Shown one piece after another: positions 1 through 64,000 of a stretch of 64,000 nt of DNA. The notes beneath the pieces were generated by a model. The model was not told the origin of the DNA. It saw nothing but the letters and a program-made list of their open reading frames with translations, and made no database searches. The stretch comes from an uncultured bacterium (GTDB taxonomy: Bacteria; Patescibacteriota; Minisyncoccia; Phycocordibacterales; GWA1-40-21): NCBI GenBank assembly GCA_963804975.1, contig CAWDSG010000001.1, forward strand, positions 118 to 64,117, in the 5' to 3' direction. The translations under genes were made by a program, and so were the position numbers. The first letter of the stretch is position 1. Every line of letters begins with the position of its first letter.

Positions 1-30
1 CATATAATTCCGCATTATTCTAGTTTGAAA

Positions 31-94
31 AGGCGGCACGCTTCGCGTGCCGCCTTTTTTGAAATCCCCAAGGTGTAACCTCGGGGATTTTTTT
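31..94. terminator. Two adjacent GC-rich hairpins flanked by A- and T-runs (bidirectional rho-independent terminators) downstream of mgtC-like gene
   Basis: aaaaGGCGGCACGCttcGCGTGCCGCCtttttt and aaatCCCCAAGGtgtaaCCTCGGGGatttttt read directly; T-tract on both strands. Confidence 0.45.
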
Positions 95-584
95 ATTTTT
101 TCATACTGCTCCCTTCCTCAAAATCTTCGCCTTTATGATGTGAAAGCTTGAGAAGCCCTTTTTCCACAAACCAAAAAATCGTAAACACAACGAGTGCCGC
201 TATCGTGCCGATAAGCGCAAGTGAGAAAAATCCAAATCCCGCCGCCATGCCGACGCCGGCGGAAACCCATAACCCGGCAGCTGTCGTCAGACCGGTAACT
301 TTATTGTCCGGGTTGTGAAAAAGCAAAAGTCCTGCGCCGATAAAGCCGATGCCGCTGATGATCGAAGCGGCAAGCGTGAGCGGGCTGACAACCGCCGGAT
401 TTCCGACAAGCACAACGACATTTTCGGAGATAAGAATGAAAACAGCCGAGCCGAGAGAAACCATGGAATATGTCCTCATACCCGCGGTTTTCCCGGCAAA
501 AGTCCTTTCAAGGCCGAGTACGGAGCCGAGGCCGATAGCAATCGCAATTCGTATGATTATTTCGGTTGTAGTGAGTGTTAACAT
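93..584 (-). CDS. MgtC/SapB family membrane protein
   Basis: 163 aa, 4-5 TM, N-terminal GLGSVLGLER motif typical of MgtC family. Confidence 0.7.
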   Translation of the reverse strand: MLTLTTTEIIIRIAIAIGLGSVLGLERTFAGKTAGMRTYSMVSLGSAVFILISENVVVLVGNPAVVSPLTLAASIISGIGFIGAGLLLFHNPDNKVTGLTTAAGLWVSAGVGMAAGFGFFSLALIGTIAALVVFTIFWFVEKGLLKLSHHKGEDFEEGSSMKK

Positions 585-706
585 TTTATTTTAATTAAAT
601 TTTTAATGGAATAATTATAACATTACGGTTTTAAAATAAAAGGCCGAATTTCCGCCTGCCTGCGCAGGCAGGCGGAAATTCGGCCAATTTTTGCTACAAT
701 AGCAGG

Positions 707-2881
707 ATGAATCTTTCCGACCCTATTGAAAAAATTTTCCGCCTGCAGGAGACGCAAAAGAAAGCGTTAAAAAAACTTGGCATTAAAACCATAAGCGATT
801 TGCTTTACCATTTCCCTGTCCGTTATGGCGATACCTCGCAAAAAAAGAATATCGGAAGCTTAGTTTTAGGCGACAAAGCTGTGATTTTTGGAAAAATTTC
901 CGGATTGAAAATGAGCAAAGGTTTCAGAAGCAAAATCCCGATGGCCCAAGCTCAAATCGAGGACGAATCGGGAAAAATAAAAGTTGTCTGGTTCCATCAG
1001 CCGTATATCGCAAAAATGATCCACGAAGGCGCATTTGTGCGCGCCGATGGAAAAGTATCGGAAAGAAAAAGCTCACTTTATCTTTCAAATCCGAAAATAG
1101 AAACTGTAGCAGAGCTTCCGACAGGCATCAGCGATTCCCTTTTTGGCCTGCCCGGCCAGGGTGAAAACAGTGAAAAACATTCTCTTTACCCTGTTTATCC
1201 GGAGAGCCGAGGCATCACGTCAAATTGGTTTTATCACGCCATACAGAAAATTTTCTCTTCCGGAATCACAGATAGTTTGGAAGATCCTATTCCCGAACAT
1301 ATTCTGGAAAAATACAGCTTGCCTACTTTGAAAACCGCCATAATCTGGATTCACGCTCCGCAAAAACAAAATGACGCCTTGGCAGCCAGAAAACGCTTCG
1401 CGTTTGAAGAGGTTTTTTTCATTCAATTGCAGAAAAAGAAAGATAGGATAGTTTGGAACAAAAGCCCGAGCTTCGCCATAGAAAAATCACCGGCTGAAAT
1501 CGCAGGATTTGTGAAAAGATTCCCGTTCAGAGCGACAAACGCGCAAGGAAAAGCAATTGATGTGATTTTGTCGGATTTTAAAAAAGACCACGCCATGGCG
1601 CGGCTTCTTGAAGGCGATGTCGGAAGCGGAAAAACCGCAGTGGCAGCCACGACAGCATACGCCGTCATTACTTCTCGCCCAATTGGACAGGATTTCGGCA
1701 ATCTGCAGGTGGCTTACATGGCGCCGACGGAAATCCTTGCAAAACAGCATTTTGAATCTTTCATAGAATATTTTGAGCATCTTGGAATAAATATCGGCCT
1801 CATTACCGGAAAAGAATGCAGAAAATTCCCGTCAAAAGTAAACCCGAAAAGTTGGACTAATATTTCCCGCACACAGCTTTTGAAATGGGTGGCAAATGGC
1901 GAGATTCCGATTCTTGTCGGCACGCACGCCCTTATTCAAAAATCCGTAAAATTCAAACACTTGGCTTATGTTGTAATTGACGAACAGCATCGTTTCGGAA
2001 CTTTACAGAGGCAAAAACTTACAAAAAAAGAAGGTTTGAATCCGCATTTGTTGTCGATGACCGCAACGCCGATTCCCCGCACGCTTGCACTCACAGTATA
2101 CGGAAATCTTGATTTAACTTTGCTTGACGAGATGCCCGCCGGCAGAAAGCCGATAATCACCGAAATTGTTTTGCCAAATGAAAGGGAAAAAACTTATGAA
2201 AAAATAAAAACAACAATTGAAAACGGAAGACAAGTTTATGTGATATGCCCGAGAATCGATATTCCCGATCCGGAAAAAGAAAGCGCCATAATAGCCAAAT
2301 CGGTGAAAGAAGAAGCCGAGCGTTTGAAAAGGAATGTTTTCCAAAAATATGAAATCGGAATGCTTCATTCCAAAATGCTCCAGAGCGAGAAAGAAAAAGT
2401 GATGAATAATTTCAAAAAAGGAATTATAAATATTCTCGTTGCGACGAGTGTTGTGGAAGTCGGAGTGAATGTGCCGAATGCCACCATAATAATAATCGAG
2501 GGAGCAGAAAGATTCGGCCTTGCGCAGCTTCACCAGCTCAGAGGACGCGTAATAAGAAGCAATCATCAGGCATATTGTTATGTTTTCGCCGAAACGAAAA
2601 CGCAAAAAACCTTGGAACGCCTGAAATCCTTTAAAAATTCTTCAAACGGTTTTGAACTTGCCGAATTTGACCTGAAGCAGCGCGGAGCAGGCGAGCTTTC
2701 CGGAAACAAGCAATGGGGCATCACGGATATCGGCATGGAAGCGATAAAAAATCTGAAAATGGTGGAAGCCGCTCGCACCGAAGCGGACAAACTTCTGGAG
2801 CAAGACGAATCGCTTTCAAAATTCCCTCTTATCGCCAAAAAACTTTCCGAACGAAAAACGGAAGAGATCCACTTTGAATAG
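707..2881 (+). CDS. recG: ATP-dependent DNA helicase RecG
   Basis: 724 aa; N-terminal wedge/OB region, Walker A DVGSGKTAVAA, DEQH box VIDEQHRFG, helicase C motifs QLRGRVIR. Confidence 0.85.
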   Translation: MNLSDPIEKIFRLQETQKKALKKLGIKTISDLLYHFPVRYGDTSQKKNIGSLVLGDKAVIFGKISGLKMSKGFRSKIPMAQAQIEDESGKIKVVWFHQPYIAKMIHEGAFVRADGKVSERKSSLYLSNPKIETVAELPTGISDSLFGLPGQGENSEKHSLYPVYPESRGITSNWFYHAIQKIFSSGITDSLEDPIPEHILEKYSLPTLKTAIIWIHAPQKQNDALAARKRFAFEEVFFIQLQKKKDRIVWNKSPSFAIEKSPAEIAGFVKRFPFRATNAQGKAIDVILSDFKKDHAMARLLEGDVGSGKTAVAATTAYAVITSRPIGQDFGNLQVAYMAPTEILAKQHFESFIEYFEHLGINIGLITGKECRKFPSKVNPKSWTNISRTQLLKWVANGEIPILVGTHALIQKSVKFKHLAYVVIDEQHRFGTLQRQKLTKKEGLNPHLLSMTATPIPRTLALTVYGNLDLTLLDEMPAGRKPIITEIVLPNEREKTYEKIKTTIENGRQVYVICPRIDIPDPEKESAIIAKSVKEEAERLKRNVFQKYEIGMLHSKMLQSEKEKVMNNFKKGIINILVATSVVEVGVNVPNATIIIIEGAERFGLAQLHQLRGRVIRSNHQAYCYVFAETKTQKTLERLKSFKNSSNGFELAEFDLKQRGAGELSGNKQWGITDIGMEAIKNLKMVEAARTEADKLLEQDESLSKFPLIAKKLSERKTEEIHFE

Positions 2882-2883
2882 CA

Positions 2884-2966
2884 GCGCCGCTCATGTGAAA
2901 TTTCTCGCGAGGAACTGTTTGAGCGAAGCGAGTTTTCCGAGAAGAAAATTTCACATGAGCGGCGCG
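2884..2966. repeat. Long inverted repeat (22-bp arms GCGCCGCTCATGTGAAATTTCT) around a GAGCGAAGCGAG core; relative of intergenic repeat families described below; may act as recG terminator
   Basis: arms 2884-2905 and 2943-2965 are reverse complements; core shares GAGCGAAGCGAG with family-1 termini. Confidence 0.5.
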
Positions 2967-3013
2967 GCGTTCAATTGCGGAAAGGCAAAATTTAGTATAA
3001 GATTCCTTTCAAT

Positions 3014-3087
3014 ACGCCTGTAGCTCAGCTGGTTAGAGCGCGAAGCTTATACCTTCGATGTCCCTGGTTCGAATCCAGGCAGGCGTA
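3014..3087 (+). tRNA. tRNA-Ile, anticodon UAU (TAT); no encoded CCA
   Basis: Cloverleaf: acceptor ACGCCTG/CAGGCGT, D-arm GCTCAGCTGGTTAGAGC identical to bacterial tRNA-Ile, anticodon stem CGAAG/CTTCG with loop CTTATAC, T-arm CCTGGTTCGAATCCAGG. Confidence 0.8.
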
Positions 3088-3089
3088 CA

Positions 3090-3118
3090 TTGCAAATAAC
3101 AGAAAATATGCTATAAAT
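3090..3118 (+). promoter_or_regulatory. Candidate sigma70-like promoter for infC-rpmI-rplT (TTGCAA - 16 nt - TATAAA)
   Basis: hexamers read directly upstream of infC; no experimental support. Confidence 0.3.
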
Positions 3119-3186
3119 AACATCTAACGTAGTCCTATTGAAAACCGCGTAAAAGCGCACTTTCAATACATTATTTTAAAAATACT

Positions 3187-3699
3187 TTGAATATAAAAGT
3201 AAGAATCAATCATCAGATAAGGGTTCCGGAGCTCCGGGTCATCACAGACAGCGGAGAAAATCTCGGAGTCATATCTACAAGCGAGGCTCTCAGAAGAGCC
3301 GAGGAAGCCGGTTTGGATCTGGTGGAAATATCGCCAAACACAATTCCGCCGGTTGCAAAAATAACGGATTATGGTAGATTCCAATACGCCGAAAAGAAAA
3401 AACTGAAGGATTCCAAGGCAAAAATACAGAATGTGGAGATAAAAAGCATTCAGGTAAAAATCGCCACAGACGAGCACGACCTTGCCATGAAAGCCGCTAA
3501 AGTTTCAAAGTGGCTCAAGGAAGGAAACCGCGTCAGATTGAATCTTTTCCTGTCGGGCAGGGCGAAATATCTGGACAAAAAGTTCTTGCAGGAAAGGATG
3601 GAAAGGATATTGAAGATGATTACCGAAGAATTCAGAGTATCGGAAGCTCCCCAGAAAAGTTTGAAAGGGATGACAATGATGATAGAAAAGGCAAAATAA
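3187..3699 (+). CDS. infC: Translation initiation factor IF-3; frame opens with TTG (non-ATG start as usual for infC)
   Basis: 170 aa; IRVPELRVITDSGENLGV N-domain and C-domain signature; operon with rpmI-rplT. Confidence 0.85.
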   Translation: MNIKVRINHQIRVPELRVITDSGENLGVISTSEALRRAEEAGLDLVEISPNTIPPVAKITDYGRFQYAEKKKLKDSKAKIQNVEIKSIQVKIATDEHDLAMKAAKVSKWLKEGNRVRLNLFLSGRAKYLDKKFLQERMERILKMITEEFRVSEAPQKSLKGMTMMIEKAK

Positions 3700-3711
3700 T
3701 TAATTCATAAT

Positions 3712-3900
3712 ATGAAAACGAACAAATCATTCTCAAAAAGATTGAAGGTGACAAGAAATGGCAAAATACTCGGAAGAAAAGCCGGGCAGAATCATTTTAA
3801 TGCAAAAGAAAGCAGGAATACCCAATACAAGAAAAAAAAATCAATGATATTGCACTTCACATCAAGGAATAAAGCGAGATTTTTGCCGGGAAGATTTTAG
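3712..3900 (+). CDS. rpmI: 50S ribosomal protein L35
   Basis: 62 aa basic protein, KRxKxT..GK...R..G..H pattern; conserved infC-rpmI-rplT order. Confidence 0.7.
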   Translation: MKTNKSFSKRLKVTRNGKILGRKAGQNHFNAKESRNTQYKKKKSMILHFTSRNKARFLPGRF

Positions 3901-3908
3901 AAATTAAT

Positions 3909-4054
3909 GAGCAAAGCGACTATAATTTCTTAAACCCTGTTAAATAGGGTTGTCGAAAAGAGAGATATTCGCGAAAACAGGTTATATATAATAAAAATAG
4001 TTTATAAACAATAATTTATTTAACAGGGTGGCGATTTTTATAGTCGTTTCACTC
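3909..4054. repeat. Family-1-like nested palindromic intergenic element between rpmI and rplT (termini GAGCAAAGCGACTATAAT ... TTATAGTCGTTTCACTC; inner hairpin AACCCTGTTAAATAGGGTT)
   Basis: outer and inner inverted repeats read directly; contains TATAAT; position corresponds to where L20 autoregulatory leaders occur in other bacteria. Confidence 0.5.
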
Positions 4055-4068
4055 CTTAAAAATCAGCC

Positions 4069-4413
4069 ATGTCACGCGTTAAACGGGGAATCATAAAAAA
4101 TAAGAGGAGAAAAAACGTCCTTAGAATGACGAAAGGATATCGCCTGAACAGGAGAAGCAAAGAAGCTGCCGCCATAGAAGCAATAATGCATGCCGGTGCA
4201 AACGCATTTGAGGGAAGAAGAGATAAAAAGGGCGATTTCAGGCGGCTTTGGAATGTCCGCATTAATGCGGCACTGCGGGAAAACGGTTCCACATATTCAA
4301 AATTCATCGGCGCTTTGAAAAAAAATAAAATAGAATTGGACAGAAAAATCCTCTCTCTTCTGGCAAACGAAAATCCGGAGACATTTAAGAGAGTTATAGC
4401 ACAGGTGAAATAA
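4069..4413 (+). CDS. rplT: 50S ribosomal protein L20
   Basis: 114 aa; MSRVKRG start, RINAALRENGSTYSKFIGALKK core matches L20. Confidence 0.9.
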   Translation: MSRVKRGIIKNKRRKNVLRMTKGYRLNRRSKEAAAIEAIMHAGANAFEGRRDKKGDFRRLWNVRINAALRENGSTYSKFIGALKKNKIELDRKILSLLANENPETFKRVIAQVK

Positions 4414-4430
4414 AGACTCATTCGTTTGCA

Positions 4431-4468
4431 AAAGAAAGGCGAACCGCTTGCGGTTCGCCTTTTTATTT
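4431..4468. terminator. Bidirectional rho-independent terminator between convergent rplT and beta-CASP genes
   Basis: aaaGGCGAACCGCttgcGGTTCGCCttttt. Confidence 0.6.
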
Positions 4469-5836
4469 TAACTCCACACTCTCCCCATACTCTGGATATT
4501 CGGCAGAGACATCAAGCTCATCGCGAAGGCGCTGGACCAGAAATAGCGAAGATTTCGGCTCGCCCATGACGGTAAAAACTTTTTTCAGCTTTCCGCTCTT
4601 TGCCGCCTCTTCCACAAAAGCGACCAGATGATCCGAATCTTTGTGCGACGAATATCCTTCTATTTTTGCAATCTTTGCTTTCACTTTAATATCCTGACCG
4701 TTTATTTTTACCACTTTAGCGCCATCTTCAAGCTGCCTGCCAAGCATTCCGACTGCCTGATATCCGACAAGCAAAATTGTTGCATTTTTATCGCCTGCAT
4801 GATCTTTCTCATGATGGACGATTCTTCCGCCGTTTGACATTCCCGAGCCAGCCATGATTATTTTCGGATTCGGCGTTCTGTCGATATTTTCCGATTCCCA
4901 GAAAAGCGGCGTGTCTTTCAATTTAGGAAACTTGAATACATCATCTCCCGCTTTTATTTCATCACGCACTTTTTCATTCAGATAGCTCGCGTATTTTTCG
5001 TAAATTTTCGTCACTTTGATGGCAAGCGGCGAATCAAGAAAAACAGGAATTGGCTGCAATTCTTTATTCATAAAAAATTCGTTCATTTCATAAAGCATCA
5101 TCTGCGTCCTTTCCACGGAAAACGTAGGTATAATAAGGAGTTTTTTGTTTGCAATCGTGTCTTTAATGGCATCTTTCAGCATTTTTCTTCTCTCATCCTT
5201 CGGCGCATGATTCCTGTCGCCATAAACGCTTTCCATCACGATATAATCGGCGTCAATGATCGGCTCGGTATCATTCAAAAGAAGCGATGGCGAATTGCCA
5301 AGGTCGCCGGTCAGCACCGTTTTTGTTTTTCCGTCACTCATTTCCACCATTGCCGAACCGAGTATATGGCCGGAGTCGTAGAGATAAATGGAAATGCCGG
5401 CGCCAAGATCAAATTTTTGATGATACGGAAGCGTGCTCCAAAGCGTCATGGCTTTTTCCACATCTTTTTTTTCAAACATAGCGAAAACTCCGCTTTTTCT
5501 CGCTTCCGTTTCCAAAATCTGCAAGGTATCTTCCAAAAGCAATTGGGAGATTTCTTTTGTCGGAGGCGTGCTGATTATTTTTCCGCGGAATCCGTCTTTG
5601 ACGATTTTCGGTATCCTGCCGATATGGTCTATATGGCCGTGAGTAATGATGAGAAAATCTATTTCTTCCGGTTTGTAAGGAAACGGGTCGCGATTGAAAG
5701 CGTCTGCAGTTTCTGCGCCCTGCATCATTCCGCAATCAATGAGAATTTTTATGCTTTTGCCGGCGTCATTCGCATGTTCAATCAAAAAATTCGCTCCTGT
5801 CACCGAACCTGTTCCTCCATAAAAAGTCAGTTTCAT
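4463..5836 (-). CDS. MBL-fold beta-CASP ribonuclease (TTHA0252-like, RNA-metabolising metallo-beta-lactamase)
   Basis: 457 aa; GTGSVTGANFL, CGMMQG, ITHGHIDHIGRIPKIV (HxHxDH), GYRG-like KDGFRGKI, beta-CASP and C-terminal RMMBL region. Confidence 0.75.
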   Translation of the reverse strand: MKLTFYGGTGSVTGANFLIEHANDAGKSIKILIDCGMMQGAETADAFNRDPFPYKPEEIDFLIITHGHIDHIGRIPKIVKDGFRGKIISTPPTKEISQLLLEDTLQILETEARKSGVFAMFEKKDVEKAMTLWSTLPYHQKFDLGAGISIYLYDSGHILGSAMVEMSDGKTKTVLTGDLGNSPSLLLNDTEPIIDADYIVMESVYGDRNHAPKDERRKMLKDAIKDTIANKKLLIIPTFSVERTQMMLYEMNEFFMNKELQPIPVFLDSPLAIKVTKIYEKYASYLNEKVRDEIKAGDDVFKFPKLKDTPLFWESENIDRTPNPKIIMAGSGMSNGGRIVHHEKDHAGDKNATILLVGYQAVGMLGRQLEDGAKVVKINGQDIKVKAKIAKIEGYSSHKDSDHLVAFVEEAAKSGKLKKVFTVMGEPKSSLFLVQRLRDELDVSAEYPEYGESVELK

Positions 5837-5867
5837 AATTTGATTATATCATCTGATAATTATTCCT

Positions 5868-5908
5868 GAAACAAAAGAAAAACCGTCCACCAAATGCGAC
5901 GGGTTTTC
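5868..5908 (-). terminator. Rho-independent terminator on minus strand (hairpin AAACCCGTCGCAtttggTGGACGGTTT followed by TTCTTTTGTTTC)
   Basis: read on reverse complement; terminates a minus-strand transcript coming from the 5.9-6.2 kb region. Confidence 0.5.
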
Positions 5909-6221
5909 TATAGGATTATCAGGCGAGCACTACCCTAGATAAATCTAGGTGGGTGTCCTCGATGATGCACCAAGGTGTATCAAAAGTTAGACTCCCTTAA
6001 AAAATATTTTGTCGGATAATGCTTTACTAATAATCCTATCTTTAATTATACTCCCGCCATACGGGTGTCAACAAGAAAAATAAAGAGAAAATCATTTTCT
6101 GGATTTTGTAAACCCCCACACCTTTCGTTTTTAATGAAAGGTGTGGGGGTAAAGTGCAAGGAAAACGCCGATTCGCGGAGCGAATCGGCGTTTTCATTTT
6201 TAACGTATAAAATACGATAAA

Positions 6222-6896
6222 TTACTTTTCTGAAATTTCACCCTTTACTTTTTCTATGTATTTTGCGGCGGCATCCTGTCCTCCAAGACCGAATGCAAGG
6301 CCCAAAGCCAGAGAAACAGCAATGATGATACCCGTGAAAAGAGTATTTATGAACGAAACTGCGATACCAAGCTGCATAATGGCTGCAAGGATTGCAAATA
6401 TCCAGATAGCCCACTTTGCGATTTTACCTGCAAAATTTGCCGATTTTATATTGGCTGCTTTTGCCGAACCAGCCACGATTTTCTGCACCGTCTCTGCGAC
6501 GATAGCCGCGGCAAGTACGATAAGCACCGCAACGATAACTTGAGGCAGATAGCCAAGAACAACGTCTTTAAGGAAGGCGGTGACCTGAGTCAGCCCCAAA
6601 ACGCCAAGAGCCGCAACAAGAAACACGACGATTATAAACCATTCCACCAATTTGCCCAGAAAATAGCCGGAATTAAGCTTAAATCCCGCTTTTTCAACAA
6701 ATTTTTCCAATCCAGTCGCTCTTAAAGCAGAATCAATTCTTGCAAGTTTGACCAGTTCAAAGACAAATTTGAAGAATATTGCACCCACAATCCAACCTAT
6801 GACGGCTATAATTATAGCGGCTAAGAATGTCGGAATAAAAGTAGCAACGCCATTCCATACGCCATTCAAAGAGTTAGAAAATGCTTGTGTCAACAT
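6222..6896 (-). CDS. Multi-pass membrane protein with repeated TM-helix segments (MscS-associated TM_helix-like)
   Basis: 224 aa, 5-6 TM segments, repeated ...AIAGKIA../..GSAKAANI.. helices; no catalytic motif. Confidence 0.4.
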   Translation of the reverse strand: MLTQAFSNSLNGVWNGVATFIPTFLAAIIIAVIGWIVGAIFFKFVFELVKLARIDSALRATGLEKFVEKAGFKLNSGYFLGKLVEWFIIVVFLVAALGVLGLTQVTAFLKDVVLGYLPQVIVAVLIVLAAAIVAETVQKIVAGSAKAANIKSANFAGKIAKWAIWIFAILAAIMQLGIAVSFINTLFTGIIIAVSLALGLAFGLGGQDAAAKYIEKVKGEISEK

Positions 6897-7051
6897 GATA
6901 AATTATTTTTATAAATTAATAAACAAACCTAATAAATATTAAATCCCTTTGGGATATTAACGACCTGTTTGCAACAATAATTATATCATTTCCCGAGAGG
7001 TATTTAAACCTGTGCAAATAGAAGCTGTGGATAACGAAATCCGGCTTCCGA

Positions 7052-7669
7052 CTAAGAATTTATCTTGTCCAAAAGCACCTGATGGGGATAATCCAGGACG
7101 TCTTTTACGAGTTTGTCGCACATGCCAAGGCGATATTGGAAATCCGAGGTTTCAAAGCAAGCGTACATCAATTCTTTGCCAAGCTCGGCTTCTATGGATT
7201 TAATGGTGCTGTTGAGTTTGGGTTTTTTCAGATGATCGCCGACTATGAGCAAGTCCAATCTGCTGTTCTTGTCCTGCGTAAAAACACCGGCAACTGCGAC
7301 AAATTTCAATCTGCCTGACCTTGATAATCTTTTTAAAATTTCACTGCCGTCCAAAGTTTTGGTGCTTAAGAGCAATTGCTTAAGCGCCGCAATATAAGGA
7401 AAATCCTGATTTAAGCGAAACCCTCGTGATTTTACTTTTTTTTCCACCGTTTTTCTTCCCTTTTTTCTTTTTGCCAATTTATAAAAAATTCCTTTCTTAA
7501 TAAAATTTATCTTGCTCAGAACGGCAAATTCTTTTCTTATATTTTTTCTGTCAACTTTGGATTTGCCGTAAACCAAATCAATGTCAAAAAAATCTTCCGG
7601 ATTGAAGATAAATAGGCGCATAATCTTGACTCTGGCTTCGCTTCCCAGCAATTTGCTCAAATATTTCAT
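7052..7669 (-). CDS. Hypothetical protein with N-terminal winged-HTH-like segment
   Basis: 205 aa; SEARVKIMRLFIFNPE resembles ArsR-type wHTH; rest unassigned. Confidence 0.35.
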   Translation of the reverse strand: MKYLSKLLGSEARVKIMRLFIFNPEDFFDIDLVYGKSKVDRKNIRKEFAVLSKINFIKKGIFYKLAKRKKGRKTVEKKVKSRGFRLNQDFPYIAALKQLLLSTKTLDGSEILKRLSRSGRLKFVAVAGVFTQDKNSRLDLLIVGDHLKKPKLNSTIKSIEAELGKELMYACFETSDFQYRLGMCDKLVKDVLDYPHQVLLDKINS

Positions 7670-7828
7670 AATTATATTGTATCACAAATTAAAATTCTTC
7701 GCGTAATTTTTGAAAATCACGATAAAACCGCCCTCGTCAGGGCGGTTTTTCTCTGCTCAAAGAATTTTTTGCTAAAAATTCTTCTCCGCAAGTCTTTTCA
7801 AAAACTACGCGTGCGGATTTTTCAGGTA

Positions 7829-7939
7829 AGCGAGCGAGGTGTTTCGTTTGAAAAGCCTAGGGAGCGCGACGGCGCGAGCTTGAGGAATTTTCTAGCAAGA
7901 AAATATCCGTGCTTTTCAAATAAAATACCGAGCGAGCTT
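7829..7939. repeat. Family-2 intergenic element (AAGCGAGCGAG - complementary arms - GGAGCGCGACGGCGCGAG core - CCGAGCGAGCTTT), directly abutting rplL stop
   Basis: termini, covarying arms and GC-rich core read directly; three full copies in window. Confidence 0.65.
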
Positions 7940-8329
7940 TTATTTCAATGTGATTTTTCCTCCAGCGGCCTCAACATCTTTCTTTAGTTTCTCCGCATCC
8001 TCCTTTTTCATTTCCTCTTTCAAGACCGAAGGGGCTGCGTCCACTAAATCTTTCGCTTCCTTAAGGCCAAGCCCCAAGATTTCTTTTACAACTTTGATGA
8101 CTGCTATTTTCTGGGCGCCGCTTGCAGTGAGTTCGACTTTGAATGTTGATTTCTCTTCTGCAGGTGCAGCTGCAACTGCAGGACCGGCAACCGCAACTGC
8201 TGCGGCTGAGACGCCGAATTTCTCTTCAAGAACTTTTACAAGTTCGTGAAGATCCATAACTGACATTTTTTCTATTTCTCCGACAAGCTTTTCGAATTTT
8301 GCCGGAATTGGTTTTTTTGCTTCTTCCAT
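7940..8329 (-). CDS. rplL: 50S ribosomal protein L7/L12
   Basis: 129 aa; Ala-rich hinge, C-terminal [22 protein letters not shown]...[10 protein letters not shown]. Confidence 0.92.
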
Positions 8330-8368
8330 ATTTTTATTTTAATTTAATTAATAATTTGTATTTTTTGT

Positions 8369-8482
8369 AAGCGAGCGAGGCAATTCAATTTTTAATGCCT
8401 TGGTAGGAGCGTCGGCGACAGACAGAGAAAATTTTTAGCAAAAAATTTTCGTGCATTTAAAATTGAATTGCCGAGCGAGCTT
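8369..8482. repeat. Family-2 intergenic element filling the rplJ-rplL spacer
   Basis: AAGCGAGCGAGgcaattcaattttaa ... ttaaaattgaattgCCGAGCGAGCTTTT with core GGAGCGTCGGCGACAG. Confidence 0.65.
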
Positions 8483-8968
8483 TTAAGCTGTTTTTGTTTT
8501 TGTGATTGCATCCAATACGACCGTAAATCTCTGAATCGGTGAATTGATAAGATTGACGAACTGCGCATAAAGCGTTTTCTGCGAAGGAATAGCCGCAATT
8601 GCGGTCATTTCTTCCACTGTCATATATTTCCCTTCAAAAATACCTCCGACAATTTTTACATTATCATTGTATTTTTTCTGAAAAGCGTAGAATTCTCTGG
8701 CTGGAGCCGTGAGGTCTTCGCCATAAACTATGGCAAGTTCTCCGACAAATTCCGGCATTGTGCCTGCGATTTTCGCGTTATTAAGCGCAATTTTGGCAAG
8801 AGTTTTCCTCGTTACCAGATATCCCACGCCTTCTTTTCTCAAAGCTTTTCTCATCGCCTGGTCATCCGCGACATTCAGGTTGTGAAAGTTCGCAAATACG
8901 ACCGATTTTGAACTTTTGATTGCTTTTCCAATTTCTTCAACTAATTCTTTTTTCTTTGCTTTTGTCAT
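8483..8968 (-). CDS. rplJ: 50S ribosomal protein L10
   Basis: 161 aa; L10 family sequence, adjacent to rplL. Confidence 0.88.
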   Translation of the reverse strand: MTKAKKKELVEEIGKAIKSSKSVVFANFHNLNVADDQAMRKALRKEGVGYLVTRKTLAKIALNNAKIAGTMPEFVGELAIVYGEDLTAPAREFYAFQKKYNDNVKIVGGIFEGKYMTVEEMTAIAAIPSQKTLYAQFVNLINSPIQRFTVVLDAITKTKTA

Positions 8969-8978
8969 TGATTTTTAA

Positions 8979-9089
8979 TGAATGAAGTGAATATTAAAAT
9001 CATGACCCTGTGAAATATTTTGCTTCAGCAAAATGAAAATTTAAAAATTTTCTATTTCACGGGGTGTAGAAATTATTGTCGCTTCGCTC
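8979..9089. repeat. Family-1 intergenic element in rplJ leader (outer IR GAATGAAGTGAAT..TTGTCGCTTCGCTC; inner hairpin CCCTGTGAAATATTTTGC..ATTTCACGGGG)
   Basis: nested inverted repeats read directly; 4 close copies plus 1 variant in window. Confidence 0.65.
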
Positions 9090-9269
9090 TGTAATTTCTA
9101 ACATCGACCTTGTAAATCAAGGCCTCTAAACATAGAGTGTGACCTCGACCAGATTTACGGCTTTCGCCACTGGTTGTCTTTGGCCTTAATATGGTTATAT
9201 TAGCAGAAAATAAAAAAAAGTAAAGAATAAAAAAACCGCCTATAAAAGCGCGGTTTTTAAAAAACCAAA

Positions 9270-9860
9270 CTACTTCCTAAGAGCTAGAAAGCAATCATCT
9301 CCAAACAAATTGAATGGAGTATCAAATTGTGCATCGTACGGATATGGATTATCCGGACGACTTTGTCTTTTCCAATACCTCAGATATCGAATATTAGCAC
9401 CCGATTGTTCAGACTCATAAATTGTTCCGGCAAATAAAATCTTTTTGTCTTCCCACTCATCTGGAACAAGGTATGGCCTGTTCATCAAGTGGTCCAAAAC
9501 GTTAGCATTTAAGACTGGTAATTTCAGATATTCATCAGCAAGATCTTTTATGATAATGTTTCCAAAATTACCTCCTACTGGAAATAATACAATCTCTTTT
9601 GGATCAACGGAAAACATTCCGATTCTTTTATGCGCTCGCACTCTCCAATCTTTATATGGTAGATATGGATCAAGGTCGCAATTGATAAGAGTGAAGAGAA
9701 AGTTAATTTCGGCGTTACCGAGTAATACTTCATGGAATTTCCTGAGTAAACCTTTCCGCTCCGTGAGCATTTTGATTTGCGCATTTGTCCAAGGTCCTTC
9801 ACGCCGAAATGCAGCTTTTAATTCACCAGCCTGATCAACATCGAGCATAAGATCGCTCAT
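9270..9860 (-). CDS. Hypothetical protein inserted between rplB and rplJ
   Basis: 196 aa ORF, no recognisable motif; breaks normal S10/spc synteny. Confidence 0.4.
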   Translation of the reverse strand: MSDLMLDVDQAGELKAAFRREGPWTNAQIKMLTERKGLLRKFHEVLLGNAEINFLFTLINCDLDPYLPYKDWRVRAHKRIGMFSVDPKEIVLFPVGGNFGNIIIKDLADEYLKLPVLNANVLDHLMNRPYLVPDEWEDKKILFAGTIYESEQSGANIRYLRYWKRQSRPDNPYPYDAQFDTPFNLFGDDCFLALRK

Positions 9861-9988
9861 GGTTGACCTCCTTAATTTTATTTGGACGGTGTTCTTTTTA
9901 GTGAACTATGTCCTTTTTGTTTATACCACCAATAAACAATTTTATCAATCGCAACAAAAAACACCCTTCTCGGGTGTTTTTTGAAAAA

Positions 9989-10840
9989 TTATTTCTCTCC
10001 CTTCGCCTTACCCACCTTGCGTCTTGAAACAATTAAATAATTTGAATATTTTTTGGGAGTTCTTGATTTCTGGCCTTTGCCGACATGCTTTCCCCACTTG
10101 GTCTTTGCAAATCTCATGCCTCTTCCGGATTTTCCTTCTCCTCCGCCGTACGGGTGATCCATCGGATTCATAACAGAACCTCTGACTGTCGGTCTGATGC
10201 CGAGATGCCTTGATCTTCCCGCTTTTCCGATGCTCACGAGCCAATTTTCATCGTTTGAAACGCTGCCGATTGATGCCCATGCGTTTTCCGGAACTTTTCT
10301 GACTTCGCTTGAAGGCATTTTTATATGGACATATCCGGCGTCATTTGCCACGATTTGTCCGAAGCTTCCTGCTGACCTTACAAGTTTTGCTCCGCCGCCG
10401 ACTTTGATTTCAACATTGTAAACAAAAGTACCAACCGGAATATTTTTCAAAAGAGTCCTGTTCCCCGCTTTCACTTCCGCTTTATCGGAAACCAAAAACG
10501 TATCGCCGACTTTCATTGATTTCGGCAAAAGGACATATCTTTTTTCTCCATCGGCATAATTCACAAGCCCGATGAATCCGGTTCTGTATGGATCGTATTC
10601 AACTGTCATTATTTTTGCAGGAATATTTTTCTTGTCATATGTAAAATCAATGTCTCTGAAAACCTTTTTGTTCCCGGAACCCTGATGTCTCATTGTGATT
10701 CTGCCTTTGTTGTTCCTTCCGGCATTGTTCTTTTTCCCTTTGGTCAGCGCTTTCAGCGGCCTTGACGCGGTCAAAACTCCCCTGTATGTGACAGTGGACA
10801 TATTCCTTCTTGATGGCGATGTTGGTCTGTAAAATTTCAT
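9989..10840 (-). CDS. rplB: 50S ribosomal protein L2
   Basis: 283 aa; conserved C-terminal GGGEGK..G..R region. Confidence 0.95.
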   Translation of the reverse strand: MKFYRPTSPSRRNMSTVTYRGVLTASRPLKALTKGKKNNAGRNNKGRITMRHQGSGNKKVFRDIDFTYDKKNIPAKIMTVEYDPYRTGFIGLVNYADGEKRYVLLPKSMKVGDTFLVSDKAEVKAGNRTLLKNIPVGTFVYNVEIKVGGGAKLVRSAGSFGQIVANDAGYVHIKMPSSEVRKVPENAWASIGSVSNDENWLVSIGKAGRSRHLGIRPTVRGSVMNPMDHPYGGGEGKSGRGMRFAKTKWGKHVGKGQKSRTPKKYSNYLIVSRRKVGKAKGEK

Positions 10841-10851
10841 AATTGATTTTA

Positions 10852-11151
10852 TTAAATGAATGCGATTTTATCCCCCTTTTTCAAAAATACAAGCGCTTTT
10901 TTGATGGCTGGTTTTATTCCTTTTTTCCCTCTTTTAATGACATTTTTTGCCGGAAGCGTGATCATATTCACTTTTATCGGAGTGACTTTGTAAATCTGCT
11001 TGATTGCTTCCGCTACGGTCTTTTTTGTTGCGCTTGGCAGCACTTCAAAAGTATACATATTTTGCGATTCGGACTTGATGCCGGATTTTTCCGTGACTTT
11101 CGGCTTTTTTATAACCGAAGCGGTATTATATTTCGGAATTATGTTTGTCAT
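10852..11151 (-). CDS. rplW: 50S ribosomal protein L23
   Basis: 99 aa; L23 family, position between rplD and rplB. Confidence 0.85.
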   Translation of the reverse strand: MTNIIPKYNTASVIKKPKVTEKSGIKSESQNMYTFEVLPSATKKTVAEAIKQIYKVTPIKVNMITLPAKNVIKRGKKGIKPAIKKALVFLKKGDKIAFI

Positions 11152-11156
11152 GGCGA

Positions 11157-11951
11157 TTATTTGGCTTTGGCCATCTTATTTTCGATAAATTTGATTGACT
11201 CGGCCGGATTTTCAATGACGATATATTTCATATTCAACAGATCGACAGGATTCATATTCCTGATTTCATCGACTCTGACATTCCCGATGTTCGCAAAACT
11301 TTTTTCAAAGGCGATTTTCTTGCCGGATGTGGCTATGATCGCGCTCGACTTTTTCTTGGTCAGAATATCCGAGCATGTCTTGATTTTGCTCAATGACTTC
11401 AGTATTTCAAGCGCTTCGGTCGTTTTCGGCTTGGCAATCTCAAATTTATCCACAAAAATAACTTCTCCATCCCTCATCTTTTTTGAAAGAATTGTATAGA
11501 GCGCCTTTATTTTCATTTTCTTGTTTATCTTCTTGCTGTAATTTTTCAATGCGTTCGGACCATGAGTAATGCCTCCGCCAACCCAGATTGGCGAACGAAT
11601 GGAGCCGTGTCTTGCCCGACCAGTGCCTTTTTGCTGCCAAGGTTTTTTACCTCCGCCCCTTACTTCTCCTCTGCCTTTTGTATGGGCGTAAATAACTCTT
11701 CTGTCAGCAAGCATTGAGAAAACAACCTGATGCACAAGGTCGGCATTTGGAGTCAGGCCGAAAACATTCGCCGGCAATTTTACTTCTCCGACTTCCTTTC
11801 CTTTTTGGTCATAAACTTTGGCTGTCGAAGGAATTTTCTGAGAAACTTTTTCGGTTTTTTCTGCTTTTTTCGGTTCAGTTTTAACCGCAACCTTCTCCGG
11901 CGCTTTTTTTACAACTTTTTTTGCATTCTTTTTTATAATCTCTTTTTCCAT
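11157..11951 (-). CDS. rplD: 50S ribosomal protein L4 with Lys-rich N-terminal extension
   Basis: 264 aa; GKKPWQQKGTGRARHGSIRSPIWVGGG signature. Confidence 0.9.
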   Translation of the reverse strand: MEKEIIKKNAKKVVKKAPEKVAVKTEPKKAEKTEKVSQKIPSTAKVYDQKGKEVGEVKLPANVFGLTPNADLVHQVVFSMLADRRVIYAHTKGRGEVRGGGKKPWQQKGTGRARHGSIRSPIWVGGGITHGPNALKNYSKKINKKMKIKALYTILSKKMRDGEVIFVDKFEIAKPKTTEALEILKSLSKIKTCSDILTKKKSSAIIATSGKKIAFEKSFANIGNVRVDEIRNMNPVDLLNMKYIVIENPAESIKFIENKMAKAK

Positions 11952-11968
11952 AATAATATATGTAAATT

Positions 11969-12574
11969 TTATCCGCGCACCTCAACGAGCGTTCCTCTCC
12001 TTCCCGGAACCGCGCCGCTTATCAAAAGCTGACTATTTGCCTCGTCAACTCCAAGAATTTTAAGATTTTTTATGGTAACTCTTTCGCCGCCCATCCTTCC
12101 GGCCATTCTCATTCCTTTCGGAACCATATTTCTCAGACCTCCGCTGATGGAACCCGGAGCGTTTTCGGAATGCTTCTGTCCGTGGCTTCTCGGCTGGCCT
12201 TCGAATCCGTGCCTTTTGATGACGCTCTGGTATCCTTTTCCTTTTGAAACAGCGGAAACTTCGATTATGTCCCCAACCGCAAATCCGGAAAAATCTATTT
12301 TATCCCCGACTTTGAATTTTGAAATATCTTCAACTCTGAATTCTTTCATAAATCTCGCATTTACGCCTTTCAGATGGCCTTTCAATGGCTTGTTTATATT
12401 TTTTTCTTTTTTCAGGCCAAAACCGACTTGCAACGCGTCGTAGCCGTCTTTTTCTTTTGTTTTTATCTGAGTCACGGTTAAAGGGCCTGCCGAAAGAATC
12501 GTAACAGGATGCACCTTTCCGTTCTCATCGAAAATCTGGGTCATATTCTGCTTTGTACCGAGTATAAATTTCAT
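11969..12574 (-). CDS. rplC: 50S ribosomal protein L3
   Basis: 201 aa; MKFILGTKQNMTQIFDENG start and L3 core. Confidence 0.92.
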   Translation of the reverse strand: MKFILGTKQNMTQIFDENGKVHPVTILSAGPLTVTQIKTKEKDGYDALQVGFGLKKEKNINKPLKGHLKGVNARFMKEFRVEDISKFKVGDKIDFSGFAVGDIIEVSAVSKGKGYQSVIKRHGFEGQPRSHGQKHSENAPGSISGGLRNMVPKGMRMAGRMGGERVTIKNLKILGVDEANSQLLISGAVPGRRGTLVEVRG

Positions 12575-12587
12575 TTAATTTTCTTTT

Positions 12588-12697
12588 CGAGCGAAGCGAG
12601 TATTGGAAAATTTAACCCTGTGAAATATTTTGCATTAGCAAAATAAAATCTGAAAGATTTTTATTTCACGGGGTAAAAAATTATAATCGCTACGCTC
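12588..12697. repeat. Family-1 intergenic element between rpsJ and rplC
   Basis: CGAGCGAAGCGAG ... CCCTGTGAAATATTTTGCATTAGCAAAATAAA..ATTTCACGGGG ... TTATAATCGCTACGCTC. Confidence 0.65.
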
Positions 12698-12706
12698 TTT
12701 AATTTT

Positions 12707-13099
12707 TTAGTTCATTTTCACATCAATGTTCACACCTGAAGGCAAACTCATGTTGGTGAGAGCTTCAATCACTTTTGCCGACGGATTTATAATATCTATC
12801 AATCTTCTGTGTATCCTCATCTCAAATTGTTCTCGCGCATTTTTGTAGACGAATGACGCACGATTGACCGTGTATTTTTTGATTTCCGTCGGAAGCGGCA
12901 CCGGACCGATGACTTTTGCGTCATGGCGGAGCGCCGTCTCGATAATCTGCTTCACTGAAGCGTCAAGGATTTTGCTGTCGTAAGCCCTGACGCGTATTCT
13001 TAATATTGAAGAACTTTCGATCTTCGCTGGCATTTTCGGCATTTTCACCTTTGATGCGGCCGCTGTTTTCGTATTCTTTTTTATTGCTGTTTTTTCCAT
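12707..13099 (-). CDS. rpsJ: 30S ribosomal protein S10 (true start probably internal Met around 13033-13042)
   Basis: ILRIRVRAYDSKILD... S10 core; N-terminal 20-30 aa of ORF likely leader. Confidence 0.88.
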   Translation of the reverse strand: MEKTAIKKNTKTAAASKVKMPKMPAKIESSSILRIRVRAYDSKILDASVKQIIETALRHDAKVIGPVPLPTEIKKYTVNRASFVYKNAREQFEMRIHRRLIDIINPSAKVIEALTNMSLPSGVNIDVKMN

Positions 13100-13107
13100 T
13101 AATTTTT

Positions 13108-13220
13108 AACGAACGAAGTAACTATAAAAATTATGACTCTGTGAAATATTTTGCATTAGCAAAATAAATTTTTTCAAAAATTTATTTCACGGGATTTAAT
13201 AAAATATAGTCGCTGTGCTC
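13108..13220. repeat. Family-1 intergenic element between tuf and rpsJ
   Basis: GAACGAAGTAACTAT ... GACTCTGTGAAATATTTTGCATTAGCAAAATAAA..ATTTCACGGGA ... ATAGTCGCTGTGCTC. Confidence 0.65.
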
Positions 13221-13229
13221 CTTATTTTA

Positions 13230-14432
13230 TTAAGCAATAACTTTCGTTATAACGCCCGAACCTACGGTCTTTCCTCCTTCCCTGAAAGCAAATCTCATTT
13301 TGTCTTCAAGAGCAATCGGAGCAACGAGCTTTACTTTGAATGTAACCGTATCTCCCGGCATAACCATTTCAACTCCTGATGGAAGAGTAACATCTCCCGT
13401 AACATCTGTCGTCCTCATGTAGAACTGCGGTTTGTAGCCTGTAAAGAACGGCGTGTGCCTTCCGCCTTCCTCTTTCTTCAAAACGTAAACTTCCGCTTCA
13501 AATTCAATGTGAGGAGTGACTGTTCCCGGCTTTGCCAAGACCTGTCCTCTGTGGACATCCTCTTTCTTCGTACCTCTAAGCAAAACTCCGGCATTGTCTC
13601 CTGCATCTACGGTTTGCAGCTGTTTATTGAACATTTCGATACCGGTAATAACTGTTTTTGTTGTTGGTTTTATGCCGACAATTTCAACTTCGTCTCCGAT
13701 TTTTGATCTTCCTCTCTCGACTCTTCCCGTAACAACAGTTCCTCTTCCTTCGATTGAAAAGATGTCTTCTATAGGCATAAGGAATGGCTTATCAATATCT
13801 CGGGTTGGAAGCGGAATATATGTATCAAGAGCGTCCAAAAGTTCAGTAATGCATTTTGCATCAGGATCATCCGCGCTTTTGCAAGCCAAAGCTTTCGTGG
13901 CTGAACCTTTGATAATCGGGGCATTTGCTCCGTCAAAACCATATTTTGTAAGAAGTTCTCTGACCTCCGTTTCAACAAGATCCAAAAGATCTTTGTCGCT
14001 TACAAGATCGCATTTGTTCAAAAATACGACTATTCTCGGAACACCAACCTGCTTTGCCAAAAGAATGTGCTCTCTCGTCTGAGGCATAGGGCCGTCAACT
14101 GCAGACACGACAAGGATAGCGCCGTCCATTTGAGCGGCACCGGTAATCATGTTTTTGACGTAGTCAGCGTGACCAGGACAATCTACGTGCGCGTAGTGCC
14201 TTTTGTCCGTTGAGTATTCAACGTGAGAAATAGCAATAGTGATGATTTTTGAAGCATCTCTTCTGCCGGCCGATTCCGATGCTTTCGCAACCTGATCGTA
14301 TCCGACGGGCTTTGCAAGGCCTTTGAGGGATTGAATGTATGTGATAGCCGCTGTTAAAGTTGTCTTGCCATGGTCAATGTGACCAATGGTACCGACGTTT
14401 ATGTGCGGCTTGTCTCTTTTAAATTCTGCCAT
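13230..14432 (-). CDS. tuf: Elongation factor Tu
   Basis: 400 aa; [21 protein letters not shown] motifs. Confidence 0.97.
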
Positions 14433-14515
14433 ATTGTTTTGCTGATTTTAAAAGCGGAGCGCGCGAGAATTTGGCTCTGCCTAAAAAACCAACTTAAAAT
14501 GATTAATTCCCATCA

Positions 14516-14566
14516 TCCAGCACCTTCTTTTGGTTTTTTAAAAAACCAAAAGAAGGTGCTGGACTG
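14516..14566. repeat. 51-bp perfect palindrome (CCAGCACCTTCTTTTGGTTTTTTaaaaAAAACCAAAAGAAGGTGCTGG) in tuf-fusA spacer
   Basis: exact self-complementarity read directly. Confidence 0.6.
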
Positions 14567-14810
14567 GAAAGCTTATAAATTACGACTCGCAATTTTCGCG
14601 CAATAAAAATCTGCAAAAACAGATAATTAATTCCGCCAAAAACAGCGGAATAAGCACTCAAACGCGTACCGCTGATAATAGCAAAAGAATAAACGGGCGT
14701 CAACTGAATAAATGTTGGCTATTTTACACATACAAAAAAGGGTTTTTGTCCTAAAAAATCGGACAAAAACCCTGCTATTTTCGTTTTAATTTATTTTTTA
14801 TTTCTGAAAA

Positions 14811-14987
14811 AAATCGACAAAAGACAAAACCATCTTATCTATCAACATAGCTAATGCCGTTATTGGAATCAGAATAACAGAAAGTGGCCAAAAAAACTCA
14901 CCAATAACAATAAAAGTACCGGACCACATTTTTTTAAAAAAAGAACTTTTGGGAACGACTTCCGTTTGGTTTTCCATTTCAAATCCT
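14811..14987 (-). CDS. Small (58 aa) single-TM protein, below ORF-track size cutoff; GAGGA RBS 7 nt upstream of ATG
   Basis: translated by hand from reverse strand: MENQTEVVPKSSFFKKMWSGTFIVIGEFFWPLSVILIPITALAMLIDKMVLSFVDFFQK; located downstream of fusA. Confidence 0.35.
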
Positions 14988-15048
14988 CGATTCTGACGAA
15001 TTTATTTTCTAAATTTATATTAATATTATGGCGAAATATTGTCAATCA

Positions 15049-15083
15049 AAAAAGCGGGGCGCCTTCGGCGCCCCGCTTTTTTG
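15049..15083. terminator. Rho-independent terminator downstream of fusA
   Basis: aaaaaGCGGGGCGCCttcGGCGCCCCGCtttttt. Confidence 0.7.
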
Positions 15084-15106
15084 TTTTTATTTTATAATTT
15101 TCAACT

Positions 15107-17271
15107 TTAAACTCTTTGAGTTGTAACTCCGCGTGTTTCAATAATAGTTTTAGCCACATTTGGTGGGACGATTTCATAATGATCAAATTCCATAATCACG
15201 GATGCTCTGCCTTCGGTAAGAGATCTCAAAGTAGTGACATAGCCGAACATTTCGGCAAGCGGAACCATCGCTTTTATGACTTTATTCATTCCTCTGTCAA
15301 ACATTTCCGTTATCTGGCCTCTTCGCGAATTGATGCTTCCCGACACGTCTCCCATAAATTTTTCCGGAGTGACAACTTCTACTTTCATCATCGGCTCAAG
15401 AAGTACCGGTCGTGCCCTTTTTGCGGCGTCCTGAAACGCCATTGAAGCGGCAATCTTGTAAGCAAGTTCGGATGAGTCAACATCGTGATACGAACCGTAC
15501 GTGAGTTCGCAGGAAACATTTACCACCCTGTATCCGGCAAGAATTCCCCTTTCCATCGCCTCTCGGACGCCTTTCTCAACTGCCGGAATAAATTCCTGCG
15601 GAATGACGCCTCCTTTGATTGAATTGATAAATTCAAAATCATCATATCTCTCGACATTCTTGGGAATTTTTGCGCCTTCTTCAAGTTTCTCCATCGGCTT
15701 GATTTTGATAAGCACGTGGCCATACTGGCCTTTTCCTCCGGATTGTTTGATGTATTTTTCTTCTTTTTCCGCCTCGCCGGTGATTGTTTCTTTGTAAGCA
15801 ACCTGCGGTTTGCCGACGTTCGCTTCCACGCCGAATTCTCTTTTCATCCTATCCACAAGAATTTCAAGATGAAGTTCTCCCATACCCGCCATAACCGTCT
15901 CGCCCGTCTCCTGATCGGATTTTATCTTGAATGTCGGATCTTCGTCCGAAAGTTTTTTCAAAGCCAGTCCCATTTTTTCCTGGTCGGCTTTTGTTTTCGG
16001 TTCAATTCTTAAAGTGATAACCGGTTCAGGAAAAATAATTTTATCCAAAAGTATCGGATGGTCTTCATCGCAGAGTGTATGGCTTGTTTTTGCGTTTTTA
16101 AGGCCGACAGCCGCCGCGATTTCTCCGGCAAAAACCGTTTCAACGTCTTCCCTGTCGTTTGCGTGCATTCTGACAACTCTGCCAAGGCGCTCCTTTTCTC
16201 CCGTCGTTGAATTGTAAATGTAAGTGCCGGCTGAAATAGTTCCGGAATAAACTCTGAAATATGTAAGCTGGCCGACAAAAGGATCGTTTTGAAGTTTGAA
16301 GGCAAGGGCGCAGAAGGGCTCCGTCATCGGATGCATGCCTGAAAATTTCTTCGCCTGTTCTCGGATCAATTCCTTTTACCGGCGGAATATCAAGAGGAGA
16401 AGGAAGATAATCCACGACAGCGTCAAGAACCAGCTGAACCCCTTTGTTTTTCAGAGCCGAGCCGGTAAAAACAGGGACTATCGTGTTTGCGATTGTCGCT
16501 TTTCTTAAAACAACTTTCAGTTCATCAACCGGAATTTCTTTTCCTTCCAAATAATCGTTCATGAGCTTTTCGTCGTTCTCGGCGATTTTTTCGACAAGCT
16601 CTGAACGGTATTTTTTTGCCTCCGCCAAAAGATTTGCCGGAATTTCCTCTTGCCTCACTTTGTCGCCCATTTCTCCGTCAAAATAAAATGCCTTCATCGT
16701 CATCAAATCCACAAGGCCTTTGAAATCAGATTCTGCGCCGATAGGAATCTGCATTCTGACCGCATATTTTGTCAGCCGCTCCAAAATTGACTGATATGAT
16801 CTTTCAAAACTTCCTCCTGTCCTGTCCAGTTTGTTTATAAAACAGATTCTTGGAACTTTTCCTTCATCGGCATATCTCCAGTTTGTTTCCGATTGCGGTT
16901 CAACTCCGGCAACACCGTCAAAAACAACGACAGCGCCGTCAAGAACTCGCAGAGATCTTTTTACCTCCGCGGTAAAATCAATATGGCCAGGCGTATCAAT
17001 AATATTAAATCTGACTTTTTTGCTCGTATCCTCTTTCGGCATATATGTCGGATTCCAAAAACAGGTGATGGCGGCGGAAGTGATGGTGATTCCTCTTTCT
17101 CTTTCCTGCTCCATCCAGTCGGTCGTGGTATTTCCGGTCGTGGACTTCGCCGATTTTGTGCTGGGTGCCTGTGTAATATAAAATTCTTTCGGACACGGTT
17201 GTTTTTCCCGCATCAATGTGGGCAATAATTCCGAAGTTCCTGACTTTTTCCAGTGGATAATCGCGTTTCAT
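15107..17271 (-). pseudogene. fusA: Elongation factor G interrupted by two +1 single-nucleotide insertions (three ORF pieces: 17005-17283, 16140-17225, 15107-16369)
   Basis: N-terminus [29 protein letters not shown] shifts frame at gaCCgga (about 17150); second shift at gacgGag (about 16335) between RHASDD and [10 protein letters not shown]; removing one C and one G restores a canonical ~720 aa EF-G. Confidence 0.8.
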
Positions 17272-17276
17272 AATTT

Positions 17277-17747
17277 TTACCACGCAAAATGCGCAAATGC
17301 TTTGTTGGCTTCGGCCATTTTGTGGACATTTTCTTTTTTCTTCACCGCATCGCCCTCGTTTTTTGAAGCGGCAATTATTTCATTCGCCAATTTTTCCGCT
17401 ATCGGCGCGCCTTTTTTCGTCCTGGCGGCTTCCACGATCCATTTCATGGAAAGCGCGGAGCGTCTTGCCGGCCTGACTTCAACAGGCACCTGATAATTCG
17501 CGCCTCCGACTCTTTTTGACCGGACTTCCATGTTCGGAGCGGTGTTTGAAAGGGCAAGCTCGAAAATTTCAACGGGATTTTTGACTTTCGCTTTTTCCTT
17601 TATCAATTCTAAAGTTCTGTAGATATTTTTCTCGGCTACGCTTTTTTTGCCGTCATACATTATATAATTTATAAGCTTTGAAATTTTTTCAGAACTGTAT
17701 TTATAATCCGGTTTCGGCGCTTTTTTTGTTTTTATTTTTCTTCTCAT
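17277..17747 (-). CDS. rpsG: 30S ribosomal protein S7 (start at MRRKIKTKK)
   Basis: [13 protein letters not shown]...; C-terminal S7 core. Confidence 0.9.
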
Positions 17748-17762
17748 GACTAATTTTATTAT

Positions 17763-17849
17763 GAGCAAAGCGAATTTTAAAATTGTCACCCTGTGAAATA
17801 TTTGAATTCTTATTTCACGGGGTTAATAAATTATTCTCACTTCGTTCGT
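17763..17849. repeat. Family-1 intergenic element (shorter copy) between rpsL and rpsG
   Basis: GAGCAAAGCGAATTTT ... CACCCTGTGAAATATTTGAATTCTTATTTCACGGGG ... TTCTCACTTCGTTCG. Confidence 0.6.
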
Positions 17850-17853
17850 TAAT

Positions 17854-18270
17854 TTATTTAACCGGTTTCGGCTTTTTCGCGCCATATTGGCTGCGGCCTT
17901 TTTTTCTTCCTTCCACTCCTGTGGCATCAAGAACCCCTCTTACAATTTGATATCTTAAGCCGACATCCTTGACTCTTCCGCCGCGAAGCAGAACAACCGA
18001 GTGTTCTTGGAGAGTATGTCCCATTCCCGGAATATAAGCTGTGACTTCCATTCCGTTTGAAAGGCGCACTCTTGCGATTTTTCTGATAGCGGAGTTCGGT
18101 TTTTTCGGTGTCTTTGTGGTGACTTTCACGCATACGCCTCTTTTGAAAGGAGAATTCAGTTTGGTCGGCCTGTTTTCAAGAATATTAAAACCCTTCATCA
18201 GAGCGACTGATTTTGGTTTTCTTTTCGCCGTCTTCCTGTTTTGTTTTATTAATTGATTTATTGTAGGCAT
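17854..18270 (-). CDS. rpsL: 30S ribosomal protein S12 (start MPTINQL)
   Basis: [16 protein letters not shown]...; canonical S12. Confidence 0.95.
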
Positions 18271-18494
18271 AAAAAATTTATAGGATTTAAAAAACATTCC
18301 CACCAAAGGTGAAAATGCAACTCTGATACTAGCATCGAGCTATGGACGCTAATGTCGCGATTATACTAATATAAATGGTCAAAAATAGCAATATGGCTAG
18401 TATTAATACATTTGACATATTATTTTTTGTGGCTAGAATGAAAAATAGTAAAAGTTGTACGTTGTAATATCATCAGAAAAAGGGGGCAGTAAAA

Positions 18495-19379
18495 ATGCTT
18501 AAACATCTTGGAAAAGTTTTTGAGCTTCCACTGAAAAAAATCCGCCGGGATAAGAACCAGCCAAGAAAATATTTTGATCGAATCAAAATGGAGAATTTGA
18601 CCATGAGCATCAAAAAAATCGGACAAATAACTCCTATCCAAGTAAAAGTAATTAAAGGTGGCTGGCAAATCGTTACCGGGGAAAGAAGATTTCGTGCTTG
18701 CACTAAGCTAAGACAAAAAACAATAAAAGCATATATCGTCGAGGGAAATGAAGACGACTTTGATGATGCTCAGATCGTCGAAAATTTACTTCACGAGAAT
18801 CTTTCTACCCTTGAAACAGCTCGTATATATTTAAAAAGAAAAGAAAAAGGGCTTACTGAACAGGAAATTGCAGAAAGGTATGGAACATCACAATCAACTG
18901 TGCATCAATATATTTCACTGAATAAGCTTGATCCGAAAGTTCAACGCTTGATGGAGGAAGGAACGAACATTCCGGAAAAAAACAGGATAAAATTCAGCAC
19001 TGCTTTAACACTTGTTTCTTTCCCGCTGGATGTTCAAGTTAAGCTTGCCACACAAATAAGCGAAAATGGTATGACTCTCGCTGACGCAAGGAATCTGATC
19101 GTTCAAACGCTTCAGAAAAGAGGAGTTGTTCCGAATGTTGTCAGAAAGAAAAACCGAGGAAAAGAATACTCTTTCCTTTTTGGTTTTATTTCGCCAGTAC
19201 TTCAACGCCTTGAGATTCTTATCGGGTCAAAAGTCAGCTATATAACCGATACTTTAAGCATAGTTGATCCGCAAAAAAGAAATGGTCTCCTCAAAATGAT
19301 CGGGAAATGCAAGAAACATTTCGGTCAAGTAGAGAAGATGGTGGAAAAAATTCTGAGAGAGGTTGCAAAAAAGAAATAG
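18495..19379 (+). CDS. ParB/Spo0J-like nuclease-domain DNA-binding protein
   Basis: 294 aa; ParB N-domain GERRFRA, HTH EIAERYGTSQSTVHQYISL. Confidence 0.7.
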   Translation: MLKHLGKVFELPLKKIRRDKNQPRKYFDRIKMENLTMSIKKIGQITPIQVKVIKGGWQIVTGERRFRACTKLRQKTIKAYIVEGNEDDFDDAQIVENLLHENLSTLETARIYLKRKEKGLTEQEIAERYGTSQSTVHQYISLNKLDPKVQRLMEEGTNIPEKNRIKFSTALTLVSFPLDVQVKLATQISENGMTLADARNLIVQTLQKRGVVPNVVRKKNRGKEYSFLFGFISPVLQRLEILIGSKVSYITDTLSIVDPQKRNGLLKMIGKCKKHFGQVEKMVEKILREVAKKK

Positions 19380-19392
19380 TACTTGCTTTATG

Positions 19393-19432
19393 TAAAAAGG
19401 CCGCGGTGTGTGACACATCGCGGCCTGTTTTT
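19393..19432. terminator. Bidirectional terminator (AAAAAGGCCGCGGTGTGTGACACATCGCGGCCTGTTTTTT)
   Basis: hairpin + U-tract read directly. Confidence 0.6.
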
Positions 19433-19439
19433 TATCCTC

Positions 19440-19826
19440 CTATTCAATTTTCACATTAGGCATAACCTTTTCAAAATGCTTTTGCAATTTTTCAACTTCT
19501 TCCCTCAATTCTTCATCTTGAGAAAGAAACTCTTCAAAAAGATCCGAATCCGAGTTCCCTGTCATTTTTCTCCTGATGCTTTTGGGAATATATGAGACGA
19601 TTACTCCAGAAGACTTGGTTACATCTTTAATCATAATATATTCGGCAACGCATTTTGCCCAATCAACAACTTGACTGGTTTTTTTGTTGTTTCTGATATC
19701 CTCCGGTTTAATTTCATAAGCAAAAGCAATAAAATCAATTACCGCAAGTAGAGGGCGATCAGCAAAAGATGCAGGTGGTTTCCAATCAACAAAAGCCGGA
19801 GAACACCAAATTTTGGCAGTTTCCAT
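19440..19826 (-). CDS. Hypothetical protein
   Basis: 128 aa ORF, no motif recognised. Confidence 0.35.
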   Translation of the reverse strand: METAKIWCSPAFVDWKPPASFADRPLLAVIDFIAFAYEIKPEDIRNNKKTSQVVDWAKCVAEYIMIKDVTKSSGVIVSYIPKSIRRKMTGNSDSDLFEEFLSQDEELREEVEKLQKHFEKVMPNVKIE

Positions 19827-19902
19827 GATTACCTCCTTGTGAACTTAAATTTCTAGTTTGATATTAGAATAAACTAAAAAAAATGTAAAGTTAAATACTT
19901 TT

Positions 19903-20547
19903 TTAAATTCCAAGTCCTGTAATCAAAGTAAACACCGAAGTAATAAGCGGCATTAGGATTCCGGGCAAAAAAGCGACAATCAATATTATTATCAGAATGC
20001 CATACCTTTCCGCAAACTGCGAAAAAATAAATCTGTTGCCGACGGGAAGAATGGAAAAAAGAATTTTTGAGCCGTCAAGCGGAGGAATGGGAATAAGATT
20101 GAAAATCGCCAAACTTACATTTACAAAAACCACAAAACTAAAAATCAAAACTAAGGGGCCTGCCTGGCCGGTAGGCAGGCTTGGAGATGCGCCGATTGAA
20201 ACCAGAATTCTTATGATTATTCCGAAAATCAAAGCTACGACAAGATTTGAAAGCGGACCGGCAAAAGCCACAAGCGGTTCCGCAAGTTTTCTATTCCTTA
20301 AATTATAAATATTGTAAGGCACCGGTTTCGCCCAACCGATCATAAAACCAACATTTGTTATATATAAAATAAAAGGCAAGATGATTGAACCGAACCAGTC
20401 AATATGCTTGAGCGGATTTAAAGTCAATCTGCCGGCATATTCTGCGGTTTTATCGCCAAAATAAAGAGCCATAAAACCGTGTGAGATTTCATGTATCATC
20501 ACCGAAAAAATAAGTATGATTAGCTGAAAAATAACATTTGTATTCAT
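19903..20547 (-). CDS. Site-2 protease family (peptidase M50) membrane metalloprotease
   Basis: 214 aa; HEISHG zinc motif in TM helix, LDGSKIL motif. Confidence 0.75.
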   Translation of the reverse strand: MNTNVIFQLIILIFSVMIHEISHGFMALYFGDKTAEYAGRLTLNPLKHIDWFGSIILPFILYITNVGFMIGWAKPVPYNIYNLRNRKLAEPLVAFAGPLSNLVVALIFGIIIRILVSIGASPSLPTGQAGPLVLIFSFVVFVNVSLAIFNLIPIPPLDGSKILFSILPVGNRFIFSQFAERYGILIIILIVAFLPGILMPLITSVFTLITGLGI

Positions 20548-20604
20548 ATATTGCTTTTTTATTGCCTTATGATAGCATACAGGGACTGAATTTTAAATTT
20601 TATT

Positions 20605-20844
20605 ATGAAAACTTGTCCAATATCAAAAAGAAAATCAATTGGCGGCGGCGGATATTCCAACAGAACCCGTGCTACTAAGTTTAACCCTACCGGCAAAGTA
20701 ACAAAAAATCTCAATCTTCAAAAGAAAAGAATTTACATTCCAGAGCTTAAAAAAACAATTATTTTAAACATCTCAACAAGAGCTCTTAAAACAATCCATA
20801 AAAACGGCGCTTTTGCCACATTGAAAAAAGCCGGAATTATTTAA
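20605..20844 (+). CDS. rpmB: 50S ribosomal protein L28
   Basis: 79 aa; MKTCPISKRKSIGGGGYSNRTRATKFNPTGK pattern. Confidence 0.7.
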   Translation: MKTCPISKRKSIGGGGYSNRTRATKFNPTGKVTKNLNLQKKRIYIPELKKTIILNISTRALKTIHKNGAFATLKKAGII

Positions 20845-20856
20845 AAAATAAAATTA

Positions 20857-20897
20857 TAAAAGCCGAGCCGCTTATGCGGCTCGGCTTTTATTTATTT
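20857..20897 (+). terminator. Rho-independent terminator after rpmB
   Basis: AAAAGCCGAGCCGCttatGCGGCTCGGCTTTTATTT. Confidence 0.7.
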
Positions 20898-20922
20898 CTA
20901 AATATATCGATTCTCAAACAAA

Positions 20923-21366
20923 TTATTTATTTGTTGTCGAAGGAGTTGAAGTTGCCGGATTCTGCATGATAACCGGGCCGACATTTACAATCACATTTCT
21001 GCTTGGAGAATAGACGATTGCTTTTGCCGCTTTCTGATAGACAAGCACGACATCGCCATTGATTGCGCCGGTATAAAACGCTTGCTGTTTGATAAGGGTT
21101 GAGGCATCATTGATTGTTGCGACAACAGGATTTTCTCCTTTAGGAAGAATGACAAGTTTGCCGACTTTTACTATAAGATCTTTTACTTGGGCTTGGCTCG
21201 TTTGGCTTACCACATCTTGCGCGTTTTTTGCAGTAAAATGATTCCATGCCCAAAGACCTCCGATACCAATAATGATTCCAATAATGAGTCCGATAAAAAC
21301 AGAACTTCCGCCTTTTTTTACTTCATTTTCCATTTGTTTGATTGCTCCGGCTTTAAAACGAAGCAA
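20923..21366 (-). CDS. Hypothetical membrane-anchored protein
   Basis: 147 aa, one N-terminal TM helix. Confidence 0.35.
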   Translation of the reverse strand: MLRFKAGAIKQMENEVKKGGSSVFIGLIIGIIIGIGGLWAWNHFTAKNAQDVVSQTSQAQVKDLIVKVGKLVILPKGENPVVATINDASTLIKQQAFYTGAINGDVVLVYQKAAKAIVYSPSRNVIVNVGPVIMQNPATSTPSTTNK

Positions 21367-21478
21367 ATAATTAAACTAATAATAACAAGCTTTAATGAGC
21401 TTTGTGGAATTTATTATACAGATAATTAAAAAATCAAGCAATATAAGCTGTGGATTATTTAATAAACCAGTTTTTTAT

Positions 21479-22330
21479 TTATATTTTATCTATATTTTGG
21501 CCATCAGATATAAAAACAATGTCTCCGCTTGATGTTTCAAGCACTGTGCTTTTTACGCCGGCAAGTAAATCGAGAGTTTCCTTACCCGGGTATCCGTATT
21601 TATTATTTTTATCAACCGCAATGACGGAAAATTGAGGGGAAACAGCGGAAAGAAACATATCGGAAAGATAATTTTTTGCGCCTGAATGCGAAACGAGAAA
21701 AACTGCGCTTTTTAGTTTGTCGGAAAAAATACTTGTGATGTAATTTTCAATATTTTCCGAAACAGTATCAGGCACGATTAAATAATTCTTCTTTCCATAA
21801 GTGATTTGCGCGACAATATAATTATTTTCATTTTTTTGATCATTAACATAAAGAACATGAAGATATGCACCGGCTCCGAGATCCACTTTGCTTCCTGATT
21901 GCACGAAATTTGTTTTTATTTTTTTTTCTGTGATTTCTTTTTTTATTTCTTTATATGCTTCCCCGCCGTTTTCATTTTCGCTGCCGATATAAGCGCCGAC
22001 TTTGTAATATTTCAAAACTTCCGGCATTCCGCCGATGGAGGCCTGGTCATTATCAATTGCAATGAGAGCGTCAATATTTCTGTCGTAAAACGGCATGACT
22101 CTGCCAAGCGCCCGCAGGATTGAAATATTGCTTCCGGCATTTATTAAAATTTGATTTCCGTTCGGCGTTCTTATAAATACAGCATTGCCGTCTCCAACAT
22201 CGAGAAAAACAACTTTAAAAAGATTGTTGTTTCCATTTCCCGCGATATAAAAAATAAATATAGCGATAAAAATAAATCCGATGATGATTCCTGCGCCGTA
22301 TTTCTTAAAATCCATGTTTTTTATTTTCAT
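21479..22330 (-). CDS. ComEC-associated metallo-beta-lactamase-domain protein (separate MBL module)
   Basis: 283 aa, N-terminal TM, VVFLDVGDGNAVFI and SHSGAKNY histidine motifs; immediately downstream of comEC. Confidence 0.55.
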   Translation of the reverse strand: MKIKNMDFKKYGAGIIIGFIFIAIFIFYIAGNGNNNLFKVVFLDVGDGNAVFIRTPNGNQILINAGSNISILRALGRVMPFYDRNIDALIAIDNDQASIGGMPEVLKYYKVGAYIGSENENGGEAYKEIKKEITEKKIKTNFVQSGSKVDLGAGAYLHVLYVNDQKNENNYIVAQITYGKKNYLIVPDTVSENIENYITSIFSDKLKSAVFLVSHSGAKNYLSDMFLSAVSPQFSVIAVDKNNKYGYPGKETLDLLAGVKSTVLETSSGDIVFISDGQNIDKI

Positions 22331-23951
22331 TATTAAGATTTATTTTTCTTTCATGAAAAATCCAAATTGCGATAAGCGCATACGCGATAAACGTAAAGGT
22401 TGGCGAAAACCACGGAATAAAAACTGAGGAAAACGGCAAATTAGCAAAGAATTCAGCAACATGAATCATATAAAAAAGAAAAATGAACGTAATCCAGGCA
22501 AACGGTATGGATAATAATGCCCAAATGAAACCGAGCATTCCCGTGACAAATCCAAAAAACATCACTGCCGGCACGAATGCCAGTACGAGGATATTCGCGG
22601 GCAAAGCGAAAAACGAAAGCATCCCCATTTTGCAAAGTATGAGAGGCAGAACCAGAATCTGCGCGGAAATAGTCGATGAAACTATATCGCGCAAGCCGTA
22701 TTTTTCGGTAATCCACGAAAATTTATTCTTCAAAATCGGCGCAACATAAATGATCGCCACTGTCGCAACGAAGCTGAGCTCGAATGATATGTCAAAAACC
22801 AATATTTTCGGATTTACCAAAATCATCGCCAGTGCCGCAACAATAAGAGCTCTGCCTACCCGATAATTCCTTCTGGTCATCTGGGACAAAATGACAATGA
22901 GCGCCATGATGCCGGCGCGAATAGCCGTGGAAGAAGAGCCGGACATGATTACAAATAAAATAATTCCGATGATTCCGGTGGAAAGGCCGGCCATTTTCGG
23001 CAAAAAAGAAAGCGCCCGCATAATTGCTCCGGCGACAATGGTAATGTTGTATCCGGAAAGCGCGACGATATGCGACAATCCGGAAATGCGGAACGCATTG
23101 CTTGTTGCCTTGTCTATGGAACTTTTTGCGCCAAGCTCTATTCCTTCAAAAAGTGACGCTTCCGGTTCGGGAATGACGCGGCTGATATTTTCGATAAAGC
23201 CGTTTTTTATTTTATACAAGATTGTTTTTATAAAATTGCCGTGTCCGGAAGAAATAAGCGATACTTTTGCAAAATCAATGGTGTAAAAAATATTGTCTTT
23301 CGCAAGATATGAAACATAATCAAAATCTTTTGTGGCCGGAGAACTTGAGGAATCAATATTTGGCGATGAAGAGAAATTTTTGGGTTTTTCTAATTTGCCG
23401 TATATGCTCACTTTGTCACCGTATTTAAATTCCGGATAAAGGCCGGTGTTCACAAGCGCCTTGCCTGAAACAGGAATGCTTGAACCGGCGCTTATAAAAA
23501 TTTTTAGATCGACATCAAGTGCCGTTCCGGATTCTTTTTTCTGCGGTTCATCTGAAATAATTGCAACAAAAGTCGCCTCCTTGCCGACTGAATTTTCCAA
23601 AAGCACATCGGGAAGATTTGAATCCGCAATCCCGTAGCGCAAAGCGCCAAAAGCAAAAAACAGTAAAAATAAGAGCAGCAAAAATATTTTTCTTTTCTCC
23701 GTATGTTCGGAAACATAAAATTTCTGAAAGACAAAAAGGATGATTGATATTGAAATCAAGCATGCGGAAAAATAAAAATCCAGCTTGAAAAATGAGCAAA
23801 TAAAAATCGCCAGAACAAATCCGGCAATTGAAACAAAAAGAGCGGAATTATTTTTCACCAAGTCATTGTAGCATAAAAAAATTCCCTTCGCGCCAAAAAA
23901 TCGGCGCGAAGGGAAAAATGATCCGTCAGTTTGGAGAAAGAATTCTTTCAT
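22305..23951 (-). CDS. comEC: DNA internalisation competence protein ComEC/Rec2 (DUF4131 + competence domain)
   Basis: 548 aa polytopic membrane protein with ComEC competence-domain signature (LSGYNITIVAG...). Confidence 0.75.
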   Translation of the reverse strand: MKEFFLQTDGSFFPSRRFFGAKGIFLCYNDLVKNNSALFVSIAGFVLAIFICSFFKLDFYFSACLISISIILFVFQKFYVSEHTEKRKIFLLLLFLLFFAFGALRYGIADSNLPDVLLENSVGKEATFVAIISDEPQKKESGTALDVDLKIFISAGSSIPVSGKALVNTGLYPEFKYGDKVSIYGKLEKPKNFSSSPNIDSSSSPATKDFDYVSYLAKDNIFYTIDFAKVSLISSGHGNFIKTILYKIKNGFIENISRVIPEPEASLFEGIELGAKSSIDKATSNAFRISGLSHIVALSGYNITIVAGAIMRALSFLPKMAGLSTGIIGIILFVIMSGSSSTAIRAGIMALIVILSQMTRRNYRVGRALIVAALAMILVNPKILVFDISFELSFVATVAIIYVAPILKNKFSWITEKYGLRDIVSSTISAQILVLPLILCKMGMLSFFALPANILVLAFVPAVMFFGFVTGMLGFIWALLSIPFAWITFIFLFYMIHVAEFFANLPFSSVFIPWFSPTFTFIAYALIAIWIFHERKINLNNENKKHGF

Positions 23952-24453
23952 TCGAAATCTTTCCGATTCTCACGGCAATTTTGCATTGAGAGCCGCAGGA
24001 ATCTTCCCTGTACAGCTTTAAAAACAAAGTTCCTCCTTTGTCCCGCCCGATCACAAACATATGCGGGGTATTTTCCACCATGATTCCGTAGCATTCATTG
24101 ATGGACGGTTTGTGCTTCAGACAGAACTTAAGAATATCTCGATGAGAAGTAAAACCTTGGATTTGGGCGACTTTTTCCCTCAATAAATCAAGGGAAACAA
24201 ATCCTTTTAAACCAAGGTTTCGGGCGAAAAGCACACCCAGGGAAACGCTTTTCGCATCGCTTTTGGTATATTCACCATTGAGCATTTTCTCGGAGACCAG
24301 CGCGTCGATTTGCCAACCTTCAGCTTCAAGGGCTTCTATCAATTCTTTCGGACTTTTTTCATCATCATCCGAAAGCAGGTTGATATTCTTAAAGCATTTT
24401 CCTTTGACCTGAACGTTTGGCTTACCCCCATTACGAACTGCTGTCTTTGCCAT
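23926..24453 (-). CDS. Hypothetical protein
   Basis: 175 aa ORF upstream of comEC, no motif. Confidence 0.35.
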   Translation of the reverse strand: MAKTAVRNGGKPNVQVKGKCFKNINLLSDDDEKSPKELIEALEAEGWQIDALVSEKMLNGEYTKSDAKSVSLGVLFARNLGLKGFVSLDLLREKVAQIQGFTSHRDILKFCLKHKPSINECYGIMVENTPHMFVIGRDKGGTLFLKLYREDSCGSQCKIAVRIGKISNERILSPN

Positions 24454-24639
24454 AAAAACCTTCCTTATTTTTAAATTTTTAAGCTAACCTTTTTAAAGGT
24501 CGGCTTTCCACCGATCAAAAACACAATTACAGCAAAAAATTTCCAAATGAATCAGAAATTTTTTGCCGTAATCGTATAAAAAGGCGGATAATATAAAAAG
24601 AACAAACTGTCAGGAATGATATAACTTATATTTTATTTG

Positions 24640-25137
24640 TCAAATATTTTTTATTCCATAGTCAGCGATTTTTCCGCAAAAAAGCCTGGGGAATTTCCCA
24701 TAGGCAAATGAGGTTGCGATTTCATCGCATCGCTCGTTGCCGGCAATTCCTGCGTGGCCGGCGACATGATTCCATATTATATTTTTGCCTTTCGACGCTT
24801 CCATCAATTCTTCCCAAAGATCGCGGTTCAGCACCGGTTTTTTTGCGGAATTTTTCCAATTATTTTTCCGCCAGCCATAAATCCACTTTGTTATTCCGTT
24901 TATCAAATATGAGGAATCTGTGTTTAAAATTATTTCTCCGAAACTTTTCCCCACAAATTGCAAAGCTTTTATGGCGCCCGTGAGTTCCATTCTGTTATTT
25001 GTCGTATATTTTTTAGCACCGCCTATCTCCACAACACTTCCATCAGGCATTGAAACAATCGCTCCCCAGCCGCCGGGACCGGGATTGCCGCTTGATGAGC
25101 CGTCGGAAAAAATAATAATTTTGGAAATATTTTCCAT
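24640..25137 (-). CDS. rnhA: Ribonuclease HI
   Basis: 165 aa; DGSSSGNPGPGGWGAIV, TNNRMEL, HAGIAGNERCDEIA catalytic residues. Confidence 0.88.
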   Translation of the reverse strand: MENISKIIIFSDGSSSGNPGPGGWGAIVSMPDGSVVEIGGAKKYTTNNRMELTGAIKALQFVGKSFGEIILNTDSSYLINGITKWIYGWRKNNWKNSAKKPVLNRDLWEELMEASKGKNIIWNHVAGHAGIAGNERCDEIATSFAYGKFPRLFCGKIADYGIKNI

Positions 25138-25148
25138 ATATGGTATTT

Positions 25149-25263
25149 AAAGCGAGCGAGACAATGCGATTTTGATGGCTACGGAGCGCGACGGCGCGAG
25201 TATCGAGCAAATTTCCAGCAGGAAATTATGCGTACCTCAAAATCGCATTGCCGAGCGAGCTTT
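25149..25263. repeat. Family-2 intergenic element between cupin gene and rnhA
   Basis: AAGCGAGCGAGacaatgcgattttga ... GGAGCGCGACGGCGCGAG ... tcaaaatcgcattgCCGAGCGAGCTTT. Confidence 0.65.
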
Positions 25264-25266
25264 AAT

Positions 25267-25650
25267 TTATAAATGATCCGCCTTGTCTTTTTCCGCCTCG
25301 GCTTTCGTCCTGTGGACAACGCCGTCTTTGTGATGCGGCGGCATATAGAGAGTGTAGAGTTTAAGCGGCTCGGTTTTTGATGTGTTGTAAACGTTATGCC
25401 GAGAACCGGCAGGAACAACAAAAGCGTTGCCGTCGGAAATGATGAATTTTTCATCGCCAATCACTGCTTTTCCTTCCCCGCTTTCAACGCGAAAAAACTG
25501 GTCGCTGATCTCATGGACTTCAAATCCTATTTCTTCCTCCGGCAGAAGCGACATAAGAACAACTTGGGCATTTGTGGAAGTATAAAGAACCTTCCTGTAA
25601 TCCTTGTTTTTCAAGGTCTCATTTTCTATATTTATACAAAATGGTTTCAT
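25267..25650 (-). CDS. Cupin-domain protein
   Basis: 127 aa; HxH...E...H-type cupin motifs (FEVHEISDQ, VVPAGSRHN). Confidence 0.6.
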   Translation of the reverse strand: MKPFCINIENETLKNKDYRKVLYTSTNAQVVLMSLLPEEEIGFEVHEISDQFFRVESGEGKAVIGDEKFIISDGNAFVVPAGSRHNVYNTSKTEPLKLYTLYMPPHHKDGVVHRTKAEAEKDKADHL

Positions 25651-25711
25651 AAATTTAATAAAATTAACTGATAAAAGCTACGGAATATATTATATCAAAT
25701 TATGATACAAT

Positions 25712-25924
25712 ATGCCTATGGAACAGGATATTTTGAAAAAACTCGCCGAACAGGAAGAAAAAATAGAAAAAATCTATATTTCCGTGGAAAAAACAAGGAA
25801 ATATTTTCTCTGGACAATGATTATCACAATTGTAGTAATCGTCGTGCCGATAATTGGATTGTTTTTCGCTATTCCGTCATTTTTGAACAATTATGTGGGA
25901 AATATTCAGAATTTAAGCCAATAA
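25712..25924 (+). CDS. Small membrane protein
   Basis: 70 aa, one TM helix. Confidence 0.3.
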   Translation: MPMEQDILKKLAEQEEKIEKIYISVEKTRKYFLWTMIITIVVIVVPIIGLFFAIPSFLNNYVGNIQNLSQ

Positions 25925-25943
25925 AAAAATAAATTTTAAAATA

Positions 25944-27029
25944 TTAATTAATAAGATTTTCTAATTCTATTGGAATATCGACTAAACCTTTGTTTTTTAG
26001 AATATGAGTAACACCGTATATAACTGAACCACTTAATAAACAAATTGTTTTTTCCATATCTGCAGACATTCCTTCAATACTATTGCCTTGGAAATTGATC
26101 GGAAATCCATTATTCACAAAAATAACGTTTTTATTTACCACATCTTTATGTATTTCTTTATCTTTTCTAAAATCTGCAACGGGAAATTCTCTATCGGCTG
26201 ATGAAACGCTTATAAGATATAACTGTTTATTTAGAGAAGAAATTTTTTCAATATCTTTTTTGAGCAATACCGGGAAACCTGTAGCCCCTATAATAACATC
26301 TGGTTTTATATTTAAAATATTTTTAATTAAATTATTATGACCGTATTTAACATCAAATCCTTGGATTTTAAAATCATTTTGCTCTAATATTTTTTGCATT
26401 GCTTCCCCTATCGGCCCAAGACCGACTACAAATATTGATGGATTTTTTATATTTTTAACTTGAAAATAATTCTTAATTTTTTCAAAACAATCACGAGCAA
26501 TAAACGGGCTTTCCTGAATCAATTTTGTCTCGGATCTTGCAACATTTACAACAGGAAAATTCATTTTTTTATTCTCAATTTTTCTGAAGCCTGACGATGT
26601 TTGTTCAACGGCAAACAAGACATCTCTTTTATTATCAGCAAAAGTCATTATAAGTTCTGCCCCATCATCCAAAATAACGATTTTTTTATCTTTAGGCACG
26701 AGATCGAGTATCATATTACAGTTGTTTTTATGTTCAATATCAAAAGCTTTGCCGGAAAATTCAGGCTGGAAAACTTTTATGCCTTTATCTTTTAGTTCTT
26801 TTAAAATACTGGTATTTGTTGAGTATATTTTTCCTAAAACAATTATTTTGTTCGGATTAAAGCCAAAATCCACCAAATATTCAAACATTTTTAATTGCGG
26901 TTCAAGTAAATGTTGGCAACAAACTAGATAATAATCGTTCACATCATGAGGAATATTTTTGAAATAACCAAATACTTTTTGTAATAATGGATAATTGTAG
27001 TCCATATTTGACAAGTATATCAGATACAA
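25944..27029 (-). CDS. NAD(P)-binding Rossmann-fold protein of unknown function
   Basis: 361 aa; VVGLGPIGEAMQKIL dinucleotide-binding motif. Confidence 0.4.
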   Translation of the reverse strand: MYLIYLSNMDYNYPLLQKVFGYFKNIPHDVNDYYLVCCQHLLEPQLKMFEYLVDFGFNPNKIIVLGKIYSTNTSILKELKDKGIKVFQPEFSGKAFDIEHKNNCNMILDLVPKDKKIVILDDGAELIMTFADNKRDVLFAVEQTSSGFRKIENKKMNFPVVNVARSETKLIQESPFIARDCFEKIKNYFQVKNIKNPSIFVVGLGPIGEAMQKILEQNDFKIQGFDVKYGHNNLIKNILNIKPDVIIGATGFPVLLKKDIEKISSLNKQLYLISVSSADREFPVADFRKDKEIHKDVVNKNVIFVNNGFPINFQGNSIEGMSADMEKTICLLSGSVIYGVTHILKNKGLVDIPIELENLIN

Positions 27030-27052
27030 AACTTTTGTGATATTATGTCATT

Positions 27053-27799
27053 ATGGCATTAACAAAAAACCAGATAAAACTCATAAAATCCCTTCATGAA
27101 AAGAAAAATCGCAATAAAACGGGGCTTTTTTTGGTGGAAGGGGAAAAAAGCGTCGCGGAACTTCTGGTTTCAAATTTTGAAATTGACTTCCTGCTTGTAA
27201 CGGATGAGTTTTTCAAAAAACATTCCGATTTGATAAAAAAGAGATCTGCAAAATATGAGATTGCAAACCAGGAACAAATTGAAAAAATCGGAACATTGGA
27301 AACAAACGATTCCGCGCTCGCCATAGCTAGGCAGAAAAACAACACTTTCACCAAAATTGGAAGCGATGAAGTGATGATAGCTCTTGAAAAAATCCAAGAT
27401 CCGGGAAATCTCGGCACAATTATAAGAATTGCCGATTGGTATGGGATAAAAAATATTGTCGCATCAAAAAATACCGTTGATTTTTACAATCCGAAAGTTA
27501 TTGCCGCTTCAATGGGCTCATTCACAAGAGTAAATGTTTTTTACGAAGATCTGAAAGAATTCTTGTCAAAAATAAATACACCGATTTGGGGAGCGTTTTT
27601 GCACGGAGAAAATATCCATAAAGCAAGTTTCCCAAAAAGCGGAATTCTCCTTATGGGAAACGAATCAAACGGCATAAGCAAAGATTTGGAAAAATTAATT
27701 ACCAGAAAAATCACCATCCCTTCATTCGGCCACGCTGAATCGCTCAATGTCGCCATCGCAACAGCGGTGATATTGGATAATTGGAAAAATAAAATATAA
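27053..27799 (+). CDS. SpoU/TrmH-family RNA 2-prime-O-methyltransferase
   Basis: 248 aa; DPGNLGTIIRIADWYG, LMGNESNGIS, SLNVAIATAV motifs. Confidence 0.8.
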   Translation: MALTKNQIKLIKSLHEKKNRNKTGLFLVEGEKSVAELLVSNFEIDFLLVTDEFFKKHSDLIKKRSAKYEIANQEQIEKIGTLETNDSALAIARQKNNTFTKIGSDEVMIALEKIQDPGNLGTIIRIADWYGIKNIVASKNTVDFYNPKVIAASMGSFTRVNVFYEDLKEFLSKINTPIWGAFLHGENIHKASFPKSGILLMGNESNGISKDLEKLITRKITIPSFGHAESLNVAIATAVILDNWKNKI

Positions 27800-27842
27800 A
27801 AACCCCGGTTTGCCGTAAAAACAAACTCGGGGTTTAAAAAAT
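27800..27842. terminator. Rho-independent terminator
   Basis: AAAAACCCCGGTTTGCCGTAAAAACAAACTCGGGGTTTAAAAAA. Confidence 0.55.
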
Positions 27843-27853
27843 TTGGCAATGAA

Positions 27854-28192
27854 TTACTTTTTGCACCTCGTCTTAAGATGGCATCTTGGCGTAATATATT
27901 TCAACCGCCAATCATTCCAATGATTATACCAAAAACTAATTTTAAATTTTCTGGCCGTCATTTTGAGAATGTAAAGAAGTTCTTTAAAATCCCTTTTATT
28001 GCTCTGGCAAATTGTTACATGCCACGCTTCTTTCTTGCCGGGTTTACTCAAAAGAAAATCGATTCTCTTGATAGTTAGAATGCCATCTTTTCTTGCTTCC
28101 TTTATCACCTTCTGAATTTTTTCTTTGACCGATGAATCGAGACCAACAAGAGCAAAACCACCGTCGCTTGAACCGCTTTTATTTGACTTCAT
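27854..28192 (-). CDS. Hypothetical protein
   Basis: 112 aa ORF. Confidence 0.3.
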   Translation of the reverse strand: MKSNKSGSSDGGFALVGLDSSVKEKIQKVIKEARKDGILTIKRIDFLLSKPGKKEAWHVTICQSNKRDFKELLYILKMTARKFKISFWYNHWNDWRLKYITPRCHLKTRCKK

Positions 28193-28943
28193 TTTTTCCT
28201 CCTTAAAGGAATCAAAAGTAATTTGTTCGTCGTATTTAGAAAAGTTAAAGATCTGCCAGTTAGAATTCTAGCATATATTAATAAAATTTAATATCAGATT
28301 TTTATCCTTTCTTCTGCTTTCTCACATTCTTGATTCCTTTTCTTCTAACAACGCTTGAAAGCCGCGTTGCTCTCCACATTTTATTTTCACGGAGGGCGAA
28401 TTGCTTGCCGATATTCGGATATTTTTTAGACATTTTTTAATTTCATTAAAATTGATAAATTCCTTCTTGGGGTGCCGTTGTAGAGGATGTAAGAACTGTG
28501 TTTGAGAGGAAAAATGATACGACAATTTATATTCCAAGTTTTTATTATAGGACAGAGACAACTGTTTGATATTCACCCCACCTTTGATTTCACTATATAT
28601 CATCAACTAACTCAACAGCTTCCTCTTCATCAAGTCCTTCTTCGTCCATAAGTTCTTTTACTTTTTCAGCTTCTTCAATATCAATACCTTGATTTTGAGC
28701 TATTTCTGCAATTTCTATTATTTCCTCTGGGTCTTTGTCTTCTAACATATTTTTATTTTTTTATTTTACTCTTCCTTTTATAATTTTCTGGATGTTGCTT
28801 TCGGTCCTCTTTCAATAACCATTCAAAAGCCCCGAGTAAATTGTATGTGGCTTCCCACGCTTCACTGTCAGAATACTCAACCCCATATTGCTCCTTGAAC
28901 ATCTTTTTGAACCTTTCAACAGTTTCTGGAGCTATGTGGACCA

Positions 28944-31490
28944 TTATCTTTTCTTTAGTTCTTCAAATAATCTCACCTGTTCACGCTGGAGGGAGGCATC
29001 AAATATAATGCGATACTCAAAGTTTTTGTTTACACTCTGAAACTCATTAAAACCGATTTCTTTTGCCAACACTTCGTTTGTTAGATTTTCCAACTTTCCT
29101 TTATACATCTTTTTATTTGCTTCATAATCAGCTCTCTCACCTCCACCTTTTGCTTCAATCACAATAAAACGCTCTTTTGAGGTCTCAATAAGAAAGTCTG
29201 GAAAATATCTTCCGACACGCTTCTGTTCTGGGCTCCAGTATTCAAAGTAAAAATCTGTTCGGCTTGGGTCCGCACAGACACGGGCTCCAGTGAAATAGAC
29301 ATCCTTGATAGTTTCTTCTTTATCAAGCACATCTCTCAAGTATCGGAACAAATCCTTTTCATCACCGCTATCAAAAGCATAGGGATTGATATGAAAACCA
29401 AGACGACCCTTTCGTCCGTTATCCTCTTCTTCATTCTTATACACAACTAAAGCACTTCTACCCAACTGAACACTTATTTTGAAAGGAAATAGTTTTGTGA
29501 GTTCAAGTTCTTCTTCCACAATCTCGGTTTTTTCTTCATATTTGTATGCACTCTTGAGAATTTCTTGTATAACAAAAGGAATGAGAGCAAAGTTATCATT
29601 CGCTATCTTTACAAACTCTTCTCGTTTCTTACCACTGCCAAAAATAATACTATCAATCACGACACAGGATAAATGAGTATAACGATTGATGACTTCCGCT
29701 ATCTCATAGAAAGTAAAATCGTTTTTATCTTCAATCTTTCGGACCGCACGGGCTTCGCTGTATCCAGCTTTTCCCTCATCACCAAGGAAAATACCACCTT
29801 CACTTACAAATGATTGATATTGCTCTGGCTTAAACCTTTTGAAATCTATCTTGATACTTTCTGCGTTCGCTTCTTGAACTGCTAAAATCTCTTTGAGCAC
29901 TTTCTTCACCTTGATTGTCTTTCGCTTCTCTACTTCAAGAGTGTGCTCCACCATTTTTTGGTCCTGTGCGTTCAACTCACTGATGCTTGAAGCAAAGTTA
30001 TTCTTTAATTCTTTATCAAGTATTTTGTAGTTTTCTTTTGATAGGAAAATGTGAGCACGAGTAGAATTATCACCAATAGAACGGAGACAGCGTGTCGTTG
30101 ATTGAAGCACAAGAATAGTGCTCTTTGGTTTCTTATAAAGAGCGACAGAAACAAGTGAGCGACAGTTCCAACCTTCAGTTCCTTTTCCGACAAGTAGAAC
30201 AAACTGCTTTTTACTATCGGCGGTATCAAGCTGTTTGAAATCATCGGCGTTATCTTCTGCTTCTGTGTGATATTCCAAAATAGTATCTGGCGAGATATTT
30301 CTTTCAGTAAGAATACGCTCAATCTTTGGTCTCAAATCATTTCTTACATCAGCGATATTTGATGCAAAGAAAACAATCTTCGGCAATCTTCCTTCAAGTC
30401 GTTTTGTGCCATATTCAGAAATAAATGTATCAATGACCTCTTCAAGAAATTTCTGGGACCTTACTACTCCATAATCCAATATACGGACCTGTTTCAAAAT
30501 ACCTTTCTCAATACCTTGTTTGAGACCGAAGTGATAAACGACATCAGAAATCATTTTATTGTTCACATAGGGAGTTCCTGTGAGGTTCACGACAGATACA
30601 AGTGGGGTATGTTTGTGAAGATAATCAATCGTCTGGCGTGTCTTCTTCAAAGTTCCTTCAAGAGTTTTGCCGTATGAGTGATGGGCTTCATCCACAAATA
30701 TCTGGAGCGAGCCAAGCTGTCTGATTGCTTGTAATCGCATATTTTCAACTTCTCTTTTGCCGAGTTCACTCTTATCTCCAAAAAGTCTTTTTGTGGCATT
30801 GTCCCCGTCCCCATTTCTCGTCTTCAAGATTATTTTTTGAGAGTTAGAAACGATAACATTGTAATTGCCGTTTGGAGCAAGGGCTGTATCAGTGCTTTCA
30901 AGATAGTGATATTTTATATTCAAAATTATATTCTCATATTCTTTCGGAAGAACTCTTGAGTAATCAAAAGTTTTAATTTCCTTCAAACTTTCAATAATGG
31001 TTGTGTCGGGAGCAAAGACAAGAGCATTTTTCGCAAATCTTTCATCCTTATCGTGATAAAAAGATAGAACAAAATCATATAGCATCATCACCGCCATCAA
31101 GATTGTCTTTCCCGAACCCATAGTAAGAGCATAGACTTGGTTTGCATAATCCGAGGTCCCGAACTTCTCATCAAGAATTGCTTGTATCTTTTCATCTTTC
31201 TTCTTATCGTATGCAAGCTCAAATGCTTCTTTATCAGAAATACCAAGAGCACGAATAAACTCAAGCTCATTTTCAAATGATTGTCTGAACACTTCCACAG
31301 ATGCCTTATTACCAATTACCTCCTTAAGAAAAATGTATGTCTCCAGTGCTTCTATCTGTGGCTCGTGCAAAAAAGCCACTCGTCTGATATGTGCGAGTAT
31401 GTTTTCTGTTTCTTTATGGACCCCTTTGTATCCATCAGCTCGCCACTTGGCAACTTGCTTTTGTATATTTTGTAGAAAAAAACTATCCAT
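28944..31490 (-). CDS. res: Type III restriction enzyme Res subunit (SF2 helicase + C-terminal PD-(D/E)xK nuclease)
   Basis: 848 aa; Walker A MGSGKT, DEAH box FVDEAHHSYG, helicase motifs, C-terminal FPDFLIE..IEAKGG nuclease motif. Confidence 0.8.
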   Translation of the reverse strand: MDSFFLQNIQKQVAKWRADGYKGVHKETENILAHIRRVAFLHEPQIEALETYIFLKEVIGNKASVEVFRQSFENELEFIRALGISDKEAFELAYDKKKDEKIQAILDEKFGTSDYANQVYALTMGSGKTILMAVMMLYDFVLSFYHDKDERFAKNALVFAPDTTIIESLKEIKTFDYSRVLPKEYENIILNIKYHYLESTDTALAPNGNYNVIVSNSQKIILKTRNGDGDNATKRLFGDKSELGKREVENMRLQAIRQLGSLQIFVDEAHHSYGKTLEGTLKKTRQTIDYLHKHTPLVSVVNLTGTPYVNNKMISDVVYHFGLKQGIEKGILKQVRILDYGVVRSQKFLEEVIDTFISEYGTKRLEGRLPKIVFFASNIADVRNDLRPKIERILTERNISPDTILEYHTEAEDNADDFKQLDTADSKKQFVLLVGKGTEGWNCRSLVSVALYKKPKSTILVLQSTTRCLRSIGDNSTRAHIFLSKENYKILDKELKNNFASSISELNAQDQKMVEHTLEVEKRKTIKVKKVLKEILAVQEANAESIKIDFKRFKPEQYQSFVSEGGIFLGDEGKAGYSEARAVRKIEDKNDFTFYEIAEVINRYTHLSCVVIDSIIFGSGKKREEFVKIANDNFALIPFVIQEILKSAYKYEEKTEIVEEELELTKLFPFKISVQLGRSALVVYKNEEEDNGRKGRLGFHINPYAFDSGDEKDLFRYLRDVLDKEETIKDVYFTGARVCADPSRTDFYFEYWSPEQKRVGRYFPDFLIETSKERFIVIEAKGGGERADYEANKKMYKGKLENLTNEVLAKEIGFNEFQSVNKNFEYRIIFDASLQREQVRLFEELKKR

Positions 31491-31494
31491 AATT

Positions 31495-33312
31495 TTATGC
31501 GTTTATTTCAAAGGTTTCAAAGTATTCCTCACCGAGCACATCCACGATTTTGATTGCGACAGTGTATTTACCCTTCTTTGGGTAATCCCAAGAATACTTG
31601 GCTTTGATAACTTCTTTTTTATCTGGCAAGTCCATAATCTCGGCATTAAATAATTTTCCGTTGTAGTCAACATCAATCGCAACACTGTCAATAATCTGCT
31701 TGAAATCTTCTACTTTTGCTTGGCTCTTTTTTCTCGAGCACTTTTTCATTTTCAATCTCTAGTTTTCGCATCAAAATCGGGGAGTAGAAATCTTTTATCT
31801 CAACAGCGAGCTTCTTGTCTTTTGCTTTCACTTCAATTTTTGCTTCTGGCTTCTTCTTGAAGATGAGATTTTTCTTATCAGTCAAGAATATCTCGGACCT
31901 CTATTTTCACGCCAGTTTTATTTTCCTTCTTTATAAAATCTCGTCACATCAAGCTCCATACCAGAACAAATGACAAGCACACCTTCTTCATAGACTGGCT
32001 TCTCCCGCCTTTGATTTTGCTTTTACTGTAAAAGCTATCAATGCTTGTCTCCAACACTTTTGAAGACGTGTGCGAATATCCATTTTATTGAGAACACGAT
32101 TAAGAGGCATAACCTTCACAAAGTTATTATCAAGAACTCCATCAAAATATGTTCGTTTTACTGGTTCTACTCCATACATTTCCATAACAATTTCTTTCGC
32201 TTCAATTTCATTTTTGAAAACATCATAGTCATTCACATTGAGAATTTTGAAACCAAGAGAACCCTTGAAATCCTCTTTGTCTTTTCTTTTTGCTGGTCCG
32301 TAATAATTTGATTGAGCCGTTTCGTTGTTGTTTGTATTGCTCCGATATTGATGTCGCATCCTATCCATTTTCGTCCGAGTTTTTGTGCGATAACTTGTGT
32401 TGTTCCAGAACCCATAAAGAAATCAGCGACAACATCACCTTCATTTGAAGATGCCATTATAATACGCTCCAGAAGTGCCTCTGGTTTTTGCGTGGGGTAA
32501 TCAACTCTTTCTTTTGCTGTGGCGTATTTGCTGGAAGGACATCACATCACCCCAAACATCTCCTATGTTTTTTCCGTTTTTTATCACATCATCAAGGTAT
32601 ACAATCTCACCTCTACCATCAAAATATAACCTCCCGTCTTTATCTTTTTTATCAAAGCGGTCAAGATATTCTTTTTGTGCGGAACTTTTAACTTATTGAA
32701 AACCTTATTTTGAGATTTTGAATAGAAAAAGATATTATCGTGTCTTCTTATCCATTTGTTTGCTTGGGTTTTGAAACCAGACAAAACAGTAATGTCCCAT
32801 ACTAATTTCATCGCTGGAAGTTTTCAATACCAAATACTTCATCAAGAATTATTTTGACATAATGTGAGCGTTTCTGCCATCGCATATGAACATAAATACT
32901 TCCTTTTTCAGAAAGAAGTTCACGCATCAATACCAATCTTTCATATATAAATTGTAAATACTCATCTTTCTCCCAAATATCTGTATACTGTTTCTCTTCA
33001 AAAAGTCCTTGACCGACACCATTCAACTTTTTCGCCACGGACTTTCACTTTCTTCACATAGTCCGCCTTACTATCAAACGGAGGGTCAATGTATATCAAA
33101 TCTATCACTCCACGATATTCTTTCAAAAGATGCGAAAGCACTTGAAGATTATCACCCCAAAATAATTTATTAAAATCTTTTGCACTCTTATCGCCATACA
33201 CTTCAGTCTCTTGTGCTGGAAAAAATTGCACACTCTCAAGCGGTTTCTTGCCTACCCACTGGAGAAGTGGACGACCCTTTGCTTGTTCTACTTTTTGATA
33301 TTCATTTTTCAT
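31495..33312 (-). pseudogene. mod: Type III DNA methyltransferase Mod (beta-class N6/N4 MTase) broken into at least 7 ORF fragments by frameshifts
   Basis: fragments carry in order: motif IV LIYIDPPF, central ERL.LMRELLSEKGSIYVHM and IVW-like region, C-terminal motif [10 protein letters not shown]; pieces 32998-33312, 32808-33038, 32584-32811, 32233-32457, 31988-32368, 31688-31885, 31495-31755. Confidence 0.75.
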
Positions 33313-33330
33313 TGTAATTGTAATTTTTAT

Positions 33331-33546
33331 TTATAAATCTACGAATGAGAACTGCAAGAAATTGATAATGTCTTCCTTTTTGTATCTTCGCACTCGTTTG
33401 GTCCCGATGCGAATAGCTGGAAGTGTGCCATCTTGGTCCCATCTGCGGAGCGTGTTTGGATGAACTTTTAGTATTTCACACGCTTCGGAAAGTGTTAGAA
33501 GCTCTGGGACATCAAACTTGTCCTTTTTGTCGTTTTGTTGTTGCAT
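33331..33546 (-). CDS. Excisionase/AlpA-family HTH DNA-binding protein (MerR-superfamily HTH_17)
   Basis: 71 aa; LLTLSEACEILKVHPNTLRRWDQDGTLPAIRIGTKRVRRYKKEDI. Confidence 0.65.
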   Translation of the reverse strand: MQQQNDKKDKFDVPELLTLSEACEILKVHPNTLRRWDQDGTLPAIRIGTKRVRRYKKEDIINFLQFSFVDL

Positions 33547-33658
33547 ATTGATTTTATACCTACCTTTTGATACCTTTATCTTACAGCAAAGAGCTCATAT
33601 CTCCAAGAAGTCGCCTGTGGATTAAGCCCTTAAAATTACAATTAACCAAAAATTACAA

Positions 33659-34865
33659 TGGCAAAACAGTATTCAATCAATGGTTTCTTGCACAGTATAA
33701 ATGACTACTCCTTTATTGAGCAGTATTTTCAAAAATGTGGTATTACTGGTTTTTCTTATATTAAAAATCAGGATGGAAAAAAGAAAAAAAGGATGACGAA
33801 CAAATAATTAAAAGTGTTGAAGATATAATTCTGAAACAGGGTGAGGTTGTTCAACAAGAGATTGAGAGAGATTTTTCTGATATAAATAAATTATCAGATG
33901 ACAGGGGCACAGAAAACCTACTTCAAGAAGCAACCGACCAAGACATCAATCCCCCAGTAAGTGTTCTAACACAAAATAACGGACACGAAATTGCCTTTTG
34001 GTTTTTCAATAATCAGAAAAATGTTTTTGACGGAGCAAATGCTGTGCAAGAATTTTTTACAAGCGGTTGGAAGCGAGTGCCCGTGCCAAACAAAGATATT
34101 GCTGTCGTGTCTCAAAATAAAGGAGCTCTTGAAACAGCATTGAAAACATACTATCAAAATAGAGATAAAGGTCTTGGACAGCGATGTTTGATTGACATAT
34201 ACCCGAAGAAAGACAGAGTTTATGTCGTGGCTTACATTTCAGCTCGTGGAGTAAATGATGTTATCCCAGACGAGAAAAATGAAGAAAAACTCATAAAATC
34301 AACACGCAGAGAAAGCATAGAAATCTATTATCTTTATCTACGAAGTGAAGATGATAAAGAAGGAGGAGAACTTGAAATCAAAGCTAAAGGAGGATACACA
34401 ACAGAGAAAGAACTACTCCGAGTATTTTCACAATCTGTATTAAAGCATACACTTGATGACACAAAGCAAAAATACGACTTGGAACCTTTGAAAAATAAAA
34501 ATTTCTCTTTCGTTTATGATACCGAAGATGAGGTGGAGGGATGGTGGCTTAAAGGACTTGATTTGAAAACCCCAGATTTGCAGACAAAAATAAAACTTAC
34601 AACAAAAAATGAGAACGGGGGTGGTGTTGAACCAATGTGGCGACAATTAAATTCCTTGCAACTAGCAGATAAGATGAGCTCTTTGAGGTTAGACAAAGCA
34701 GAAATGAAAATAAAGTTCAAGCCAACAAAAAAGCATCCAAAAGGAACAAAGACTTTTTATATTACTTGGAAAGATACGAGCTCTCTCAACGATATTGACG
34801 ACCTTGATATAAAAGCTGGACAGGTTCTTAAAAAATCAAAAATTGATTGTGGATTTTCTAAATAA
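33659..34865 (+). CDS. Hypothetical protein, split by a frameshift inside a 7-A homopolymer (33784-33790); ATG 33659 frame stops at 33807, downstream frame 33765-34865
   Basis: adding one A joins both frames into a 402-aa ORF; no domain recognised. Confidence 0.5.
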
Positions 34866-34915
34866 ATTACTTACTAAATATAGTCATTTCTCCGATGTGG
34901 TGGCGACAATAGGAG

Positions 34916-35824
34916 ATGTTGAACAAAATAAGAAAGATTTTGATATTTTGTCTGCTTTGGATGTGCTCATTAAGATTAGCGACCCAAAGTATATCTTGGT
35001 GCAAAACCTGCGAAAGTGAGAGTGTTGAGGTCCATTATGTAGCATCACGGAAACAAGCATACACAATCTGCACCCAAGATGAACACGCTAGACGAGATTA
35101 TTTTAATCCATCCGAAATAAGACAATGGCAACTCAATACCCTACCACTACTTTCACTATTTCAAAAATCAATCGGCATACAATCACCAAAAACCACAGAA
35201 AACATTGATGGTCTCTTGTGGGATTTCGGCACACAAAAAGTAAATGGAGTCTTTTATCATTTATTTTTCTGCCGAAACATAAATGATATTGAAAAACCAA
35301 AAATATCCATCATCACAAGTCTGCCACGCTGTGTTGTGTTTTATACTGGAACACCACATATTTCTCTGCCAGATAAAGTTCTTATGGTTCCATTGATTGA
35401 CTTAATAAAAAAGATAACATCCAAAGGTTTATCAATTCACAAGGAGGTTATGGAGCAATTTTTCCCCAAAAATGTATATGCAACGAAGGAGGGGGCGATA
35501 GAACTTGATGAAAATATCGTTCTTCTAAATAATCATCTTCTTTTTGAACCATTACGAGGTGGAAACTTCCAAAAACAATCCAAGGAAAGATTGAGACCTT
35601 TCGGCGTTCGCATAATCACACACCTTTTTGGTATACGAACATATCAAGAAAACTCAAAAACACTTGCGGAACTATCAGAAGCTCTTGGTAGCACAAAAGT
35701 ATCAGTCTCAAACGAGATAAAGAGAATTGAAACAATATGCAAAAATAATAATCTTCAATTTATACTTCATAAATACTCTGGAGATAAATACGGCATCAAT
35801 CCACATTTTAGCTCGTGTAAATAG
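34916..35824 (+). CDS. Hypothetical protein with C-terminal HTH-like segment; N-terminal ~30 aa of ORF look non-protein-like and an overlapping frame (34813-35002) looks better, suggesting another 1-nt indel near 34990
   Basis: 302 aa; TLAELSEALGSTKVSVSNEIKRIE resembles HTH; alternative frame gives ...VATIGDVEQNKKDFDILSALDVLIKISDPKYILVQNLRK*. Confidence 0.4.
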   Translation: MLNKIRKILIFCLLWMCSLRLATQSISWCKTCESESVEVHYVASRKQAYTICTQDEHARRDYFNPSEIRQWQLNTLPLLSLFQKSIGIQSPKTTENIDGLLWDFGTQKVNGVFYHLFFCRNINDIEKPKISIITSLPRCVVFYTGTPHISLPDKVLMVPLIDLIKKITSKGLSIHKEVMEQFFPKNVYATKEGAIELDENIVLLNNHLLFEPLRGGNFQKQSKERLRPFGVRIITHLFGIRTYQENSKTLAELSEALGSTKVSVSNEIKRIETICKNNNLQFILHKYSGDKYGINPHFSSCK

Positions 35825-35884
35825 CTCACTAAATCATTCACCAATTTTCGCTCTTGTGTGGATAACATAAAAGCAAACACATAA

Positions 35885-35920
35885 AAAAAACCCGAGAAAT
35901 CGGGCTTTTTTATTTTTCAA
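35885..35920 (+). terminator. Rho-independent terminator
   Basis: AAAAAAAACCCGAGAAATCGGGCTTTTTTATTTTT. Confidence 0.7.
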
Positions 35921-36020
35921 AATCCATTTTTGACAAGCCATATCGGTGAACCCTTTTGTTTTGATAGTGAAGTTTTCAGTCGGAACCTCACTTATTACAA
36001 ACAACTATTAACCAAACAAT

Positions 36021-36320
36021 ATGACAAATAAAAAAACAGAAAAGTTTTTGTTAGAAGAGGAAAACGAGATTATACCTCTTGAAGACAACAGCAATTTCTT
36101 TTTTAGTTTTGATTTGGGATTAGCGACCGCACTTATAACTGCGGGATTTTCGCTTGTCTCACTGGACCGTAAAAATCTGCATAAAGCCCAATTCATTTTC
36201 CGCCGTGGAGACGGGATGGACGAAGTCGTTGATGCTTACTGGGCAGATAATCTTGAAGTGAAAGCCAGAAAATACTTTGACACTCTCAAGATGCTCAAGA
36301 ACAGATTATATTCCGAATAA
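36021..36320 (+). CDS. Hypothetical protein (element cargo)
   Basis: 99 aa ORF. Confidence 0.35.
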   Translation: MTNKKTEKFLLEEENEIIPLEDNSNFFFSFDLGLATALITAGFSLVSLDRKNLHKAQFIFRRGDGMDEVVDAYWADNLEVKARKYFDTLKMLKNRLYSE

Positions 36321-36322
36321 TT

Positions 36323-36541
36323 ATGGTTTTGTCAGATGAAGACATCATAAAATTCCAAGCACTTTATAAAAGTGAGTTCGGAATGGAAATCAGCAGAGAA
36401 GATGCCTACGAAAAAGGGATAAAACTTTTGCAATTGATGTCTGTTGTCTACAAACCTATGACGGAAAAAGAATACGAGTTTATTCAGAAGCATCGCATAG
36501 ACACGCTCCCTTTATTAGAAAAGAAACTTAAAAATATATGA
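36323..36541 (+). CDS. Hypothetical protein
   Basis: 72 aa ORF, 2-nt spacing to neighbours (operon). Confidence 0.3.
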   Translation: MVLSDEDIIKFQALYKSEFGMEISREDAYEKGIKLLQLMSVVYKPMTEKEYEFIQKHRIDTLPLLEKKLKNI

Positions 36542-36810
36542 AATCATTAGAAAGAAGGTTCCAAAGTATCGCAGAAAAAAATCCTAGTTTTAGTTCTTAC
36601 ATCTGCTTTTCCAAAGCAATAGAAGGACAGAGTTTTAACAAACAAACAGTCCATCGCTGGTTTCAAAAACTGGTTGATAAAGAGGATTATGCAAAAAATG
36701 AAAAGAGAGCCATTTTAGAGCATCTGGATAATCTTTCAAACACCTTGAGGACAACAAAAAAACAAGGCAAAACGGCTCCCCAAGCAATTCTTTTATCAAA
36801 GACGGAGTAA
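36538..36810 (+). CDS. Hypothetical protein
   Basis: 90 aa ORF overlapping previous by 4 nt. Confidence 0.3.
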   Translation: MKSLERRFQSIAEKNPSFSSYICFSKAIEGQSFNKQTVHRWFQKLVDKEDYAKNEKRAILEHLDNLSNTLRTTKKQGKTAPQAILLSKTE

Positions 36811-36840
36811 TTATCATTCACAATTAAATTATCTAACAAT

Positions 36841-38463
36841 ATGAACCTATCAAAAATTACAATCAGAGAATATCTCGCAGAGAAAGGTATCAGTTTTCGT
36901 GAGGGTGGAAATGAGCTCATCACAAAATGCCTTTTCAATGACTGCGACAGAGACAGCAAAGGAGATGACGGACATTTATATTTCAGTATAGAGACGGGAC
37001 AATATGATTGCAAAAAATGCGGAGAAAAAGGCAATCTTATTACACTTGCAAAACACTTCGGTGATACTGGACCAACTCCACGAAAAACAAACACTTTTAA
37101 TGTAGAACTCGTAGAGAAATGCCACGAGGCACTACCACCTCACATCAGAGAGTATTTACACAAGAGAGGGCTCACGGATGCCATTATAAACGAACATAAG
37201 CTCGGCTACGGGCAGTTTTATCGCAAACCTTGGATAACTATCCCTATCAAGGATATTTACGGAAATTACTCATTTTTCAAACTCCGAATGGACCCCGCTT
37301 TTGGCAACGATAAAATCACTTATCCGAAAGGAGCCGAAGCACAACTTTATGACTGGGATAACCTAACAAAACCTAACATTTCCCTTGTCATCTGCGAGGG
37401 TGAACTGGACAGATTACTCCTCCTCTCAAAAGGTGTGCCAGCAATAACCTCTACTCACGGAGCAATGACTTTCAAAGATGAGTGGGTGGAGAAGATAAGA
37501 AAAGATAATAAAATTTATATCTGTTTTGATAATGACGAAGCTGGGAAAAAGGGGTCCGAACGAGTAGCAAAAATGTTGGAAAATGTTGGATGTGAAGAAC
37601 ATATAATCACACTGCCAGATGAAGTCGGAGAAAAGGGAGACATCACCGATTATTTTATAAAACTCGGAGGGTCCGTGGATGACTTGTTTAGCAAATATGC
37701 AAAACCCTATCCAGAAAAGATTGATACCACACAATTTTCTCCGATGAGTTCAGAACAACTTATTGATACGCTCGGGCTCACTATCAAATATGATGCCGAA
37801 AATAAACTGGCAACTTTCTTATGTGAACTTTCTGCTTATACCGAAAGCTCACAATTCAATATCAGCTACAATGCCCCATCATCAACTGGAAAAAGTTATA
37901 TACCAACGGAAATTGCTCGCCTATTTCCACAAGGCGATGTTATGGAGATTGCCTACTGCTCACCCACTGCATTTTTTCACGATGTCGGGCAATATGATAA
38001 AGACAAAAACAGCTACTTGGTGGACTTATCGCATAAAATACTTATTTTTCTAGACCAACCTCACAATGAACTGCTCGCACGATTACGCCCACTTCTTTCA
38101 CACGATAAAAAAGAAATTGCGATAAAGATTACAGACAAAACACAGAAAAACGGGACTAAAACAAAAAACATTCTTTTGCGTGGCTATCCATCAGTTATCT
38201 TCTGCACTGCTGGACTTCGTAAAGATGAACAAGAAGCAACGAGATTTTTACTTCTATCTCCAGAAGTCAATCAAGACAAAATACAGCAAGGTATCAGTGC
38301 CACAATACGCAAAGAAGCAGATAGTGAAAGTTTTGTAAGCTGGCTTGAAGAAAATCCAGAAAGAATACTTCTCAAAGAGCGTATCCGTGCTATTAAACTG
38401 GAAGAAATAAAAGAAATAAATATCACAACGCCAGAAAAAATTGAAGCAGGGTTTTTTGAGTAA
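36841..38463 (+). CDS. Phage/plasmid-type DNA primase (CHC2 zinc finger + Toprim + C-terminal domain)
   Basis: 540 aa; CLFNDCDRDS..HLYFS..YDCKKCGEKGN zinc finger, Toprim LVICEGELD...DNDEAGKKG. Confidence 0.75.
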   Translation: MNLSKITIREYLAEKGISFREGGNELITKCLFNDCDRDSKGDDGHLYFSIETGQYDCKKCGEKGNLITLAKHFGDTGPTPRKTNTFNVELVEKCHEALPPHIREYLHKRGLTDAIINEHKLGYGQFYRKPWITIPIKDIYGNYSFFKLRMDPAFGNDKITYPKGAEAQLYDWDNLTKPNISLVICEGELDRLLLLSKGVPAITSTHGAMTFKDEWVEKIRKDNKIYICFDNDEAGKKGSERVAKMLENVGCEEHIITLPDEVGEKGDITDYFIKLGGSVDDLFSKYAKPYPEKIDTTQFSPMSSEQLIDTLGLTIKYDAENKLATFLCELSAYTESSQFNISYNAPSSTGKSYIPTEIARLFPQGDVMEIAYCSPTAFFHDVGQYDKDKNSYLVDLSHKILIFLDQPHNELLARLRPLLSHDKKEIAIKITDKTQKNGTKTKNILLRGYPSVIFCTAGLRKDEQEATRFLLLSPEVNQDKIQQGISATIRKEADSESFVSWLEENPERILLKERIRAIKLEEIKEINITTPEKIEAGFFE

Positions 38464-39025
38464 AAATAAAACACTCAAACCACGCCACCAAAGAGACATC
38501 AAACGCCTTCTATCACTCATCAAGTCTATTGCCCTGCTAAATGTTTGGTGGAGAGAAAGAAATGGGTCCACAATTACAGCAAACGATGACGATATAAACG
38601 AGGCGTTCAAACTCTGGGACAAAATATCTGTGAGCCAAGAACTCAACCTGCCTCCATATATTTATAATCTCTATAAAGAAGTTATCCTGCCAGCGTGGGA
38701 AGTAAAAAATAATAGCAGAAATGATGCTATTGAAAACATTACAGGCAAACTCGGTCTTTCACGCCAAGAGGTCCTTGAAAAACACTTTGCGGTTTATGGA
38801 AGGATGCTAGACGGACACCAACTTCGCCAACAAATACTCCCAATGCTAGAAACGGCAGGACTTATCGTGCAAGAACAGGACCCCCACGATAAACGCAAGA
38901 TGATGATTTTCCCCTCCTCCCTGTATCATCTTTCTAACGAGACAAAGAATAGTGAAACGGACGGTGGGGTAAAAAACACAGAGCAAGAAAATGATGAAAT
39001 TACTAGCGATGAAATAGATTTCTAA
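38441..39025 (+). CDS. Winged-helix (MarR-like) DNA-binding protein, possible replication/regulatory factor of element
   Basis: 194 aa; ...LGLSRQEVLEKHFAVYGRMLD..QQILPMLETAGLIVQEQDPHDKRKMMIF. Confidence 0.4.
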   Translation: MKQGFLSKNKTLKPRHQRDIKRLLSLIKSIALLNVWWRERNGSTITANDDDINEAFKLWDKISVSQELNLPPYIYNLYKEVILPAWEVKNNSRNDAIENITGKLGLSRQEVLEKHFAVYGRMLDGHQLRQQILPMLETAGLIVQEQDPHDKRKMMIFPSSLYHLSNETKNSETDGGVKNTEQENDEITSDEIDF

Positions 39026-39029
39026 AATT

Positions 39030-39575
39030 ATGGAGGAAACATCACAAAAACAAATTGAAGCCAACAAACTCAACGCAGAAAAAAGCACTGGTCCAAAAAC
39101 TGAAGAAGGTAAGACTGTCAGTAAATACAACGCGATGAAACACGGATTATTGAGTGAGGAAGTTTTATTGGAGGGAGAAGACGAAGAAAAACTAGAGAAA
39201 ATCGGTAAAAATCTACGAGCCGAGCTAGAACCACACACAGAAATTGAATTGATATTGGTGGATAGGATAACCGCGAATGTCTGGCGATTAAAACGTGTTA
39301 TGCAAATGGAACGAGATATGATGGATAATAGCCAAAAAGATATGTTTAGTGGTAAGTTGCAAAAACTTGGACATACATTAACGCACTACGACATTGCTCA
39401 TAACGACATATACGGCAAACTTATTCGTTATGAGGGAAGCATTGAACGAGGTATATACAAAGCATTACACGAGCTTGAGCGTATTCAAGCAAAAAGAAAT
39501 GGTGAAAAGGTGCCACCCCCGATTGCATTAGATATTGATGTATCTGGTGAAAAAGAAAATGGGTTCGTTTCGTAA
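39030..39575 (+). CDS. Hypothetical coiled-coil protein
   Basis: 181 aa ORF. Confidence 0.3.
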   Translation: MEETSQKQIEANKLNAEKSTGPKTEEGKTVSKYNAMKHGLLSEEVLLEGEDEEKLEKIGKNLRAELEPHTEIELILVDRITANVWRLKRVMQMERDMMDNSQKDMFSGKLQKLGHTLTHYDIAHNDIYGKLIRYEGSIERGIYKALHELERIQAKRNGEKVPPPIALDIDVSGEKENGFVS

Positions 39576-39700
39576 AACAATCCAATAAATCGTAAATTAT
39601 CAAAAATTAAAATTAACCATAATCAAAGCTGTTATCTAACTGTTTATCAGTATAATCAAACCTAGTTTCTCAAATGATTTCGGCTGGTTTATAAAAATAT

Positions 39701-40303
39701 ATGACTAAATCAATCGCAGAACAATCTAACGGCTTAAGTATCTTCTGGTTGAAGAAACACGGCTACCTAAACAAAGGGTCTAGCTATCAGTCTGGCGGTA
39801 TTACTTGGACCTATGGATATAGTGAAAATAAAAGCAGTATAAATTTCTCTATAATTAGAAACGACTTGGACACTCCAGAAGAAAGAGCTTATATAAATTT
39901 GAGATACACAAACACAAACAGATATTCTGGTGAAAAGGATGATATGGATTATAAAATTGAACTCACCACTACTCCCTGCCGATATGGAGGCAAGCGATAC
40001 TGGTTTATCTGTCCGTTGAGTAAAAATGGAAAGTATTGCGGGCGAAGAGTAGGAGTAATTTTCGGCATAGGCAAATGGTTCGGTTGCCGACACTGTGGAA
40101 ATATCGCCTATTCTAAACAAATGGAAGGTGGAAAATATAGGTGGAATGGAGTATCAATTCCAGACATAGAGAGAGCGGAGAAGGAAGTGAAACGATACTA
40201 TTACAAAGGAAAACCGACAAGAAAATACAGGCGAGTTTTGAGACTAAATGATAAATTTGAGGAAGGACTTATAGGAATGATGGGCAAACTAGGCAAAATA
40301 TAA
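39701..40303 (+). CDS. Hypothetical protein with Cys4 zinc-ribbon
   Basis: 200 aa; C..(x)..C ... CRHCGN. Confidence 0.35.
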   Translation: MTKSIAEQSNGLSIFWLKKHGYLNKGSSYQSGGITWTYGYSENKSSINFSIIRNDLDTPEERAYINLRYTNTNRYSGEKDDMDYKIELTTTPCRYGGKRYWFICPLSKNGKYCGRRVGVIFGIGKWFGCRHCGNIAYSKQMEGGKYRWNGVSIPDIERAEKEVKRYYYKGKPTRKYRRVLRLNDKFEEGLIGMMGKLGKI

Positions 40304-40444
40304 AACTATGACTTTAATAATAAATAATGTTATAATGTCTGTGTTGTTCCAGTTAGTAATGTATGCAGAAAACACGGGGTATTTTTATGGACAAAACGGA
40401 ACCCGAGAGGGGCGGTTTGCTAACTGTTTTGTCAATCCTCGTGA

Positions 40445-42118
40445 TTGCATCATAGCTGGAACAACCAGACCGTCCCTTTCGGGTTTTTATATATAAAAAA
40501 TATGAAAGAAGAAAATAAAAAAATAATATACTTTCTCTACGCAAGAAAATCATCAGAGAGCGAGGACAGACAGGTCCAGTCTATTGAGGACCAAATCAAT
40601 CGCCTAAAAATACTAGCGAATGACCTTGGCATTTCAATTAAAGAAATACTTACGGAGTCAAAATCAGCAAAGAAACCGAATAATCGTCCTGTGTTTACAA
40701 GTATGCTTGAAAGAATTGAGAAAGGAGAAGCTCAAGGTATTCTCTGTTGGCAAATAAATCGTCTATCACGAAATCCCGTAGATAGCGGAACTCTTGGCTG
40801 GATGCTCCAACAAGGTGCTCTGAAATCAATCCAAACAATAGACCGACAATATCTGCCAGATGATAATGTTCTTCTTTTCAGTGTTGAAAGCGGAATGGCA
40901 AATCAATTCATAATAGACCTAAAGAAAAATAGTATGCGTGGAATGGTTGGTAAAGCGGACCGAGGATGGCTTCCTTCTCGGGCTCCGATAGGATACTTGA
41001 ACGATAAACTTGAACACACGATTATTGAGGATGCACAAAGATTTCATCTGGTCCGAAAAATGTGGGATATGATGCTCACTGGAAACTATACTCCTCCACA
41101 GATAAGAGAAATTGCGAATAATAAATGGGGATTTTTAACTGCAAAGACAAAAAGAGATGGCGGTGTTGAACTGGTGAACAGTGTAATTTATAAAATGTTC
41201 ACAAATATATTCTACACTGGGATGTTTTCGTGGGCTGGAAAAGTTTATCAAGGAAATCACAAGCCGATGATTACTTTGGAAGAATACGACAGAGTGCAAG
41301 TAATTCTTGGAAGAAAAGGCAAGCCGAGAGGACAAACACACGAATTTGCTTACACTGGAGTTATAACCTGCGGTCTTTGTGGTGGAATGATTACAGCAAC
41401 AGAAAAAATGAAAATAGTGAAAACCACTGGGAAGTTAAAAAATTACATTTACTATCACTGCGGACATAAGAAAAAAGATATTGAGTGCAACCAAGAAAGA
41501 ATAACTTTGAAAGAACTTGAAGAACAAATTGATATTGAACTTGAACGAAATACCATCCTACCAAAATTCCAACAATGGGCTCTTGAAATTCTTAATAAAC
41601 ATAATGATAAAGAAATTGAAGAAAGGACCAAGGTATATGAAAACTTACACAAAGCACTTTCTGAAACACAAAAAGAACTTGATACTCTCACAAAGATGAG
41701 ATACCGAGAACTTATTGATGATGAGACATTTATAAAAGATGGAGACGAACTGAAAGCAAAGATTTTGAGAACTAAAACAAATCTACGAGAAACAGAGAGC
41801 AGAGCAGAGAAATGGCTTGAGCTTACAGAAAAAACTTTCACTTTCGCTTGTTATGCACGCAAGGAGTTTATTCTTGGTGGCTTGGATAAGAAAAGAGAGA
41901 TACTCTCGGCACTTGGGCAGAACTTTTCTTTGAAAGACAAAAAAATCGTTATAACACCTAACGAATGGTTCGTTCCAATAGAAAAGGCATATCCTGCGTT
42001 AGAAGCCGAATATAAACGGGTAGAACTGGATAAAAACCTAACAGATACAATGCGAAATGAGCTTTTTGCACAACTTATTCTCTCTTGGGGTGACTATCGG
42101 GAGTTGAACCCGAACTAA
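40445..42118 (+). CDS. Large serine recombinase (resolvase catalytic domain + recombinase domain + zinc ribbon)
   Basis: 557 aa; YARKSSESEDRQ catalytic Ser region, RLSRN, CGLCGG...YYHCGHK zinc ribbon; last codons overlap tRNA-His. Confidence 0.88.
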   Translation: MHHSWNNQTVPFGFLYIKNMKEENKKIIYFLYARKSSESEDRQVQSIEDQINRLKILANDLGISIKEILTESKSAKKPNNRPVFTSMLERIEKGEAQGILCWQINRLSRNPVDSGTLGWMLQQGALKSIQTIDRQYLPDDNVLLFSVESGMANQFIIDLKKNSMRGMVGKADRGWLPSRAPIGYLNDKLEHTIIEDAQRFHLVRKMWDMMLTGNYTPPQIREIANNKWGFLTAKTKRDGGVELVNSVIYKMFTNIFYTGMFSWAGKVYQGNHKPMITLEEYDRVQVILGRKGKPRGQTHEFAYTGVITCGLCGGMITATEKMKIVKTTGKLKNYIYYHCGHKKKDIECNQERITLKELEEQIDIELERNTILPKFQQWALEILNKHNDKEIEERTKVYENLHKALSETQKELDTLTKMRYRELIDDETFIKDGDELKAKILRTKTNLRETESRAEKWLELTEKTFTFACYARKEFILGGLDKKREILSALGQNFSLKDKKIVITPNEWFVPIEKAYPALEAEYKRVELDKNLTDTMRNELFAQLILSWGDYRELNPN

Positions 42119-42160
42119 AAGCTCCACAGGCTTCTGTGCTACCGCTACACCATAGTCACC
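42086..42160 (-). tRNA. tRNA-His (GUG) with encoded G-1 and CCA
   Basis: reverse complement gGTGACTATGGTGTAGCGGTAGCACAGAAGCCTGTGGAGCTTTTAGTTCGGGTTCAACTCCCGATAGTCACCCCA; anticodon loop CTGTGGA; extra 5-prime G pairing with C73 is His-specific. Confidence 0.85.
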
Positions 42161-42219
42161 ATTAATCCTTGCAGGACTTAGGTATTTATAACAGATTTTT
42201 ACAATAAAATCTAGGTTTT

Positions 42220-42765
42220 TTAATATTTTGGAGCTTCTTCTGCACCGGATTCTTTAGCGGAAAATCTTGCAAGAGCATACAACAAGCTTGATAAGCGATT
42301 CAAATAAACTAATGTTTCAGAATCAATTTTAGCAATATTTTCATCACTGACTGCCACAACTCTCCTTTCCGCTCTTCGCGCAATTGTCCTTGCAAAATCA
42401 AAATGCGCTGAAATTTCATTCGCTCCGGGAATCAGGAAACTTTTTATCGGCAGCAATTCTTTTTCTATTTCCGCAATGATTTTTTCCAATTGTTCGGTTT
42501 CCCCTTCGGCGATTTTTTTATCCGCTCCGGCAACCTGCGCCTGAATAATAAAAAGATTGTTCTGGATTTTATTTATAATTTCAAGAATTTCTGCATTTAA
42601 TATTTTATGCTTAAAATCCTTAACTACTGCTTTACAAATACCTAAAAAGGAATTGGTTTCGTCAAGCGAGCCGAGCGCTTCGGTGATTGCCGAACTTTTT
42701 GAAATTTTCTGGTCGCATCCGAATGTTCCGGTTTTTCCTTTATCGCCTTTTCTCGTATATAACAT
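42220..42765 (-). CDS. PduO-type ATP:cob(I)alamin adenosyltransferase (start at MLYTRKGDKGKTG)
   Basis: YTRKGDKGKTG P-loop-like N-terminus and EALGSLDETNSF motif of MMAB/PduO family. Confidence 0.75.
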   Translation of the reverse strand: MLYTRKGDKGKTGTFGCDQKISKSSAITEALGSLDETNSFLGICKAVVKDFKHKILNAEILEIINKIQNNLFIIQAQVAGADKKIAEGETEQLEKIIAEIEKELLPIKSFLIPGANEISAHFDFARTIARRAERRVVAVSDENIAKIDSETLVYLNRLSSLLYALARFSAKESGAEEAPKY

Positions 42766-42859
42766 AAAAACAAGTATATAATATTTGCAATGAAGTAAAA
42801 AGAGCGGCAAGCCCGAAGGGCTTGTCGCTCTTTTTAAAATTTAGCTTTTTCGAATTTTT

Positions 42860-43117
42860 TTAAATTTTTTCAATGATTGAACCGACTTTCGCCTTATTTG
42901 AAATTTTTATCGCAACTTCCTGGCCTTTTTTGGCTGATTCCAGATCCTTATGGTCCAATTGCATTGAAATTACGGTATCCTCAACCTCGCTATCGCCATG
43001 CTTGACTTTAATCTTGTCTCCGACAGAAAGACCTTTGGAAAGTTTTACCACTGCAACGCCGATATGATCGTACCAGTGCGTTACTTCACCTGCAGCATTA
43101 TTTTTTTCTTTAGCCAT
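42860..43117 (-). CDS. Small hypothetical protein (beta-barrel-like)
   Basis: 85 aa ORF. Confidence 0.3.
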   Translation of the reverse strand: MAKEKNNAAGEVTHWYDHIGVAVVKLSKGLSVGDKIKVKHGDSEVEDTVISMQLDHKDLESAKKGQEVAIKISNKAKVGSIIEKI

Positions 43118-43181
43118 AAAATTTCTTGATTAACTTTACCATTAAATCGACCTTTATAATATATAATATATTTGACTTTTG

Positions 43182-43264
43182 TGCACGAGGCGGGATTTGA
43201 ACCCGCATACCCTTGCGGGCGCTACCACCTCAAGGTAGTGCGTCTACCAATTTCGCCACCCGTG
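43182..43264 (-). tRNA. tRNA-Leu (GAG), long variable arm
   Basis: rc GCACGGGTGGCGAAATTGGTAGACGCACTACCTTGAGGTGGTAGCGCCCGCAAGGGTATGCGGGTTCAAATCCCGCCTCGTGCA; anticodon loop TTGAGGT. Confidence 0.85.
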
Positions 43265-43349
43265 CGTTAGAAACCCATAATATAATTTATTTGGGCTTTT
43301 TTCAAGTAAAAATCGCTCTGGCGAGAGCGATTTTATCGTGATTTTTAAA

Positions 43350-43787
43350 CTATTTATCGAGCGAATTTTTATCAGTTTTTTTCTCCGTTTCCACTCTTTT
43401 TGTATCCGTATTGCTTCCTTTTCTCGCTTCCAGAAGCTCGCTTTTCAAATGCCTTCTCAATTCTTTGGTGGCTTTTTCCCTGACATAATAAAGCTTTGAT
43501 CTTCTGACCTGGGCCCTCTTCAGAATCTCTATTGAATCGATTGCCGGTGAATAAAGCGGAAAAATCCTTTCAACTCCTATTTCATCAACAACCTTTCTCA
43601 CGGTAAAAGTTCCGCCCGCTTCTCTGCCGTGTTTTACCGCAAGGACCATTCCTTCAAATGCCTGTAACCTCGTCTTGTCGCCTTCTTTGATTTTCTGCCA
43701 TACGCGGACAGTGTCGCCGGATTGCATTCCTGTGTTCTTTCTTTCTTCCATATTCACCGGTGAAATTTTTATATTTTTCAATTCCAT
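43350..43787 (-). CDS. rplS: 50S ribosomal protein L19
   Basis: 145 aa; [42 protein letters not shown]. Confidence 0.9.
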
Positions 43788-43827
43788 AGCCCTAATAACT
43801 TAACATATTAAATTGCCGTTAGCAATA

Positions 43828-44559
43828 TCATTTTTTTTGAATTTTCTTGATTGCTTCTTCAAAATCTTTCGGATAAGGAGCGATTATGTCCAGTAATTTT
43901 CCTGACGGCAAAGTTATTTCCAATTCCCGCGCATGAAGCGCCAATCTCTTGAATCCCAGCTGGTTTCTCTGCTTCAAATAAAAATTTGTGGCATAAAGCT
44001 CGTCTTTCACCACCGGATGATCTATTGCCTTGAAATGAACTCTGATTTGGTGGGTTCTTCCTGTTTTAGGAATCGCTTCCAAAAAAGTCATATTATTTTT
44101 TCTTTTTAAAACTTTGAAATATGTCACCGCTTCGCGCATCTCGCCCCTCGCTCCTCTTTGCGCCGACCATCTGCGGACATCGTTCGGGCTTCTGCCGATT
44201 TTCCTGTCTATCATTCCCCTGTTTTCTTTTATATTTCCATAAACAAAAATATTGTAAACTTTATGGACTTTCCGACTTTGGAATTGATTTTTCAAAAACT
44301 CGTATGACTTTTTGTTTTTGGCGATTATAAGCACACCGGAAGTTTCTTTATCGATTCTATGCACTATTCCCGGCCTCAATATTTTTGTCCTGTCGTCCAA
44401 AACCATCGGCTCGCCGACATTTTTTATCCGCGGATATTTTTGCAAAATCCAATCAACCAGAGTTTTTTCTTTGCTCTTTCCGTCATTATGAACATTCAAA
44501 CCGGCCGGCTTGTTTATCACAATGACGTCTTTGTCTTCATAAAGAATTGGAATTTTCAT
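43828..44559 (-). CDS. RluA-family pseudouridine synthase
   Basis: 243 aa; HRIDKETSGVLIIAKN catalytic Asp motif. Confidence 0.8.
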   Translation of the reverse strand: MKIPILYEDKDVIVINKPAGLNVHNDGKSKEKTLVDWILQKYPRIKNVGEPMVLDDRTKILRPGIVHRIDKETSGVLIIAKNKKSYEFLKNQFQSRKVHKVYNIFVYGNIKENRGMIDRKIGRSPNDVRRWSAQRGARGEMREAVTYFKVLKRKNNMTFLEAIPKTGRTHQIRVHFKAIDHPVVKDELYATNFYLKQRNQLGFKRLALHARELEITLPSGKLLDIIAPYPKDFEEAIKKIQKK

Positions 44560-44563
44560 AATG

Positions 44564-44637
44564 TGGGCGCTAAGGGATTCGAACCCCTGGCCTTCTCAGT
44601 GTAAATGAGACGCTCTAACCAACTGAGCTAAGCGCCC
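44564..44637 (-). tRNA. tRNA-Val (UAC)
   Basis: rc GGGCGCTTAGCTCAGTTGGTTAGAGCGTCTCATTTACACTGAGAAGGCCAGGGGTTCGAATCCCTTAGCGCCCA; loop TTTACAC. Confidence 0.85.
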
Positions 44638-44667
44638 GATATTTAAATTATCAAAAAATTTCGCATG

Positions 44668-44739
44668 TGCCTCCGGCAGGAATCGAACCTACATCAAAGC
44701 CTTAGAAGAGCTTTGTTCTGTCCATTGAACTACGGAGGC
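44668..44739 (-). tRNA. tRNA-Arg (UCU)
   Basis: rc GCCTCCGTAGTTCAATGGACAGAACAAAGCTCTTCTAAGGCTTTGATGTAGGTTCGATTCCTGCCGGAGGCA; loop CTTCTAA. Confidence 0.85.
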
Positions 44740-44770
44740 ATCTCTTGAAAGCTAAAGCACTATAACAGGT

Positions 44771-45088
44771 TTACAAAGACGGGTCAATCAATTTCTGCAT
44801 TTTCAACTCCGCAGTATTTGCTTTTCTTGATTCAAAATCATTCACGACATTCTGAAGCGCAGCACCGCCAATCGTCTCAAGCTCTAGTTCGCTTTTCGGC
44901 ACGCTTACATACATATCCCCGCTTGCGATATTTTTATAGAGAGATGCGTCATACAAAGCCGCGCTGATAAGCATGACGAAAAATAATGCGAGTAATATCA
45001 TCCAATCTCTTTTTGGATTGACAATTTTATCCGATGCGAAAAATCGCTCCAGAAAATCATTTATAAAAGATAAATTCGTTTTTTTCAT
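44771..45088 (-). CDS. Small membrane protein (possible pilus-assembly accessory, PilP-like position)
   Basis: 105 aa, one TM; position downstream of pilMNO. Confidence 0.3.
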   Translation of the reverse strand: MKKTNLSFINDFLERFFASDKIVNPKRDWMILLALFFVMLISAALYDASLYKNIASGDMYVSVPKSELELETIGGAALQNVVNDFESRKANTAELKMQKLIDPSL

Positions 45089-45096
45089 TTTTTATA

Positions 45097-45657
45097 TTAA
45101 ATATCTTTAAACTTCACGACCGTAAAATCAATGTCAGCGGACCATTGCGGCACATCTTTGCCTTTGACGACATAATCGGTGAATTTTTTCAAAGATACGC
45201 TCCTGATATCGATCTTGAGAGGATAATTTTCAAGCAGTTGCAGGAAAAAATGAATATTGCTCCATGGGCCAAGAGCTGTGATTTTAACATCCAAAAGTTC
45301 GGCGTTAAAAGCCGACAAATTGTTTGATGATTCATAACTGATCGAGCCGACCTGCGATTTCAAACCGCTTGATGCGACTATGCTTTCCATAATTTTTATA
45401 AAATCTGCGACACTGTTACTTTTAACAATATATCCGGAGATCTTATCTTCATTCACTTGATTATCTTCAATGCTTTTTTGCGTCAGCGACAGTGATTCTT
45501 TCTTTTCGATTGCTGTTTTTATTTCATTCTGCTTCTGCATAGTTTCGGAAATCCTGTTTTTCATGAAAAAGAACATGCTGAAATAAACGCTCAGAGAAAA
45601 TAATGCCAGAATAAGCGTAAATGTGGCGAGTGCTTTTGTTTTTTTCTCGGGCATCAT
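45097..45657 (-). CDS. pilO: Type IV pilus assembly protein PilO-like
   Basis: 186 aa; N-terminal TM, coiled coil; in pilM-pilN-pilO order. Confidence 0.5.
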   Translation of the reverse strand: MMPEKKTKALATFTLILALFSLSVYFSMFFFMKNRISETMQKQNEIKTAIEKKESLSLTQKSIEDNQVNEDKISGYIVKSNSVADFIKIMESIVASSGLKSQVGSISYESSNNLSAFNAELLDVKITALGPWSNIHFFLQLLENYPLKIDIRSVSLKKFTDYVVKGKDVPQWSADIDFTVVKFKDI

Positions 45658-45661
45658 ATTT

Positions 45662-46207
45662 TTAATTTATCTTATACGAAAGCGTTATGGTAAACGAAGC
45701 TCCGGTACTCTGTATCAGGCTTGAGACAGGCAAAATTACATTTTGGAACGAACCCTCGCCTTTCAAATTGTTATAAAAAACCGTCAGGTCATCGCGATTT
45801 CCTGAAGTGCCGTTTATGACAATATTTTTAACGTTCGCGCCGGCATTAGACGATATCGAGATAGCCGATATGGTGATGTTAGAATTTTTCAATGAAATGA
45901 TTTTATCGATAAGATCTGTAGTAAGAGCGCTTTCTGATTTGCCATAGGAAAGGGCATTCGCCATTCCGTTTATTTTTTTGACGATCGATGATGAATTTTC
46001 GTATTTGTCCGCATTGGTAAGATTCACAGACTGCGCCTGATCACCGATCGTCTTGTATTTATATTCCGCAAAGAAAAAAGACGGTAAAAAAAACGCAATT
46101 AACACGAAAGATGACGCAAATACGAATAAAAGCAGAAAAATTGATGTTCTGAGCATATACTCGGTGACAATTTGTTTCCTGTTTTTTTGTAAAAGGAAAT
46201 GCAGCAT
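45662..46207 (-). CDS. pilN: Type IV pilus assembly protein PilN-like (start trimmed to internal Met to avoid 190-nt overlap with pilM)
   Basis: basic N-terminus + single TM + periplasmic domain. Confidence 0.5.
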   Translation of the reverse strand: MLHFLLQKNRKQIVTEYMLRTSIFLLLFVFASSFVLIAFFLPSFFFAEYKYKTIGDQAQSVNLTNADKYENSSSIVKKINGMANALSYGKSESALTTDLIDKIISLKNSNITISAISISSNAGANVKNIVINGTSGNRDDLTVFYNNLKGEGSFQNVILPVSSLIQSTGASFTITLSYKIN

Positions 46208-46211
46208 AATA

Positions 46212-47201
46212 TTACGAATTCGCAAGGCCGATAGCGGCAGCAAAATCCAAAGAATTTTCAAATGAAACACGCGGCAAGCGATTATTAATATCAAAAATGT
46301 TGCTCCAAACATTTGCAAGCGTAACTTTTGTGTTTGTATTTTTACTGACATTGCCTGCAAAATCAGGTAAAGCGGCGCTACTCCCGCAAAGAATGATCCC
46401 ATCGATCATGCTGGGTAAAAGAATTCCTTTTCCTTCGGATTTGGACAATAAATATTCGCCGAATTTTTTTATTTCTTCATTTATTGAAGAAAAAATATCT
46501 GTTTTTGACGCATTTTCTTTTACGGCGGAATCGCCAACGGAAACCGTAGATGTAAATCGCACGATTCCGGATACCACAAGAAATAGCCGCGCCGAATTCT
46601 CTTTTATATCAATGATCAAAAAAGTTCCATTTTCCTTCTCCGGCACGACAGATTTCGCCACCATCCGAGATTCCATTTCAAAACTTATTGGAGACAGGCC
46701 GGCAAGAATACATACCTCGGAAAAACTCTCAATGATTTTTTTCGGAATTACGGAAATACTGGCTGTCATATTGCGGATACCGCTTTTTTCGTCTTTTTCT
46801 ATCGTATCATACTCAAAATAAACTTCGTTAACTTTAAATGGAACATTTTCTTCAAGTTTGAATTCTATGGATTCCCTTATATTTGATCCCTTTACAAGAG
46901 GAATCTGCGTATCAAAAATATATGTCTTTTCGTCAGGTATGGAAATTTTCACGAAATCGGACGAAATTTTCTTTTTGACTTCGGATAGGGCTTTTACCAG
47001 GGTATTTTTATCGATAATTTCGCCGTTTTTGACGATATTTGGTAGAAGTGAAACTTCGCCAAAATTTTTTATTGAAAGATTCCCTTTTGAATCTGAAAAT
47101 TCAATGTATCGGACAGATCGATTGTTTATATCGATGCCGGCTGCCTTCATTGAAAGATATCGCGGAGGATAAAAAAGCTTTTTGAAAAAGTTTATCTTCA
47201 T
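46212..47201 (-). CDS. pilM: Type IV pilus assembly protein PilM (actin-like ATPase fold)
   Basis: 329 aa; PilM-like N-terminus binding PilN, FtsA/actin fold. Confidence 0.6.
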   Translation of the reverse strand: MKINFFKKLFYPPRYLSMKAAGIDINNRSVRYIEFSDSKGNLSIKNFGEVSLLPNIVKNGEIIDKNTLVKALSEVKKKISSDFVKISIPDEKTYIFDTQIPLVKGSNIRESIEFKLEENVPFKVNEVYFEYDTIEKDEKSGIRNMTASISVIPKKIIESFSEVCILAGLSPISFEMESRMVAKSVVPEKENGTFLIIDIKENSARLFLVVSGIVRFTSTVSVGDSAVKENASKTDIFSSINEEIKKFGEYLLSKSEGKGILLPSMIDGIILCGSSAALPDFAGNVSKNTNTKVTLANVWSNIFDINNRLPRVSFENSLDFAAAIGLANS

Positions 47202-47239
47202 ATGAACTATGAATAATTATAGCAGGAAATCACTTTATT

Positions 47240-47848
47240 TTAAACTTTCTTTTTCGCCTTTATGATCTCAAAAATCACCGGCAAAAAGGAAATGAAAATT
47301 ATAATAAGAACGACTGGCAACAGGTATGCGTCAAAATTCGGAATAATCCGCCCGAGGAAAAAACCTGCCAAGACCACGATGAAAGACCAGACGAATCCGC
47401 CGGTTATGTTATACATGAGAAATTCCTTGTATTTCATATTGCCAACACCCGCAAGTATGGGAGCGAATGTCCTGACAACCGGCACGAATCTCGCCAGAAA
47501 AATCGTCTTGTTGCCGTATTTGTTATAAAAATCTTCCGTGGTTTTAACATGTTTTTTGCTGAAAAAAAACGAATCTTCCTTGCTGAAAATCTTGACGCCG
47601 ATTTTCCTGCCAAACCAGTATCCGACACTGTCGCCGAGAATTGCGCATAGAAAAACTCCCCAAAGCACAAGCTGGATATTTAAAATATCCTGCGAAGCCA
47701 GAAAACCTGCCGTGAAAAGAAGCGAATCGCCGGGAAAGAAAAAGCCGAAAAATAAGCCCGACTCGGCAAAAACAATAAAAAATAATCCGGCGATGCCGAG
47801 AGTTTTTATAATTGTTATCGGTTCAAGGAAACTTAAGATGTTATGCAT
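47240..47848 (-). CDS. DedA/SNARE-associated family membrane protein
   Basis: 202 aa; GFFFPGDSLLFTAGFLAS and FVPVVRTFAPILAG motifs. Confidence 0.75.
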   Translation of the reverse strand: MHNILSFLEPITIIKTLGIAGLFFIVFAESGLFFGFFFPGDSLLFTAGFLASQDILNIQLVLWGVFLCAILGDSVGYWFGRKIGVKIFSKEDSFFFSKKHVKTTEDFYNKYGNKTIFLARFVPVVRTFAPILAGVGNMKYKEFLMYNITGGFVWSFIVVLAGFFLGRIIPNFDAYLLPVVLIIIFISFLPVIFEIIKAKKKV

Positions 47849-47860
47849 TTGTTTTTGATT

Positions 47861-48619
47861 TTAACTGAGTTCCGTTCCTTCTTTTATAAAATCCGGCACT
47901 TCAAGTATCGCCAGCTTGTCATCGGTCTTTGCCGCAAGAATCATTCCGTTGCTCAAAAGTCCCATCAAAGTTTTCGGTTCAAGATTTGTGGCAAAAACCG
48001 CTTTCTTGCCGGCAAGATTTTGGATATCCGAAAAAAATGGCGCGATTCCCGAAACAATCTGCCTTGGCGCTCCTTCGGCGAAATCCACGGAAAGTTTCAG
48101 AAGCTTGTCCGAACCTTCCACCGGCTCCGCAGAAAGTATTTTGCCGATTTTCATCTCAACTTTCTTGAAATCATCATAAGTAATTTTTTTATTTTGGCTT
48201 TTTTCCGCTTGTTTTTTCTTTTCCTGTCTGGCTTTTTCCTTGTCCAAAAAGGTCTGGAGAATTATGGAAGCGGCGGAAGCGTCAAGCATATCCGTCTTGC
48301 CGAAAGTTTTTTCAACTTGCATTGAAGACATGAATTCGCTTTCCAAAAATACCGGCAATTTAAGCTTCACCGACAAATCTTTCTTAAAAGAGATTATTTG
48401 AGGATTTATTTTATTGTCTTCTCCTTTGTAATTTTTTGATTCGCCAAGAACGATCGCTTCAACGGAAAGTTCTTTGCACATTTCGAATATTTTTTCCAGA
48501 AGTCCTTTATTTTCAAGCACAATCTTGGGAAAAGCGATTTTGCCTTCCACATCGGAAACCGCAATTCCTACTCTTTTTTTGCCATAATCTATGCCGAGAT
48601 ATTTCATATCATTGAACAA
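47861..48619 (-). CDS. Fusion protein: RuvX/YqgF-like pre-16S rRNA nuclease (N) + tRNA-binding Myf/CsaA-type OB domain (C)
   Basis: N: MKYLGIDYGKKRVGIAVSD..IVLGESKNYKGE; K-rich linker; C: KVEMKIGKILSAEPVEGSDKLLKLSVDFAEG...IVSGIA..NLEPKTLMGLLSNGMILAA. Confidence 0.7.
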   Translation of the reverse strand: MFNDMKYLGIDYGKKRVGIAVSDVEGKIAFPKIVLENKGLLEKIFEMCKELSVEAIVLGESKNYKGEDNKINPQIISFKKDLSVKLKLPVFLESEFMSSMQVEKTFGKTDMLDASAASIILQTFLDKEKARQEKKKQAEKSQNKKITYDDFKKVEMKIGKILSAEPVEGSDKLLKLSVDFAEGAPRQIVSGIAPFFSDIQNLAGKKAVFATNLEPKTLMGLLSNGMILAAKTDDKLAILEVPDFIKEGTELS

Positions 48620-48682
48620 TATATCATAATCGGCATTTTTTAGATATTTGATTTTTAAGATCTAATTTACTATAATTAATCC

Positions 48683-48919
48683 ATGGATACACAAGCAATA
48701 AACGCATCTATTATGTCTATTATGTCAGCGCATCCATGGCTCATCGCCGTCGTAATCTGGTCAGCTATCTGGAAGCTTATCGCGCTTTGGAAATCGGCAA
48801 GGAATAATCATATGACTATGTTTATTATCATTGCCATTTTAAACACAGCCGGAATATTGGAAATAATCTATCTGATCTGGCTTTATTACAGAAATAAGAA
48901 AAATCAAAAAACCGCTTAA
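48683..48919 (+). CDS. Small 2-TM membrane protein
   Basis: 78 aa ORF followed by terminator-like AAAACCGCTTAAAAACGGTTTTTT. Confidence 0.3.
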   Translation: MDTQAINASIMSIMSAHPWLIAVVIWSAIWKLIALWKSARNNHMTMFIIIAILNTAGILEIIYLIWLYYRNKKNQKTA

Positions 48920-48973
48920 AAACGGTTTTTTAAATTTCCTTTTTCGCTTTCATAATTATATAATCAGATAATT

Positions 48974-50122
48974 ATGAATGACGATGTGTATAAAAAATCG
49001 CTTGAGCTTCACAGAAAATGCCGCGGCAAGCTTGAAACGAAAAGCAAGATAAAACTTGATTCAAAAGAAATTCTTTCGCTTGCGTATACCCCCGGTGTTG
49101 CGGAAGTTTCAAGGGCTATTGCAAAAGATTCGAAACTTGCAAGAGAATTTACGCTAAAAGGCAATACTGTAGCTATTGTTACCGATGGCTCATCAATACT
49201 CGGCCTTGGCAATCTTGGACCTCTCGCGGCCATTCCGGTAATGGAAGGCAAGGCGGCAATTTTCAAAGAATTTGCCGGAGTAAATGCATTTCCAATCTGC
49301 CTTGATACGCAAGATACCGAAGAAATAATCAAAGCCGTGAAACAAATCGCTCCTGTTTTTGGAGGAATCAATCTTGAGGATATAGCCGCGCCAAAATGTT
49401 TTGAAATAGAATCGCGATTGCGAAAAGAATTAAATATTCCGGTAATGCATGACGACCAATGGGGCGCTGCCACGGTAATATTATCTGCATTGATAAATGC
49501 TTTAAAATTAACCAAACAAAAAAAGGAAGATGTTAAGGTTGTAATCAGCGGAGTTGGAGCTGCCGGCGTCGCCACTGCAAGATTGCTTATCATATACGGA
49601 ATAAAAAATATTTTATTCTGCGACAGCAAAGGAATAATTCATCATGGCAGAACAGACCTTACTTCCGAGAAAAAAGAATTGTTGGAAAAAAGTTCTGCTT
49701 CGGCAAAAGAAGGCGTGCTTTCAGACGCGATAAAAAATGCGAACATTTTTATCGGACTTTCCAAACCGGGAGTGCTCACGCCAGAAATGATAAAAATAAT
49801 GTCAGAAAAACCGGTTATTTTTGCTCTTGCAAATCCAGTTCCCGAAATAATGCCGTCTGATGCGCAGAAAGCCGGCACGTATATCGTGGCAACGGGACGA
49901 AGCGATTTTCCGAACCAAATAAATAATTCTCTTGTTTTCCCAGGCGCGTTCAAAGGAATGCTTGAAGCGGATATTCCCCAATTCAAAATAGAAATGTTCA
50001 GTGCCATTGCGGAAGCTCTCGCAAATCATGTAAAAAATCCTTCTCCTGAAAACATAATTCCTTCAATGTTTGATAAAAAAGTTGTAAAAGTTGTTTCTGG
50101 AATTATAAAAAAATTTGCGTAA
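48974..50122 (+). CDS. NAD(P)-dependent malic enzyme (short form)
   Basis: 382 aa; YTPGVAEVSRAI, GLGNLGPLAAIPVMEGKAAIFKEFAGV, ANPVPE motifs. Confidence 0.88.
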   Translation: MNDDVYKKSLELHRKCRGKLETKSKIKLDSKEILSLAYTPGVAEVSRAIAKDSKLAREFTLKGNTVAIVTDGSSILGLGNLGPLAAIPVMEGKAAIFKEFAGVNAFPICLDTQDTEEIIKAVKQIAPVFGGINLEDIAAPKCFEIESRLRKELNIPVMHDDQWGAATVILSALINALKLTKQKKEDVKVVISGVGAAGVATARLLIIYGIKNILFCDSKGIIHHGRTDLTSEKKELLEKSSASAKEGVLSDAIKNANIFIGLSKPGVLTPEMIKIMSEKPVIFALANPVPEIMPSDAQKAGTYIVATGRSDFPNQINNSLVFPGAFKGMLEADIPQFKIEMFSAIAEALANHVKNPSPENIIPSMFDKKVVKVVSGIIKKFA

Positions 50123-50128
50123 GATTCG

Positions 50129-51145
50129 CTAACTGATTTTTCCGCGATTTGAAGGAAAAGGAACTACTTTTCTAATATCACTTTCTCCTCTTAAAAATTT
50201 CAGAATTCTTGCAATACCAAACCCCCCACCCGAGTGGATAGGCATTACTTTTAATTCCTCAAAAATCTTTAAATACCATCTGAAATCATCCAGACCACCG
50301 CCACTTTTTTTCAAACGCTTAAACATTTCCGAACGAAACAGTCGATCTTTGAAATCTTTGAACTTTTCAACCCTTTGAGCACCACCCAAAGCTTCTCCGC
50401 CAATAGGTAATAATAAATCTACAGATAAAAGCCGTGATGGATTTTTTGAATCAGGAACCATATTGAAAAATTTTATTACTTCAATATCTTTTATATTTTT
50501 CCAAAGAGAATCTGGGTGATGAGTCAGTAATATCGGTTGATTATTAAATTTCTTGATTAACCTTTGTTCCTCCTTTGAAGAAATGTCTTTTCCAAATTTG
50601 GCATTTAAAATCTTAATTGCTTGGTCATAAGTAACTCTTGGAAAATTGGGTTTTATTTTCTTAAGCCTTATCACATCCTGTTTTCTAAGCCCCATTTCTT
50701 TCCGTGTTTTTTCTGGCAAATGTAAAATATCATGGATAATTCTTAACATTATTCTTTCAATATAGTTCAGCAGCTTCTCTAGCCCTCCCACAAATTCTAT
50801 TTCTGCCATTGCAAATTCAATCAGATGCCTTTTTACATCCCCATCGTCGGCCCTAAACGTTGGACCGATTGAAAATACTTTTTTAAGAGAAGGGATTACC
50901 GCCTCCAGATCAAATTGGGCTGTTTGTAAAAGATGGGCACGATGCGGTTTTTTCGGTCGAAACCATAACAGGTTTTTTTCTTTGGCAACATAAAACATGG
51001 TGTTTATGCTTTCGCACGCTCCCGAAGCCCTTACGATCGTCGGCGGAAAAATTTCCACAAAACTTTCGTTTTCAAGAAAATTTCTGAAGGATTTTGTTAC
51101 TTGTAACACCAGCTTGATATTTTGAATTTTTTCTTTTGTTTTCAT
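50129..51145 (-). CDS. Class II aminoacyl-tRNA-synthetase catalytic-core paralog (AsnRS/AspRS-like; archaeal-type AsnA or EpmA-like), no anticodon-binding domain
   Basis: 338 aa; motif-2-like FRADDGDVKRHLIEFAMAE, motif 3 GGGFGIARIL, C-terminal VPFP. Confidence 0.55.
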   Translation of the reverse strand: MKTKEKIQNIKLVLQVTKSFRNFLENESFVEIFPPTIVRASGACESINTMFYVAKEKNLLWFRPKKPHRAHLLQTAQFDLEAVIPSLKKVFSIGPTFRADDGDVKRHLIEFAMAEIEFVGGLEKLLNYIERIMLRIIHDILHLPEKTRKEMGLRKQDVIRLKKIKPNFPRVTYDQAIKILNAKFGKDISSKEEQRLIKKFNNQPILLTHHPDSLWKNIKDIEVIKFFNMVPDSKNPSRLLSVDLLLPIGGEALGGAQRVEKFKDFKDRLFRSEMFKRLKKSGGGLDDFRWYLKIFEELKVMPIHSGGGFGIARILKFLRGESDIRKVVPFPSNRGKIS

Positions 51146-51167
51146 ACATTAAAAACTGAAAATAACA

Positions 51168-51788
51168 TTATTTTTTATATTTTTCAAGAATTTTTGACCA
51201 TTTTTCATAATTTTCTTTGGCAAAATTTTTATGTTCCTCGGAACTGATGCGTTTGAACATCCAATCTAGTTTTTCTTTGATTTTTTTGTATCCTTCAATT
51301 GGCGCTTTTTTGACAACAAACATTTCGGCGTTTGTTTCAAAATAACTTACTGAATCAGCATCCATAAGCGCATTTTGCTCAAAATCACCGCCAACCTCAT
51401 GTTTGCTTATAAGATGTTTGACCGTTTCAACAAGTTCTTTCGGTGCTTTTTGAGTGCTTAGAAATTCTGACATAATTTCAGCGCCTTTTTCCTGATGATT
51501 CCTTAAAAACTCCTGATCAAGATAGTTTTCAGGAACTGATTTGTTTTTGTCTCTGAAAGCGCGTTCAATATCGTGGCTGTATGCAGCGATTTTTTGAGCT
51601 TCCGTTGCTTTAGGCAGAAATTTCTCAATCCAAAATACAGCTCTTTCAAAATGAGGTTTTTGTTTACCTTGAAAAGATTTATCTACATATTCAATTGTTT
51701 TTTGATATAAATTCATTTTCGGTATTGAGATATTCGGATCACATTTATTATTCGAATGAGATGAAATGTTTGAGAGATTCAGACCCAT
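51168..51788 (-). CDS. HD-domain phosphohydrolase
   Basis: 206 aa; H...HD (AAYSHDIERA) metal-binding motif. Confidence 0.65.
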   Translation of the reverse strand: MGLNLSNISSHSNNKCDPNISIPKMNLYQKTIEYVDKSFQGKQKPHFERAVFWIEKFLPKATEAQKIAAYSHDIERAFRDKNKSVPENYLDQEFLRNHQEKGAEIMSEFLSTQKAPKELVETVKHLISKHEVGGDFEQNALMDADSVSYFETNAEMFVVKKAPIEGYKKIKEKLDWMFKRISSEEHKNFAKENYEKWSKILEKYKK

Positions 51789-52233
51789 ATATTTTTATTA
51801 AACCTTGTGTTCTTGTACGCATATCAGGATCTTTCTTTGCAATATTTTCATACCATGTATCAATTGCTGTAGCTATGTCATTACAAAATATATCTATTTG
51901 CATTTGTAAGATACCTTTAAAATTATTCATATGCACGATATTAGCACGAGGAGGTGGGGTAATAAAGTGAACTTTTTCAATTACCATCCGAGTATCCGTA
52001 TCAACACCTTGGTGTAAACAACTACAACGGAAGCACCATGCATCTTCCGCAGAAAACATCGATGTATAAATAGCTAAGTTTTCGTTGAACCATCTTTTGT
52101 ACCTAATCCCGTTTTCTTCATTTGGAGTTTCTATAACTCCACAGATATCTGGCATACAAAGTGCAAGAAAAAGTGCAGCAAACCAATTTTTATCTATTAT
52201 TGCTTTTCTTATTGAGTTTGTGAAATCTTGCAT
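51748..52233 (-). CDS. Hypothetical protein, overlaps HD gene by 41 nt
   Basis: 161 aa ORF. Confidence 0.35.
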   Translation of the reverse strand: MQDFTNSIRKAIIDKNWFAALFLALCMPDICGVIETPNEENGIRYKRWFNENLAIYTSMFSAEDAWCFRCSCLHQGVDTDTRMVIEKVHFITPPPRANIVHMNNFKGILQMQIDIFCNDIATAIDTWYENIAKKDPDMRTRTQGLIKIYGSESLKHFISFE

Positions 52234-52490
52234 ATTTAGTGCTTGGGTAACTCCGATATTTAATTCTCTTGGCGGAGAGGCTCGTGTTCCGAACTTTCTC
52301 GGTCAAGCCCTGTAATGTTATTTCAACGATTTTCAGCATATCAAATTGATGCGTCTCGTGCTACTACAAAAGGTGACACTTTTATTGAGCAAAGATTACA
52401 GTAGTATGTAACCTTTTGTTATTTTATAAGGCTTAAATTAAAAATAAATTGTAACAAAGTTACATTCTAAATTTGAGAATTTTATATATC

Positions 52491-52718
52491 TTAAAGATAA
52501 AATGAAACGAATTGAAGTAAAAATCCAATTGCAAGAAGCCCTACACCGAAAAAACCGATCACTCGATCTGTAGAAAAAAACTTTTTTGCATATGGATTAC
52601 TACCCCAATAAGTTTTGGATTCTTTTTCTATACGGTCTTTAGACCTAATCATCCCCAGTCCTAAAAGTAAGCTTCCAGCAAAATTAAAAAATAGTCCAAT
52701 AAGTTCCAATGCTTTCAT
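52491..52718 (-). CDS. Small 2-TM membrane protein, last gene of lexA-TIR operon
   Basis: 75 aa; two hydrophobic helices; 4-nt gap to upstream gene. Confidence 0.45.
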   Translation of the reverse strand: MKALELIGLFFNFAGSLLLGLGMIRSKDRIEKESKTYWGSNPYAKKFFSTDRVIGFFGVGLLAIGFLLQFVSFYL

Positions 52719-52722
52719 GTTT

Positions 52723-53334
52723 TTATTTTTTTATATCCTCCCTATCTTTTTTAGTAAAGAGTGAATACAGATATAATATTATTGATGTCAGCAAAAGAAG
52801 AAATAAAATGGTGTCCAAAATTAAACCGAAATTTATTTTTTGATACGCATTTACCCACTCCATAATTATTTTAGCTATGGCTGAAATGGTCAACAATGTA
52901 GGGAATGCCAATACGTAGATGAACCATGTCCAGTTTGAAAATGCAGGATAGTCTGATAGGTAGGATTTTCCCTCTCTGGTAATAAGATCCTCTCCAAATT
53001 TATTATTCATTTTATCCTCGATCTTATGAACATACTTGTATTGTCTTTCAATAAAAATCGCGGACTGGAAATATCTCAACGTAAACACAAGTAACAAGAA
53101 CCACACGATATTTCCGATAATGGAGAAATTCAATTCCAAGTTCAGACCATATTTTGACATTAACAGACTTTGTACAATTTGGTTTGACACACTGGGAAAC
53201 AATGCCTGAAAAGCGAAAAAGAAAAGCGTAAGAACAACCCATAACAACGCCCTGTCGCGGCGTTTTATGGTATCATTAATATTCGAACAAGTTTCTTTGT
53301 AATGGTCGTACAAAGTTGAGGTACTATCCAACAT
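52723..53334 (-). CDS. 4-TM membrane protein (candidate effector of lexA-TIR module)
   Basis: 203 aa; four predicted TM helices; start 2 nt after TIR stop. Confidence 0.5.
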   Translation of the reverse strand: MLDSTSTLYDHYKETCSNINDTIKRRDRALLWVVLTLFFFAFQALFPSVSNQIVQSLLMSKYGLNLELNFSIIGNIVWFLLLVFTLRYFQSAIFIERQYKYVHKIEDKMNNKFGEDLITREGKSYLSDYPAFSNWTWFIYVLAFPTLLTISAIAKIIMEWVNAYQKINFGLILDTILFLLLLTSIILYLYSLFTKKDREDIKK

Positions 53335-53336
53335 AT

Positions 53337-53774
53337 TTATCTTTTAGGGTAAGGAGCTTCGTCCAAAGCTTTTATGATATTATCTTCTGTAAAAGAATAG
53401 CACCATGAAGCATTTGCTCCAGTAAGCTCATCCGGTGAATCATAGGTTCTGTCGAGTTTTACTACGGCAATACGCTTACCAAGTTCTTTACTTTTTGCAA
53501 TTTCAAAATTGATCCAATTTTTATAACCGATCAAAGCCCTGTTTCTGTGCGGTGCATTTGCATTTTCTCCGACAATAACAAGAGTGTGGGTTGCTTCTTT
53601 GATTTTTAAAGTAAGTGCAGCTTTTACCCTTCCAACATTTGTGCTGTCAATTTCCTCTGGAGTTGCATCATCAAAGACAAACTCAAATCTTGGGTGTTTA
53701 TTCCATGCTTCTAAAAGAAATTTATATTTTTTATCATCTGTATAATCAAAACTAACGAAAATTTCTGGTTTCAT
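53337..53774 (-). CDS. TIR-like domain protein (DUF1863 / MTH538-type, Thoeris ThsB-like)
   Basis: 145 aa; IFVSFDYTDD start, central ...TLVIVGENANA..., W..FEI.....K.I..V.LD pattern typical of DUF1863 TIR-like fold. Confidence 0.6.
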   Translation of the reverse strand: MKPEIFVSFDYTDDKKYKFLLEAWNKHPRFEFVFDDATPEEIDSTNVGRVKAALTLKIKEATHTLVIVGENANAPHRNRALIGYKNWINFEIAKSKELGKRIAVVKLDRTYDSPDELTGANASWCYSFTEDNIIKALDEAPYPKR

Positions 53775-53786
53775 ATATTTTATGAA

Positions 53787-54404
53787 TTAGTATAGATCAG
53801 TGGGAAGCACAGCCACGACAACTCCCTGAATCTTACAATTATCTGTTAATATAATCGGCTTGTGTGCAGGATTTTTTGATCTTGGTCTCAAAATCACTGC
53901 ATCGTTTGTTCTCTCAAACATTTTCACTGTCGCTTCCTCATCAATCAAAGCTACGACTTTATCACCATTCTCAGCGCTTTCTTGCTGTCGAACCAAAAGA
54001 ATATTTCCGTCATTGATCCCGGCGAGATTCATGGAATCTCCCTCTGCTCTTAAAAGAAAATATTTCGATCCCTTTTTCGCAAGAGCTGTCGATACTGGAA
54101 GATATGTTTCAATATTTTGTTTGGCGAGCATCGGTGCTCCGCACGGCACCGATCCTACTAATGGAATATTGATTGTTGAGATGGAAGTCGGTATGCCGAA
54201 ATCGGTTGATATTATCTTTCCATCCTTTCTTTTGATAAAGCCCTCCTTTTCAAGACGATCGAGCACCAAACTGGCTGAACGGGGAGATTTACCCTTCGTC
54301 ACCTCGTTTATTTCAGCTAGGGTTGGTCCTGTACCAGTATGGATGAACTTGTTCCTGATAAGGATAAGCGCTTTTTTGTCCTTGTCACTTGTGTCTCTTG
54401 GCAT
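53787..54404 (-). CDS. lexA: LexA-like repressor (wHTH + S24 autopeptidase), start at MPRDTSDKDKK
   Basis: ILIRNKFIHTGTGPTLAEINEV wHTH; cleavage-site region VPCGAP; S24 catalytic GDSM and K (…VRQQ..NGDKVVAL). Confidence 0.8.
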   Translation of the reverse strand: MPRDTSDKDKKALILIRNKFIHTGTGPTLAEINEVTKGKSPRSASLVLDRLEKEGFIKRKDGKIISTDFGIPTSISTINIPLVGSVPCGAPMLAKQNIETYLPVSTALAKKGSKYFLLRAEGDSMNLAGINDGNILLVRQQESAENGDKVVALIDEEATVKMFERTNDAVILRPRSKNPAHKPIILTDNCKIQGVVVAVLPTDLY

Positions 54405-54465
54405 ATTGGTATAAGATAGTATACATGAAGGTATAAATATTGCAAGCCAGTTATAAACAGAAAAT

Positions 54466-54876
54466 ATGGAATACAAAATGGAAGCAAAACCGTTCATTCA
54501 AAAAGACGGGGTAAAATATAAAACTATTCAGGTAACCGATATTACTCTTCACTCCGATCATCTCAGAGTAACGGCAAATATCGGCGACAAGATTAAAAAA
54601 GCCTTTGACATAAATCGAGCCGGAAGATTTTACGAGGATTCCGTTCTGAAAGATGTCCTGGAAAATCAAAGAAAATATATTTTGGAAAAATTGAGCAACG
54701 ATCCGAGCTTTCGGGAATTCGTTCTGGAAGAAGAACGCAACGGATACAAGATACTGCTCGATATACCAAAAGAGGGCGTACCCGTTTTGGCGGGAAAAGA
54801 TACCGTAGAATTTTTAAATAGCAAGAACGGCAAGAGAGTTTTACGGGGACTTGCAAAAGAGAAACGAGAGGATTAG
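54466..54876 (+). CDS. Hypothetical protein divergent from lexA-like gene (element early gene?)
   Basis: 136 aa ORF. Confidence 0.35.
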   Translation: MEYKMEAKPFIQKDGVKYKTIQVTDITLHSDHLRVTANIGDKIKKAFDINRAGRFYEDSVLKDVLENQRKYILEKLSNDPSFREFVLEEERNGYKILLDIPKEGVPVLAGKDTVEFLNSKNGKRVLRGLAKEKRED

Positions 54877-55050
54877 AATATGAATGTTCGGGTTTCTGCG
54901 TAGTAAAAAGTAGAATAGCGTACCGCATAAAAAACCGTGCCTATTCCGCGCAAGAAATGAATCAAGATCTAGTCGGTCTTCTTTTATTTCGTTGTGTGGA
55001 GTGGGCTTTTTCTATTTCCATGCATTTTATAAAAATAATTTTTGTAAATT

Positions 55051-56368
55051 ATGCAAAAATTAAAAAGGGAGGTGTCAAAGAAATTAGTTTGGCACACCGA
55101 AGTCAGGAGAGTGCGAGATTTATCCCCTTACAAGAAGAATCCCCGTTTGATTAGCGACGTGCAGATGCAGGCGCTTCAGCGAAGCTTGAAGAAGTTCAAC
55201 CTTGCCGAACTGCCCGCGATCAACAAGGACGGGACTATTGTCGCTGGTCATCAAAGAATAAAGGCTTTGATACTGCTTGGTCGAGAGAATGAAAAAATCG
55301 AGGTGAGAATTCCATCGCGACAACTTACACCATCTGAGTTCAAGGATTATTTGCTCACCTCGAACAGCTCTGGAGGGAGCTGGAATTGGGAAATGCTTTC
55401 CAATGATTTTGATTTTGAAACGCTCAAGACGGTCGGTTTCGACGACATCGACCTGAGTCGTGTGTTTGATGAGCGTATCAAGAAGTCAGAAGATAAATGG
55501 GACGATGAAGCCGAGTTGAAAAAAATAAAGAAGACGAATATCAAAACAGGCGATTATTTCGCCCTCGGCAGACACCGTTTGATTTGCGGTTCATCGCTCG
55601 ACAAAGCAATGGTGAATACACTAATGGACGGAGCAAAAGCTGATCTTGTTGACGATGACGTACCTTTTAATATAGGGCTTTCATACGACAAAGGCGTGGG
55701 CAATAAACGCAATTATGGCGGAACGACAAATGATAATAAAACGGATGAGGAATATAAAACATTCGTCAAGACAATTATCGAGAATGCACTTTCAGTCACT
55801 AACAAAGATGCACATATCATATTCTGGTGCGATGAGCGCTATGTGTGGCTTTTACAGACGCTTTACAAAGAACTTGGGATCGATTCGAAGCGACTCCTCA
55901 TTTGGGTTAAGAACAATTCTTCACCCACACCCACGGTCGCTTTCAACAAGGTGGTAGAGTTTGCCGTATACGGCAGTATCGGAAGACCGTATCTCTCCAA
56001 GATCGCAACCGATCTCAATGAAATACAAAATGACGGAATGACAGGGGGTAACGATCTGCACGATGAGATTATCAACAACTCCAATCTCATGCTCACCAAA
56101 AAGACTTCCAAGCAATCAATACGGTCATCCTACGGAGAAAAGCCCTCTTCTGCATTACAAGGCAATCAGACGCTGTACCAGAGTCGGCGGTATCGTCCTC
56201 GACCTTACAGCGGGTTCAGGGAGCATACTCATGGCGTGCGAAGAATTAAAACGAACAGCATATCTCTGTGAGCTTGAGCCGGTGTTCTGCCAGCTCATCA
56301 TCAATCATTATGAGAAGCTTTCGGGAAAGAAAGCAAAATTAATTGCACGCTCCCATGAAGAAAAATAG
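55051..56368 (+). pseudogene. ParB-like nuclease domain + N6/N4 DNA methyltransferase fusion (phage-type), interrupted by a frameshift near 56110
   Basis: N: ParB motif TIVAGHQRIKAL; MTase continues in ORF 56063-56368 with HPTEKSPLL..VLDLTAGSGS (motif I region). Confidence 0.6.
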
Positions 56369-56771
56369 AATACAAGGAATATTCTTGGAGCATCTGAAAA
56401 CCGTTCCGATCGTGCAGGTATGTTGCGACAAGGCGGGCGTATCAAGAAACAGCGTATACGAGTGGCGAAAGAAAGACCCGAAATTCGCGGAAAATATGGA
56501 CAAGGCGATGATTGAGGGTGAAGCATTCATCAACGATATTAGCGAGGGACAACTCTTCAATCTCATCAAAGAGAAAAGCTGGCCCGCGCTTGCATTTTGG
56601 CTGAGAAGCAGACATCCAAAATTCAAAGAAAAGGTCGAGATTACCGGAACGATAAAAAACGAAGAGAAAGTTCTCGATTACGAGCAGGAGCAATTGCTCA
56701 GAGAAGCGCTCCGTCTTGCATTGCCGAACAATAATATAAAAAATCCAAATGGAAAACCAAAACCGCAATGA
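56343..56771 (+). CDS. Putative phage terminase small subunit (HTH)
   Basis: 142 aa; N-terminal HTH (VCCDKAGVSRNSVYEWRKKDPKFA), immediately upstream of and overlapping terL. Confidence 0.5.
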   Translation: MHAPMKKNRIQGIFLEHLKTVPIVQVCCDKAGVSRNSVYEWRKKDPKFAENMDKAMIEGEAFINDISEGQLFNLIKEKSWPALAFWLRSRHPKFKEKVEITGTIKNEEKVLDYEQEQLLREALRLALPNNNIKNPNGKPKPQ

Positions 56772-58191
56772 GGAATACATCATCGACCAGATGATCAAAG
56801 ACAAGACATTCCGTCTTGCCATGGTGAAGAAAAGCCATTACTGGTTTTTCCATTATTACTTCGGCAGAAAGTATGCAGAATTTCCAACGGCTGATTTTCA
56901 ACGAGAGATTTTCAATCTCACGGAAAATCCCGATCTTCGCAATATCGTCATTACCGCTTTTCGAGGAAGCGCAAAAAGCACGATCATCACCCTCTCATAT
57001 GTCATCTGGTCAATTGTCGGAGAAAAACAAAAGAAATTTATTCTCATATTGGGTCATACTCAAATGAGCACGCAGAAACATTTGATGAATATTAAAAAGG
57101 AATTGGAAAGTAACACGACTTTCAGAGATGACTTCGGACCGTTCAAAGAGGAAGTCGATCAAGACGGAACGCAATCAATTCTGCTTCCTCAATATGAAGC
57201 GAACATATCCACTCGTTCGATCGGACAAAATATTAGAGGTATACGGCACTTTCAGCACAGACCAGACTTGATCATTGCAGACGATATTGAGGATGCCGAG
57301 TCAGTCAAAACGCAAGAGAACAGAGATAAAATGTTCGACTGGCTCACGGGAGATGTCATTCCCGCGGGAGAAAGAAATACCCAACTCGTGTTTATCGGTA
57401 CTCCTTTGCACAATGATTCAACATTGATGAGAATGGAAAAGTTTTTCCAGAACGATGATCCGAGAAATGTCTTTAAAAAATATCCGATTGTCGATGAACA
57501 CAATGTACCGCTCTGGTCAGGCAAGTTTCAAACGCAGAAAGACATCGACGACGAGAAAACAAAATGTCTTGGAAACGAACTGACATGGCAGAGAGAATAT
57601 CTTTTGAAGATCGTCGACAATGATTATCAAATCATCAAAAGAAATGAGATTCACTACTACACCGAACTGCCGACTGTGGCTCCGAGATTCTCCGCCCTTT
57701 CCGTTGATCCCGCACGGTCGCAAAAAGCGACCGCTGATTGCACTGCCATGGTTTCGGGAAGAATATACGGATCGGGCAAGGACAGAAAATTGTACATTCT
57801 GCCGAATCCGGTGAACGAACGACTCACCACCGATCAACTTATAACCAAAGCAAAAAGTATTTCACGGAGTCTGAACAATTCGTCATATGCCCGGGTATAT
57901 GTCGAAGACGTGAACTTTCAAGGAATATTCACCGAGCTTTTGAAAAACGAAGGAGTGCCAGCAAAACCGTTTCCGGTAAAAGGTTGGAGCAAAGAAGATC
58001 GTTTGAATGCGGTATCGGCTTTGATTCAGCTCGGAAAAGTGCTTTTCGCCGACAAAGGCAACGAGGAACTTGTGGAACAGATACTGGGCTTCGGGAAAGA
58101 AAAACATGATGACCTTGTCGATGCGACCACCATGCTGATTCTTCAGATGTTCGAGGATTCGAAATTTACGCCGAGTGTAACATGGATATAG
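56749..58191 (+). CDS. Phage terminase large subunit (ATPase + RNase-H-like nuclease)
   Basis: 480 aa; Walker A AFRGSAKST, Walker B LIIADDIED, nuclease Asp residues (SVDPA, DDLVD). Confidence 0.75.
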   Translation: MENQNRNEEYIIDQMIKDKTFRLAMVKKSHYWFFHYYFGRKYAEFPTADFQREIFNLTENPDLRNIVITAFRGSAKSTIITLSYVIWSIVGEKQKKFILILGHTQMSTQKHLMNIKKELESNTTFRDDFGPFKEEVDQDGTQSILLPQYEANISTRSIGQNIRGIRHFQHRPDLIIADDIEDAESVKTQENRDKMFDWLTGDVIPAGERNTQLVFIGTPLHNDSTLMRMEKFFQNDDPRNVFKKYPIVDEHNVPLWSGKFQTQKDIDDEKTKCLGNELTWQREYLLKIVDNDYQIIKRNEIHYYTELPTVAPRFSALSVDPARSQKATADCTAMVSGRIYGSGKDRKLYILPNPVNERLTTDQLITKAKSISRSLNNSSYARVYVEDVNFQGIFTELLKNEGVPAKPFPVKGWSKEDRLNAVSALIQLGKVLFADKGNEELVEQILGFGKEKHDDLVDATTMLILQMFEDSKFTPSVTWI

Positions 58192-58193
58192 AT

Positions 58194-58850
58194 TTATAGA
58201 CCAACCGCATTGGCTCCATATTCCGCTTGTGCTTCTGTGAACTTGTCATACTCTAGTTGTGTGATTAAACTGCCTCGTGAAAAAGCGGAATAGCTCATGT
58301 AATCTTTTGCCTTTGCAGCCGCCTGTGCATTCCAGTCAGCACCTGAATTATCTGCGCCATAAATCGCATCCGCCTGTGAAAATTGATCGTACTCCAATTG
58401 AGCAACCAATCCATCGTGAGAAAATGCCGTGTAGTTTAAATAATCTATTGCTTTTGCAACAGCATTTGCCTGACTGACCGTTTCGCTTGGCGCTGTCGAT
58501 TGAACTGGAGCAGGTGTCGGTGCTGGTGTTGAAACAACCACAGGAGTTTGCGTAGGTTGAGTCACAACTGCTTTCTTGGTAATGACAGGCGCTTGAGTGA
58601 CTGGCTGTGCAACTGGTGCAGACGTTGTTGCAACAGGTGTTGGATTTTCGGTTGTTGCCACAACAGGTGCGTTTTGTGTCTGAGTGGCTGGAGAAGCTAT
58701 CGCCGCACAGATAAAGAAAAAGACAATGAGTCCACCACCGACCAAGGTGACATCTTTTCGAGATTTCAATTTTACAACTTCCGGTTTTGTTAAACCAACA
58801 ATCAATACAACGATTGATACAAGTATCAGAACAATAAATAATGATTCCAT
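58194..58850 (-). CDS. Ltp-family (host cell surface-exposed lipoprotein) superinfection-exclusion-like protein, 2 repeats, TM anchored, Pro/Thr-rich linker
   Basis: 218 aa; repeats AVAKAIDYLNYTAFSHDGLVAQLEYDQFSQADAIYGADNSG and AKAKDYMSYSAFSRGSLITQLEYDKFTEAQAEYGANAVGL match the Ltp tandem repeat. Confidence 0.6.
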   Translation of the reverse strand: MESLFIVLILVSIVVLIVGLTKPEVVKLKSRKDVTLVGGGLIVFFFICAAIASPATQTQNAPVVATTENPTPVATTSAPVAQPVTQAPVITKKAVVTQPTQTPVVVSTPAPTPAPVQSTAPSETVSQANAVAKAIDYLNYTAFSHDGLVAQLEYDQFSQADAIYGADNSGADWNAQAAAKAKDYMSYSAFSRGSLITQLEYDKFTEAQAEYGANAVGL

Positions 58851-59155
58851 TTTTTATTTTTACTAGCTGATAAAGCCAGTGATGGAATTTTTGGAAAACA
58901 AAAAGCCCACCACATGGGTGATGGCTTGCGCCATCCATACCAGTTTCCCGATATGACCAATGACGATAGCCCCATATGATGGGTTTTCTATTCGTCATTG
59001 GCTTTCTTTCATCATGCCAGCAATTACTCACTGGTTTAGATTACTTCTACTTATTCAGTTGTCAGTGAACATAATAGCTCTTTTGCAACTATTATTCAAC
59101 CGATCATATCGCCGATCACTTCTTTTGCTAAGCGAAGTTGCCAACAGACAAAATT

Positions 59156-59737
59156 CTATTGTATTTGTACAACAATATGGCTCATAGTCCCCAAAACACC
59201 TTCCAGATAGTTACTTAAGAGAAAAGACATCCCAGTTAAAATCGCAGCGATAATAAGTGCAAATATAAAAAATATTTTTTCAGGAGATTTCTGTTTAAGA
59301 AAAGAAATTCCATTGGACACAAATTTTACTCTAAAAAGATAATGCGACACTGGCATTGTAACCATCAATGGAATAATAACTGGCAGTACGAAATGAGATA
59401 AATTTCTGTATAAGATACAGAAAAATGCAACGACAAGAATATAGCCGATAATTAGCACATATTTAAAAGCTCTTAATCTCGGTTCTACTTTTGGTGGAAA
59501 TTTAAAAATAATTTCTGACCATATTAGCATTGCGCCGATCATCATAAGAAGTATAAACGCATATGCAATCAAAATTGCCCAAAGAGGAACAATTTTATTT
59601 ACCATAGTTGCTTGTAACACAGTTCCCAAAACACCTGAAAAACCGAGCATGGTTCCCATAGAAGAAATAAGAAAACTGTTCTCTTTCAAAAAAGATTGCA
59701 GGGATACTTTTTCAGCTGTTTTTTCTTCGATTTCCAT
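59156..59737 (-). CDS. Multi-pass membrane protein (hypothetical)
   Basis: 193 aa, 5-6 TM. Confidence 0.35.
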   Translation of the reverse strand: MEIEEKTAEKVSLQSFLKENSFLISSMGTMLGFSGVLGTVLQATMVNKIVPLWAILIAYAFILLMMIGAMLIWSEIIFKFPPKVEPRLRAFKYVLIIGYILVVAFFCILYRNLSHFVLPVIIPLMVTMPVSHYLFRVKFVSNGISFLKQKSPEKIFFIFALIIAAILTGMSFLLSNYLEGVLGTMSHIVVQIQ

Positions 59738-59844
59738 ATATTGGAAATCTAGTCCTTTTTACAGAAATAGCAAGTCAGAAATTGCCAACGTATTGTCAAC
59801 GATTAGTGCTTAGCAGGGCACTCTTTCTCTGTCATTAATATTGT

Positions 59845-61164
59845 ATGGAAACTAAAGTTGCGATTCCAATATTCAATCAAATTGTGCCACCGGTGGAAAA
59901 AGTGAAATACGTACTGTATGCCAGAAAAAGTACCGAGAGCGAAGAAAGGCAAATCCTTTCGATTGATTCGCAAGTCAAAGAAATGCTGCAACTGGCAGAA
60001 CGTGAAAATCTGGAAATTGTGGATATTCGAAGAGAAGCTCATTCAGCCAAAGATTCAGGACAAAGACCGGTGTTCAAGGAAATACTCTCTGATGTAAGAA
60101 GAGGAAGATTCAACGGCATACTGGCTTGGGATGCAAGCAGAATCAGTCGTAATGCAGGTGATCTTGGAAGTATTGTAGATCTCATGGATCAGAAACTTCT
60201 CCTTGATATTCGTACCTATGGACAGCAATTCAAGAACTCTCCGAATGAAAAGTTTTTGTTGATGATTCTCTGCTCACAGGCAAAGTTGGAGAATGATAAC
60301 CGAGTGATCAATGTAAAGCGAGGGCTTCGCACTCGATGTGAAATGGGACTAAGACCTGGAGTGGCACCGACAGGATATCTCAATGAAAAACGATCAGACA
60401 TGAAATGCCACGCTCGCATTGATCCAGAACGAGCACCTGTGATCAAAAAGATGTTCGAGAAAGTTGCATATGAGAAATGGAGCGGAAAGAAGATATACAA
60501 TTGGTTGAAATTTGAATTGAATTTCAGAACGGCAAATGGCAAGAAGAATTTGAGTTTGGGTAATGTCTTCGTTATTCTCTACAATCCTTTCTATTATGGA
60601 ATGTTTGAGTATCCAAAAGAAAGTGGTAATTGGTATCAAGGAAAACACCAACCGTTAATTACTAAAGAACTTTTCGATGCAGTTCAGGCTCAAATGAAAA
60701 GCAACGTTTTGAGAGTCGGGAACAAAGAATTTGCTTTTACCAAATTGATGACCTGTGGCCTTTGTGGATCGGGTATATGTGCCGATGAAAAATTCAAGAA
60801 ACACAAAAATGGCAATGTTCATAGATATGTTTATTATGGCTGTACCAAAAACAAAGATAAGAATTGTAAATGCGGATATATTGAAGAAAAAGATTTGATC
60901 AAACAGTTTGAATTGCTTCTTGATAAAATAGATATGAATGAAATCAGCATTAAAGAAAAAATTAAAACTGAAGTCGAACGATTTAAAAAATTCAATAGAG
61001 TATTACTCGGAATTACTGACAAAATAGAAATTGTTGATATTGATATAAGGGCTTATACAAAATTCATTTTGAGGGAAGGGACTGATTTGGAAAAAAGAGA
61101 GTTGTTGGGGTGTTTAAGGAGTAGTATCATGTTGAGTAATAAGAAAATCTCACTTAAATTTTAA
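59845..61164 (+). CDS. Large serine recombinase (second copy, homologous to 40445-42118)
   Basis: 439 aa; YARKSTESEERQ, RISRN, zinc-ribbon CGLCGS..YYGCTKNKDKNC. Confidence 0.85.
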   Translation: METKVAIPIFNQIVPPVEKVKYVLYARKSTESEERQILSIDSQVKEMLQLAERENLEIVDIRREAHSAKDSGQRPVFKEILSDVRRGRFNGILAWDASRISRNAGDLGSIVDLMDQKLLLDIRTYGQQFKNSPNEKFLLMILCSQAKLENDNRVINVKRGLRTRCEMGLRPGVAPTGYLNEKRSDMKCHARIDPERAPVIKKMFEKVAYEKWSGKKIYNWLKFELNFRTANGKKNLSLGNVFVILYNPFYYGMFEYPKESGNWYQGKHQPLITKELFDAVQAQMKSNVLRVGNKEFAFTKLMTCGLCGSGICADEKFKKHKNGNVHRYVYYGCTKNKDKNCKCGYIEEKDLIKQFELLLDKIDMNEISIKEKIKTEVERFKKFNRVLLGITDKIEIVDIDIRAYTKFILREGTDLEKRELLGCLRSSIMLSNKKISLKF

Positions 61165-61327
61165 TGTAGTATACAAGGCTATATTTTATATATTGAATCA
61201 TAATTTCTAATTATTTAGATGTTTACAACTTTATTTATGGCCTAATTGCTATATATATATAAAGTTATAATTACCAGGGTTAAATAAGTCGAGGGTTTTT
61301 TATTAATAACTATTTATATAATAATAT

Positions 61328-62971
61328 ATGAAAATGTTTGATAAAGTTTCAGCAATTGTATTGACTTTAGTGACCGTATTCGGTCTTACTGGTCCAATTG
61401 CTGCGTTTGCAGCTGGTCCAGCAACAGTCAATCTTTTATCAGCGGGTAATTATGTAATTTTGGCAAAGACAGCAATTACTACCACTCCTGGAGTAGTAGA
61501 CACCTCAATTACAGGAGATATTGGAGTTAGTCCAGCCGCCGCTGCTTCCATGACTGGATTTGCACAAGTATTAGATGTTTCAAATGCATTTTCTACATCA
61601 GCTTTGGTAACTGGAAAAATATATGCATCTGATTATGCTGTCCCTACTCCAGCTACGCTAACTACTGCCGTTCTTGATATGCAAAACGCATATACAGATG
61701 CTGCCACAAGAATACCAGGTGTTGGTGCTACAAATCTTAACGTTGGTGCTGGAACACTAAATGGACAAAACTTTGCACCAGGAACTTATACCTGGAATGG
61801 ACCAACCAGTAATGTAACTATCACAGGAGACATTACTCTTACTGGTTCAGCGTCAGATATTTGGATTTTTCAAGTAGCTGGAACTTTAGATCTTGCCTCA
61901 GGTAAGAAAATAATATTAGCTGGTGGGGCTCAACCCCAGAACGTTTTCTGGCAGGTTGCGGGTGCAGTAACTCTCGTAACAGGTTCACAATTTCAAGGAA
62001 TTATTTTAGCTCAGACAAATATAGCGATGCAGGACGGAGCTTCCTTAAATGGTAGAGCTTTAGCACAAACCGCAGTTACACTTATAGGAAACACCATTTT
62101 GATTTCTAATCCTGTTGTTGCTGCTCCTATTGTTCATCACAGACGATCAACCCCAAGACCAGTTCCAATTGTGCCAATAATCGGTTTGTTAAAAGTTCCT
62201 TCACCGCTTGCTTTACCAACAGGACCTGGAAAAGTCACTTATAACTATTCAGTTTGGAATGTTGCAAAATTACAGCAATTGACAGATATTACAGTTGTTG
62301 ATGATAAATGTAGTCCAGTAGTTTTGGTTTCTGGAGATACAAATAATAATGGTAAACTTGATTTAGATGAAACCTGGAACTATAGTTGCACGTCCGCACT
62401 TCTTAGTGGCACTACTACAAATACTGCTATAGCTACCGCTCATAGCACTGATGGTTATTACAACACAGCAATAGCTACCGCAATTGCTACAGTCGTTGTT
62501 GGCACGCCTATACAACCACCACTTATTCACATTGTAAAAGTGCCTAGCCAATTAGCACCATTACCATTTGGAGGGGGCGATATAACTTATTCATATACCG
62601 TAACAAATCCAGGTCCCGTTGCAATGAAAAATGTTAATGTTACAGACGATAAATGTTCAAATGTTACTGCTGTTTCTGTTGATCAAAACGGTAATGGTTT
62701 ACTTGATACAAATGAAACGTGGACATATACTTGCAAAACGAATGTTAAAGTTTCAACTGGAAGTGTTGCTACAGTAAAAGGTGATGCAAATGGTTTAACT
62801 GCAATGGCTTATGCATTCACTAATGTTTTGGTGGCAGCTCCTAGCCTTCCTAATACAGCTTTTGGTCCTGAAGGTTTAACTATTTCCTGGTTAGATATTA
62901 CTCTAGCACTCGCCGTCATAATACTTGCGGTCTGGCTTACTATGGTTCTAAAGAAAAGAAAAAATAACTAA
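61328..62971 (+). CDS. Cell-surface protein: signal peptide, DUF3494/ice-binding-like beta-helix region, two TIGR01451-type conserved repeats, LPNTA sorting signal + TM + KKRKNN tail
   Basis: 547 aa; repeats VVDDKCSPVVLVSGDTNNNGKLDLDETWNYSCT / VTDDKCSNVTAVSVDQNGNGLLDTNETWTYTCKT; C-terminal SLPNTAFGPEGL-TM-KKRKNN. Confidence 0.6.
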   Translation: MKMFDKVSAIVLTLVTVFGLTGPIAAFAAGPATVNLLSAGNYVILAKTAITTTPGVVDTSITGDIGVSPAAAASMTGFAQVLDVSNAFSTSALVTGKIYASDYAVPTPATLTTAVLDMQNAYTDAATRIPGVGATNLNVGAGTLNGQNFAPGTYTWNGPTSNVTITGDITLTGSASDIWIFQVAGTLDLASGKKIILAGGAQPQNVFWQVAGAVTLVTGSQFQGIILAQTNIAMQDGASLNGRALAQTAVTLIGNTILISNPVVAAPIVHHRRSTPRPVPIVPIIGLLKVPSPLALPTGPGKVTYNYSVWNVAKLQQLTDITVVDDKCSPVVLVSGDTNNNGKLDLDETWNYSCTSALLSGTTTNTAIATAHSTDGYYNTAIATAIATVVVGTPIQPPLIHIVKVPSQLAPLPFGGGDITYSYTVTNPGPVAMKNVNVTDDKCSNVTAVSVDQNGNGLLDTNETWTYTCKTNVKVSTGSVATVKGDANGLTAMAYAFTNVLVAAPSLPNTAFGPEGLTISWLDITLALAVIILAVWLTMVLKKRKNN

Positions 62972-63089
62972 TCCATCTTTAAAAATAATTTGAGGTATAT
63001 GGAACTTCAAATTATGTTTCAGTTTAATTTGAAAGCAGTAATGGCCCCACCTCGGTAGGGCTATTACTTTAATAAAAAAATTCAAAAAG

Positions 63090-63746
63090 ATGCAGGCAAA
63101 AAAAATATTAAAATGGTCATTACTTGTTACTGGTGTTTTGGCAACCATATTATTTGTAGTGATTACCTTTTTCCCAGTATTGATTATCCCAAACCCAATT
63201 CCTAATCTTGAACCAATACCAATTCCACCCGTTATCAGCCAAGCCCTACAAAATCTGATTGATGCCCAATCTCAAAGCAACGTTTCTTTGGATCAATCAA
63301 AATCTAATCTTCCCATTCGTCTACAAATTCCCACTATCAAGGTTGATGCTGCTGTTGAATATTTAGGTATTACATCTGGAGGAGCAATGGATGTTCCAAA
63401 AGGACCTGATGATGTGGCGTGGTTTGATCTTGGTCCACGTCCAGGAGAAAAAGGTAGTGCCGTTATCGCTGGACATTATGGCTGGAAAAATAACATTCCT
63501 GCAGTGTTTGATAATTTATCTAAATTAAAAATTGGGGATAAAATCCATATTATAGATGACCTTGGGGCGACTACTACTTTTGTGGTTAGTGAAATAGGAA
63601 CTTATGATCAAAATGGGGATGCCGCCAATGTATTTAGTTCAAACGATGGAAAAGCACATCTCAATCTTATTACTTGTGAGGGAGTTTGGAACGTAGCCTC
63701 AAAAAGTCGCCCAAGTCGGTTGGTGATATTTACTAACAAAGAATAA
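63090..63746 (+). CDS. Sortase-family transpeptidase
   Basis: 218 aa; N-terminal TM, catalytic His (VIAGHYG), TLITC-type Cys motif (LNLITCEG), downstream Arg. Confidence 0.7.
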   Translation: MQAKKILKWSLLVTGVLATILFVVITFFPVLIIPNPIPNLEPIPIPPVISQALQNLIDAQSQSNVSLDQSKSNLPIRLQIPTIKVDAAVEYLGITSGGAMDVPKGPDDVAWFDLGPRPGEKGSAVIAGHYGWKNNIPAVFDNLSKLKIGDKIHIIDDLGATTTFVVSEIGTYDQNGDAANVFSSNDGKAHLNLITCEGVWNVASKSRPSRLVIFTNKE

Positions 63747-63791
63747 ATATGTTGTGGGCTTTATTTCTATGACGTGCTAAAATTATTACAT

Positions 63792-64000
63792 TATGAAAAA
63801 CAAAAAAATGGTTAAAAAAATGAAGGTAATTGCCAAAGATGTAGCAAAGAAAACAGGAACATTTATGAAAAAAGCTGGAAAAAAAGCAAATACAGAAGGA
63901 GGGAAAATGGTCAAAGCATTTAAGAAAGAGTGGAAAAAAGAACAACCTCAACGAGAAGAATATAAAAAGAAAATAATGGAGACTGCTAATAAAGCTGGGG
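63792..64000 (+). CDS. Partial ORF (5-prime end only), Lys-rich hypothetical protein running off window
   Basis: ATG at 63792, no stop before window end. Confidence 0.3.

Follow-up and report, generated by a model that had tools for sequence, protein, structure and literature searches.

A family of small structured intergenic repeats with a conserved three-way junction in Patescibacteria

In the window, the 64-kb stretch of DNA analysed here, the ribosomal protein gene rplL is bordered on each side by an element of about 115 bases, one copy lying in the rplJ-rplL spacer and the other beyond the end of rplL. A third copy lies between a cupin gene and an RNase H gene. We refer to these copies, of 112-114 nt each, as c1, c2 and c3. 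Their purine-rich strand, which is the + strand in all three, is called the GA strand. All share AAGCGAGCGAG ... CCGAGCGAGCTT with the gap between the motifs fixed at 89-91 nt (5' motif of AAGCGAGCGAG at 7828-7838, 8369-8379 and 25150-25160), and all open with AAGCGAGCGAGG and close with CCGAGCGAGCTT. The 11-mer alone is expected by chance 0.67 times per window, and the full two-motif pattern, by our estimate, about 0.5 times per 596 Gb. The covariance model R1 scored c1, c2 and c3 at 130, 106 and 120 bits, respectively (E of about 1e-24 to 1e-30). The three copies reported in a preliminary description of this sequence are thus real and at the right loci, although the starts of c1 and c3 had been placed one base off (7828 and 25150 are correct). 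Features are listed in Table 1.

Table 1. Coordinates of the element copies, their parts and their neighbours in the 64-kb window.
Feature	Position	Strand	Remarks
Copy c1	7828..7939	+	core subtype A1; directly after rplL stop codon (7940-7942, -); GA strand antisense to rplL
c1 5' terminus, AAGCGAGCGAGG	7828..7839	+	opposite 7928-7939
c1 P1 5' arm	7840..7856	+	pairs with 7911-7927; two G.T and one C.A
c1 junction J1/3, CTAGGGA	7857..7863	+	last GA kept across family
c1 hairpin P3, GCGC-GACG-GCGC	7864..7875	+	from alignment and folding
c1 junction J3/2, GAGCTTGA	7876..7883	+	from alignment
c1 hairpin P2, GGAATTTTCT-AGCA-AGAAAATATCC	7884..7908	+	one-base bulge on 3' side
c1 P1 3' arm	7911..7927	+	partner of 7840..7856
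c1 3' terminus, CCGAGCGAGCTT	7928..7939	+	
Copy c2	8369..8482	+	core subtype B; rplJ-rplL spacer, immediately after rplJ stop codon (8483-8485, -)
c2 termini	8369-8380, 8471-8482	+	
c2 arms	8381-8399, 8453-8470	+	
c2 core	8400-8452	+	
Copy c3	25150..25263	+	core subtype A2; between cupin and RNase H genes
c3 termini	25150-25161, 25251-25262	+	
c3 arms	25162-25179, 25234-25250	+	
c3 core	25180-25233	+	
rplL (L7/L12)	7940..8329	-	element on each side (c1, c2)
rplJ (L10)	8483..8968	-	upstream neighbour of c2
Cupin gene	25267-25650	-	neighbour of c3
RNase H gene	24640-25137	-	neighbour of c3
Terminator-like hairpin with T run	7724-7750		separate from and past c1

The description had c1 abutting the rplL stop codon, which is correct, and another copy filling the whole rplJ-rplL spacer, which is not: c2 takes up 114 of the 153 nt and leaves 39 nt to the rplL ATG (8329). 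Copy c3 starts 3 nt past the cupin stop codon and stops 12 nt short of the RNase H ATG. The termini of the window copies are not simple inverted repeats but direct repeats of CGAGCGAG within an AAG/CTT inverted frame. On the + strand they oppose each other as Watson-Crick pairs broken by two tandem G.A/A.G steps; in c1 the paired blocks are AAGC/GCTT, GC/GC and GG/CC, with the two steps between them. As had been observed, each copy has arms of its own that pair with one another, but the pairing is not perfect, with three irregular positions in c1 (Table 1), one mismatch in c2 and two in c3. Likewise, the GC-rich core taken to be common to all copies, GGAGCGCGACGGCGCGAG, is found in c1 and c3 only; c2 has a different core, here called type B, GGAGCGTCGGCGACAGACAGAG. 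The small hairpin with an AGCA loop is indeed present in all three. The sequence at 2884-2966, which the preliminary description regarded as a relative, forms a long hairpin of its own that neither covariance model matched (E limits 10 and 5); both models also missed the Family 1 elements, and neither is counted as a member.

Single-sequence folding and alignment folding gave one and the same structure, which recurs in all 19 copies that we collected (see below). The element is a long hairpin whose tip branches into a conserved, asymmetric three-way junction that spans about 60 nt, with joining segments rich in purines. Its closing stem, P1, has about 29 positions per strand and is made up of the termini and the arms. 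The strand J1/3, with the consensus CU(A/U)G(N)GA, leads to P3, a 4-bp hairpin with a GACG loop, preceded by GA and trailed by GAG. It is followed by J3/2, which reads GAGCNCGA across the family, by P2, a 10-bp A/U-rich hairpin with an AGCA loop and a one-base bulge, and by J2/1, CGUG. The GACG loop is retained in 16 of the 19 copies, and its stem occurs as GCGC/GCGC, GGCC/GGCC, GCAC/GUGC, GCCC/GGGC or CUC/GAG and, in the copy from contig L071, as 11 A-U pairs. Tandem G.A steps flank P3 and are also found at the base of P1. In K-turns and k-junctions, a tandem sheared G.A/A.G step stands beside a 3-nt bulge and is bound by an L7Ae-type protein. Inspection of the alignment by eye gave no covarying complementarity for loop-loop or loop-junction pseudoknots.

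A direct repeat may also be seen in the core, GCGCGA-N2-GCGCGA or, in type B cores, GCGACG-GCGACG; this repeat is missing from the L071 copy, which still has P3. Its two core hairpins occur in swapped order, with both loops and the termini still on the GA strand.

The compensatory covariation suspected from the window copies is real and strong. In the 19-copy alignment, standard pairs occupy 95.7% of 720 cells, against 65% in column shuffles and 38-55% when partners were slid by 1-3 columns; both sides have changed in 37 of the 38 pairs, and the covariation score is 0.84 against 0.23 in shuffles, all figures being somewhat inflated since this alignment was fitted to the model. An independent MAFFT/RNAalifold analysis of the first seven copies returned the same structure, with 21 of 38 pairs covarying. 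Wobble pairs are rare (2.5%). The paralogues L081a and L081b differ at no fewer than eight arm positions (at least 8), all of them compensated and without wobble intermediates.

The two strands are not equivalent. Read on the GA strand, the non-canonical pairs comprise 18 G.U and 19 G.A (37 in total) but only 4 A.C and 3 U.C (7), the pairs that would become G.U or G.A on the other strand; for G.U versus A.C, 18 against 4, the binomial p value is 0.004. The tandem G.A steps stand in a CGAG context and are exchanged for Watson-Crick pairs in other copies; in this context tandem G.A forms stable sheared pairs. Folding is also more stable for the GA strand in 15 of 16 copies, with an average difference of 5.9 kcal/mol, although a G-rich strand is expected to fold somewhat better anyway. 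Because the non-canonical pairs are so lopsided, the GA-strand fold is the more stable one, and the loops and termini of the rearranged L071 copy stay on that strand, we conclude, at moderate confidence, that structural selection acts on the GA strand.

The element forms a genuine family, with 19 distinct copies in 13 contig lineages of Patescibacteria (Paceibacterota and Saccharibacteria). Copies were gathered by exact terminus scans, by the covariance models R1 and R2, and by a search with the translated GA-strand frame. Exact scans for both termini gave L004 (a Saccharibacteria MAG), L015, L038 and L059; most pattern hits were chance matches in G+C-rich DNA (60 of 64 in metagenomes, 3 of 4 in genomes). 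With R1 we recovered a second L059 copy, whose termini are fully Watson-Crick, and the A+U-rich copy after rpsG in L071. The GA strand has an open frame in some copies (..ERDGAS.RNF.A.KYPC..), and its translation, compared with the protein collection, retrieved eight spurious small ORFs. The contigs of these ORFs held ten more copies, in L078, L081 (three), L083 (two), L086, L087, L088 and L089. Several copies are in fact annotated as proteins of 45-72 aa. A coding role is ruled out: stop codons interrupt this frame in other copies, and the arms show nucleotide-level covariation. By the homologues of its RplL, the window belongs to Paceibacterota, within Patescibacteria/CPR, and L059 is Paceibacterota/Minisyncoccia by its Tgt homologues. 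Additional copies, for which the preliminary description had proposed a search, do exist in other genomes and at non-orthologous sites. The GAGCGAGC termini are present in only some copies, the conserved end blocks being absent from L078, L081, L083 and L086-L089, while the core and the long stem are common to every copy.

Every copy is intergenic and lies beside housekeeping genes of unrelated function, among them rplL, rplJ, rpsR/efp, rpsG/fusA, ftsZ, polA, tgt, an ABC transporter, an FtsQ-like gene and FtsK. Of 17 copies whose orientation could be scored, 13 have the GA strand antisense to their neighbouring genes; it is sense in 3 or 4, and two copies are ambiguous. Measured from the upstream stop codon, all 13 antisense copies start within the range of -2 to about +8 nt, seven of them at exactly 0. 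The adjoining stop codon is TAA or TAG, and a leader of 9-70 nt is left up to the next start codon. For the three copies that are clearly sense, the distance from the GA-strand 3' end to the following ATG is 14-20 nt. Both orientations occur inside one ABC-transporter cluster in L081. No Shine-Dalgarno motif was seen in the start regions inspected, upstream of rplJ and rplL. There was also no conserved promoter upstream on the GA strand beyond the A+T-rich background, and no fixed target sequence at the insertion sites.

The orthologous rplJ-rplL spacer is 30 nt long and lacks the element in L070 and L071, and in L073-L076 it carries unrelated inserts. These relatives, whose RplL is 82-88% identical, thus do not share the c1 and c2 sites. 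Conservation is distributed unevenly along the element: the core averages 0.75 pairwise identity and the arms 0.44, which is near random, with P1 constant in length. Between organisms, core identity ranges from 75 to 98%, the upper end being L059a and L078, whose arms are only 42% identical. The window copies represent three core subtypes (A1, B and A2), each with its nearest relative in another organism, and the three subtypes that coexist in this one genome recur across genomes. The GAGCGAGC termini are found with all three subtypes, and the A1 core also occurs with other termini, so the parts of the element are modular. Taken together, the non-orthologous sites, the empty orthologous sites and the near-identical cores in different classes imply that the element moves or has moved. 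It is structured, repeated and, to judge from its distribution, evidently mobile.

Traces of a mobilising machinery were looked for around the copies. Neither a transposase nor a reverse transcriptase was found among the window proteins scanned or the genes called around the copies, and the 30 Pfam-scanned proteins and the Pfam labels of the genes at the loci (64 kb plus short loci per genome) included no Y1 transposase domain. No target-site duplication or duplicated flanking bases were seen at the 19 copies. All 19 are intact, and no decayed copies occur in the about 290 kb searched.

The family is in none of the catalogues searched (Rfam 15, phage records and IMG/VR viral contigs). Comparison with Rfam, named as a check in the preliminary description, matched no family: with 4227 models at gathering threshold, the whole window gave only LOOT and tRNAs. 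With E up to 10, the region 7700-8600 had nothing credible on c1 or c2, the sole overlap being a trypanosome mitochondrial rRNA model on c2 (12.8 bits, E = 7.1), and with E up to 1, seven other loci gave only a chance overlap of 17.8 bits against a gathering score of 72. A phage or viral origin was rejected after blastn against 50,697 phage records and three IMG/VR pattern scans found nothing. Insertion of the core into pre-existing hairpins is ruled out as well, since constant length and residual within-subtype similarity (GG(U/C)RU...RGCC) indicate that the arms belong to the element. The arms are not guides, as no arm has a second match in the 64-kb window besides its own partner, and their differences involve all four bases, unlike the adenine-specific variation of a DGR.

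As the best explanation we propose, with a probability of about 0.42, a structured repeat that is non-autonomous and spreads horizontally, with its GA-strand fold as the recognised feature and with host selection shaping its sites and orientation. What is conserved would be the GA-strand fold, consisting of a closing stem that needs only complementarity and fixed length, plus the three-way junction. A trans-acting protein may recognise the element at this junction and copy or move it, presumably via a single-stranded intermediate, either ssDNA or RNA; the closest analogy would be a REPIN/IS200-type hairpin substrate. We infer that host selection purges harmful insertions and thereby causes the bias in position and orientation. 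Survivors would be intergenic and occupy the first nucleotides after a stop codon, which would keep the A+U-rich leader of the next gene intact, and most would be oriented such that the very stable GA-strand fold stays out of the operon mRNA. The occurrence of 19 copies in 13 lineages next to unrelated housekeeping genes agrees with this proposal, as do gain or loss at the rplJ-rplL spacer (empty, 30 nt, in L070 and L071), the covariation, the contrast between core and arm conservation, and the constant P1 length. The asymmetry between the strands with the greater stability of the GA strand, the rearranged L071 copy and the 13 of 17 antisense copies, all 13 at a stop codon, fit as well, and the lack of transposase or reverse transcriptase genes next to the copies suits a non-autonomous element. 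On the other hand, the loci examined contain no mobilising enzyme, insertion footprint or target-site duplication, and no pair of close strains differing by one copy was found. The low wobble frequency (2.5%) could reflect quasipalindrome correction at the DNA level instead of selection on the fold. Moreover, the GA strand is mostly the template strand. Provided that genes are co-oriented with replication, it would be the leading-strand template, the strand least exposed as ssDNA, and this makes an IS200-like route awkward. Copies within a genome are old and diverged, yet all 19 are intact and no relics occur in about 290 kb, so host maintenance at each locus fits at least as well as selfish turnover.

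A serious rival, which we nevertheless consider somewhat unlikely, is a host-functional structured RNA made from the GA strand that either binds a protein or has catalytic activity, as a new self-cleaving ribozyme would. Such an RNA would be either a separate transcript or a piece cut from antisense or sense transcripts, with P1 closing or protecting it and the three-way junction as its active part. The conservation is like that of a riboswitch or ribozyme, with invariant junction and loops and freely varying, covarying stems, and the GA strand comes out ahead in non-canonical pairs as well as in folding energy. A tandem G.A step adjoins P3, as it does stem II of the hammerhead, all 19 copies have stayed intact despite deep divergence, and three core subtypes coexist in one genome and recur in others. 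However, there is no conserved upstream promoter, the U-tract after the stem is not significantly enriched, the neighbouring genes have no common function, and an antisense gene within the rplJ-rplL spacer would clash with an operon whose expression is very high. A perfect closing stem of 29 positions would be unusual for ribozymes and riboswitches, Rfam gave no ribozyme or other match even with E up to 10, and the junction is CU(A/U)G(N)GA, not the hammerhead CUGANGA. If instead the element acts in the operon mRNA, which has the pyrimidine-rich strand in most copies, the hairpin might protect the 3' end of the upstream cistron or be an RNase III processing site, similar to REP and ERIC elements or the intercistronic RNase III sites of phage T7, while keeping the stop codon and the next start close in space. 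The 13 of 13 antisense copies that begin 0 to about 8 nt after a stop codon inside operons point in this direction, and a stem of about 29 positions, almost all Watson-Crick, has the length that RNase III needs and functions whichever way it points; L081 has both orientations in one operon. The downstream leader also keeps its original length (39 nt in c2, 30 nt in empty sites). We find this role quite improbable, because it leaves the asymmetric core of about 60 nt, 75-98% conserved across classes, unexplained, and because the mRNA strand of the antisense copies would have 9 C.A mismatches against 4 G.U, plus tandem U.C at the termini. Furthermore, c1 is not needed as a 3' end, since a separate terminator-like hairpin lies past it.

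Tandem sheared G.A pairs in a CGAG context and GCGAAGC-type mini-hairpins are stable in DNA too, and the element could act as a DNA site in the form of folded ssDNA or a cruciform: an attC-like recombination site, a single-strand initiation signal, or a protein site at which the GCGCGA or GCGACG repeats are read. The nearly pure Watson-Crick stems (2.5% wobble), the fully compensated arm differences between L081a and L081b and the direct-repeat reading of the core agree with such a site, and attC sites also mark one strand by asymmetric bubbles; attC-like ssDNA motifs have been discussed (PMC5737381). We give this possibility little credence, as the copies have no attC R''/R' sites (GTTRRRY), integrase or cassette array and sit among housekeeping genes, L071 keeps P3 but not the direct repeat, and the favoured strand is mostly the template and rarely single-stranded. 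That the element is only an elaborate intrinsic terminator, possibly bidirectional, or an attenuator is very improbable indeed. Some copies, including all three in L081, do combine an A-tract, a G+C-rich stem base and a U-tract, the GA strand of the window copies has GAGCTTTTATTT at its end, and the 8 nt that follow the stem contain five or more T in 9 of 19 copies when the GA strand is read and in 3 of 19 when the other strand is read, a difference that is not significant (T counts 3.6 and 2.7, p = 0.15). But a consensus terminator scan called none of the copies, the U-rich side faces against the operon in most of them, some lie between co-translated partners (rplJ/rplL; an ABC ATPase and its permease), and termination does not need a conserved three-way junction.

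Patescibacteria are ultra-small bacteria that have streamlined genomes of about 1 Mb with very short intergenic spacers and are thought to be poor in transposons. Against this background, a 115-nt element that is intact in several copies per 64 kb, even in ribosomal-protein operons, is unexpected baggage. A conserved core with randomised pairing stems is the usual mark of structured RNA or ssDNA that has a function. Were the element mobile, its presence would point to a new mobilisation system in a transposon-poor group; were it a host RNA, it would represent a new motif class. A bolder possibility, which we regard as unlikely, is that the GA strand belongs to a new class of functional nucleic-acid folds specific to Patescibacteria. 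A mobile hairpin would then carry an RNA that is a new self-cleaving ribozyme or recruits a protein, or the strand would be the ssDNA substrate of a hairpin-specific mobilising enzyme not yet described, with the invariant junction and its tandem G.A as active or recognition site. The covariance model can be used to annotate these genomes and to prevent spurious ORF calls.

In the preliminary description, the element was proposed to be a structured ncRNA or a MITE/REP-like element. The structure and the repetition are borne out, and mobility is evident in the sense given above, but it is neither a classical MITE nor a classical REP. A MITE of a DDE transposon would not fit with the lack of target-site duplication, arms that are not conserved between copies (0.44) and ends that are direct repeats. 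By analogy, the element seems to resemble ERIC elements and REPINs most in how it works. ERIC elements (also IRU) are 127-bp imperfect palindromes of enterobacteria that occur in intergenic, mostly transcribed DNA in both orientations; they are non-autonomous and their mobilising mechanism is unknown. Similar size, imperfect palindromy, intergenic location in either orientation, sequence conserved across species at differing chromosomal positions and a non-autonomous nature are common to both. The resemblance, drawn from the description of ERIC, is functional and architectural only. ERIC hosts are enterobacteria and vibrios; the present hosts are Patescibacteria. Unlike ERIC, the element has an asymmetric three-way-junction apex that is far better conserved than its near-random pairing arms, and it abuts stop codons.

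REPINs are REP doublets that form hairpins and are mobilised by RAYT tyrosine transposases (PMC3116915, PMC8266576). As in REPINs, conserved end blocks surround a hairpin segment constrained by length and pairing only, compensatory changes are frequent, copies are extragenic without target-site duplications, and a single-stranded hairpin intermediate is proposed. In contrast to REPINs, the end blocks are direct repeats (CGAGCGAG) that are missing from many copies and lack the GTAG/CTAC tetranucleotide, an extra conserved central module is present, copies are few and diverged, and no RAYT gene was seen at the loci examined. The Correia/NEMIS repeats of Neisseria are likewise hairpin-forming intergenic repeats of about 100-150 bp, but their conserved 26-bp terminal inverted repeats and TA target duplication are absent here. 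Correia/NEMIS repeats are co-transcribed with neighbouring genes, and their stem is a substrate of RNase III.

With attC sites the element shares a structure that is kept while the stem sequence mostly is not, unpaired or non-canonical positions that make the strands unequal, and a position directly downstream of an ORF. Integron attC identity is rejected because the ends lack R''/R' motifs (RYYYAAC / GTTRRRY), no integrase or cassette arrays accompany copies that neighbour ribosomal and other housekeeping genes, and attC sites have no conserved branched apex. The likeness to hammerheads is a structural analogy only: a three-way junction with one hairpin extended by a tandem G.A/A.G step, variable stems with conserved junction nucleotides, and multiple copies in either orientation. 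The catalytic core CUGANGA ... GAAA ... H is absent, J3/2 being GAGCNCGA, no hammerhead model in Rfam matched, and the closing stem has about 29 positions compared to a few base pairs. The element lacks those defining features of REP/REPIN, MITE, attC and hammerhead that could be examined, and we file it as a new family among the small structured intergenic repeats. It is unusual among them in joining an invariant branched core to randomised pairing arms, strand-asymmetric non-canonical pairs and abutment to stop codons.

In several copies of Family 2, the hairpin repeat of about 115 nt with a three-way junction, the purine-rich GA strand forms an open reading frame, which in the window spans 7769-7987 on the + strand. 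These frames appear in public gene catalogues as "proteins" of 45-72 amino acids (P0121-P0128) sharing the pattern ..ERDGAS.RNF.A.KYPC... The catalogue entries are spurious gene calls that arise because of the Family 2 element.

Other hairpins occur in the window. Downstream of c1, the copy directly after the rplL stop codon, lies a hairpin with a T-run (AAAACCGCCCTCGTCAGGGCGGTTTTT, within 7709-7750), the flank of which was found again at 43308-43349 with 86% complementarity. It is adjoined by a small hairpin, gaattttttGCTAaaaattc (7759-7783), that is similar to P2, the Family 2 core hairpin with an AGCA loop, in reverse orientation. A distinct, near-perfect hairpin, its stem about 22 bp long, is present at 2884-2966 (+), where it directly follows the stop codon of the gene at 707-2881 and precedes a tRNA. 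Its apical loop contains GAGCGAAGCGAG, i.e., a GCGAAGC mini-hairpin with GA flanks. The preliminary description had considered it a relative of Family 2, an assignment that we rejected since the hairpin matched neither of the two covariance models.

The rplJ-rplL spacer, which in the window harbors Family 2 copy c2, holds other inserts in related contigs. In L073 (9856-10000) a series of 8-nt repeats of the ACGAAT type was found, and the same repeats occur in L087 at 200-241, adjoining the Family 2 copy there. In L075 (9889-10000), two repeats of the GTCATTGCGAGCGTAGCG... type face each other in inverted orientation; they have the motif GAGCG(A/T)AGCG in common with Family 1, a second hairpin family in the window that is described below.

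Two blocks of the window resemble mobile elements. In the block at 28944-42159, a ResIII helicase and a Toprim primase are accompanied by a large serine recombinase (40445-42118), the end of which overlaps a tRNA (42089-42159). The block at 51000-61164 encodes ThsB-TIR and LexA, together with a methylase, a terminase and another large serine recombinase, the second in the window (59845-61164). A LOOT RNA lies there in a phage-like block, adjoining a terminase-like gene (56749-58191) and a DNA methylase. An ORF that overlaps this RNA (58348-59031) gave no Pfam match and is probably spurious.

Positions of the LOOT RNA and of the Family 1 copies in the window
Feature	Position	Strand	Remarks
LOOT RNA (RF03000)	58920-59042	-	86.8 bits vs gathering score 46.4
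Family 1	about 3905-4063	+	between rpmI and rplT
Family 1	about 8972-9097	-	before rplJ
Family 1	about 12593-12705	-	between rpsJ and rplC
Family 1	about 13100-13228	-	between tuf and rpsJ
Family 1	about 17755-17855	-	between rpsL and rpsG

The EF-G gene (fusA, 15107-17225, -) appears as two ORFs, 16140-17225 and 15107-16369, with a 230-nt overlap. This could stem from a frameshift or from a sequencing error, or the gene could truly be split. In the related contig L070, fusA is likewise split, as is tuf.

Family 1 copies are always oriented as the genes are, with the 3' end 12-15 nt upstream of a start codon. In the mRNA sense the pattern is GAGCGAAGCGA-15 nt-CCCCGUGAAAUA...UAUUUCACAGGG-15 nt-UCGCUUCGCUC. 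The sites that they occupy are the classical locations of ribosomal-protein autoregulatory leaders, and here all these positions are filled by one repeated element.

Follow-up and report, generated by a model that had tools for sequence, protein, structure and literature searches.

The window, a stretch of DNA of 64 kb from a bacterium of the candidate phyla radiation (CPR), carries five copies, and no others, of a repeat of about 110 bases made of three hairpins (H5, core and H3), and Pfam assigns the genes downstream of them to ribosomal proteins L10, L3, S10, S7 and L20. All five copies are in the sense orientation relative to the downstream gene and each of them reaches the ATG of that gene. 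A first-pass annotation of this DNA had placed five elements in front of these ribosomal protein genes, and their presence was confirmed by the sequence, by a full-length alignment (A1, 66% mean column identity), by Pfam and by a covariance model, R1, which was built from 44 foreign copies without any window sequence. R1 recovers exactly the five sites (55.8–74.5 bits sense), with a lower antisense score at each, and nothing else convincing in 64 kb. The copies and two further features are:

2881–2968, no strand assigned: hairpin in the gap between a 724-aa ORF and tRNA-Ile, distant relative of the cassettes (inverted repeat I7)
3896–4068, plus strand: rplT (L20) variant cassette between rpmI and rplT; H5 3896–3934, core arms 3935–4028, H3 4029–4068; R1 64.4 bits
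8969–9102, minus strand: rplJ (L10) cassette; H5 about 9066–9102 (GAGCGAAGCGA in loop, AATAAT), core 9006–9065, H3 8969–9005; R1 74.5 bits sense; fold −29.8 kcal/mol, z = −5.0
9100–9201, minus strand: older L10-leader-like structure (RF00557 L10_leader) upstream of the rplJ cassette
12575–12706, minus strand: rplC (L3) cassette; H5 about 12674–12706 (TATAAT), core 12616–12673, H3 12575–12615; R1 60.7 bits; fold −38.1 kcal/mol, z = −7.2
13100–13229, minus strand: rpsJ (S10) cassette; H5 about 13195–13229 (TATATT), core 13137–13194, H3 13100–13136; R1 55.8 bits; fold z = −2.9
17748–17853, minus strand: rpsG (S7) cassette, short form with a single-loop core; H5 about 17823–17853 (AATAAT), core 17789–17822, H3 17748–17788; R1 72.9 bits; fold z = −4.0

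The five copies measure 106–173 nt and contain no internal ORF. Three of them occupy entire intergenic regions (rpsJ-rplC, tuf-rpsJ and rpsL-rpsG), while H5 of the rplT copy overlaps the rpmI stop codon. At rplJ, H3 ends at position −1 of the ATG (8968), and the S7 gene truly starts with the ATG at 17747 instead of the GTG at 17789, which yields a protein of 156 aa as in the relatives. The rplT copy (inverted repeat I16) has core arms CCCTGTTAAATA / TATTTAACAGGG enclosing a 70-nt insert. The core arm CCCTGTGAAATA, with two mismatches at most, occurs 15 times in the window against 5.1 expected, a number reached in none of 100 shuffles, and the arms of the five copies account for ten of these 15 matches. 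In the same stretch GAGCGAAGCGA occurs 31 times (14.3 expected). The hairpin at 2881–2968 has arms ...CATGTGAAATTT / AAATTTCACATG... and GAGCGAAGCGA in its loop, with a weak R1 match (19.2 bits, E = 0.008). The window copies are mutually 77–80% identical and equally close to foreign copies, and thus do not result from a very recent burst.

The cassette consists of three consecutive, separate hairpins, and this arrangement is backed by covariation. H5 is an A/T stem whose loop contains GAGCGAAGCGA and whose 3' strand carries a TATAAT-like box; its variable position is Watson-Crick in 13 of 14 copies, with three pair types. In the core, a 12-bp stem that hardly varies in sequence (CCCYGTGAAAT / ATTTCACRGGG; stem invariant in 44 of 44 copies) closes two small hairpins of variable sequence; the inner part folds as two hairpins in 56 of 66, their sequences being unrelated. 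In H3 the loop holds the complementary 11-mer TCGCTTCGCTC, and the 3' strand of the stem runs up to the start codon; the helix extends as far as the A of the ATG in 43 of 44 copies. In this helix 98.9% of the cells are paired and 46 double-change cells are spread over five pairs, which none of 500 shuffles reaches. T-rich direct repeats (TATAATTTTCTTAA ... TGATGATTTTCTAA) flank the core and are at the same time strands of H5 and H3. The anatomy first proposed, in which outer inverted termini form a nested outer stem, needs revision. Covariance analysis supports the three helices but not the pairing of the outer 11-mers: these form a real inverted repeat at the consensus level and the outer stem is energetically favoured in the window copies, but the 11-mers in the H5 and H3 loops do not co-vary with each other across the family and their pairing is not conserved. 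Likewise, the elements do lie just upstream of the ribosomal protein starts, but the supposed gap of 10–20 nt measures 8–15 nt from the element ends then drawn and, far from being a spacer, forms the 3' strand of H3, so that the element truly ends at −1 of the ATG.

The family extends far beyond the window. On Paceibacteria-type metagenome contigs, about 70 unique cassettes adjoin the ATG of different, mostly housekeeping genes, always in the same orientation. Among the genes fronted are nusA, secE, serS, mutM, yebC, dnaK, clpP, clpB, fusA, mraZ, ruvA, rsmE and many ribosomal protein genes, and the cassette is thus not specific to the latter. In 575 kb of metagenome loci R1 finds about 80 further sense copies, up to three of them within 4.5 kb. 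The bare core hairpin is present at 120 loci at least among the matches listed, from many phyla and often several per genome, and it is multi-copy in Bacteroidota, Cloacimonadota and other phyla. We found no Rfam match to the elements and no description of the cassette in the literature; this is apparently a very large and undescribed family. With relaxed thresholds, the only Rfam matches at the elements are a sub-gathering L10_leader match and chance-level miRNA and RAGATH-32 matches; RAGATH-32 (RF02922) scores 25.8 versus 41.8 bits over model positions 32–78 only, at one copy and in antisense, and does not match in six other hairpin-carrying loci.

We compared the loci with those of syntenic relatives, which have the same gene order and S10 proteins 89–95% identical. 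No R1 copy is found there, the cassette being absent from the syntenic loci L002, L005, L131 and L127–L130, and the window copies are thus gains specific to this lineage, by which older leaders were replaced or split. In these relatives, rpsJ-rplC contains a different conserved hairpin (GGGCATGATCCCGC...) that is missing from the window, tuf-rpsJ measures only 35–48 nt with no element, and rpsL-rpsG is a spacer of 18–19 nt. Upstream of rplJ, a match to RF00557 at 9033–9201 (35.5 bits versus a gathering score of 44, E = 0.011) starts upstream of the cassette and runs into it, and the same block of sequence precedes rplJ in the cassette-free relatives L002 and L005. The L10-leader-like structure is outside the element and marks the insertion point of the rplJ cassette. 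In this genome, then, the older leader hairpin between rpsJ and rplC has given way to a cassette, the spacers of tuf-rpsJ and rpsL-rpsG have each been filled by one, and at rplJ a cassette has come to separate the L10 leader from its gene. These comparisons bear on the suggestion that the element is a regulatory RNA shared by ribosomal protein genes, that is, an autoregulatory leader common to several of their operons. All five window copies precede such genes, as this suggestion requires, but elsewhere the cassette fronts the many unrelated genes named above, it is missing at the same genes in close relatives, the hairpin of the relatives' rpsJ-rplC region has been replaced, and no Rfam ribosomal protein leader family reaches its gathering score at the elements. 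Like L10_leader (RF00557) and L20_leader (RF00558), the cassette is structured sequence upstream of ribosomal protein genes, but it matches no leader model, and the L10-leader-like structure is older and separate. A ribosomal protein leader is thus highly improbable and is effectively refuted by the gene contexts.

There is no GIY-YIG ORF in the 64-kb window, and the link to such a gene therefore rests on other genomes. In some copies elsewhere an ORF of 84–93 aa lies between the core arms, within the same H5/H3 frame, and matches the GIY-YIG family (Pfam PF01541, E = 2e-15 to 1e-16). The last codons of this gene (...SYFTG, stop) are the 3' core arm, and the C terminus LKSY(F/L)TG is conserved in more than 300 homologues. 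In 40% of cases a TAA or TGA follows the end of a bare hairpin, just as it does in the ORF-bearing form. The partner proteins are the catalytic domain only, with no separate DNA-binding domain, and there is a weak match to the group I intron endonuclease model TIGR01453 (E = 5e-5, below cut-off). A 23S_rRNA_IVP gene on a Bacteroidetes contig is split by the arm-ORF-arm unit, with no target-site duplication evident. We know of no DNA-binding or transposase activity for an 85-aa GIY-YIG catalytic domain alone. When the 70 nt inserted in the rplT copy were compared with GIY-YIG ORFs, no significant similarity emerged, and the insert is not detectably a remnant of an ORF.

The first-pass annotation had also proposed that every copy carries a −10-like GCGA(C/T)TATAAT box. 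The exact box is present only in the rplC and rplT copies, while the others read GCGACAATAAT, GCGACTATATT and GTGAGAATAAT; a −10 role is plausible, and the box doubles as the 3' strand of the co-varying H5 hairpin. A scan for the sigma-70 pattern of −35 and −10 hexamers 16–18 nt apart flagged the rplT copy (TAGAAA-17-TATAAT within H5, 10/12) and the rplJ copy (TAGAAA-17-AATAAT, 9/12) and left the other three unflagged, in an AT-rich window with 51 matches against 32 expected. Across the family, the gene upstream of the cassette is divergent in 16 of 59 cases, in several of them at a distance of only 94–135 nt, which requires a promoter within or beside the cassette. Terminator-like hairpins lie immediately upstream of H5 at several loci. 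The canonical H5 with the upstream 11-mer is found in only 24 of 69 cassettes, about one third, and the promoter part is therefore not universal. The covariation of H5 suggests a function of the single strand; H5 would be missing from a transcript that began at the TATAAT. Could the element be a DNA promoter with an operator, in which the inverted 11-mers bind one looping regulator that co-regulates housekeeping genes and the hairpins are incidental? One site would be the pentamer pair AGCGA-AGCGA within the promoter spacer, the other its complement about 90 bp further downstream. One 11-mer does lie between the −35-like and −10-like hexamers, and each is conserved by itself without mutual covariation, the pattern expected of protein-binding sites. 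However, such an operator accounts neither for the compensatory changes seen in H5, in H3 and in the inner hairpins, nor for the GIY-YIG ORFs that the arms enclose, nor for the absence from close relatives; the upstream 11-mer is confined to the minority of cassettes just mentioned, and no candidate regulator was identified. We regard it as improbable.

A host RNA leader deserves more weight, although we still judge it unlikely. The cassette would then be a conserved 5'-UTR module of many housekeeping genes and the GIY-YIG gene merely its parasite, homing into the core loop as a conserved target present in many copies. Possible roles are an mRNA-stabilising 5' stem, RNase III sites splitting operon transcripts, or an H3 that organises Shine-Dalgarno-independent initiation. 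The compensatory changes in all three helices, the strict orientation with H3 in fixed register with the ATG, and the position of the downstream genes, mostly first in highly expressed operons, point in this direction, as do the missing Shine-Dalgarno sequence in most window genes and the fact that ORF-less copies far outnumber ORF-bearing ones. Nevertheless, the same genes in close relatives have no cassette, which is therefore not needed for their expression. The antisense fold is more stable than the sense fold (core 40 versus 15, H3 61 versus 5), G-U pairs are not enriched in the sense strand (34 versus 49), and G-T and A-C departures in H3 are about equal; the base-pair counts thus give no sign of selection specifically on the sense RNA. 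Moreover, the core stem sequence is conserved across cassette-free phyla, which fits protein recognition or a coding origin, and stop-codon triplets persist after the 3' arm.

The cassettes look like mobile DNA and not like a ribosomal protein regulator, and they share features with several known systems. The Correia elements of Neisseria are palindromic repeats of the MITE type that carry promoters. Like them and other MITEs, the cassette is short (below about 500 bp), non-coding and present in several copies per genome, with terminal inverted repeats and long hairpin potential; it is intergenic, often just upstream of genes, carries −10/−35-like boxes, varies in presence at orthologous sites of related genomes and shares its inverted repeats with an ORF-bearing partner. 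It has, however, no known sequence similarity to these elements, its partner is a GIY-YIG nuclease and not a DDE or other known transposase, no clear target-site duplication was found, and it shows strict gene orientation, a fixed ATG register and three co-varying hairpins instead of one stem. REP/REPIN elements are extragenic palindromes paired with RAYT (HUH, Y1) transposases. They share with the cassette conserved, extragenic, multi-copy hairpins, a single small gene flanked by the same arms and vertical persistence with occasional spread. Here, however, the gene between the arms is GIY-YIG (PF01541) and no HUH (Y1) gene was seen in the examined loci; there is no GTAG head, the copies sit at gene fronts in CPR, and the core sequence is common to several phyla whereas REPINs are lineage-specific. 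GIY-YIG homing endonuclease genes of the I-TevI type resemble the element in their domain, in presence or absence at conserved sites and in having ORF-less and decayed copies beside intact ones. They differ from it in that the cassette gene encodes only about 85 aa without linker or DNA-binding domain, is not intron-borne, is bounded by a 12-bp inverted repeat of which one arm is the gene's last codons, and is associated with many non-homologous gene fronts as targets. Finally, putative mobile promoters are near-identical upstream regions before unrelated genes; the cassette is likewise one upstream block before many non-homologous genes, within and between genomes, but its structure of three hairpins is defined, it extends to the start codon and it comes with a candidate mobilising gene.

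Altogether, the absence from syntenic relatives, the many unrelated genes fronted and the GIY-YIG-bearing versions fit the mobile promoter/structure cassette that the first-pass annotation had offered as one option. We consider it somewhat probable (roughly 55%) that the five elements are MITE-like, gene-less copies of a GIY-YIG-derived composite palindromic cassette, abundant in Paceibacteria-type CPR, that supplies a promoter and a leader. The core arms would originally be the terminal inverted repeat of a mini-element of about 290 bp encoding only the nuclease of 84–93 aa. This nuclease may recognise the invariant core stem and cut there, and repair from another copy would then spread or homogenise the elements. 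Loss of the ORF, probably by deletion, would leave hairpin-only forms such as those in the window. Copies would be retained in front of genes because they meet the needs of the gene downstream: H5 would provide a sigma-70-like promoter (TAGAAA, 17–18 nt, TATAAT), and the cassette would also supply an A/U-rich leader, without Shine-Dalgarno sequence, ending in H3. More tentatively, and with somewhat less confidence than an even chance, we propose an undescribed mobile element of about 290 bp in which a 12-bp inverted repeat bounds nothing but an 85-aa GIY-YIG gene and has the last codons of that gene as its 3' arm. It would occur in CPR, Bacteroidota, Chloroflexi, Cloacimonadota and other phyla, and in Paceibacteria its hairpin-only derivatives would be nested in a three-hairpin promoter/leader cassette that has come to occupy the 5' ends of dozens of housekeeping genes. 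If this is true, these genes, ribosomal protein operons included, would owe to the cassette the regions where their transcription and translation start.

All five elements described by the first-pass annotation were recovered in place and could be aligned from end to end in the sense of the downstream gene (alignment A1), and shuffled sequence has far fewer occurrences of the core arm, and likewise of the outer 11-mer, than the window. Each element is a cassette of about 110 bases that abuts the ATG of the gene behind it (rplJ, rplC, rpsJ and rpsG on the minus strand; rplT on the plus strand, in a variant with a 70-nt insert). The 8–15 nt formerly read as a gap before the start codon belong to the cassette itself, and the S7 gene starts with the ATG at 17747. 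The GCGAYTATAAT box attributed to every copy is exact in two copies only, while the others deviate from it. A covariance model of the cassette family (R1), built from 44 foreign copies and no window sequence, detected the five copies in sense orientation at 55.8–74.5 bits, with every antisense score below the sense score, and gave no other convincing match in the window. The same model found extra copies on metagenome contigs, up to three of them within 4.5 kb. Three similar copies of the window are near-best matches of one another (77–80% identity).

The window is from a member of the Patescibacteria (CPR); its S10 protein has its best matches among CPR proteins, and the genes and RNA considered here are as follows.

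Features of the window
58920–59042, minus strand: LOOT RNA (RF03000; 86.8 bits, well over the gathering score)
Minus strand: rpsL, rpsG, tuf, rpsJ, rplC, rplB, rplJ and rplL (Pfam)
Minus strand, among the Pfam-confirmed genes: fusA, rplD and rplW (position and synteny with relatives)
9270–9860, minus strand: 196-aa ORF between rplB and the L10 leader (no Pfam match)
Plus strand: rplT (Pfam)
Plus strand: infC and rpmI (synteny)

We compared the window with relatives that have the same unusual order, rpsL-rpsG-fusA-tuf-rpsJ-rplC-rplD-rplW-rplB-rplJ-rplL, and an S10 protein 89–95% identical. Their tuf-rpsJ and rpsL-rpsG spacers (35–48 nt and 18–19 nt, respectively) are much shorter than those of the window, and between rpsJ and rplC they carry a different conserved hairpin (GGGCATGATCCCGC...GCGGGATCCTCTGCC) that is gone from the window. 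An L10-leader-like structure lies immediately before rplJ in the relatives; the window has kept such a block at about 9100–9201 (RF00557, 35.5 bits, below threshold), and the rplJ cassette is wedged between this block and the ATG. A family covariance model run on about 79 kb of the relatives' loci found no copy. The five elements are lineage-specific.

Several other features of this region were recorded. From 9989–10840 onwards the S10 operon is broken off after rplB and continues with rplJ-rplL, an order common to the syntenic relatives L002 and L005. Most genes here lack a Shine-Dalgarno sequence and have A/T-rich leaders; the 196-aa ORF at 9270–9860 is among the few with a strong one (AAGGAGG), the relatives have only 182–196 nt of non-coding DNA at its site, and it looks like an inserted gene. 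The fusA position is occupied by two overlapping minus-strand ORFs (15107–16369 and 16140–17225) where relatives have a single 720-aa ORF; either an assembly error, a frameshift or a pseudogene accounts for the split. Between tuf and these two ORFs is a gap of 674 nt with a perfect 48-nt palindrome, TCCAGCACCTTCTTTTGGTTTTTTAAAAAACCAAAAGAAGGTGCTGGA, at 14516–14563, and a strong terminator-like hairpin lies at 15047–15083 on the plus strand, opposite to tuf and these ORFs. A tRNA-Ile at 3014–3088 (plus strand) has TAT (UAU) as its anticodon, uncommon among bacteria, and is preceded by a long hairpin (2881–2968) with GAGCGAAGCGA in its loop. A second nested-palindrome family (sense: AAAGCTCGCTCGGCAATT ... 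CTCGCGCCGTCGCGCTCC ... AATTGCCTCGCTCGCTT; genes on the minus strand) occurs after rplL (7828–7939), between rplJ and rplL (8369–8482) and 15 nt upstream of the ORF start at 25137 (25147–25265); in its arms GAGCGAG is repeated directly, not inverted, and would therefore form a symmetric internal loop.

In the family as a whole, the cassette consists of three hairpins in series: H5, the core and H3. Covariance analysis revealed compensatory changes in H3 and H5, with the core stem invariant. In the H3 alignment (A2), 98.9% of cells are paired and 46 cells in five of the ten pairs are double changes, a covariation that none of 500 shuffles equalled and that collapses in slid controls. According to RNAalifold the H3 helix runs to the A of the ATG (a U-A pair in 43 of 44 copies), and its 3' strand has one bulged base, mostly A. 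H5 is canonical in 24 of 69 copies, TATAAT forms the 3' strand of its stem, and its variable position holds G-C, A-T or T-A pairs in 13 of 14 cases. The sequence of the core stem is the same in 44/44 copies for most pairs, while its interior is made of two small hairpins with unrelated sequences in 56 of 66 copies. The outer inverted termini of the earlier description match the motifs in the H5 and H3 loops; at the consensus level these are indeed complementary, but they do not co-vary across the family. The five window copies themselves fold at minimum energy into a nested outer stem (z between -2.9 and -7.2). As a conserved pairing, GAGCGAAGCGA with TCGCTTCGCTC was rejected, the arms of one element matching each other no better than those of other elements; as a selected helix it was rejected likewise, with 230 Watson-Crick pairs against 234 ± 6 in permutations and with G-U (39) about as frequent as A-C (43). 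No sign of selection specific to the sense RNA was seen when strands were compared (the antisense strand gives the more stable folds, and the sense strand shows no enrichment of G-U pairs), a test that is not decisive as to the strand of action, since the energies are biased by purine-rich loops. The covariation seen in H5 speaks for an additional role of single-stranded forms that include this hairpin, as read-through RNA or ssDNA.

A search of JGI metagenomes for the sequence that joins the 3' arm to H3 returned at least 120 loci. About 70 unique complete cassettes were drawn from metagenome loci, CPR genome loci and the window, and all have identical orientation and end at the ATG of a gene. 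From N-terminal sequences, we take these genes to include rplC, rpsL, rpsG, rplN, rplX, rpmH, rpsT, rpmE and rpsS for ribosomal proteins, and also secE, nusA, serS, mutM, yebC, dnaK, clpP, clpB, fusA, mraZ, ruvA, rsmE and others besides. Inner-hairpin subfamilies are common to cassettes before different genes. The family is huge and not specific to r-protein genes, and the shared r-protein regulatory RNA proposed initially is not supported; moreover, the elements match no Rfam family at gathering or relaxed thresholds, sub-threshold matches to RAGATH-32 and miRNA families reflecting merely two adjacent hairpins. The other option proposed, a mobile cassette, fits the findings, the copies being lineage-specific here and placed before many unrelated genes elsewhere; the initial interpretation is thus supported in part. 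A reading of TGTGAAAT / ATTTCACA as CRP site or DnaA box was dropped because the arm spacing ranges from 10 to >90 nt.

In several cassettes the core arms enclose, in place of the two small hairpins, an 84–93 aa ORF encoding a GIY-YIG catalytic domain (PF01541). The 3' core arm supplies the last codons of this ORF, ...L K S Y F/L T G stop (AAATCTTATTTCACGGGG followed by TGA or TAA), and ORF-bearing copies are framed by the same H5 and H3, for instance before rpsS on a Nomurabacteria contig. Frameshifted and truncated GIY-YIG ORFs are also present among cassettes. The protein family has >300 members at 90% clustering, from CPR, Chloroflexi and Bacteroidetes, all with the same C terminus, and on a Bacteroidetes contig a 23S_rRNA_IVP gene is interrupted by an arm-ORF-arm unit that lacks H5 and H3. 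The core represents the terminal hairpin of a mini-element carrying a GIY-YIG gene. No GIY-YIG gene was found by tblastn within the 64-kb window; the 70-nt insert in the rplT copy resembles a decayed GIY-YIG ORF by eye only, and that origin is not supported, its blastn-short matches being no better than those of shuffles (86 of 200 as good). At three foreign loci (L147, 1098–1349; L170, 680–938; L152, 3775–4026) GIY-YIG ORFs, one of them frameshifted, lie directly upstream of a complete ORF-less cassette, so both types of unit can sit in tandem before one gene. On Nomurabacteria contigs rpsS heads a separate unit; upstream of it lie a GIY-YIG cassette and an rRNA gene that contains LAGLIDADG ORFs.

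The core also occurs as a bare hairpin, at no fewer than 120 loci in GTDB species representatives, mostly intergenic and often several per genome, in Bacteroidota, Cloacimonadota, Patescibacteria, Verrucomicrobiota, WOR-3, Omnitrophota and more. This multi-copy presence in many phyla is explained by the core being the end of the mini-element. The AT-rich arm sequence is retained even in GC-rich genomes. The triplet after GGG, which is the stop-codon position of the ORF form, is TAA or TGA in 40% of hairpin ends, which agrees with the short forms having arisen from those that bear the ORF. A phage origin of the core was rejected, the pattern giving only three hits in 2.9 million viral contigs. 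In a Bacteroidales MAG, head-to-tail arrays of bare cores with identical 18-nt inner parts (locus L020, about 7675–7760; locus L062, 100–188) are a local tandem amplification.

Overall, the best explanation, to which we give a probability of roughly 55%, is a mobile cassette built on the GIY-YIG element. That the core stem is invariant while inner hairpins and flanks vary freely suggests recognition of its sequence, and the obvious candidate for this would be the small nuclease whose gene lies between the arms. Cleavage at the core, followed by repair with another copy as template, could spread the ORF and homogenise the copies. Survival at gene fronts would find its simplest explanation if the cassette provided expression signals. 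A divergent upstream gene faces 16 of 59 cassettes, several within 94–135 nt, and at several loci a terminator-like hairpin immediately precedes H5. A sigma-70 scan flags two window copies (TAGAAA-17-TATAAT or AATAAT) as possible promoters; a start 6–9 nt past the box would place the core hairpin at the extreme 5' end of the mRNA.

The closest known systems are palindromic MITEs that carry promoters (Correia elements, for example), REP/REPIN-RAYT and GIY-YIG homing endonuclease genes. The cassette has the hallmarks of a MITE, save that no clear target duplication is seen and its partner gene is not a canonical transposase; it differs from REP/REPIN-RAYT in that its partner is GIY-YIG rather than HUH, and from homing endonuclease genes in that this partner is without their DNA-binding domain. 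GIY-YIG ORFs have been reported in non-intron insertions of CPR rRNA genes (PMC11270868). Openly accessible full-text literature yielded no description of the cassette by arm sequences or by GIY-YIG combined with inverted repeat, MITE or CPR, and there is a fair chance that the GIY-YIG mini-element is itself an undescribed class.

In practical terms, the cassette would mark true start codons and operon heads of unculturable Paceibacteria and is a candidate portable expression module, and the invariant core and the small nuclease together form a candidate protein-DNA (or protein-hairpin) recognition pair that is directly testable. DDE, HUH, serine and tyrosine enzymes otherwise prevail in prokaryotic mobile DNA; if our explanation is true, a GIY-YIG-based, hairpin-bounded mini-element would be added to it. 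In small CPR genomes the start regions of many core genes would then derive from a selfish palindromic cassette, which would bear on the origin and turnover of promoters and Shine-Dalgarno-free leaders in streamlined genomes.

Follow-up and report, generated by a model that had tools for sequence, protein, structure and literature searches.

The window analysed here is a 64,000-nt (64-kb) stretch, with a G+C content of 38.6%, of a contig deposited for an uncultured bacterium of the Patescibacteriota (CAWDSG010000001.1). Its minus strand carries rpsL, rpsG, fusA and tuf in the usual str-operon order and context, with rpsJ beyond them (Table 1). The fusA gene, which encodes the elongation factor EF-G, lies there in three pieces in three minus-strand frames, each later piece being displaced by +1 relative to the preceding one, and these pieces tile the NCBIfam EF-G equivalog profile TIGR00484 (profile positions 1-46, 41-308 and 305-689 of 691), each single piece scoring below the profile's cutoff on its own. 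When one base is deleted at each of the two junctions the window sequence gives a 720-aa open reading frame with no other stop. The initial annotation, which had been made from the sequence alone, was therefore right that the fusA frame is broken by two +1 single-base insertions, and its statement that neither lies in a long homopolymer also holds, the contexts being cacGACCgga and gatGACGgag. It had the place of the junctions approximately, near 17150 and 16335, but the true sites are about 13 nt away from these figures, and it gave the upper limit of the gene as 17283, where there is a GTG; the true start is the ATG at 17271, as in all homologues. The closest EF-G relatives bear names that point to a Patescibacteria (Paceibacteria/Minisyncoccia-like) source. 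A direct repeat of 150 nt (71% identity between its copies), the sole repeat of at least 80 nt in the window, has its second copy between tuf and rpsJ.

Table 1. Features of the window, in window coordinates, and the places where it was compared with Logan contigs of run ERR10755942.
Feature	Position	Strand	Remarks
tRNA-Ile	3014..3088	+	anticodon UAU
Direct repeat, 150 nt	8948..9097 and 13079..13228		71% identity
L086 match	13781..10797		2,985 nt, 100% identical; 3' half of tuf, S10, L3, L4, L23
rpsJ	13099..12707	-	beyond tuf
tuf (EF-Tu)	13230..14432	-	downstream of fusA; intact; 3' half matches L086 exactly
fusA (EF-G)	15107..17271	-	complete span including stop codon; two +1 shifts inside
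fusA piece 3	15107..16321	-	codons 317-720 (16321..15110) plus stop; frame A+2; tblastn q317-720 at 100%
Tract with all seven window-L081 differences	15806..17260	-	1,455 nt; 5 SNPs and two insertions
Junction 2	16322..16325	-	GACG, against ACG (Thr316) in L081; extra base most likely G at 16325
fusA piece 2	16326..17135	-	codons 46-315 (46-315/316 at 17135..16323); DTPGH, NKLD and SALKNKG motifs; frame A+1; tblastn
Junction 1	17136..17139	-	GACC, against ACC (Thr45) in L081; extra base most likely G at 17139
fusA piece 1	17137..17271	-	codons 1-45; P-loop AHIDAGKT; frame A; tblastn q1-45
rpsG (S7)	17277..17747	-	directly upstream of fusA; same sequence in both assemblies
rpsL	about 18270..17854	-	operon member
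L081 match	21033..14534		99.9% identical; encodes intact EF-G
L082 match	25206..21007		4,200 nt, 100% identical
L084 match	28329..25784		2,546 nt, 100% identical
N6/N4 DNA methylase pseudogene	31988..33312	-	at least 5 frame hops
HTH_17 excisionase-like ORF	33331..33594	-	beside methylase pseudogene
Apparent integrative element	35689..42159		DUF5659 protein, Toprim/primase-like gene, large serine recombinase
L083 match	35689..42112		four sets of differences
Toprim gene, ORFs in window	36841..38463 and 38441..39025		540 and 194 aa
SNP	38222		window against L083
One-base insertion	38444	+	extra A (ttgAagc against ttg-agc); breaks Toprim-domain gene in window
Serine recombinase	40445..42118		3' end overlaps tRNA-His
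C/T difference and adjoining T absent from window	40581..40583	+	window intact, L083 stops early
Shifted dinucleotide	41771..41772	+	AC in window, CT in L083; inside recombinase gene
tRNA-His(GUG)	42086..42159		opposite strand to recombinase
PilM and PilN	45662..47216	-	type IV pilus; 194-nt overlap
Putative prophage remnant	55048..58191	+	methylase-domain, HTH and terminase-like ORFs

Several other features of the window were recorded. The 194-nt overlap between the type IV pilus genes for PilM and PilN, which had looked like a further frameshift, arises simply because the PilN frame stays open upstream of its gene, and these are two intact adjacent genes. The apparent integrative element includes a large serine recombinase gene whose 3' end overlaps a tRNA-His gene on the opposite strand. 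A possible prophage remnant on the plus strand (55048..58191) comprises a second ORF with an N6_N4 methylase domain, which matches its profile in part (3-125 of 221 positions), an HTH ORF of small size, and an ORF resembling a terminase large subunit through a weak match to Terminase_6C. The tRNA-Ile gene has a UAU anticodon; AUA is usually read in bacteria by a lysidine-modified CAU anticodon, and UAU is uncommon.

The window was compared with five read-derived Logan contigs from run ERR10755942 (L081, L082, L083, L084 and L086). A protein search with the repaired window sequence found an uninterrupted 720-aa EF-G (P0001), to which the repaired window protein is identical at 718 of 720 residues and which scores 1053.7 bits against TIGR00484 (cutoff 659.4) over profile positions 1-689 of 691. 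The precomputed Pfam set for EF-G comprises GTP_EFTU, GTP_EFTU_D2, EFG_III, EFG_IV and EFG_C, and the GTPase motifs are intact. As judged from the equivalog score of P0001, the motifs, this five-domain architecture and the str-operon context, the repaired window gene is EF-G. P0001 is encoded by L081 (6,498 bp), which differs from the window by five mismatches and two one-base gaps, every one of them within fusA. A 31-mer enters a Logan contig only if the reads of a single accession contain it two or more times (PMC12424806), and the intact fusA allele is therefore backed by reads. Three of the other four contigs are 100% identical to the window where they align with it, which indicates that both assemblies sample the same population; identical copies in Logan were also found, through the protein collection, for six of seven further window proteins. 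The initial annotation had listed consensus or assembly indels among its options, and this one is now well supported by a read-derived assembly of the same population in which the frame is uninterrupted. It had also held that an uninterrupted frame in the reads would turn the matter from biology into one of quality; the independent Logan assembly comes close to that comparison.

An uninterrupted fusA is also the rule among relatives. It gives a single uninterrupted HSP in all 80 related genomic loci, and related EF-G proteins are 713-723 aa long with none interrupted (120 proteins among the matches listed). The frameshifted middle product of the window gene (P0121) forms a singleton cluster from one contig only, the window's source, which has 64,446 bp in NCBI and ENA. 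Long match spans had suggested intein or intron insertions in the fusA genes of some relatives, and these proved to be weak matches to tuf downstream.

The window alone cannot place the extra base within each 4-mer, so the alignment with L081 was used, and it sets a G before AC at both sites: the L081 codons read cac ACC gga and gat ACG gag, that is, Thr45 and Thr316. The initial annotation, which had proposed an extra C and an extra G with Asp at both sites, is thus probably wrong on this point. Of 80 relatives, 78 have D or E at residue 45, and residue 316 varies among E, D, T, K, A, S and N, with ordinary ACN codons where it is Thr; Thr occurs naturally at both sites. L085 (GCA_040384425.1), a separate species at 79% nucleotide identity, reads CAT ACC GGA at site 1; Thr45/ACC is therefore ancestral, and the window's GACC would be ACC with an inserted G. 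A scan of JGI metagenomes for either site-1 allele gave 0 matches.

The same 4-mers can be written as mergers of two alleles. Each might combine an Asp allele (GAC) with a Thr allele (ACC or ACG) of two strains, which would be a form of consensus artefact in which the aligner shows an insertion and a deletion 2 nt apart and the consensus takes the insertion alone. Both 4-mers come out exactly: CACGACCGGA is the merger of CAC-GAC-GGA and CAC-ACC-GGA, and GATGACGGAG that of GAT-GAC-GAG and GAT-ACG-GAG. The recombinase gene has a comparable shift (AC against CT) that was applied in full, and there is a published record of such errors where allelic variants lie close together (PMC8445201). The merger would, however, require two and three adjacent nucleotide differences at two codons in a gene where the strains otherwise differ by only five synonymous SNPs, and an Asp/Asp allele is absent from the protein collection among the matches listed. 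The ancestral Thr45/ACC of L085 makes a plain inserted G the reading with fewer assumptions, and on this account we keep the hybrid Asp/Thr allele only as a minor variant that we regard as quite improbable.

All five fusA SNPs between the window and L081 (17260, 17061, 16980, 15830 and 15806) are at third positions and synonymous (P = 0.0005, with 22% of random changes expected to be synonymous); each of the three pieces has some of them, and all but one are transitions. This pattern indicates real strain variation under purifying selection, and no decay. Polarised with L085, which can be compared at 79% identity only, the SNPs split 3:2 between the window and L081 alleles. The tract that holds the SNPs and both insertions contains 7 of the 13 differences between the window and the Logan contigs inside 1,455 nt (clustering P = 5.5e-6). 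There are thus two closely related haplotypes in precisely this part of fusA, and such a situation is one where consensus building is prone to fail.

The existence of a second haplotype also allows the insertions themselves to be real. One strain might truly carry two very recent one-base insertions in its operon fusA, as a non-viable or declining subpopulation or as a lineage living on a second EF-G gene elsewhere. The window fusA is in fact a distinct haplotype five SNPs away from L081 and not just a noisy version of the Logan copy, and the window has one clearly real pseudogene, the N6/N4 DNA methylase gene. But EF-G is essential for the cell, small-genome Patescibacteria usually have one copy of it, and a second fusA, which the initial annotation had considered, was not found within the 64-kb window by tblastn. 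A gene that has two separate insertions and is otherwise undamaged fits decay poorly: the substitutions are all synonymous, the motifs are intact, and a search of fusA for signs of a pseudogene or of relaxed selection (non-synonymous changes, extra stops or indels, lost motifs) found none. A consensus of the population majority should not show a dead lineage, and an intact allele is present in the same population. Recent pseudogenisation, another option of the initial annotation, is thus disfavoured, and we consider a real, very recent double mutation unlikely.

The methylase pseudogene looks like genuine decay in its sequence, in contrast to fusA. Its first frame junction reads GAA-T-GGT; it retains about 440 aa against about 600 aa in homologues, so that about 160 aa are missing, and its best identity is 92%. 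It was dropped as a control for assembly accuracy, as it is a real decayed pseudogene with no same-strain copy for comparison. An excisionase-like ORF of the HTH_17 type lies beside it.

Differences between the two assemblies are not confined to fusA. Over the 22,628 nt compared with the five Logan contigs there are nine substituted positions and four one-base indels, or 0.44 indels per substitution, which fall in two clusters, and all four indels shift a coding frame. The second cluster is in the apparent integrative element, where the window aligns with L083. The Toprim-domain, primase-like gene is intact there at 727 aa (P0130) and is divided into two ORFs in the window by an extra A. The serine recombinase gene has the opposite arrangement: the window keeps the motif YARKSS...QVQSIEDQ, and L083 (positions 4892-4895) has a frameshift and premature stop in the catalytic N-terminus. 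The broken copy is thus that of the window for fusA (twice) and for the Toprim gene, and that of Logan for the recombinase, which means that the Logan assembly is itself not error-free or uniformly intact.

We conclude, with a probability of roughly 0.8 and from sequence comparison, that the two +1 breaks in fusA are consensus errors of the deposited contig and not features of the living genome. The real gene is most likely a normal, uninterrupted 720-aa EF-G in rpsL-rpsG-fusA-tuf, with Thr45 and Thr316. An independent assembly lacks the lesions, and similar discrepancies are present elsewhere in the contig, in both directions. Such errors could have arisen if reads of two very close strains, which have their synonymous SNPs exactly in this fusA stretch, were merged into a single consensus by collapsing or polishing, a process known to leave indel and complex errors behind it. 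In assemblies from collapsed haplotypes or long reads, 98% of error-type variants were indels or complex, and nearby allelic variants led to wrong alignments and indel errors (PMC8445201). The combination seen here of indel-rich coding differences, a SNP-plus-indel and a shifted dinucleotide is typical of consensus error and not of natural divergence in coding DNA. The nearest SNP to either fusA indel is at least 78 nt away, however, and strain collapse as the mechanism is therefore something we infer and do not read from the alignment.

Some observations run against consensus error. Had the contig come from short reads through a de Bruijn assembler with no polishing step, every k-mer would have been drawn from reads and the inserted bases must occur in them, which would favour real mutation. 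Long-read errors are most frequent in homopolymers, where neither insertion lies, and although the window has about 1,600 A/T runs of at least 5 nt, hardly any further genes are broken. Of the four indels, two lie in genes of mobile elements, which are often inactivated in single strains and in which real strain-specific pseudogenes are plausible; this weakens the support that they give to a technical origin and speaks to some extent for real mutation. Finally, the two fusA insertions are alike, each being a G placed immediately 5' of a Thr codon that starts with AC, and consensus error gives no reason for this likeness.

A further reading is programmed recoding. The insertions could be real, and the ribosome could pass them at GAC-C-GGA and GAC-G-GAG, either by a +1 frameshift or by decoding four bases, with full-length EF-G as the product. 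Both sites have the common form GAC-S-G; site 1 is followed in the zero frame by CGG, which at 2.4 per 1000 is used less than any other Arg codon here, and slow decoding can promote +1 shifts; and read-through at site 1 would restore the acidic residue 45 that nearly all relatives have. The sequence GACGGAG is, however, also decoded without a shift in tuf (13934), in fusA itself at 16679 (FYFDGEMG), 354 nt upstream, and in a further two genes that are intact. GAC is unable to re-pair in the +1 frame (ACC or ACG), no SD-like or GGAGG-like run was seen upstream of either site on inspection of the sequence, and the 81 nt downstream fold no better than shuffled sequences (z = +0.6 and +0.9). There is no tRNA with an unusual anticodon loop within the window, interruption is seen in 0 of 80 genomic relatives and in none of 120 proteins among the matches listed, and an allele that can be translated without any shift is present in the same population. 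Of the attributes of a programmed +1 site (a re-pairing codon or unique heptamer, a stimulatory element, and conservation), none was found at either fusA junction. We therefore hold recoding to be very improbable and already close to refuted. If true, a candidate-phyla-radiation bacterium would have, in a translation factor that is essential, a +1 recoding event not described before, and, if the frameshifts were real, an essential factor that needs two recoding events would be remarkable.

With consensus error as the preferred reading, the broken fusA is probably a data-quality issue of low biological interest, and its consequences are practical ones. One-base consensus errors most likely split at least two genes of the deposited contig, fusA and the primase-like gene. 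Work that uses this genome for gene calling, for estimates of completeness or for marker-gene phylogeny should count this fusA as one 720-aa gene. The obvious repair, in which the conserved Asp is restored, can yield the wrong protein, as both residues are Thr in the same-population allele.

Three known systems invite comparison with the fusA locus. The prfB gene for release factor 2 has a programmed +1 frameshift, with a CUU UGA C slippery site and an upstream SD-like stimulator, that is conserved across bacteria. It shares with fusA a +1 shift within an essential translation-factor gene, but fusA has no re-pairing P-site codon, in-frame stop, SD-like element or conservation, and its heptamer is decoded normally in other places. 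In insect endosymbionts, transcriptional slippage at long poly(A) tracts rescues frameshifted genes. Here too a small-genome bacterium has a core gene that is apparently frameshifted, but, unlike such slippage-rescued genes and the pseudogenes of reduced genomes, the fusA sites have no homopolymer and no further decay, and an intact allele is present in the population. The third system is that of frameshift artefacts in consensus assemblies, and a preprint on proovframe (10.1101/2021.08.23.457338) reportedly describes artefacts of the same kind as the fusA case. The fusA insertions differ from these in lying outside homopolymers, and the case for them rests on the comparison of assemblies. The likeness is that, in consensus frameshift artefacts as in fusA, single-base indels or SNP-plus-indel changes truncate open reading frames that are otherwise perfect, arise where near-identical haplotypes merge, and are gone in an independent or phased assembly (PMC8445201).

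Follow-up and report, generated by a model that had tools for sequence, protein, structure and literature searches.

The window analysed here, a 64-kb stretch of DNA, carries on its minus strand four tightly packed genes, which are separated by spacers of 12, 2, and 4 nt in the list of open reading frames. Both this arrangement and the gene identities given in the original prediction were upheld. The first gene of the operon (53787..54404) encodes a 205-aa repressor with a LexA-type winged helix and an S24 domain; its open reading frame spans 53787–54497, and an internal ATG at 54404 gives the 205-aa product. It is followed by two genes that we designate the core pair, which encode a ThsB-type TIR protein of 145 aa (53337..53774) and a protein of 203 aa with four transmembrane (TM) segments (52723..53334; hereafter the 4-TM protein). 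The last gene (52491..52718) encodes a 75-aa protein with two TM segments (the 2-TM protein). Because homologues of each of the four open reading frames occur elsewhere, we regard them as real genes. A promoter scan of the operon interior gave only weak promoter-like sites, which were no more numerous than in shuffled sequence, and the four genes are presumably co-transcribed.

The phage-related element that holds the operon

The operon lies in an integrated element of approximately 9 kb with flanking host genes on either side (at about 51.7 kb and 61.3 kb). The other genes recognised in the element begin with a 136-aa gene on the plus strand (54466..54876), the first of a rightward operon divergent from the repressor; it matched no family in the domain and profile scans, and its homologues hold the same position in two other loci (L009 and L015). 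On the same strand, a frameshifted ParB-N6/N4 DNA methylase (55051–56271 and 56063–56368), a small terminase subunit (TerS, 56343–56771), and a large terminase subunit (TerL, 56749–58191) form the backbone of the element, in which matches to phrog_498 (1e-51), PF01555, phrog_4044 (2e-12), and phrog_38 (5e-77) were found (55051..58191). This methylase/TerS/TerL set is syntenic in loci L002–L016 of the candidate phyla radiation (CPR). Judging from relatives, the host of the window element is probably also a bacterium of the CPR (Patescibacteria). An Ltp-type lipoprotein (58194–58850, minus strand; PF07553, 1.9e-20) and a 193-aa gene at the far end of the element (59156–59737, minus strand) precede a large serine recombinase on the plus strand (59845–61164) with Resolvase, Recombinase, and Zn_ribbon_recom domains. 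The host genes after the recombinase encode an ice-binding-like surface protein (PF11999) and a sortase (PF04203). At the other edge, 257 nt downstream of the operon, there is a 161-aa gene on the minus strand (51748..52233) that matches phrog_18591 (9e-38). It has no homologue in the other TIR-4TM loci, and its GC content is 0.33 compared with 0.43–0.44 in the element backbone. This gene is probably a separate cargo at the edge of the element.

The same context is kept in at least 11 distinct CPR loci that are flanked by host genes; these sister loci are equally compact, and the gene content is conserved at 27–75% identity across CPR lineages. No virion structural or lysis gene was recognised between the flanking host genes, which means that the element is not a complete prophage. 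The operon had been placed at the left edge of a prophage-like element, and of this description the mobile and phage-related nature of the element stood, whereas its designation as a prophage did not, given its size of about 9 kb and the lack of recognisable virion structural genes. The gene content, with an integrase, a master repressor, and packaging genes and no virion genes, fits that of phage satellites (PICI-like in a broad sense). The element may be a phage satellite or belong to a decayed prophage lineage.

The TIR protein and its membrane partners

The TIR protein matches the ThsB_TIR family PF08937 well above the cutoff (2.9e-10; 40.9 bits against 21.2), PADLOC ThsB1 (2.5e-10), and phrog_6988 (8e-35). 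Its AF2 model has a pLDDT of 83.6, and the best Foldseek matches of the model in the PDB are the ThsB/TIR structures 8fz9, 9b7d, 8wcf, and 8v6t. Trp87, Asn89, and Glu91, which lie in an NWINFE stretch conforming to WxxxE, are unchanged across 36 homologues, and Glu91 is aligned to the Glu of 'WVPHE' in 8fz9. The family, the fold, and the catalytic Glu all agree with the TIR assignment made at the outset. We predict that this protein is an infection sensor and a signal synthase that consumes NAD+. The PADLOC candidate system PDC-M50 was also considered as the identity of the pair and was rejected; the TIR protein matches PDC-M50B at 6e-8, and the 4-TM protein matches no PDC-M50 model.

In the 4-TM protein, a hydropathy scan places the TM segments at residues 29–47, 68–86, 136–154, and 171–189, leaving as soluble parts only a helix at the N-terminus and one loop with some 40 residues. 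The conserved polar residues are on the K/R-rich face, which is predicted to be cytoplasmic, and the invariant His, Tyr, Arg, Lys, and Glu of the family are all located in the N-terminal helix and the TM2–TM3 hairpin. The family comprises approximately 900 clusters at 50% identity and extends over many bacterial phyla, Methanothrix, and phages. When the window protein was scanned together with 48 relatives against Pfam, NCBIfam, PHROGs, and PADLOC, no family was assigned and only scattered sub-threshold matches appeared, such as 8xMP in one member (2e-4) and PADLOC RTasSLATT (E = 0.04); a literature search on '8xMP' yielded nothing relevant. No relative with a solved structure was found. The models for SLATT/DUF4231, DUF2270, and the CBASS 4TM proteins did not match, SLATT was detected in none of the 49 members by Pfam or NCBIfam, and an hhalign comparison with the DUF4231 protein of Staphylococcus phage SN8 gave a probability of 1%. 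The 4-TM protein is therefore not recognisable as a SLATT effector.

The 4-TM gene is nearly always linked to a TIR gene. Across many bacterial phyla and Methanothrix, the two adjoin in 85 of the 87 related loci. A ThsB-type TIR gene is on the same strand as the 4-TM gene in 77 loci (within 60 nt in 75), and eight of the remaining ten have a TIR of another class beside the 4-TM gene (TIR_2, CAP12-PCTIR_TIR, TIR-NB-ARC-TPR, or LRR-Roc-COR-TIR). All 14 IMG/VR contigs with a 4-TM gene, which were collected by an alignment-based scan, also carry a TIR gene; the insertion sites differ among these viral contigs, where the pair appears as a cassette amid tail, terminase, or replication genes. Scanning IMG/VR with the 4-TM protein as a single sequence gave no match, nor did a tblastn search of the GenBank phages. 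We predict that the 4-TM protein, which resembles no known effector, is a signal-gated membrane effector. Because no known effector family resembles it, gene linkage is what argues for this role.

The opposite division of labour would be that the TIR protein itself kills by NAD+ depletion and that the 4-TM protein is a sensor, an anchor, or a regulator rather than a signal-gated pore. Some bacterial TIR domains are indeed NAD+-depleting effectors and not signal makers (bioRxiv 10.64898/2025.12.03.692087), and the lack of any match to a known effector family would suit such a role of the 4-TM protein. However, the TIR protein is a bare ThsB-type domain of 145 aa that clusters with a verified signal-producing TIR, and four TIR architectures that are unrelated to one another, large NB-ARC and Roc-COR sensors among them, occur as partners of the 4-TM gene. 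Because of these four architectures, the 4-TM protein fits better a common effector that reads a common TIR product than a specific sensor, and we consider killing by the TIR protein improbable.

The 2-TM protein is of a different standing. Its TM segments are at residues 3–21 and 50–68 in the hydropathy scan, and only two homologues (74% and 68% identity) were found among 5.8 billion clusters. One is located after a DNA methylase and a 297-aa protein (L088–L090), and an unrelated protein of 227 aa precedes the other (L091). The gene is missing from every other TIR-4TM locus examined, and we regard it as an accessory gene whose presence does not follow that of the pair. Small membrane proteins had been named as the only partners of the TIR protein; this stands for the 4-TM protein, which is the sole conserved partner, but not for the 2-TM protein.

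Two small membrane proteins behind a LexA-type repressor, in an element that lacks recognised lysis genes, might instead serve the life cycle of the element through holin-like lysis or through SOS inhibition of cell division as with YneA and SidA, rather than defence. We regard such a role as highly improbable. In bacteria, archaea, and phages, the 4-TM gene is linked to TIR genes and not to LexA or lysis genes, and in phage contigs it is an inserted cassette. The genes before the 2-TM homologues are methylase/nuclease-like or unrelated, and no S24 (LexA) gene is nearby. The earlier suggestion of a YneA/SidA-like division inhibitor found no support.

The four genes were originally taken as one module. 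The S24 gene is beside the TIR-4TM genes in only 16 of the 87 loci, all of which are CPR elements, and with the 2-TM gene absent from the other TIR-4TM loci, the four-gene set is not conserved. Judging from gene conservation, the TIR (53337–53774) and 4-TM (52723–53334) genes together make up the functional unit.

The LexA-type repressor and its putative control region

The repressor matches the LexA equivalog TIGR00498 (2e-42; 145 bits against a cutoff of 111), Peptidase_S24 (1.8e-30), and LexA_DNA_bind (1e-7), and it matches the LexA structures 3k2z (1e-25) and 7b5g (1e-22) over the full length. In the alignment with E. coli LexA, it has a Cys-Gly at the position of the A84–G85 cleavage site, the Ser of GDSM, and the Lys of TVKM. 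UmuD is likewise cleaved at a Cys-Gly. The protein thus combines a winged helix with an S24 domain that holds a cleavage site and a Ser/Lys dyad, and its cleavage machinery is complete at the sequence level. To this extent, the original prediction was correct: the module follows an autocleaving repressor of the LexA type and lies on a phage-related mobile element.

The divergent region between the repressor operon and the rightward operon is 61 nt long and contains a putative control region (54409..54445) with one promoter-like site and two candidate operators. The candidate operators are overlapping 16-bp palindromes spotted by eye, GTATA-N6-TATAC (54409–54424) and TATAC-N6-GTATA (54420–54435). 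The promoter-like site, TTGCAA-16-TATACT on the minus strand (54445–54418), is of a kind that is no commoner in this region than in shuffled sequences. An operator common to the sister elements was sought and rejected, as the upstream repeats at the same place differ and share no SOS-like box. These differences are consistent with distinct immunity specificities and are no proof of function.

The S24 protein might mainly be a dedicated regulator of the TIR-4TM pair, such that its RecA-stimulated self-cleavage upon phage attack or SOS induction derepresses the operon and immunity is gated by DNA damage, which was the main proposal of the original prediction. The position of its gene, the first of the operon and 12 nt before the TIR gene, the intact LexA-type cleavage site and Ser/Lys dyad, and the overlap of the candidate operators with the promoter-like −10 of the repressor operon would all suit such a function. 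In addition, DNA-damage-responsive repressors (CapH/CapP, CapK/CapS, and CapW) are reported to be encoded upstream of immune operons. However, approximately 70 TIR-4TM loci outside CPR elements are without an S24 gene. When present, the S24 gene is always inside the recombinase/terminase/methylase element, where it is the sole repressor-like gene recognised. It also faces the rightward operon across the divergent region, which is the layout of a mobile-element switch. We consider a mainly dedicated regulator rather unlikely, although the roles of a dedicated regulator and of an element repressor are compatible and not mutually exclusive.

The syntenic S24 genes of the sister elements encode unrelated N-terminal DNA-binding domains. 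Because the LexA-like gene is present with the pair only in CPR elements and its DNA-binding domain varies, we infer that the protein is the master repressor of the mobile element and not a conserved component of the TIR system. The element synteny and the variable domains of the counterparts also argue against the host housekeeping LexA; no second S24 gene is present within the 64 kb of the window. The alternative raised beforehand, that the gene is simply the host SOS repressor with unrelated genes downstream, is thus improbable, and the gene probably belongs to the element.

Relation to described systems and proposed mechanism

The architecture had been thought to be undescribed. This was not the case, because a TIR and 4-TM pair is already listed by Yirmiya et al., whose Table S1 contains a TIR family labelled with a '4TM' effector as a putative Thoeris system (TIR cluster 2727267812; bioRxiv 10.64898/2025.12.03.692087). 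The same cluster holds the verified type VII TIR of Bacillus licheniformis, whose system is reported to signal with cADPR, and in that study three cADPR-producing TIRs are SLATT-associated and three type VII systems are listed as verified in Table S2 (bioRxiv 10.64898/2025.12.03.692087). Entry 2515955466 of Table S1 agrees without a difference, across the domain that is listed, with the TIR encoded beside the 4-TM gene of Blautia producta DSM 2950 (L034), and two further entries correspond by eye to the TIRs of L027 and L038. The TIR and 4-TM proteins of the window fall in the same HMM families as those of the catalogue-matched loci; the locus has what defines the putative '4TM' class, a TIR of cluster 2727267812 beside a protein with four TM segments. 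Because the preprint gives no effector sequences, the match to the catalogued effector was made through these shared loci. For this class, the catalogue gives TIR sequences and an effector label only, with no description of the 4-TM family or of its genomic context. The copy in the window differs in that it belongs to an S24-repressor operon, lies on a compact CPR element, and has an extra 2-TM gene.

Among the described Thoeris systems, type VII (ThsB with the SLATT effector ThsH, signalling by cADPR) resembles the window in having a small ThsB TIR beside a small multi-pass membrane protein, but the predicted effector in the window is not SLATT. The window TIR is 34% identical (2e-19) to the type VII TIR of B. 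licheniformis SCCB 37. Types II (TM-Macro ThsC) and V (DUF2270 ThsF) likewise have a membrane-spanning effector, presumably switched on by a TIR signal, that brings about death or arrest of the cell, whereas the 4-TM protein has neither a Macro nor a DUF2270 domain.

The cI-rexA-rexB genes of phage lambda place an abortive-infection pair on the repressor transcript, and the pair is thus expressed in the lysogen. Like the window, lambda combines a sensor in the cytoplasm with a four-helix membrane protein, both encoded behind an S24-type self-cleaving repressor. However, there is no sequence relationship, RexA is not a TIR protein, no nucleotide signal is known for Rex, and the repressor in the window has a LexA-type winged helix. 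In Staphylococcus phage SN8 (NC_055020), a CI-like regulator, a metalloprotease, a DUF4231 protein, a TIR protein, and an integrase are encoded in this order. A TIR gene, whose product is 35% identical to that of the window, and a small membrane-protein gene are here also on the repressor strand in the interval from regulator to integrase. SN8 differs in that the partner is a DUF4231 protein, which we take to be a SLATT-type domain, the regulator is a pair of an HTH and an ImmA-like metalloprotease instead of LexA/S24, and the whole is a complete 40-kb phage. In control of the CapH/CapP, CapK/CapS, and CapW type, the gene of a repressor that can be cleaved or inactivated is likewise reported to lie directly upstream of an immune operon that kills the cell; these regulators accompany the immune operon in many genomes, whereas the S24 gene of the window accompanies the mobile element. 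No paper linking Patescibacteria prophages with Thoeris was found in the literature searched. The find is real but moderately new, as it extends a known principle and overturns nothing.

The locus combines a ThsB-type TIR that has the catalytic Glu with a gene for a dedicated putative effector that is conserved beside it in bacterial, archaeal, and viral loci. We consider it probable, at roughly 60%, that the TIR-4TM pair is a Thoeris-type antiphage signalling cargo, acting by abortive infection, in the repressor operon of a phage-related element. In the proposed mechanism, the small ThsB-like TIR protein would sense infection by a foreign phage and, via the conserved Glu91, would turn NAD+ into a second messenger derived from ADP-ribose. 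The messenger may be canonical cADPR, because the window TIR is in the same TIR cluster as the type VII TIR for which cADPR is reported; it could also differ, because the identity to this TIR is only 34%. In the 4-TM protein, the N-terminal helix and the TM2–TM3 hairpin would form a cytoplasmic pocket for this messenger; on binding, the protein may oligomerise or open and breach the membrane, and the infected cell would be stopped before the phage cycle ends. The pair would be transcribed within the operon of the LexA-type self-cleaving repressor of the element. Because it is part of the repressor operon, it may be expressed in the quiescent element, as lambda RexA and RexB are in the lysogen.

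A bolder version, which we put forward only tentatively, is that the element represents a new family of phage satellites in Patescibacteria, with the TIR-4TM pair as its main cargo on an SOS-cleavable repressor, and that the 4-TM protein is a new minimal nucleotide-gated pore. If this is correct, DNA damage or element induction would adjust the immunity, the binding site of the 4-TM protein would consist only of the N-terminal helix and one cytoplasmic hairpin, and the protein may read a TIR product that has not yet been described.

The TIR-4TM pair belongs to a widespread Thoeris configuration predicted by the 2025 survey, and its putative effector is very small (about 200 aa) and has no recognisable ligand-binding domain. 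A response of the 4-TM protein to a nucleotide made by the TIR protein, if true, would make it a new minimal ligand-gated membrane effector and might reveal which ADPR isomer is read. The context that the window adds to the catalogue is that of compact, phage-related elements in CPR bacteria with the pair as cargo, and the operon of the self-cleaving repressor provides a natural test case for the coupling of an abortive-infection cargo to the switch of a mobile element.

The operon and its TIR and membrane proteins

The original prediction of a tight minus-strand operon of four genes (52491–54404) was borne out in both coordinates and spacers. The operon comprises a LexA/S24 repressor (53787–54497, with an internal ATG at 54404 as the likely start), a TIR protein (53337–53774), a 203-aa membrane protein, here called 4-TM (52723–53334), and a 75-aa membrane protein, 2-TM (52491–52718). 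The ORFs are separated by 12, 2, and 4 nt.

The TIR protein matches ThsB_TIR (PF08937, 2.9e-10), as had been anticipated, together with several PADLOC ThsB models and the phage family phrog_6988 (8e-35). Its AF2 model, which was built with 36 homologues (pLDDT 83.6), has its best PDB matches in the bacterial ThsB/TIR structures 8fz9, 9b7d, 8wcf, and 8v6t, with plant and SPARTA TIRs ranking next. W87, N89, and E91 are invariant among the 36 homologues, and E91 falls on the Glu of the WVPHE motif of 8fz9 in a profile alignment. We take the W87–E91 segment to be the WxxxE catalytic motif that the Thoeris literature describes for ThsB proteins. Both the expected fold and the catalytic Glu were thus found. 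The TIR protein is also better conserved than 4-TM and the repressor, with a median identity to homologues in the candidate phyla radiation (CPR) of 67%, compared with 52% for 4-TM and 46% for the repressor.

Scans of Pfam, NCBIfam, PHROGs, and PADLOC found no family for 4-TM, and comparisons with solved structures and with known effector families turned up nothing similar to it. A hydropathy scan gives four TM segments. In the AF2 model (pLDDT 86.1, pTM 0.79), a long N-terminal helix leads into TM1, and TM2 continues into a cytoplasmic helix, after which come a short loop, TM3, and TM4. The N-terminus, the 89–131 loop, and the C-terminus contain five, seven, and five Lys/Arg residues, respectively, and were placed in the cytoplasm, whereas the two other loops, with one each, were placed outside. 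The invariant residues are nearly all polar and lie within two of the cytoplasmic parts (H11, Y12, R26, Y88, Q90, R97, Q98, Y101, E106, E121, K123, and Y125). We propose that these residues make up a nucleotide-binding pocket. One match in the profile search, a protein of 2229 aa (P0069), contains 42 separate matches to the 4-TM profile, all at profile positions 85–111 (the RYFQ..ERQY region), which points either to a repeat protein made up of this motif or to a low-complexity artefact.

The TIR–4TM pair and its relation to Thoeris

Relatives of 4-TM numbered 65 in a search of 5.8 billion protein clusters and 907 in a profile search of 1.84 billion representatives. The 87 loci with a relative that we fetched came from exact look-up (seven) and from GTDB species genomes (80); we called their ORFs and searched these with purpose-built HMMs. 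A ThsB-type TIR gene (median length 144 aa) lies on the 4-TM strand in 77 of the 87 loci, and in 75 of these it is within 60 nt of the 4-TM gene, upstream in 67 and only downstream in eight. Among the ten loci with no ThsB-type TIR, eight have another TIR class directly beside 4-TM (TIR_2, CAP12-PCTIR_TIR, TIR-NB-ARC-TPR, or LRR-Roc-COR-TIR); of the other two, one starts at the edge of a contig, and in the second a DUF7701 gene takes the place of the TIR gene. This pattern suggests that one 4-TM effector family serves several TIR sensor architectures. The non-ThsB partners occur at loci L026, L030, L031, L033, L074, L076, L077, and L080, and the large TIR-NB-ARC-TPR and LRR-Roc-COR-TIR proteins measure 876 and 865 aa, respectively.

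The hosts include Patescibacteria, Bacillus cereus, B. pseudomycoides, Blautia producta, Chloroflexota, Bacteroidota, Omnitrophota, cyanobacteria, and Methanothrix. All 14 IMG/VR viral contigs with a 4-TM relative have a TIR beside it; its insertion site lies between the genes for tape measure and major tail protein in one contig, next to the large terminase in a second, and next to a primase-helicase in a third. The adjacency across hosts and the differing insertion sites indicate, at the level of gene order, that the TIR–4TM pair is a self-contained, horizontally mobile two-gene cassette.

Yirmiya et al. (bioRxiv 10.64898/2025.12.03.692087) annotated 29 putative Thoeris types, verified seven new ones (types V to XI), and left the remaining types as "additional putative effectors". 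About 30 TIR entries in their Table S1 have the effector label "4TM"; all belong to TIR cluster 2727267812, and this class is outside the configurations assayed in their Table S2. Over the listed domain, entry 2515955466 is identical to the TIR beside 4-TM in Blautia producta DSM 2950 (L034), and ga0307245_116992036 and rank12_100642402 agree by eye with the TIRs of L027 and L038. Because the pair is listed in Table S1 and not included in Table S2, the core of the finding is a catalogued, putative Thoeris variant. Another member of this cluster, the TIR from the verified B. licheniformis SCCB 37 type VII system, is 34% identical to the window TIR (2e-19). The type VII effector is a SLATT protein, in contrast to 4-TM, which is unlike known effector families. 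According to the same survey, three SLATT-associated TIRs made canonical cADPR, and type VII toxicity is triggered by cADPR.

Staphylococcus phage SN8 (L092, NC_055020, record positions 23619–26013) and 22 related records encode a TIR 35–37% identical to the window TIR. As in the window, the TIR and membrane-partner genes are on the repressor strand, here in the interval from a CI-like regulator to the integrase. However, the partner is a DUF4231 protein, and the regulator is accompanied by an ImmA-like metalloprotease. The SN8-type pair looks like type VII Thoeris. The GenBank records of these phages mostly label both genes as hypothetical proteins.

The repressor, the 2-TM gene, and the surrounding element

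The repressor has LexA_DNA_bind and Peptidase_S24 domains, passes the NCBI LexA equivalog model TIGR00498 (145 bits, cutoff 111), and aligns end to end with solved LexA structures (3k2z, 1e-25; E. coli LexA 7b5g, 1e-22). Its Cys-Gly aligns with the Ala84-Gly85 scissile bond of E. coli LexA, and the Ser of GDSM and the Lys of TVKM are retained. The cleavage site of UmuD is also Cys-Gly. Only 16 of the 87 loci, which reduce to about 11 distinct ones, have an S24 gene upstream of the pair; they are all in CPR-type MAGs, each with the same small set of large serine recombinase, TerL, TerS, and ParB-methylase. The S24 proteins at this position share the protease domain, whereas their N-terminal domains are in some cases LexA-like (46–54% identical to the window protein) and in others unrelated; the repeats upstream also differ between sister elements. 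Such variation is the pattern to be expected if the repressors differ in immunity specificity, and a housekeeping LexA would not be expected to show it.

The 75-aa 2-TM protein has two TM segments in a hydropathy scan, no family match, and only two homologues in the 5.8 billion clusters. The genes upstream encode a DNA methylase and a possible nuclease of 297 aa in one case and an unrelated 227-aa protein in the other; both homologues are the last, overlapping gene of their operons (L088–L091). The family looks like a small membrane gene that joins the 3' ends of different defence-like operons. As judged from these distributions, the LexA-like gene and the 2-TM gene both lie outside the TIR–4TM system. 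Conservation is confined to the pair and does not extend to the four genes. The proposed novelty of the architecture fails on two counts: these two genes are not system components, and the conserved unit is the pair already listed in Table S1.

The element spans about 9 kb (51748–61164). To the right of the repressor are a divergent region of 61 nt, a 136-aa gene, a plus-strand ParB-N6/N4 methylase (55051–56368; ORFs of 406 and 101 aa overlapping at 56063–56271 by a frameshift), TerS, TerL, a minus-strand Ltp-type lipoprotein (58194–58850; PF07553, 1.9e-20), a 193-aa gene, and, at the far end, a large serine recombinase, with an ice-binding-like surface protein and a sortase beyond. To the left, a minus-strand gene for a 161-aa phrog_18591 protein (51748–52233; 9e-38) precedes host genes for a DUF4202/HD protein, a class II aaRS-like protein, and malic enzyme. 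The phrog_18591 gene was not seen in sister elements and probably represents additional cargo. The cargo end has a GC content of 0.33, compared with 0.43–0.44 for the backbone; a separate, marked dip (0.29 against about 0.37–0.40 around it) lies far from the operon, at 26001–27000. The description as prophage-like holds for its phage-related character, and no virion or lysis genes were recognisable within 51748–61164.

Compact elements of about 7–9 kb with the same recombinase, TerL, TerS, ParB-DNA methylase, and S24 repressor operon, and without virion genes, recur in several Patescibacteria lineages (L002, L006, L008, L009, and L011–L016). Their proteins are 27–75% identical to those of the window, and they are flanked by host genes, among them those for DNA polymerase III tau/gamma, PilM, PilB, an MFS transporter, and a histidine kinase. 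This conserved compact set is more suggestive of a minimal element under maintenance, perhaps a phage satellite, than of a prophage decaying at random, and the recurring form may represent a phage-satellite family not yet recognised or else a minimal integrative element. In the near-identical contig L001, the ParB-methylase is intact (438 aa) and TerL is split (286 and 173 aa); these alternating splits reflect either assembly errors or ongoing decay. In temperate streptococcal phages, Ltp proteins prevent superinfection, so by analogy the lipoprotein could be a second exclusion gene on the element. A DUF4352 protein is at a similar position in L013 and L015. Most sister elements have a DUF2188 gene between the repressor and TIR, which the window lacks. 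Many CPR elements carry a second, different ThsB-type TIR (182–206 aa; PF08937, 2.9e-16) right after 4-TM (for example, L004, L006, L010, L011, and L016); it is absent from the window.

Proposed expression from the repressor operon

We favour a Thoeris-like abortive-infection pair expressed from the repressor operon of the element; the defence interpretation proposed originally is reasonable. The pair would be made from the repressor transcript of the integrated element, as in a lambda lysogen, where cI-rexA-rexB likewise provides a sensor and a four-helix membrane protein together with the repressor. The TIR–DUF4231 pair of SN8 and its relatives, which are sequenced temperate phages, offers a second parallel. 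The control region contains a promoter-like TTGCAA-16-TATACT site, and two overlapping palindromes (GTATA-N6-TATAC and TATAC-N6-GTATA, 54409–54435) span its -10. Because promoter-like sites in this region are no commoner than in shuffles, the arrangement is no more than suggestive. Cleavage of the repressor could either raise or lower TIR–4TM expression; here the SOS-type regulation proposed originally may still apply, and CapH/CapP and CapK/CapS control of immune operons offers precedents for it.

The interest of the finding lies in a widespread and very small putative effector family, in the embedding of the TIR–4TM pair in the operon of a self-cleaving repressor, and in a compact, phage-related element that is conserved among CPR bacteria.
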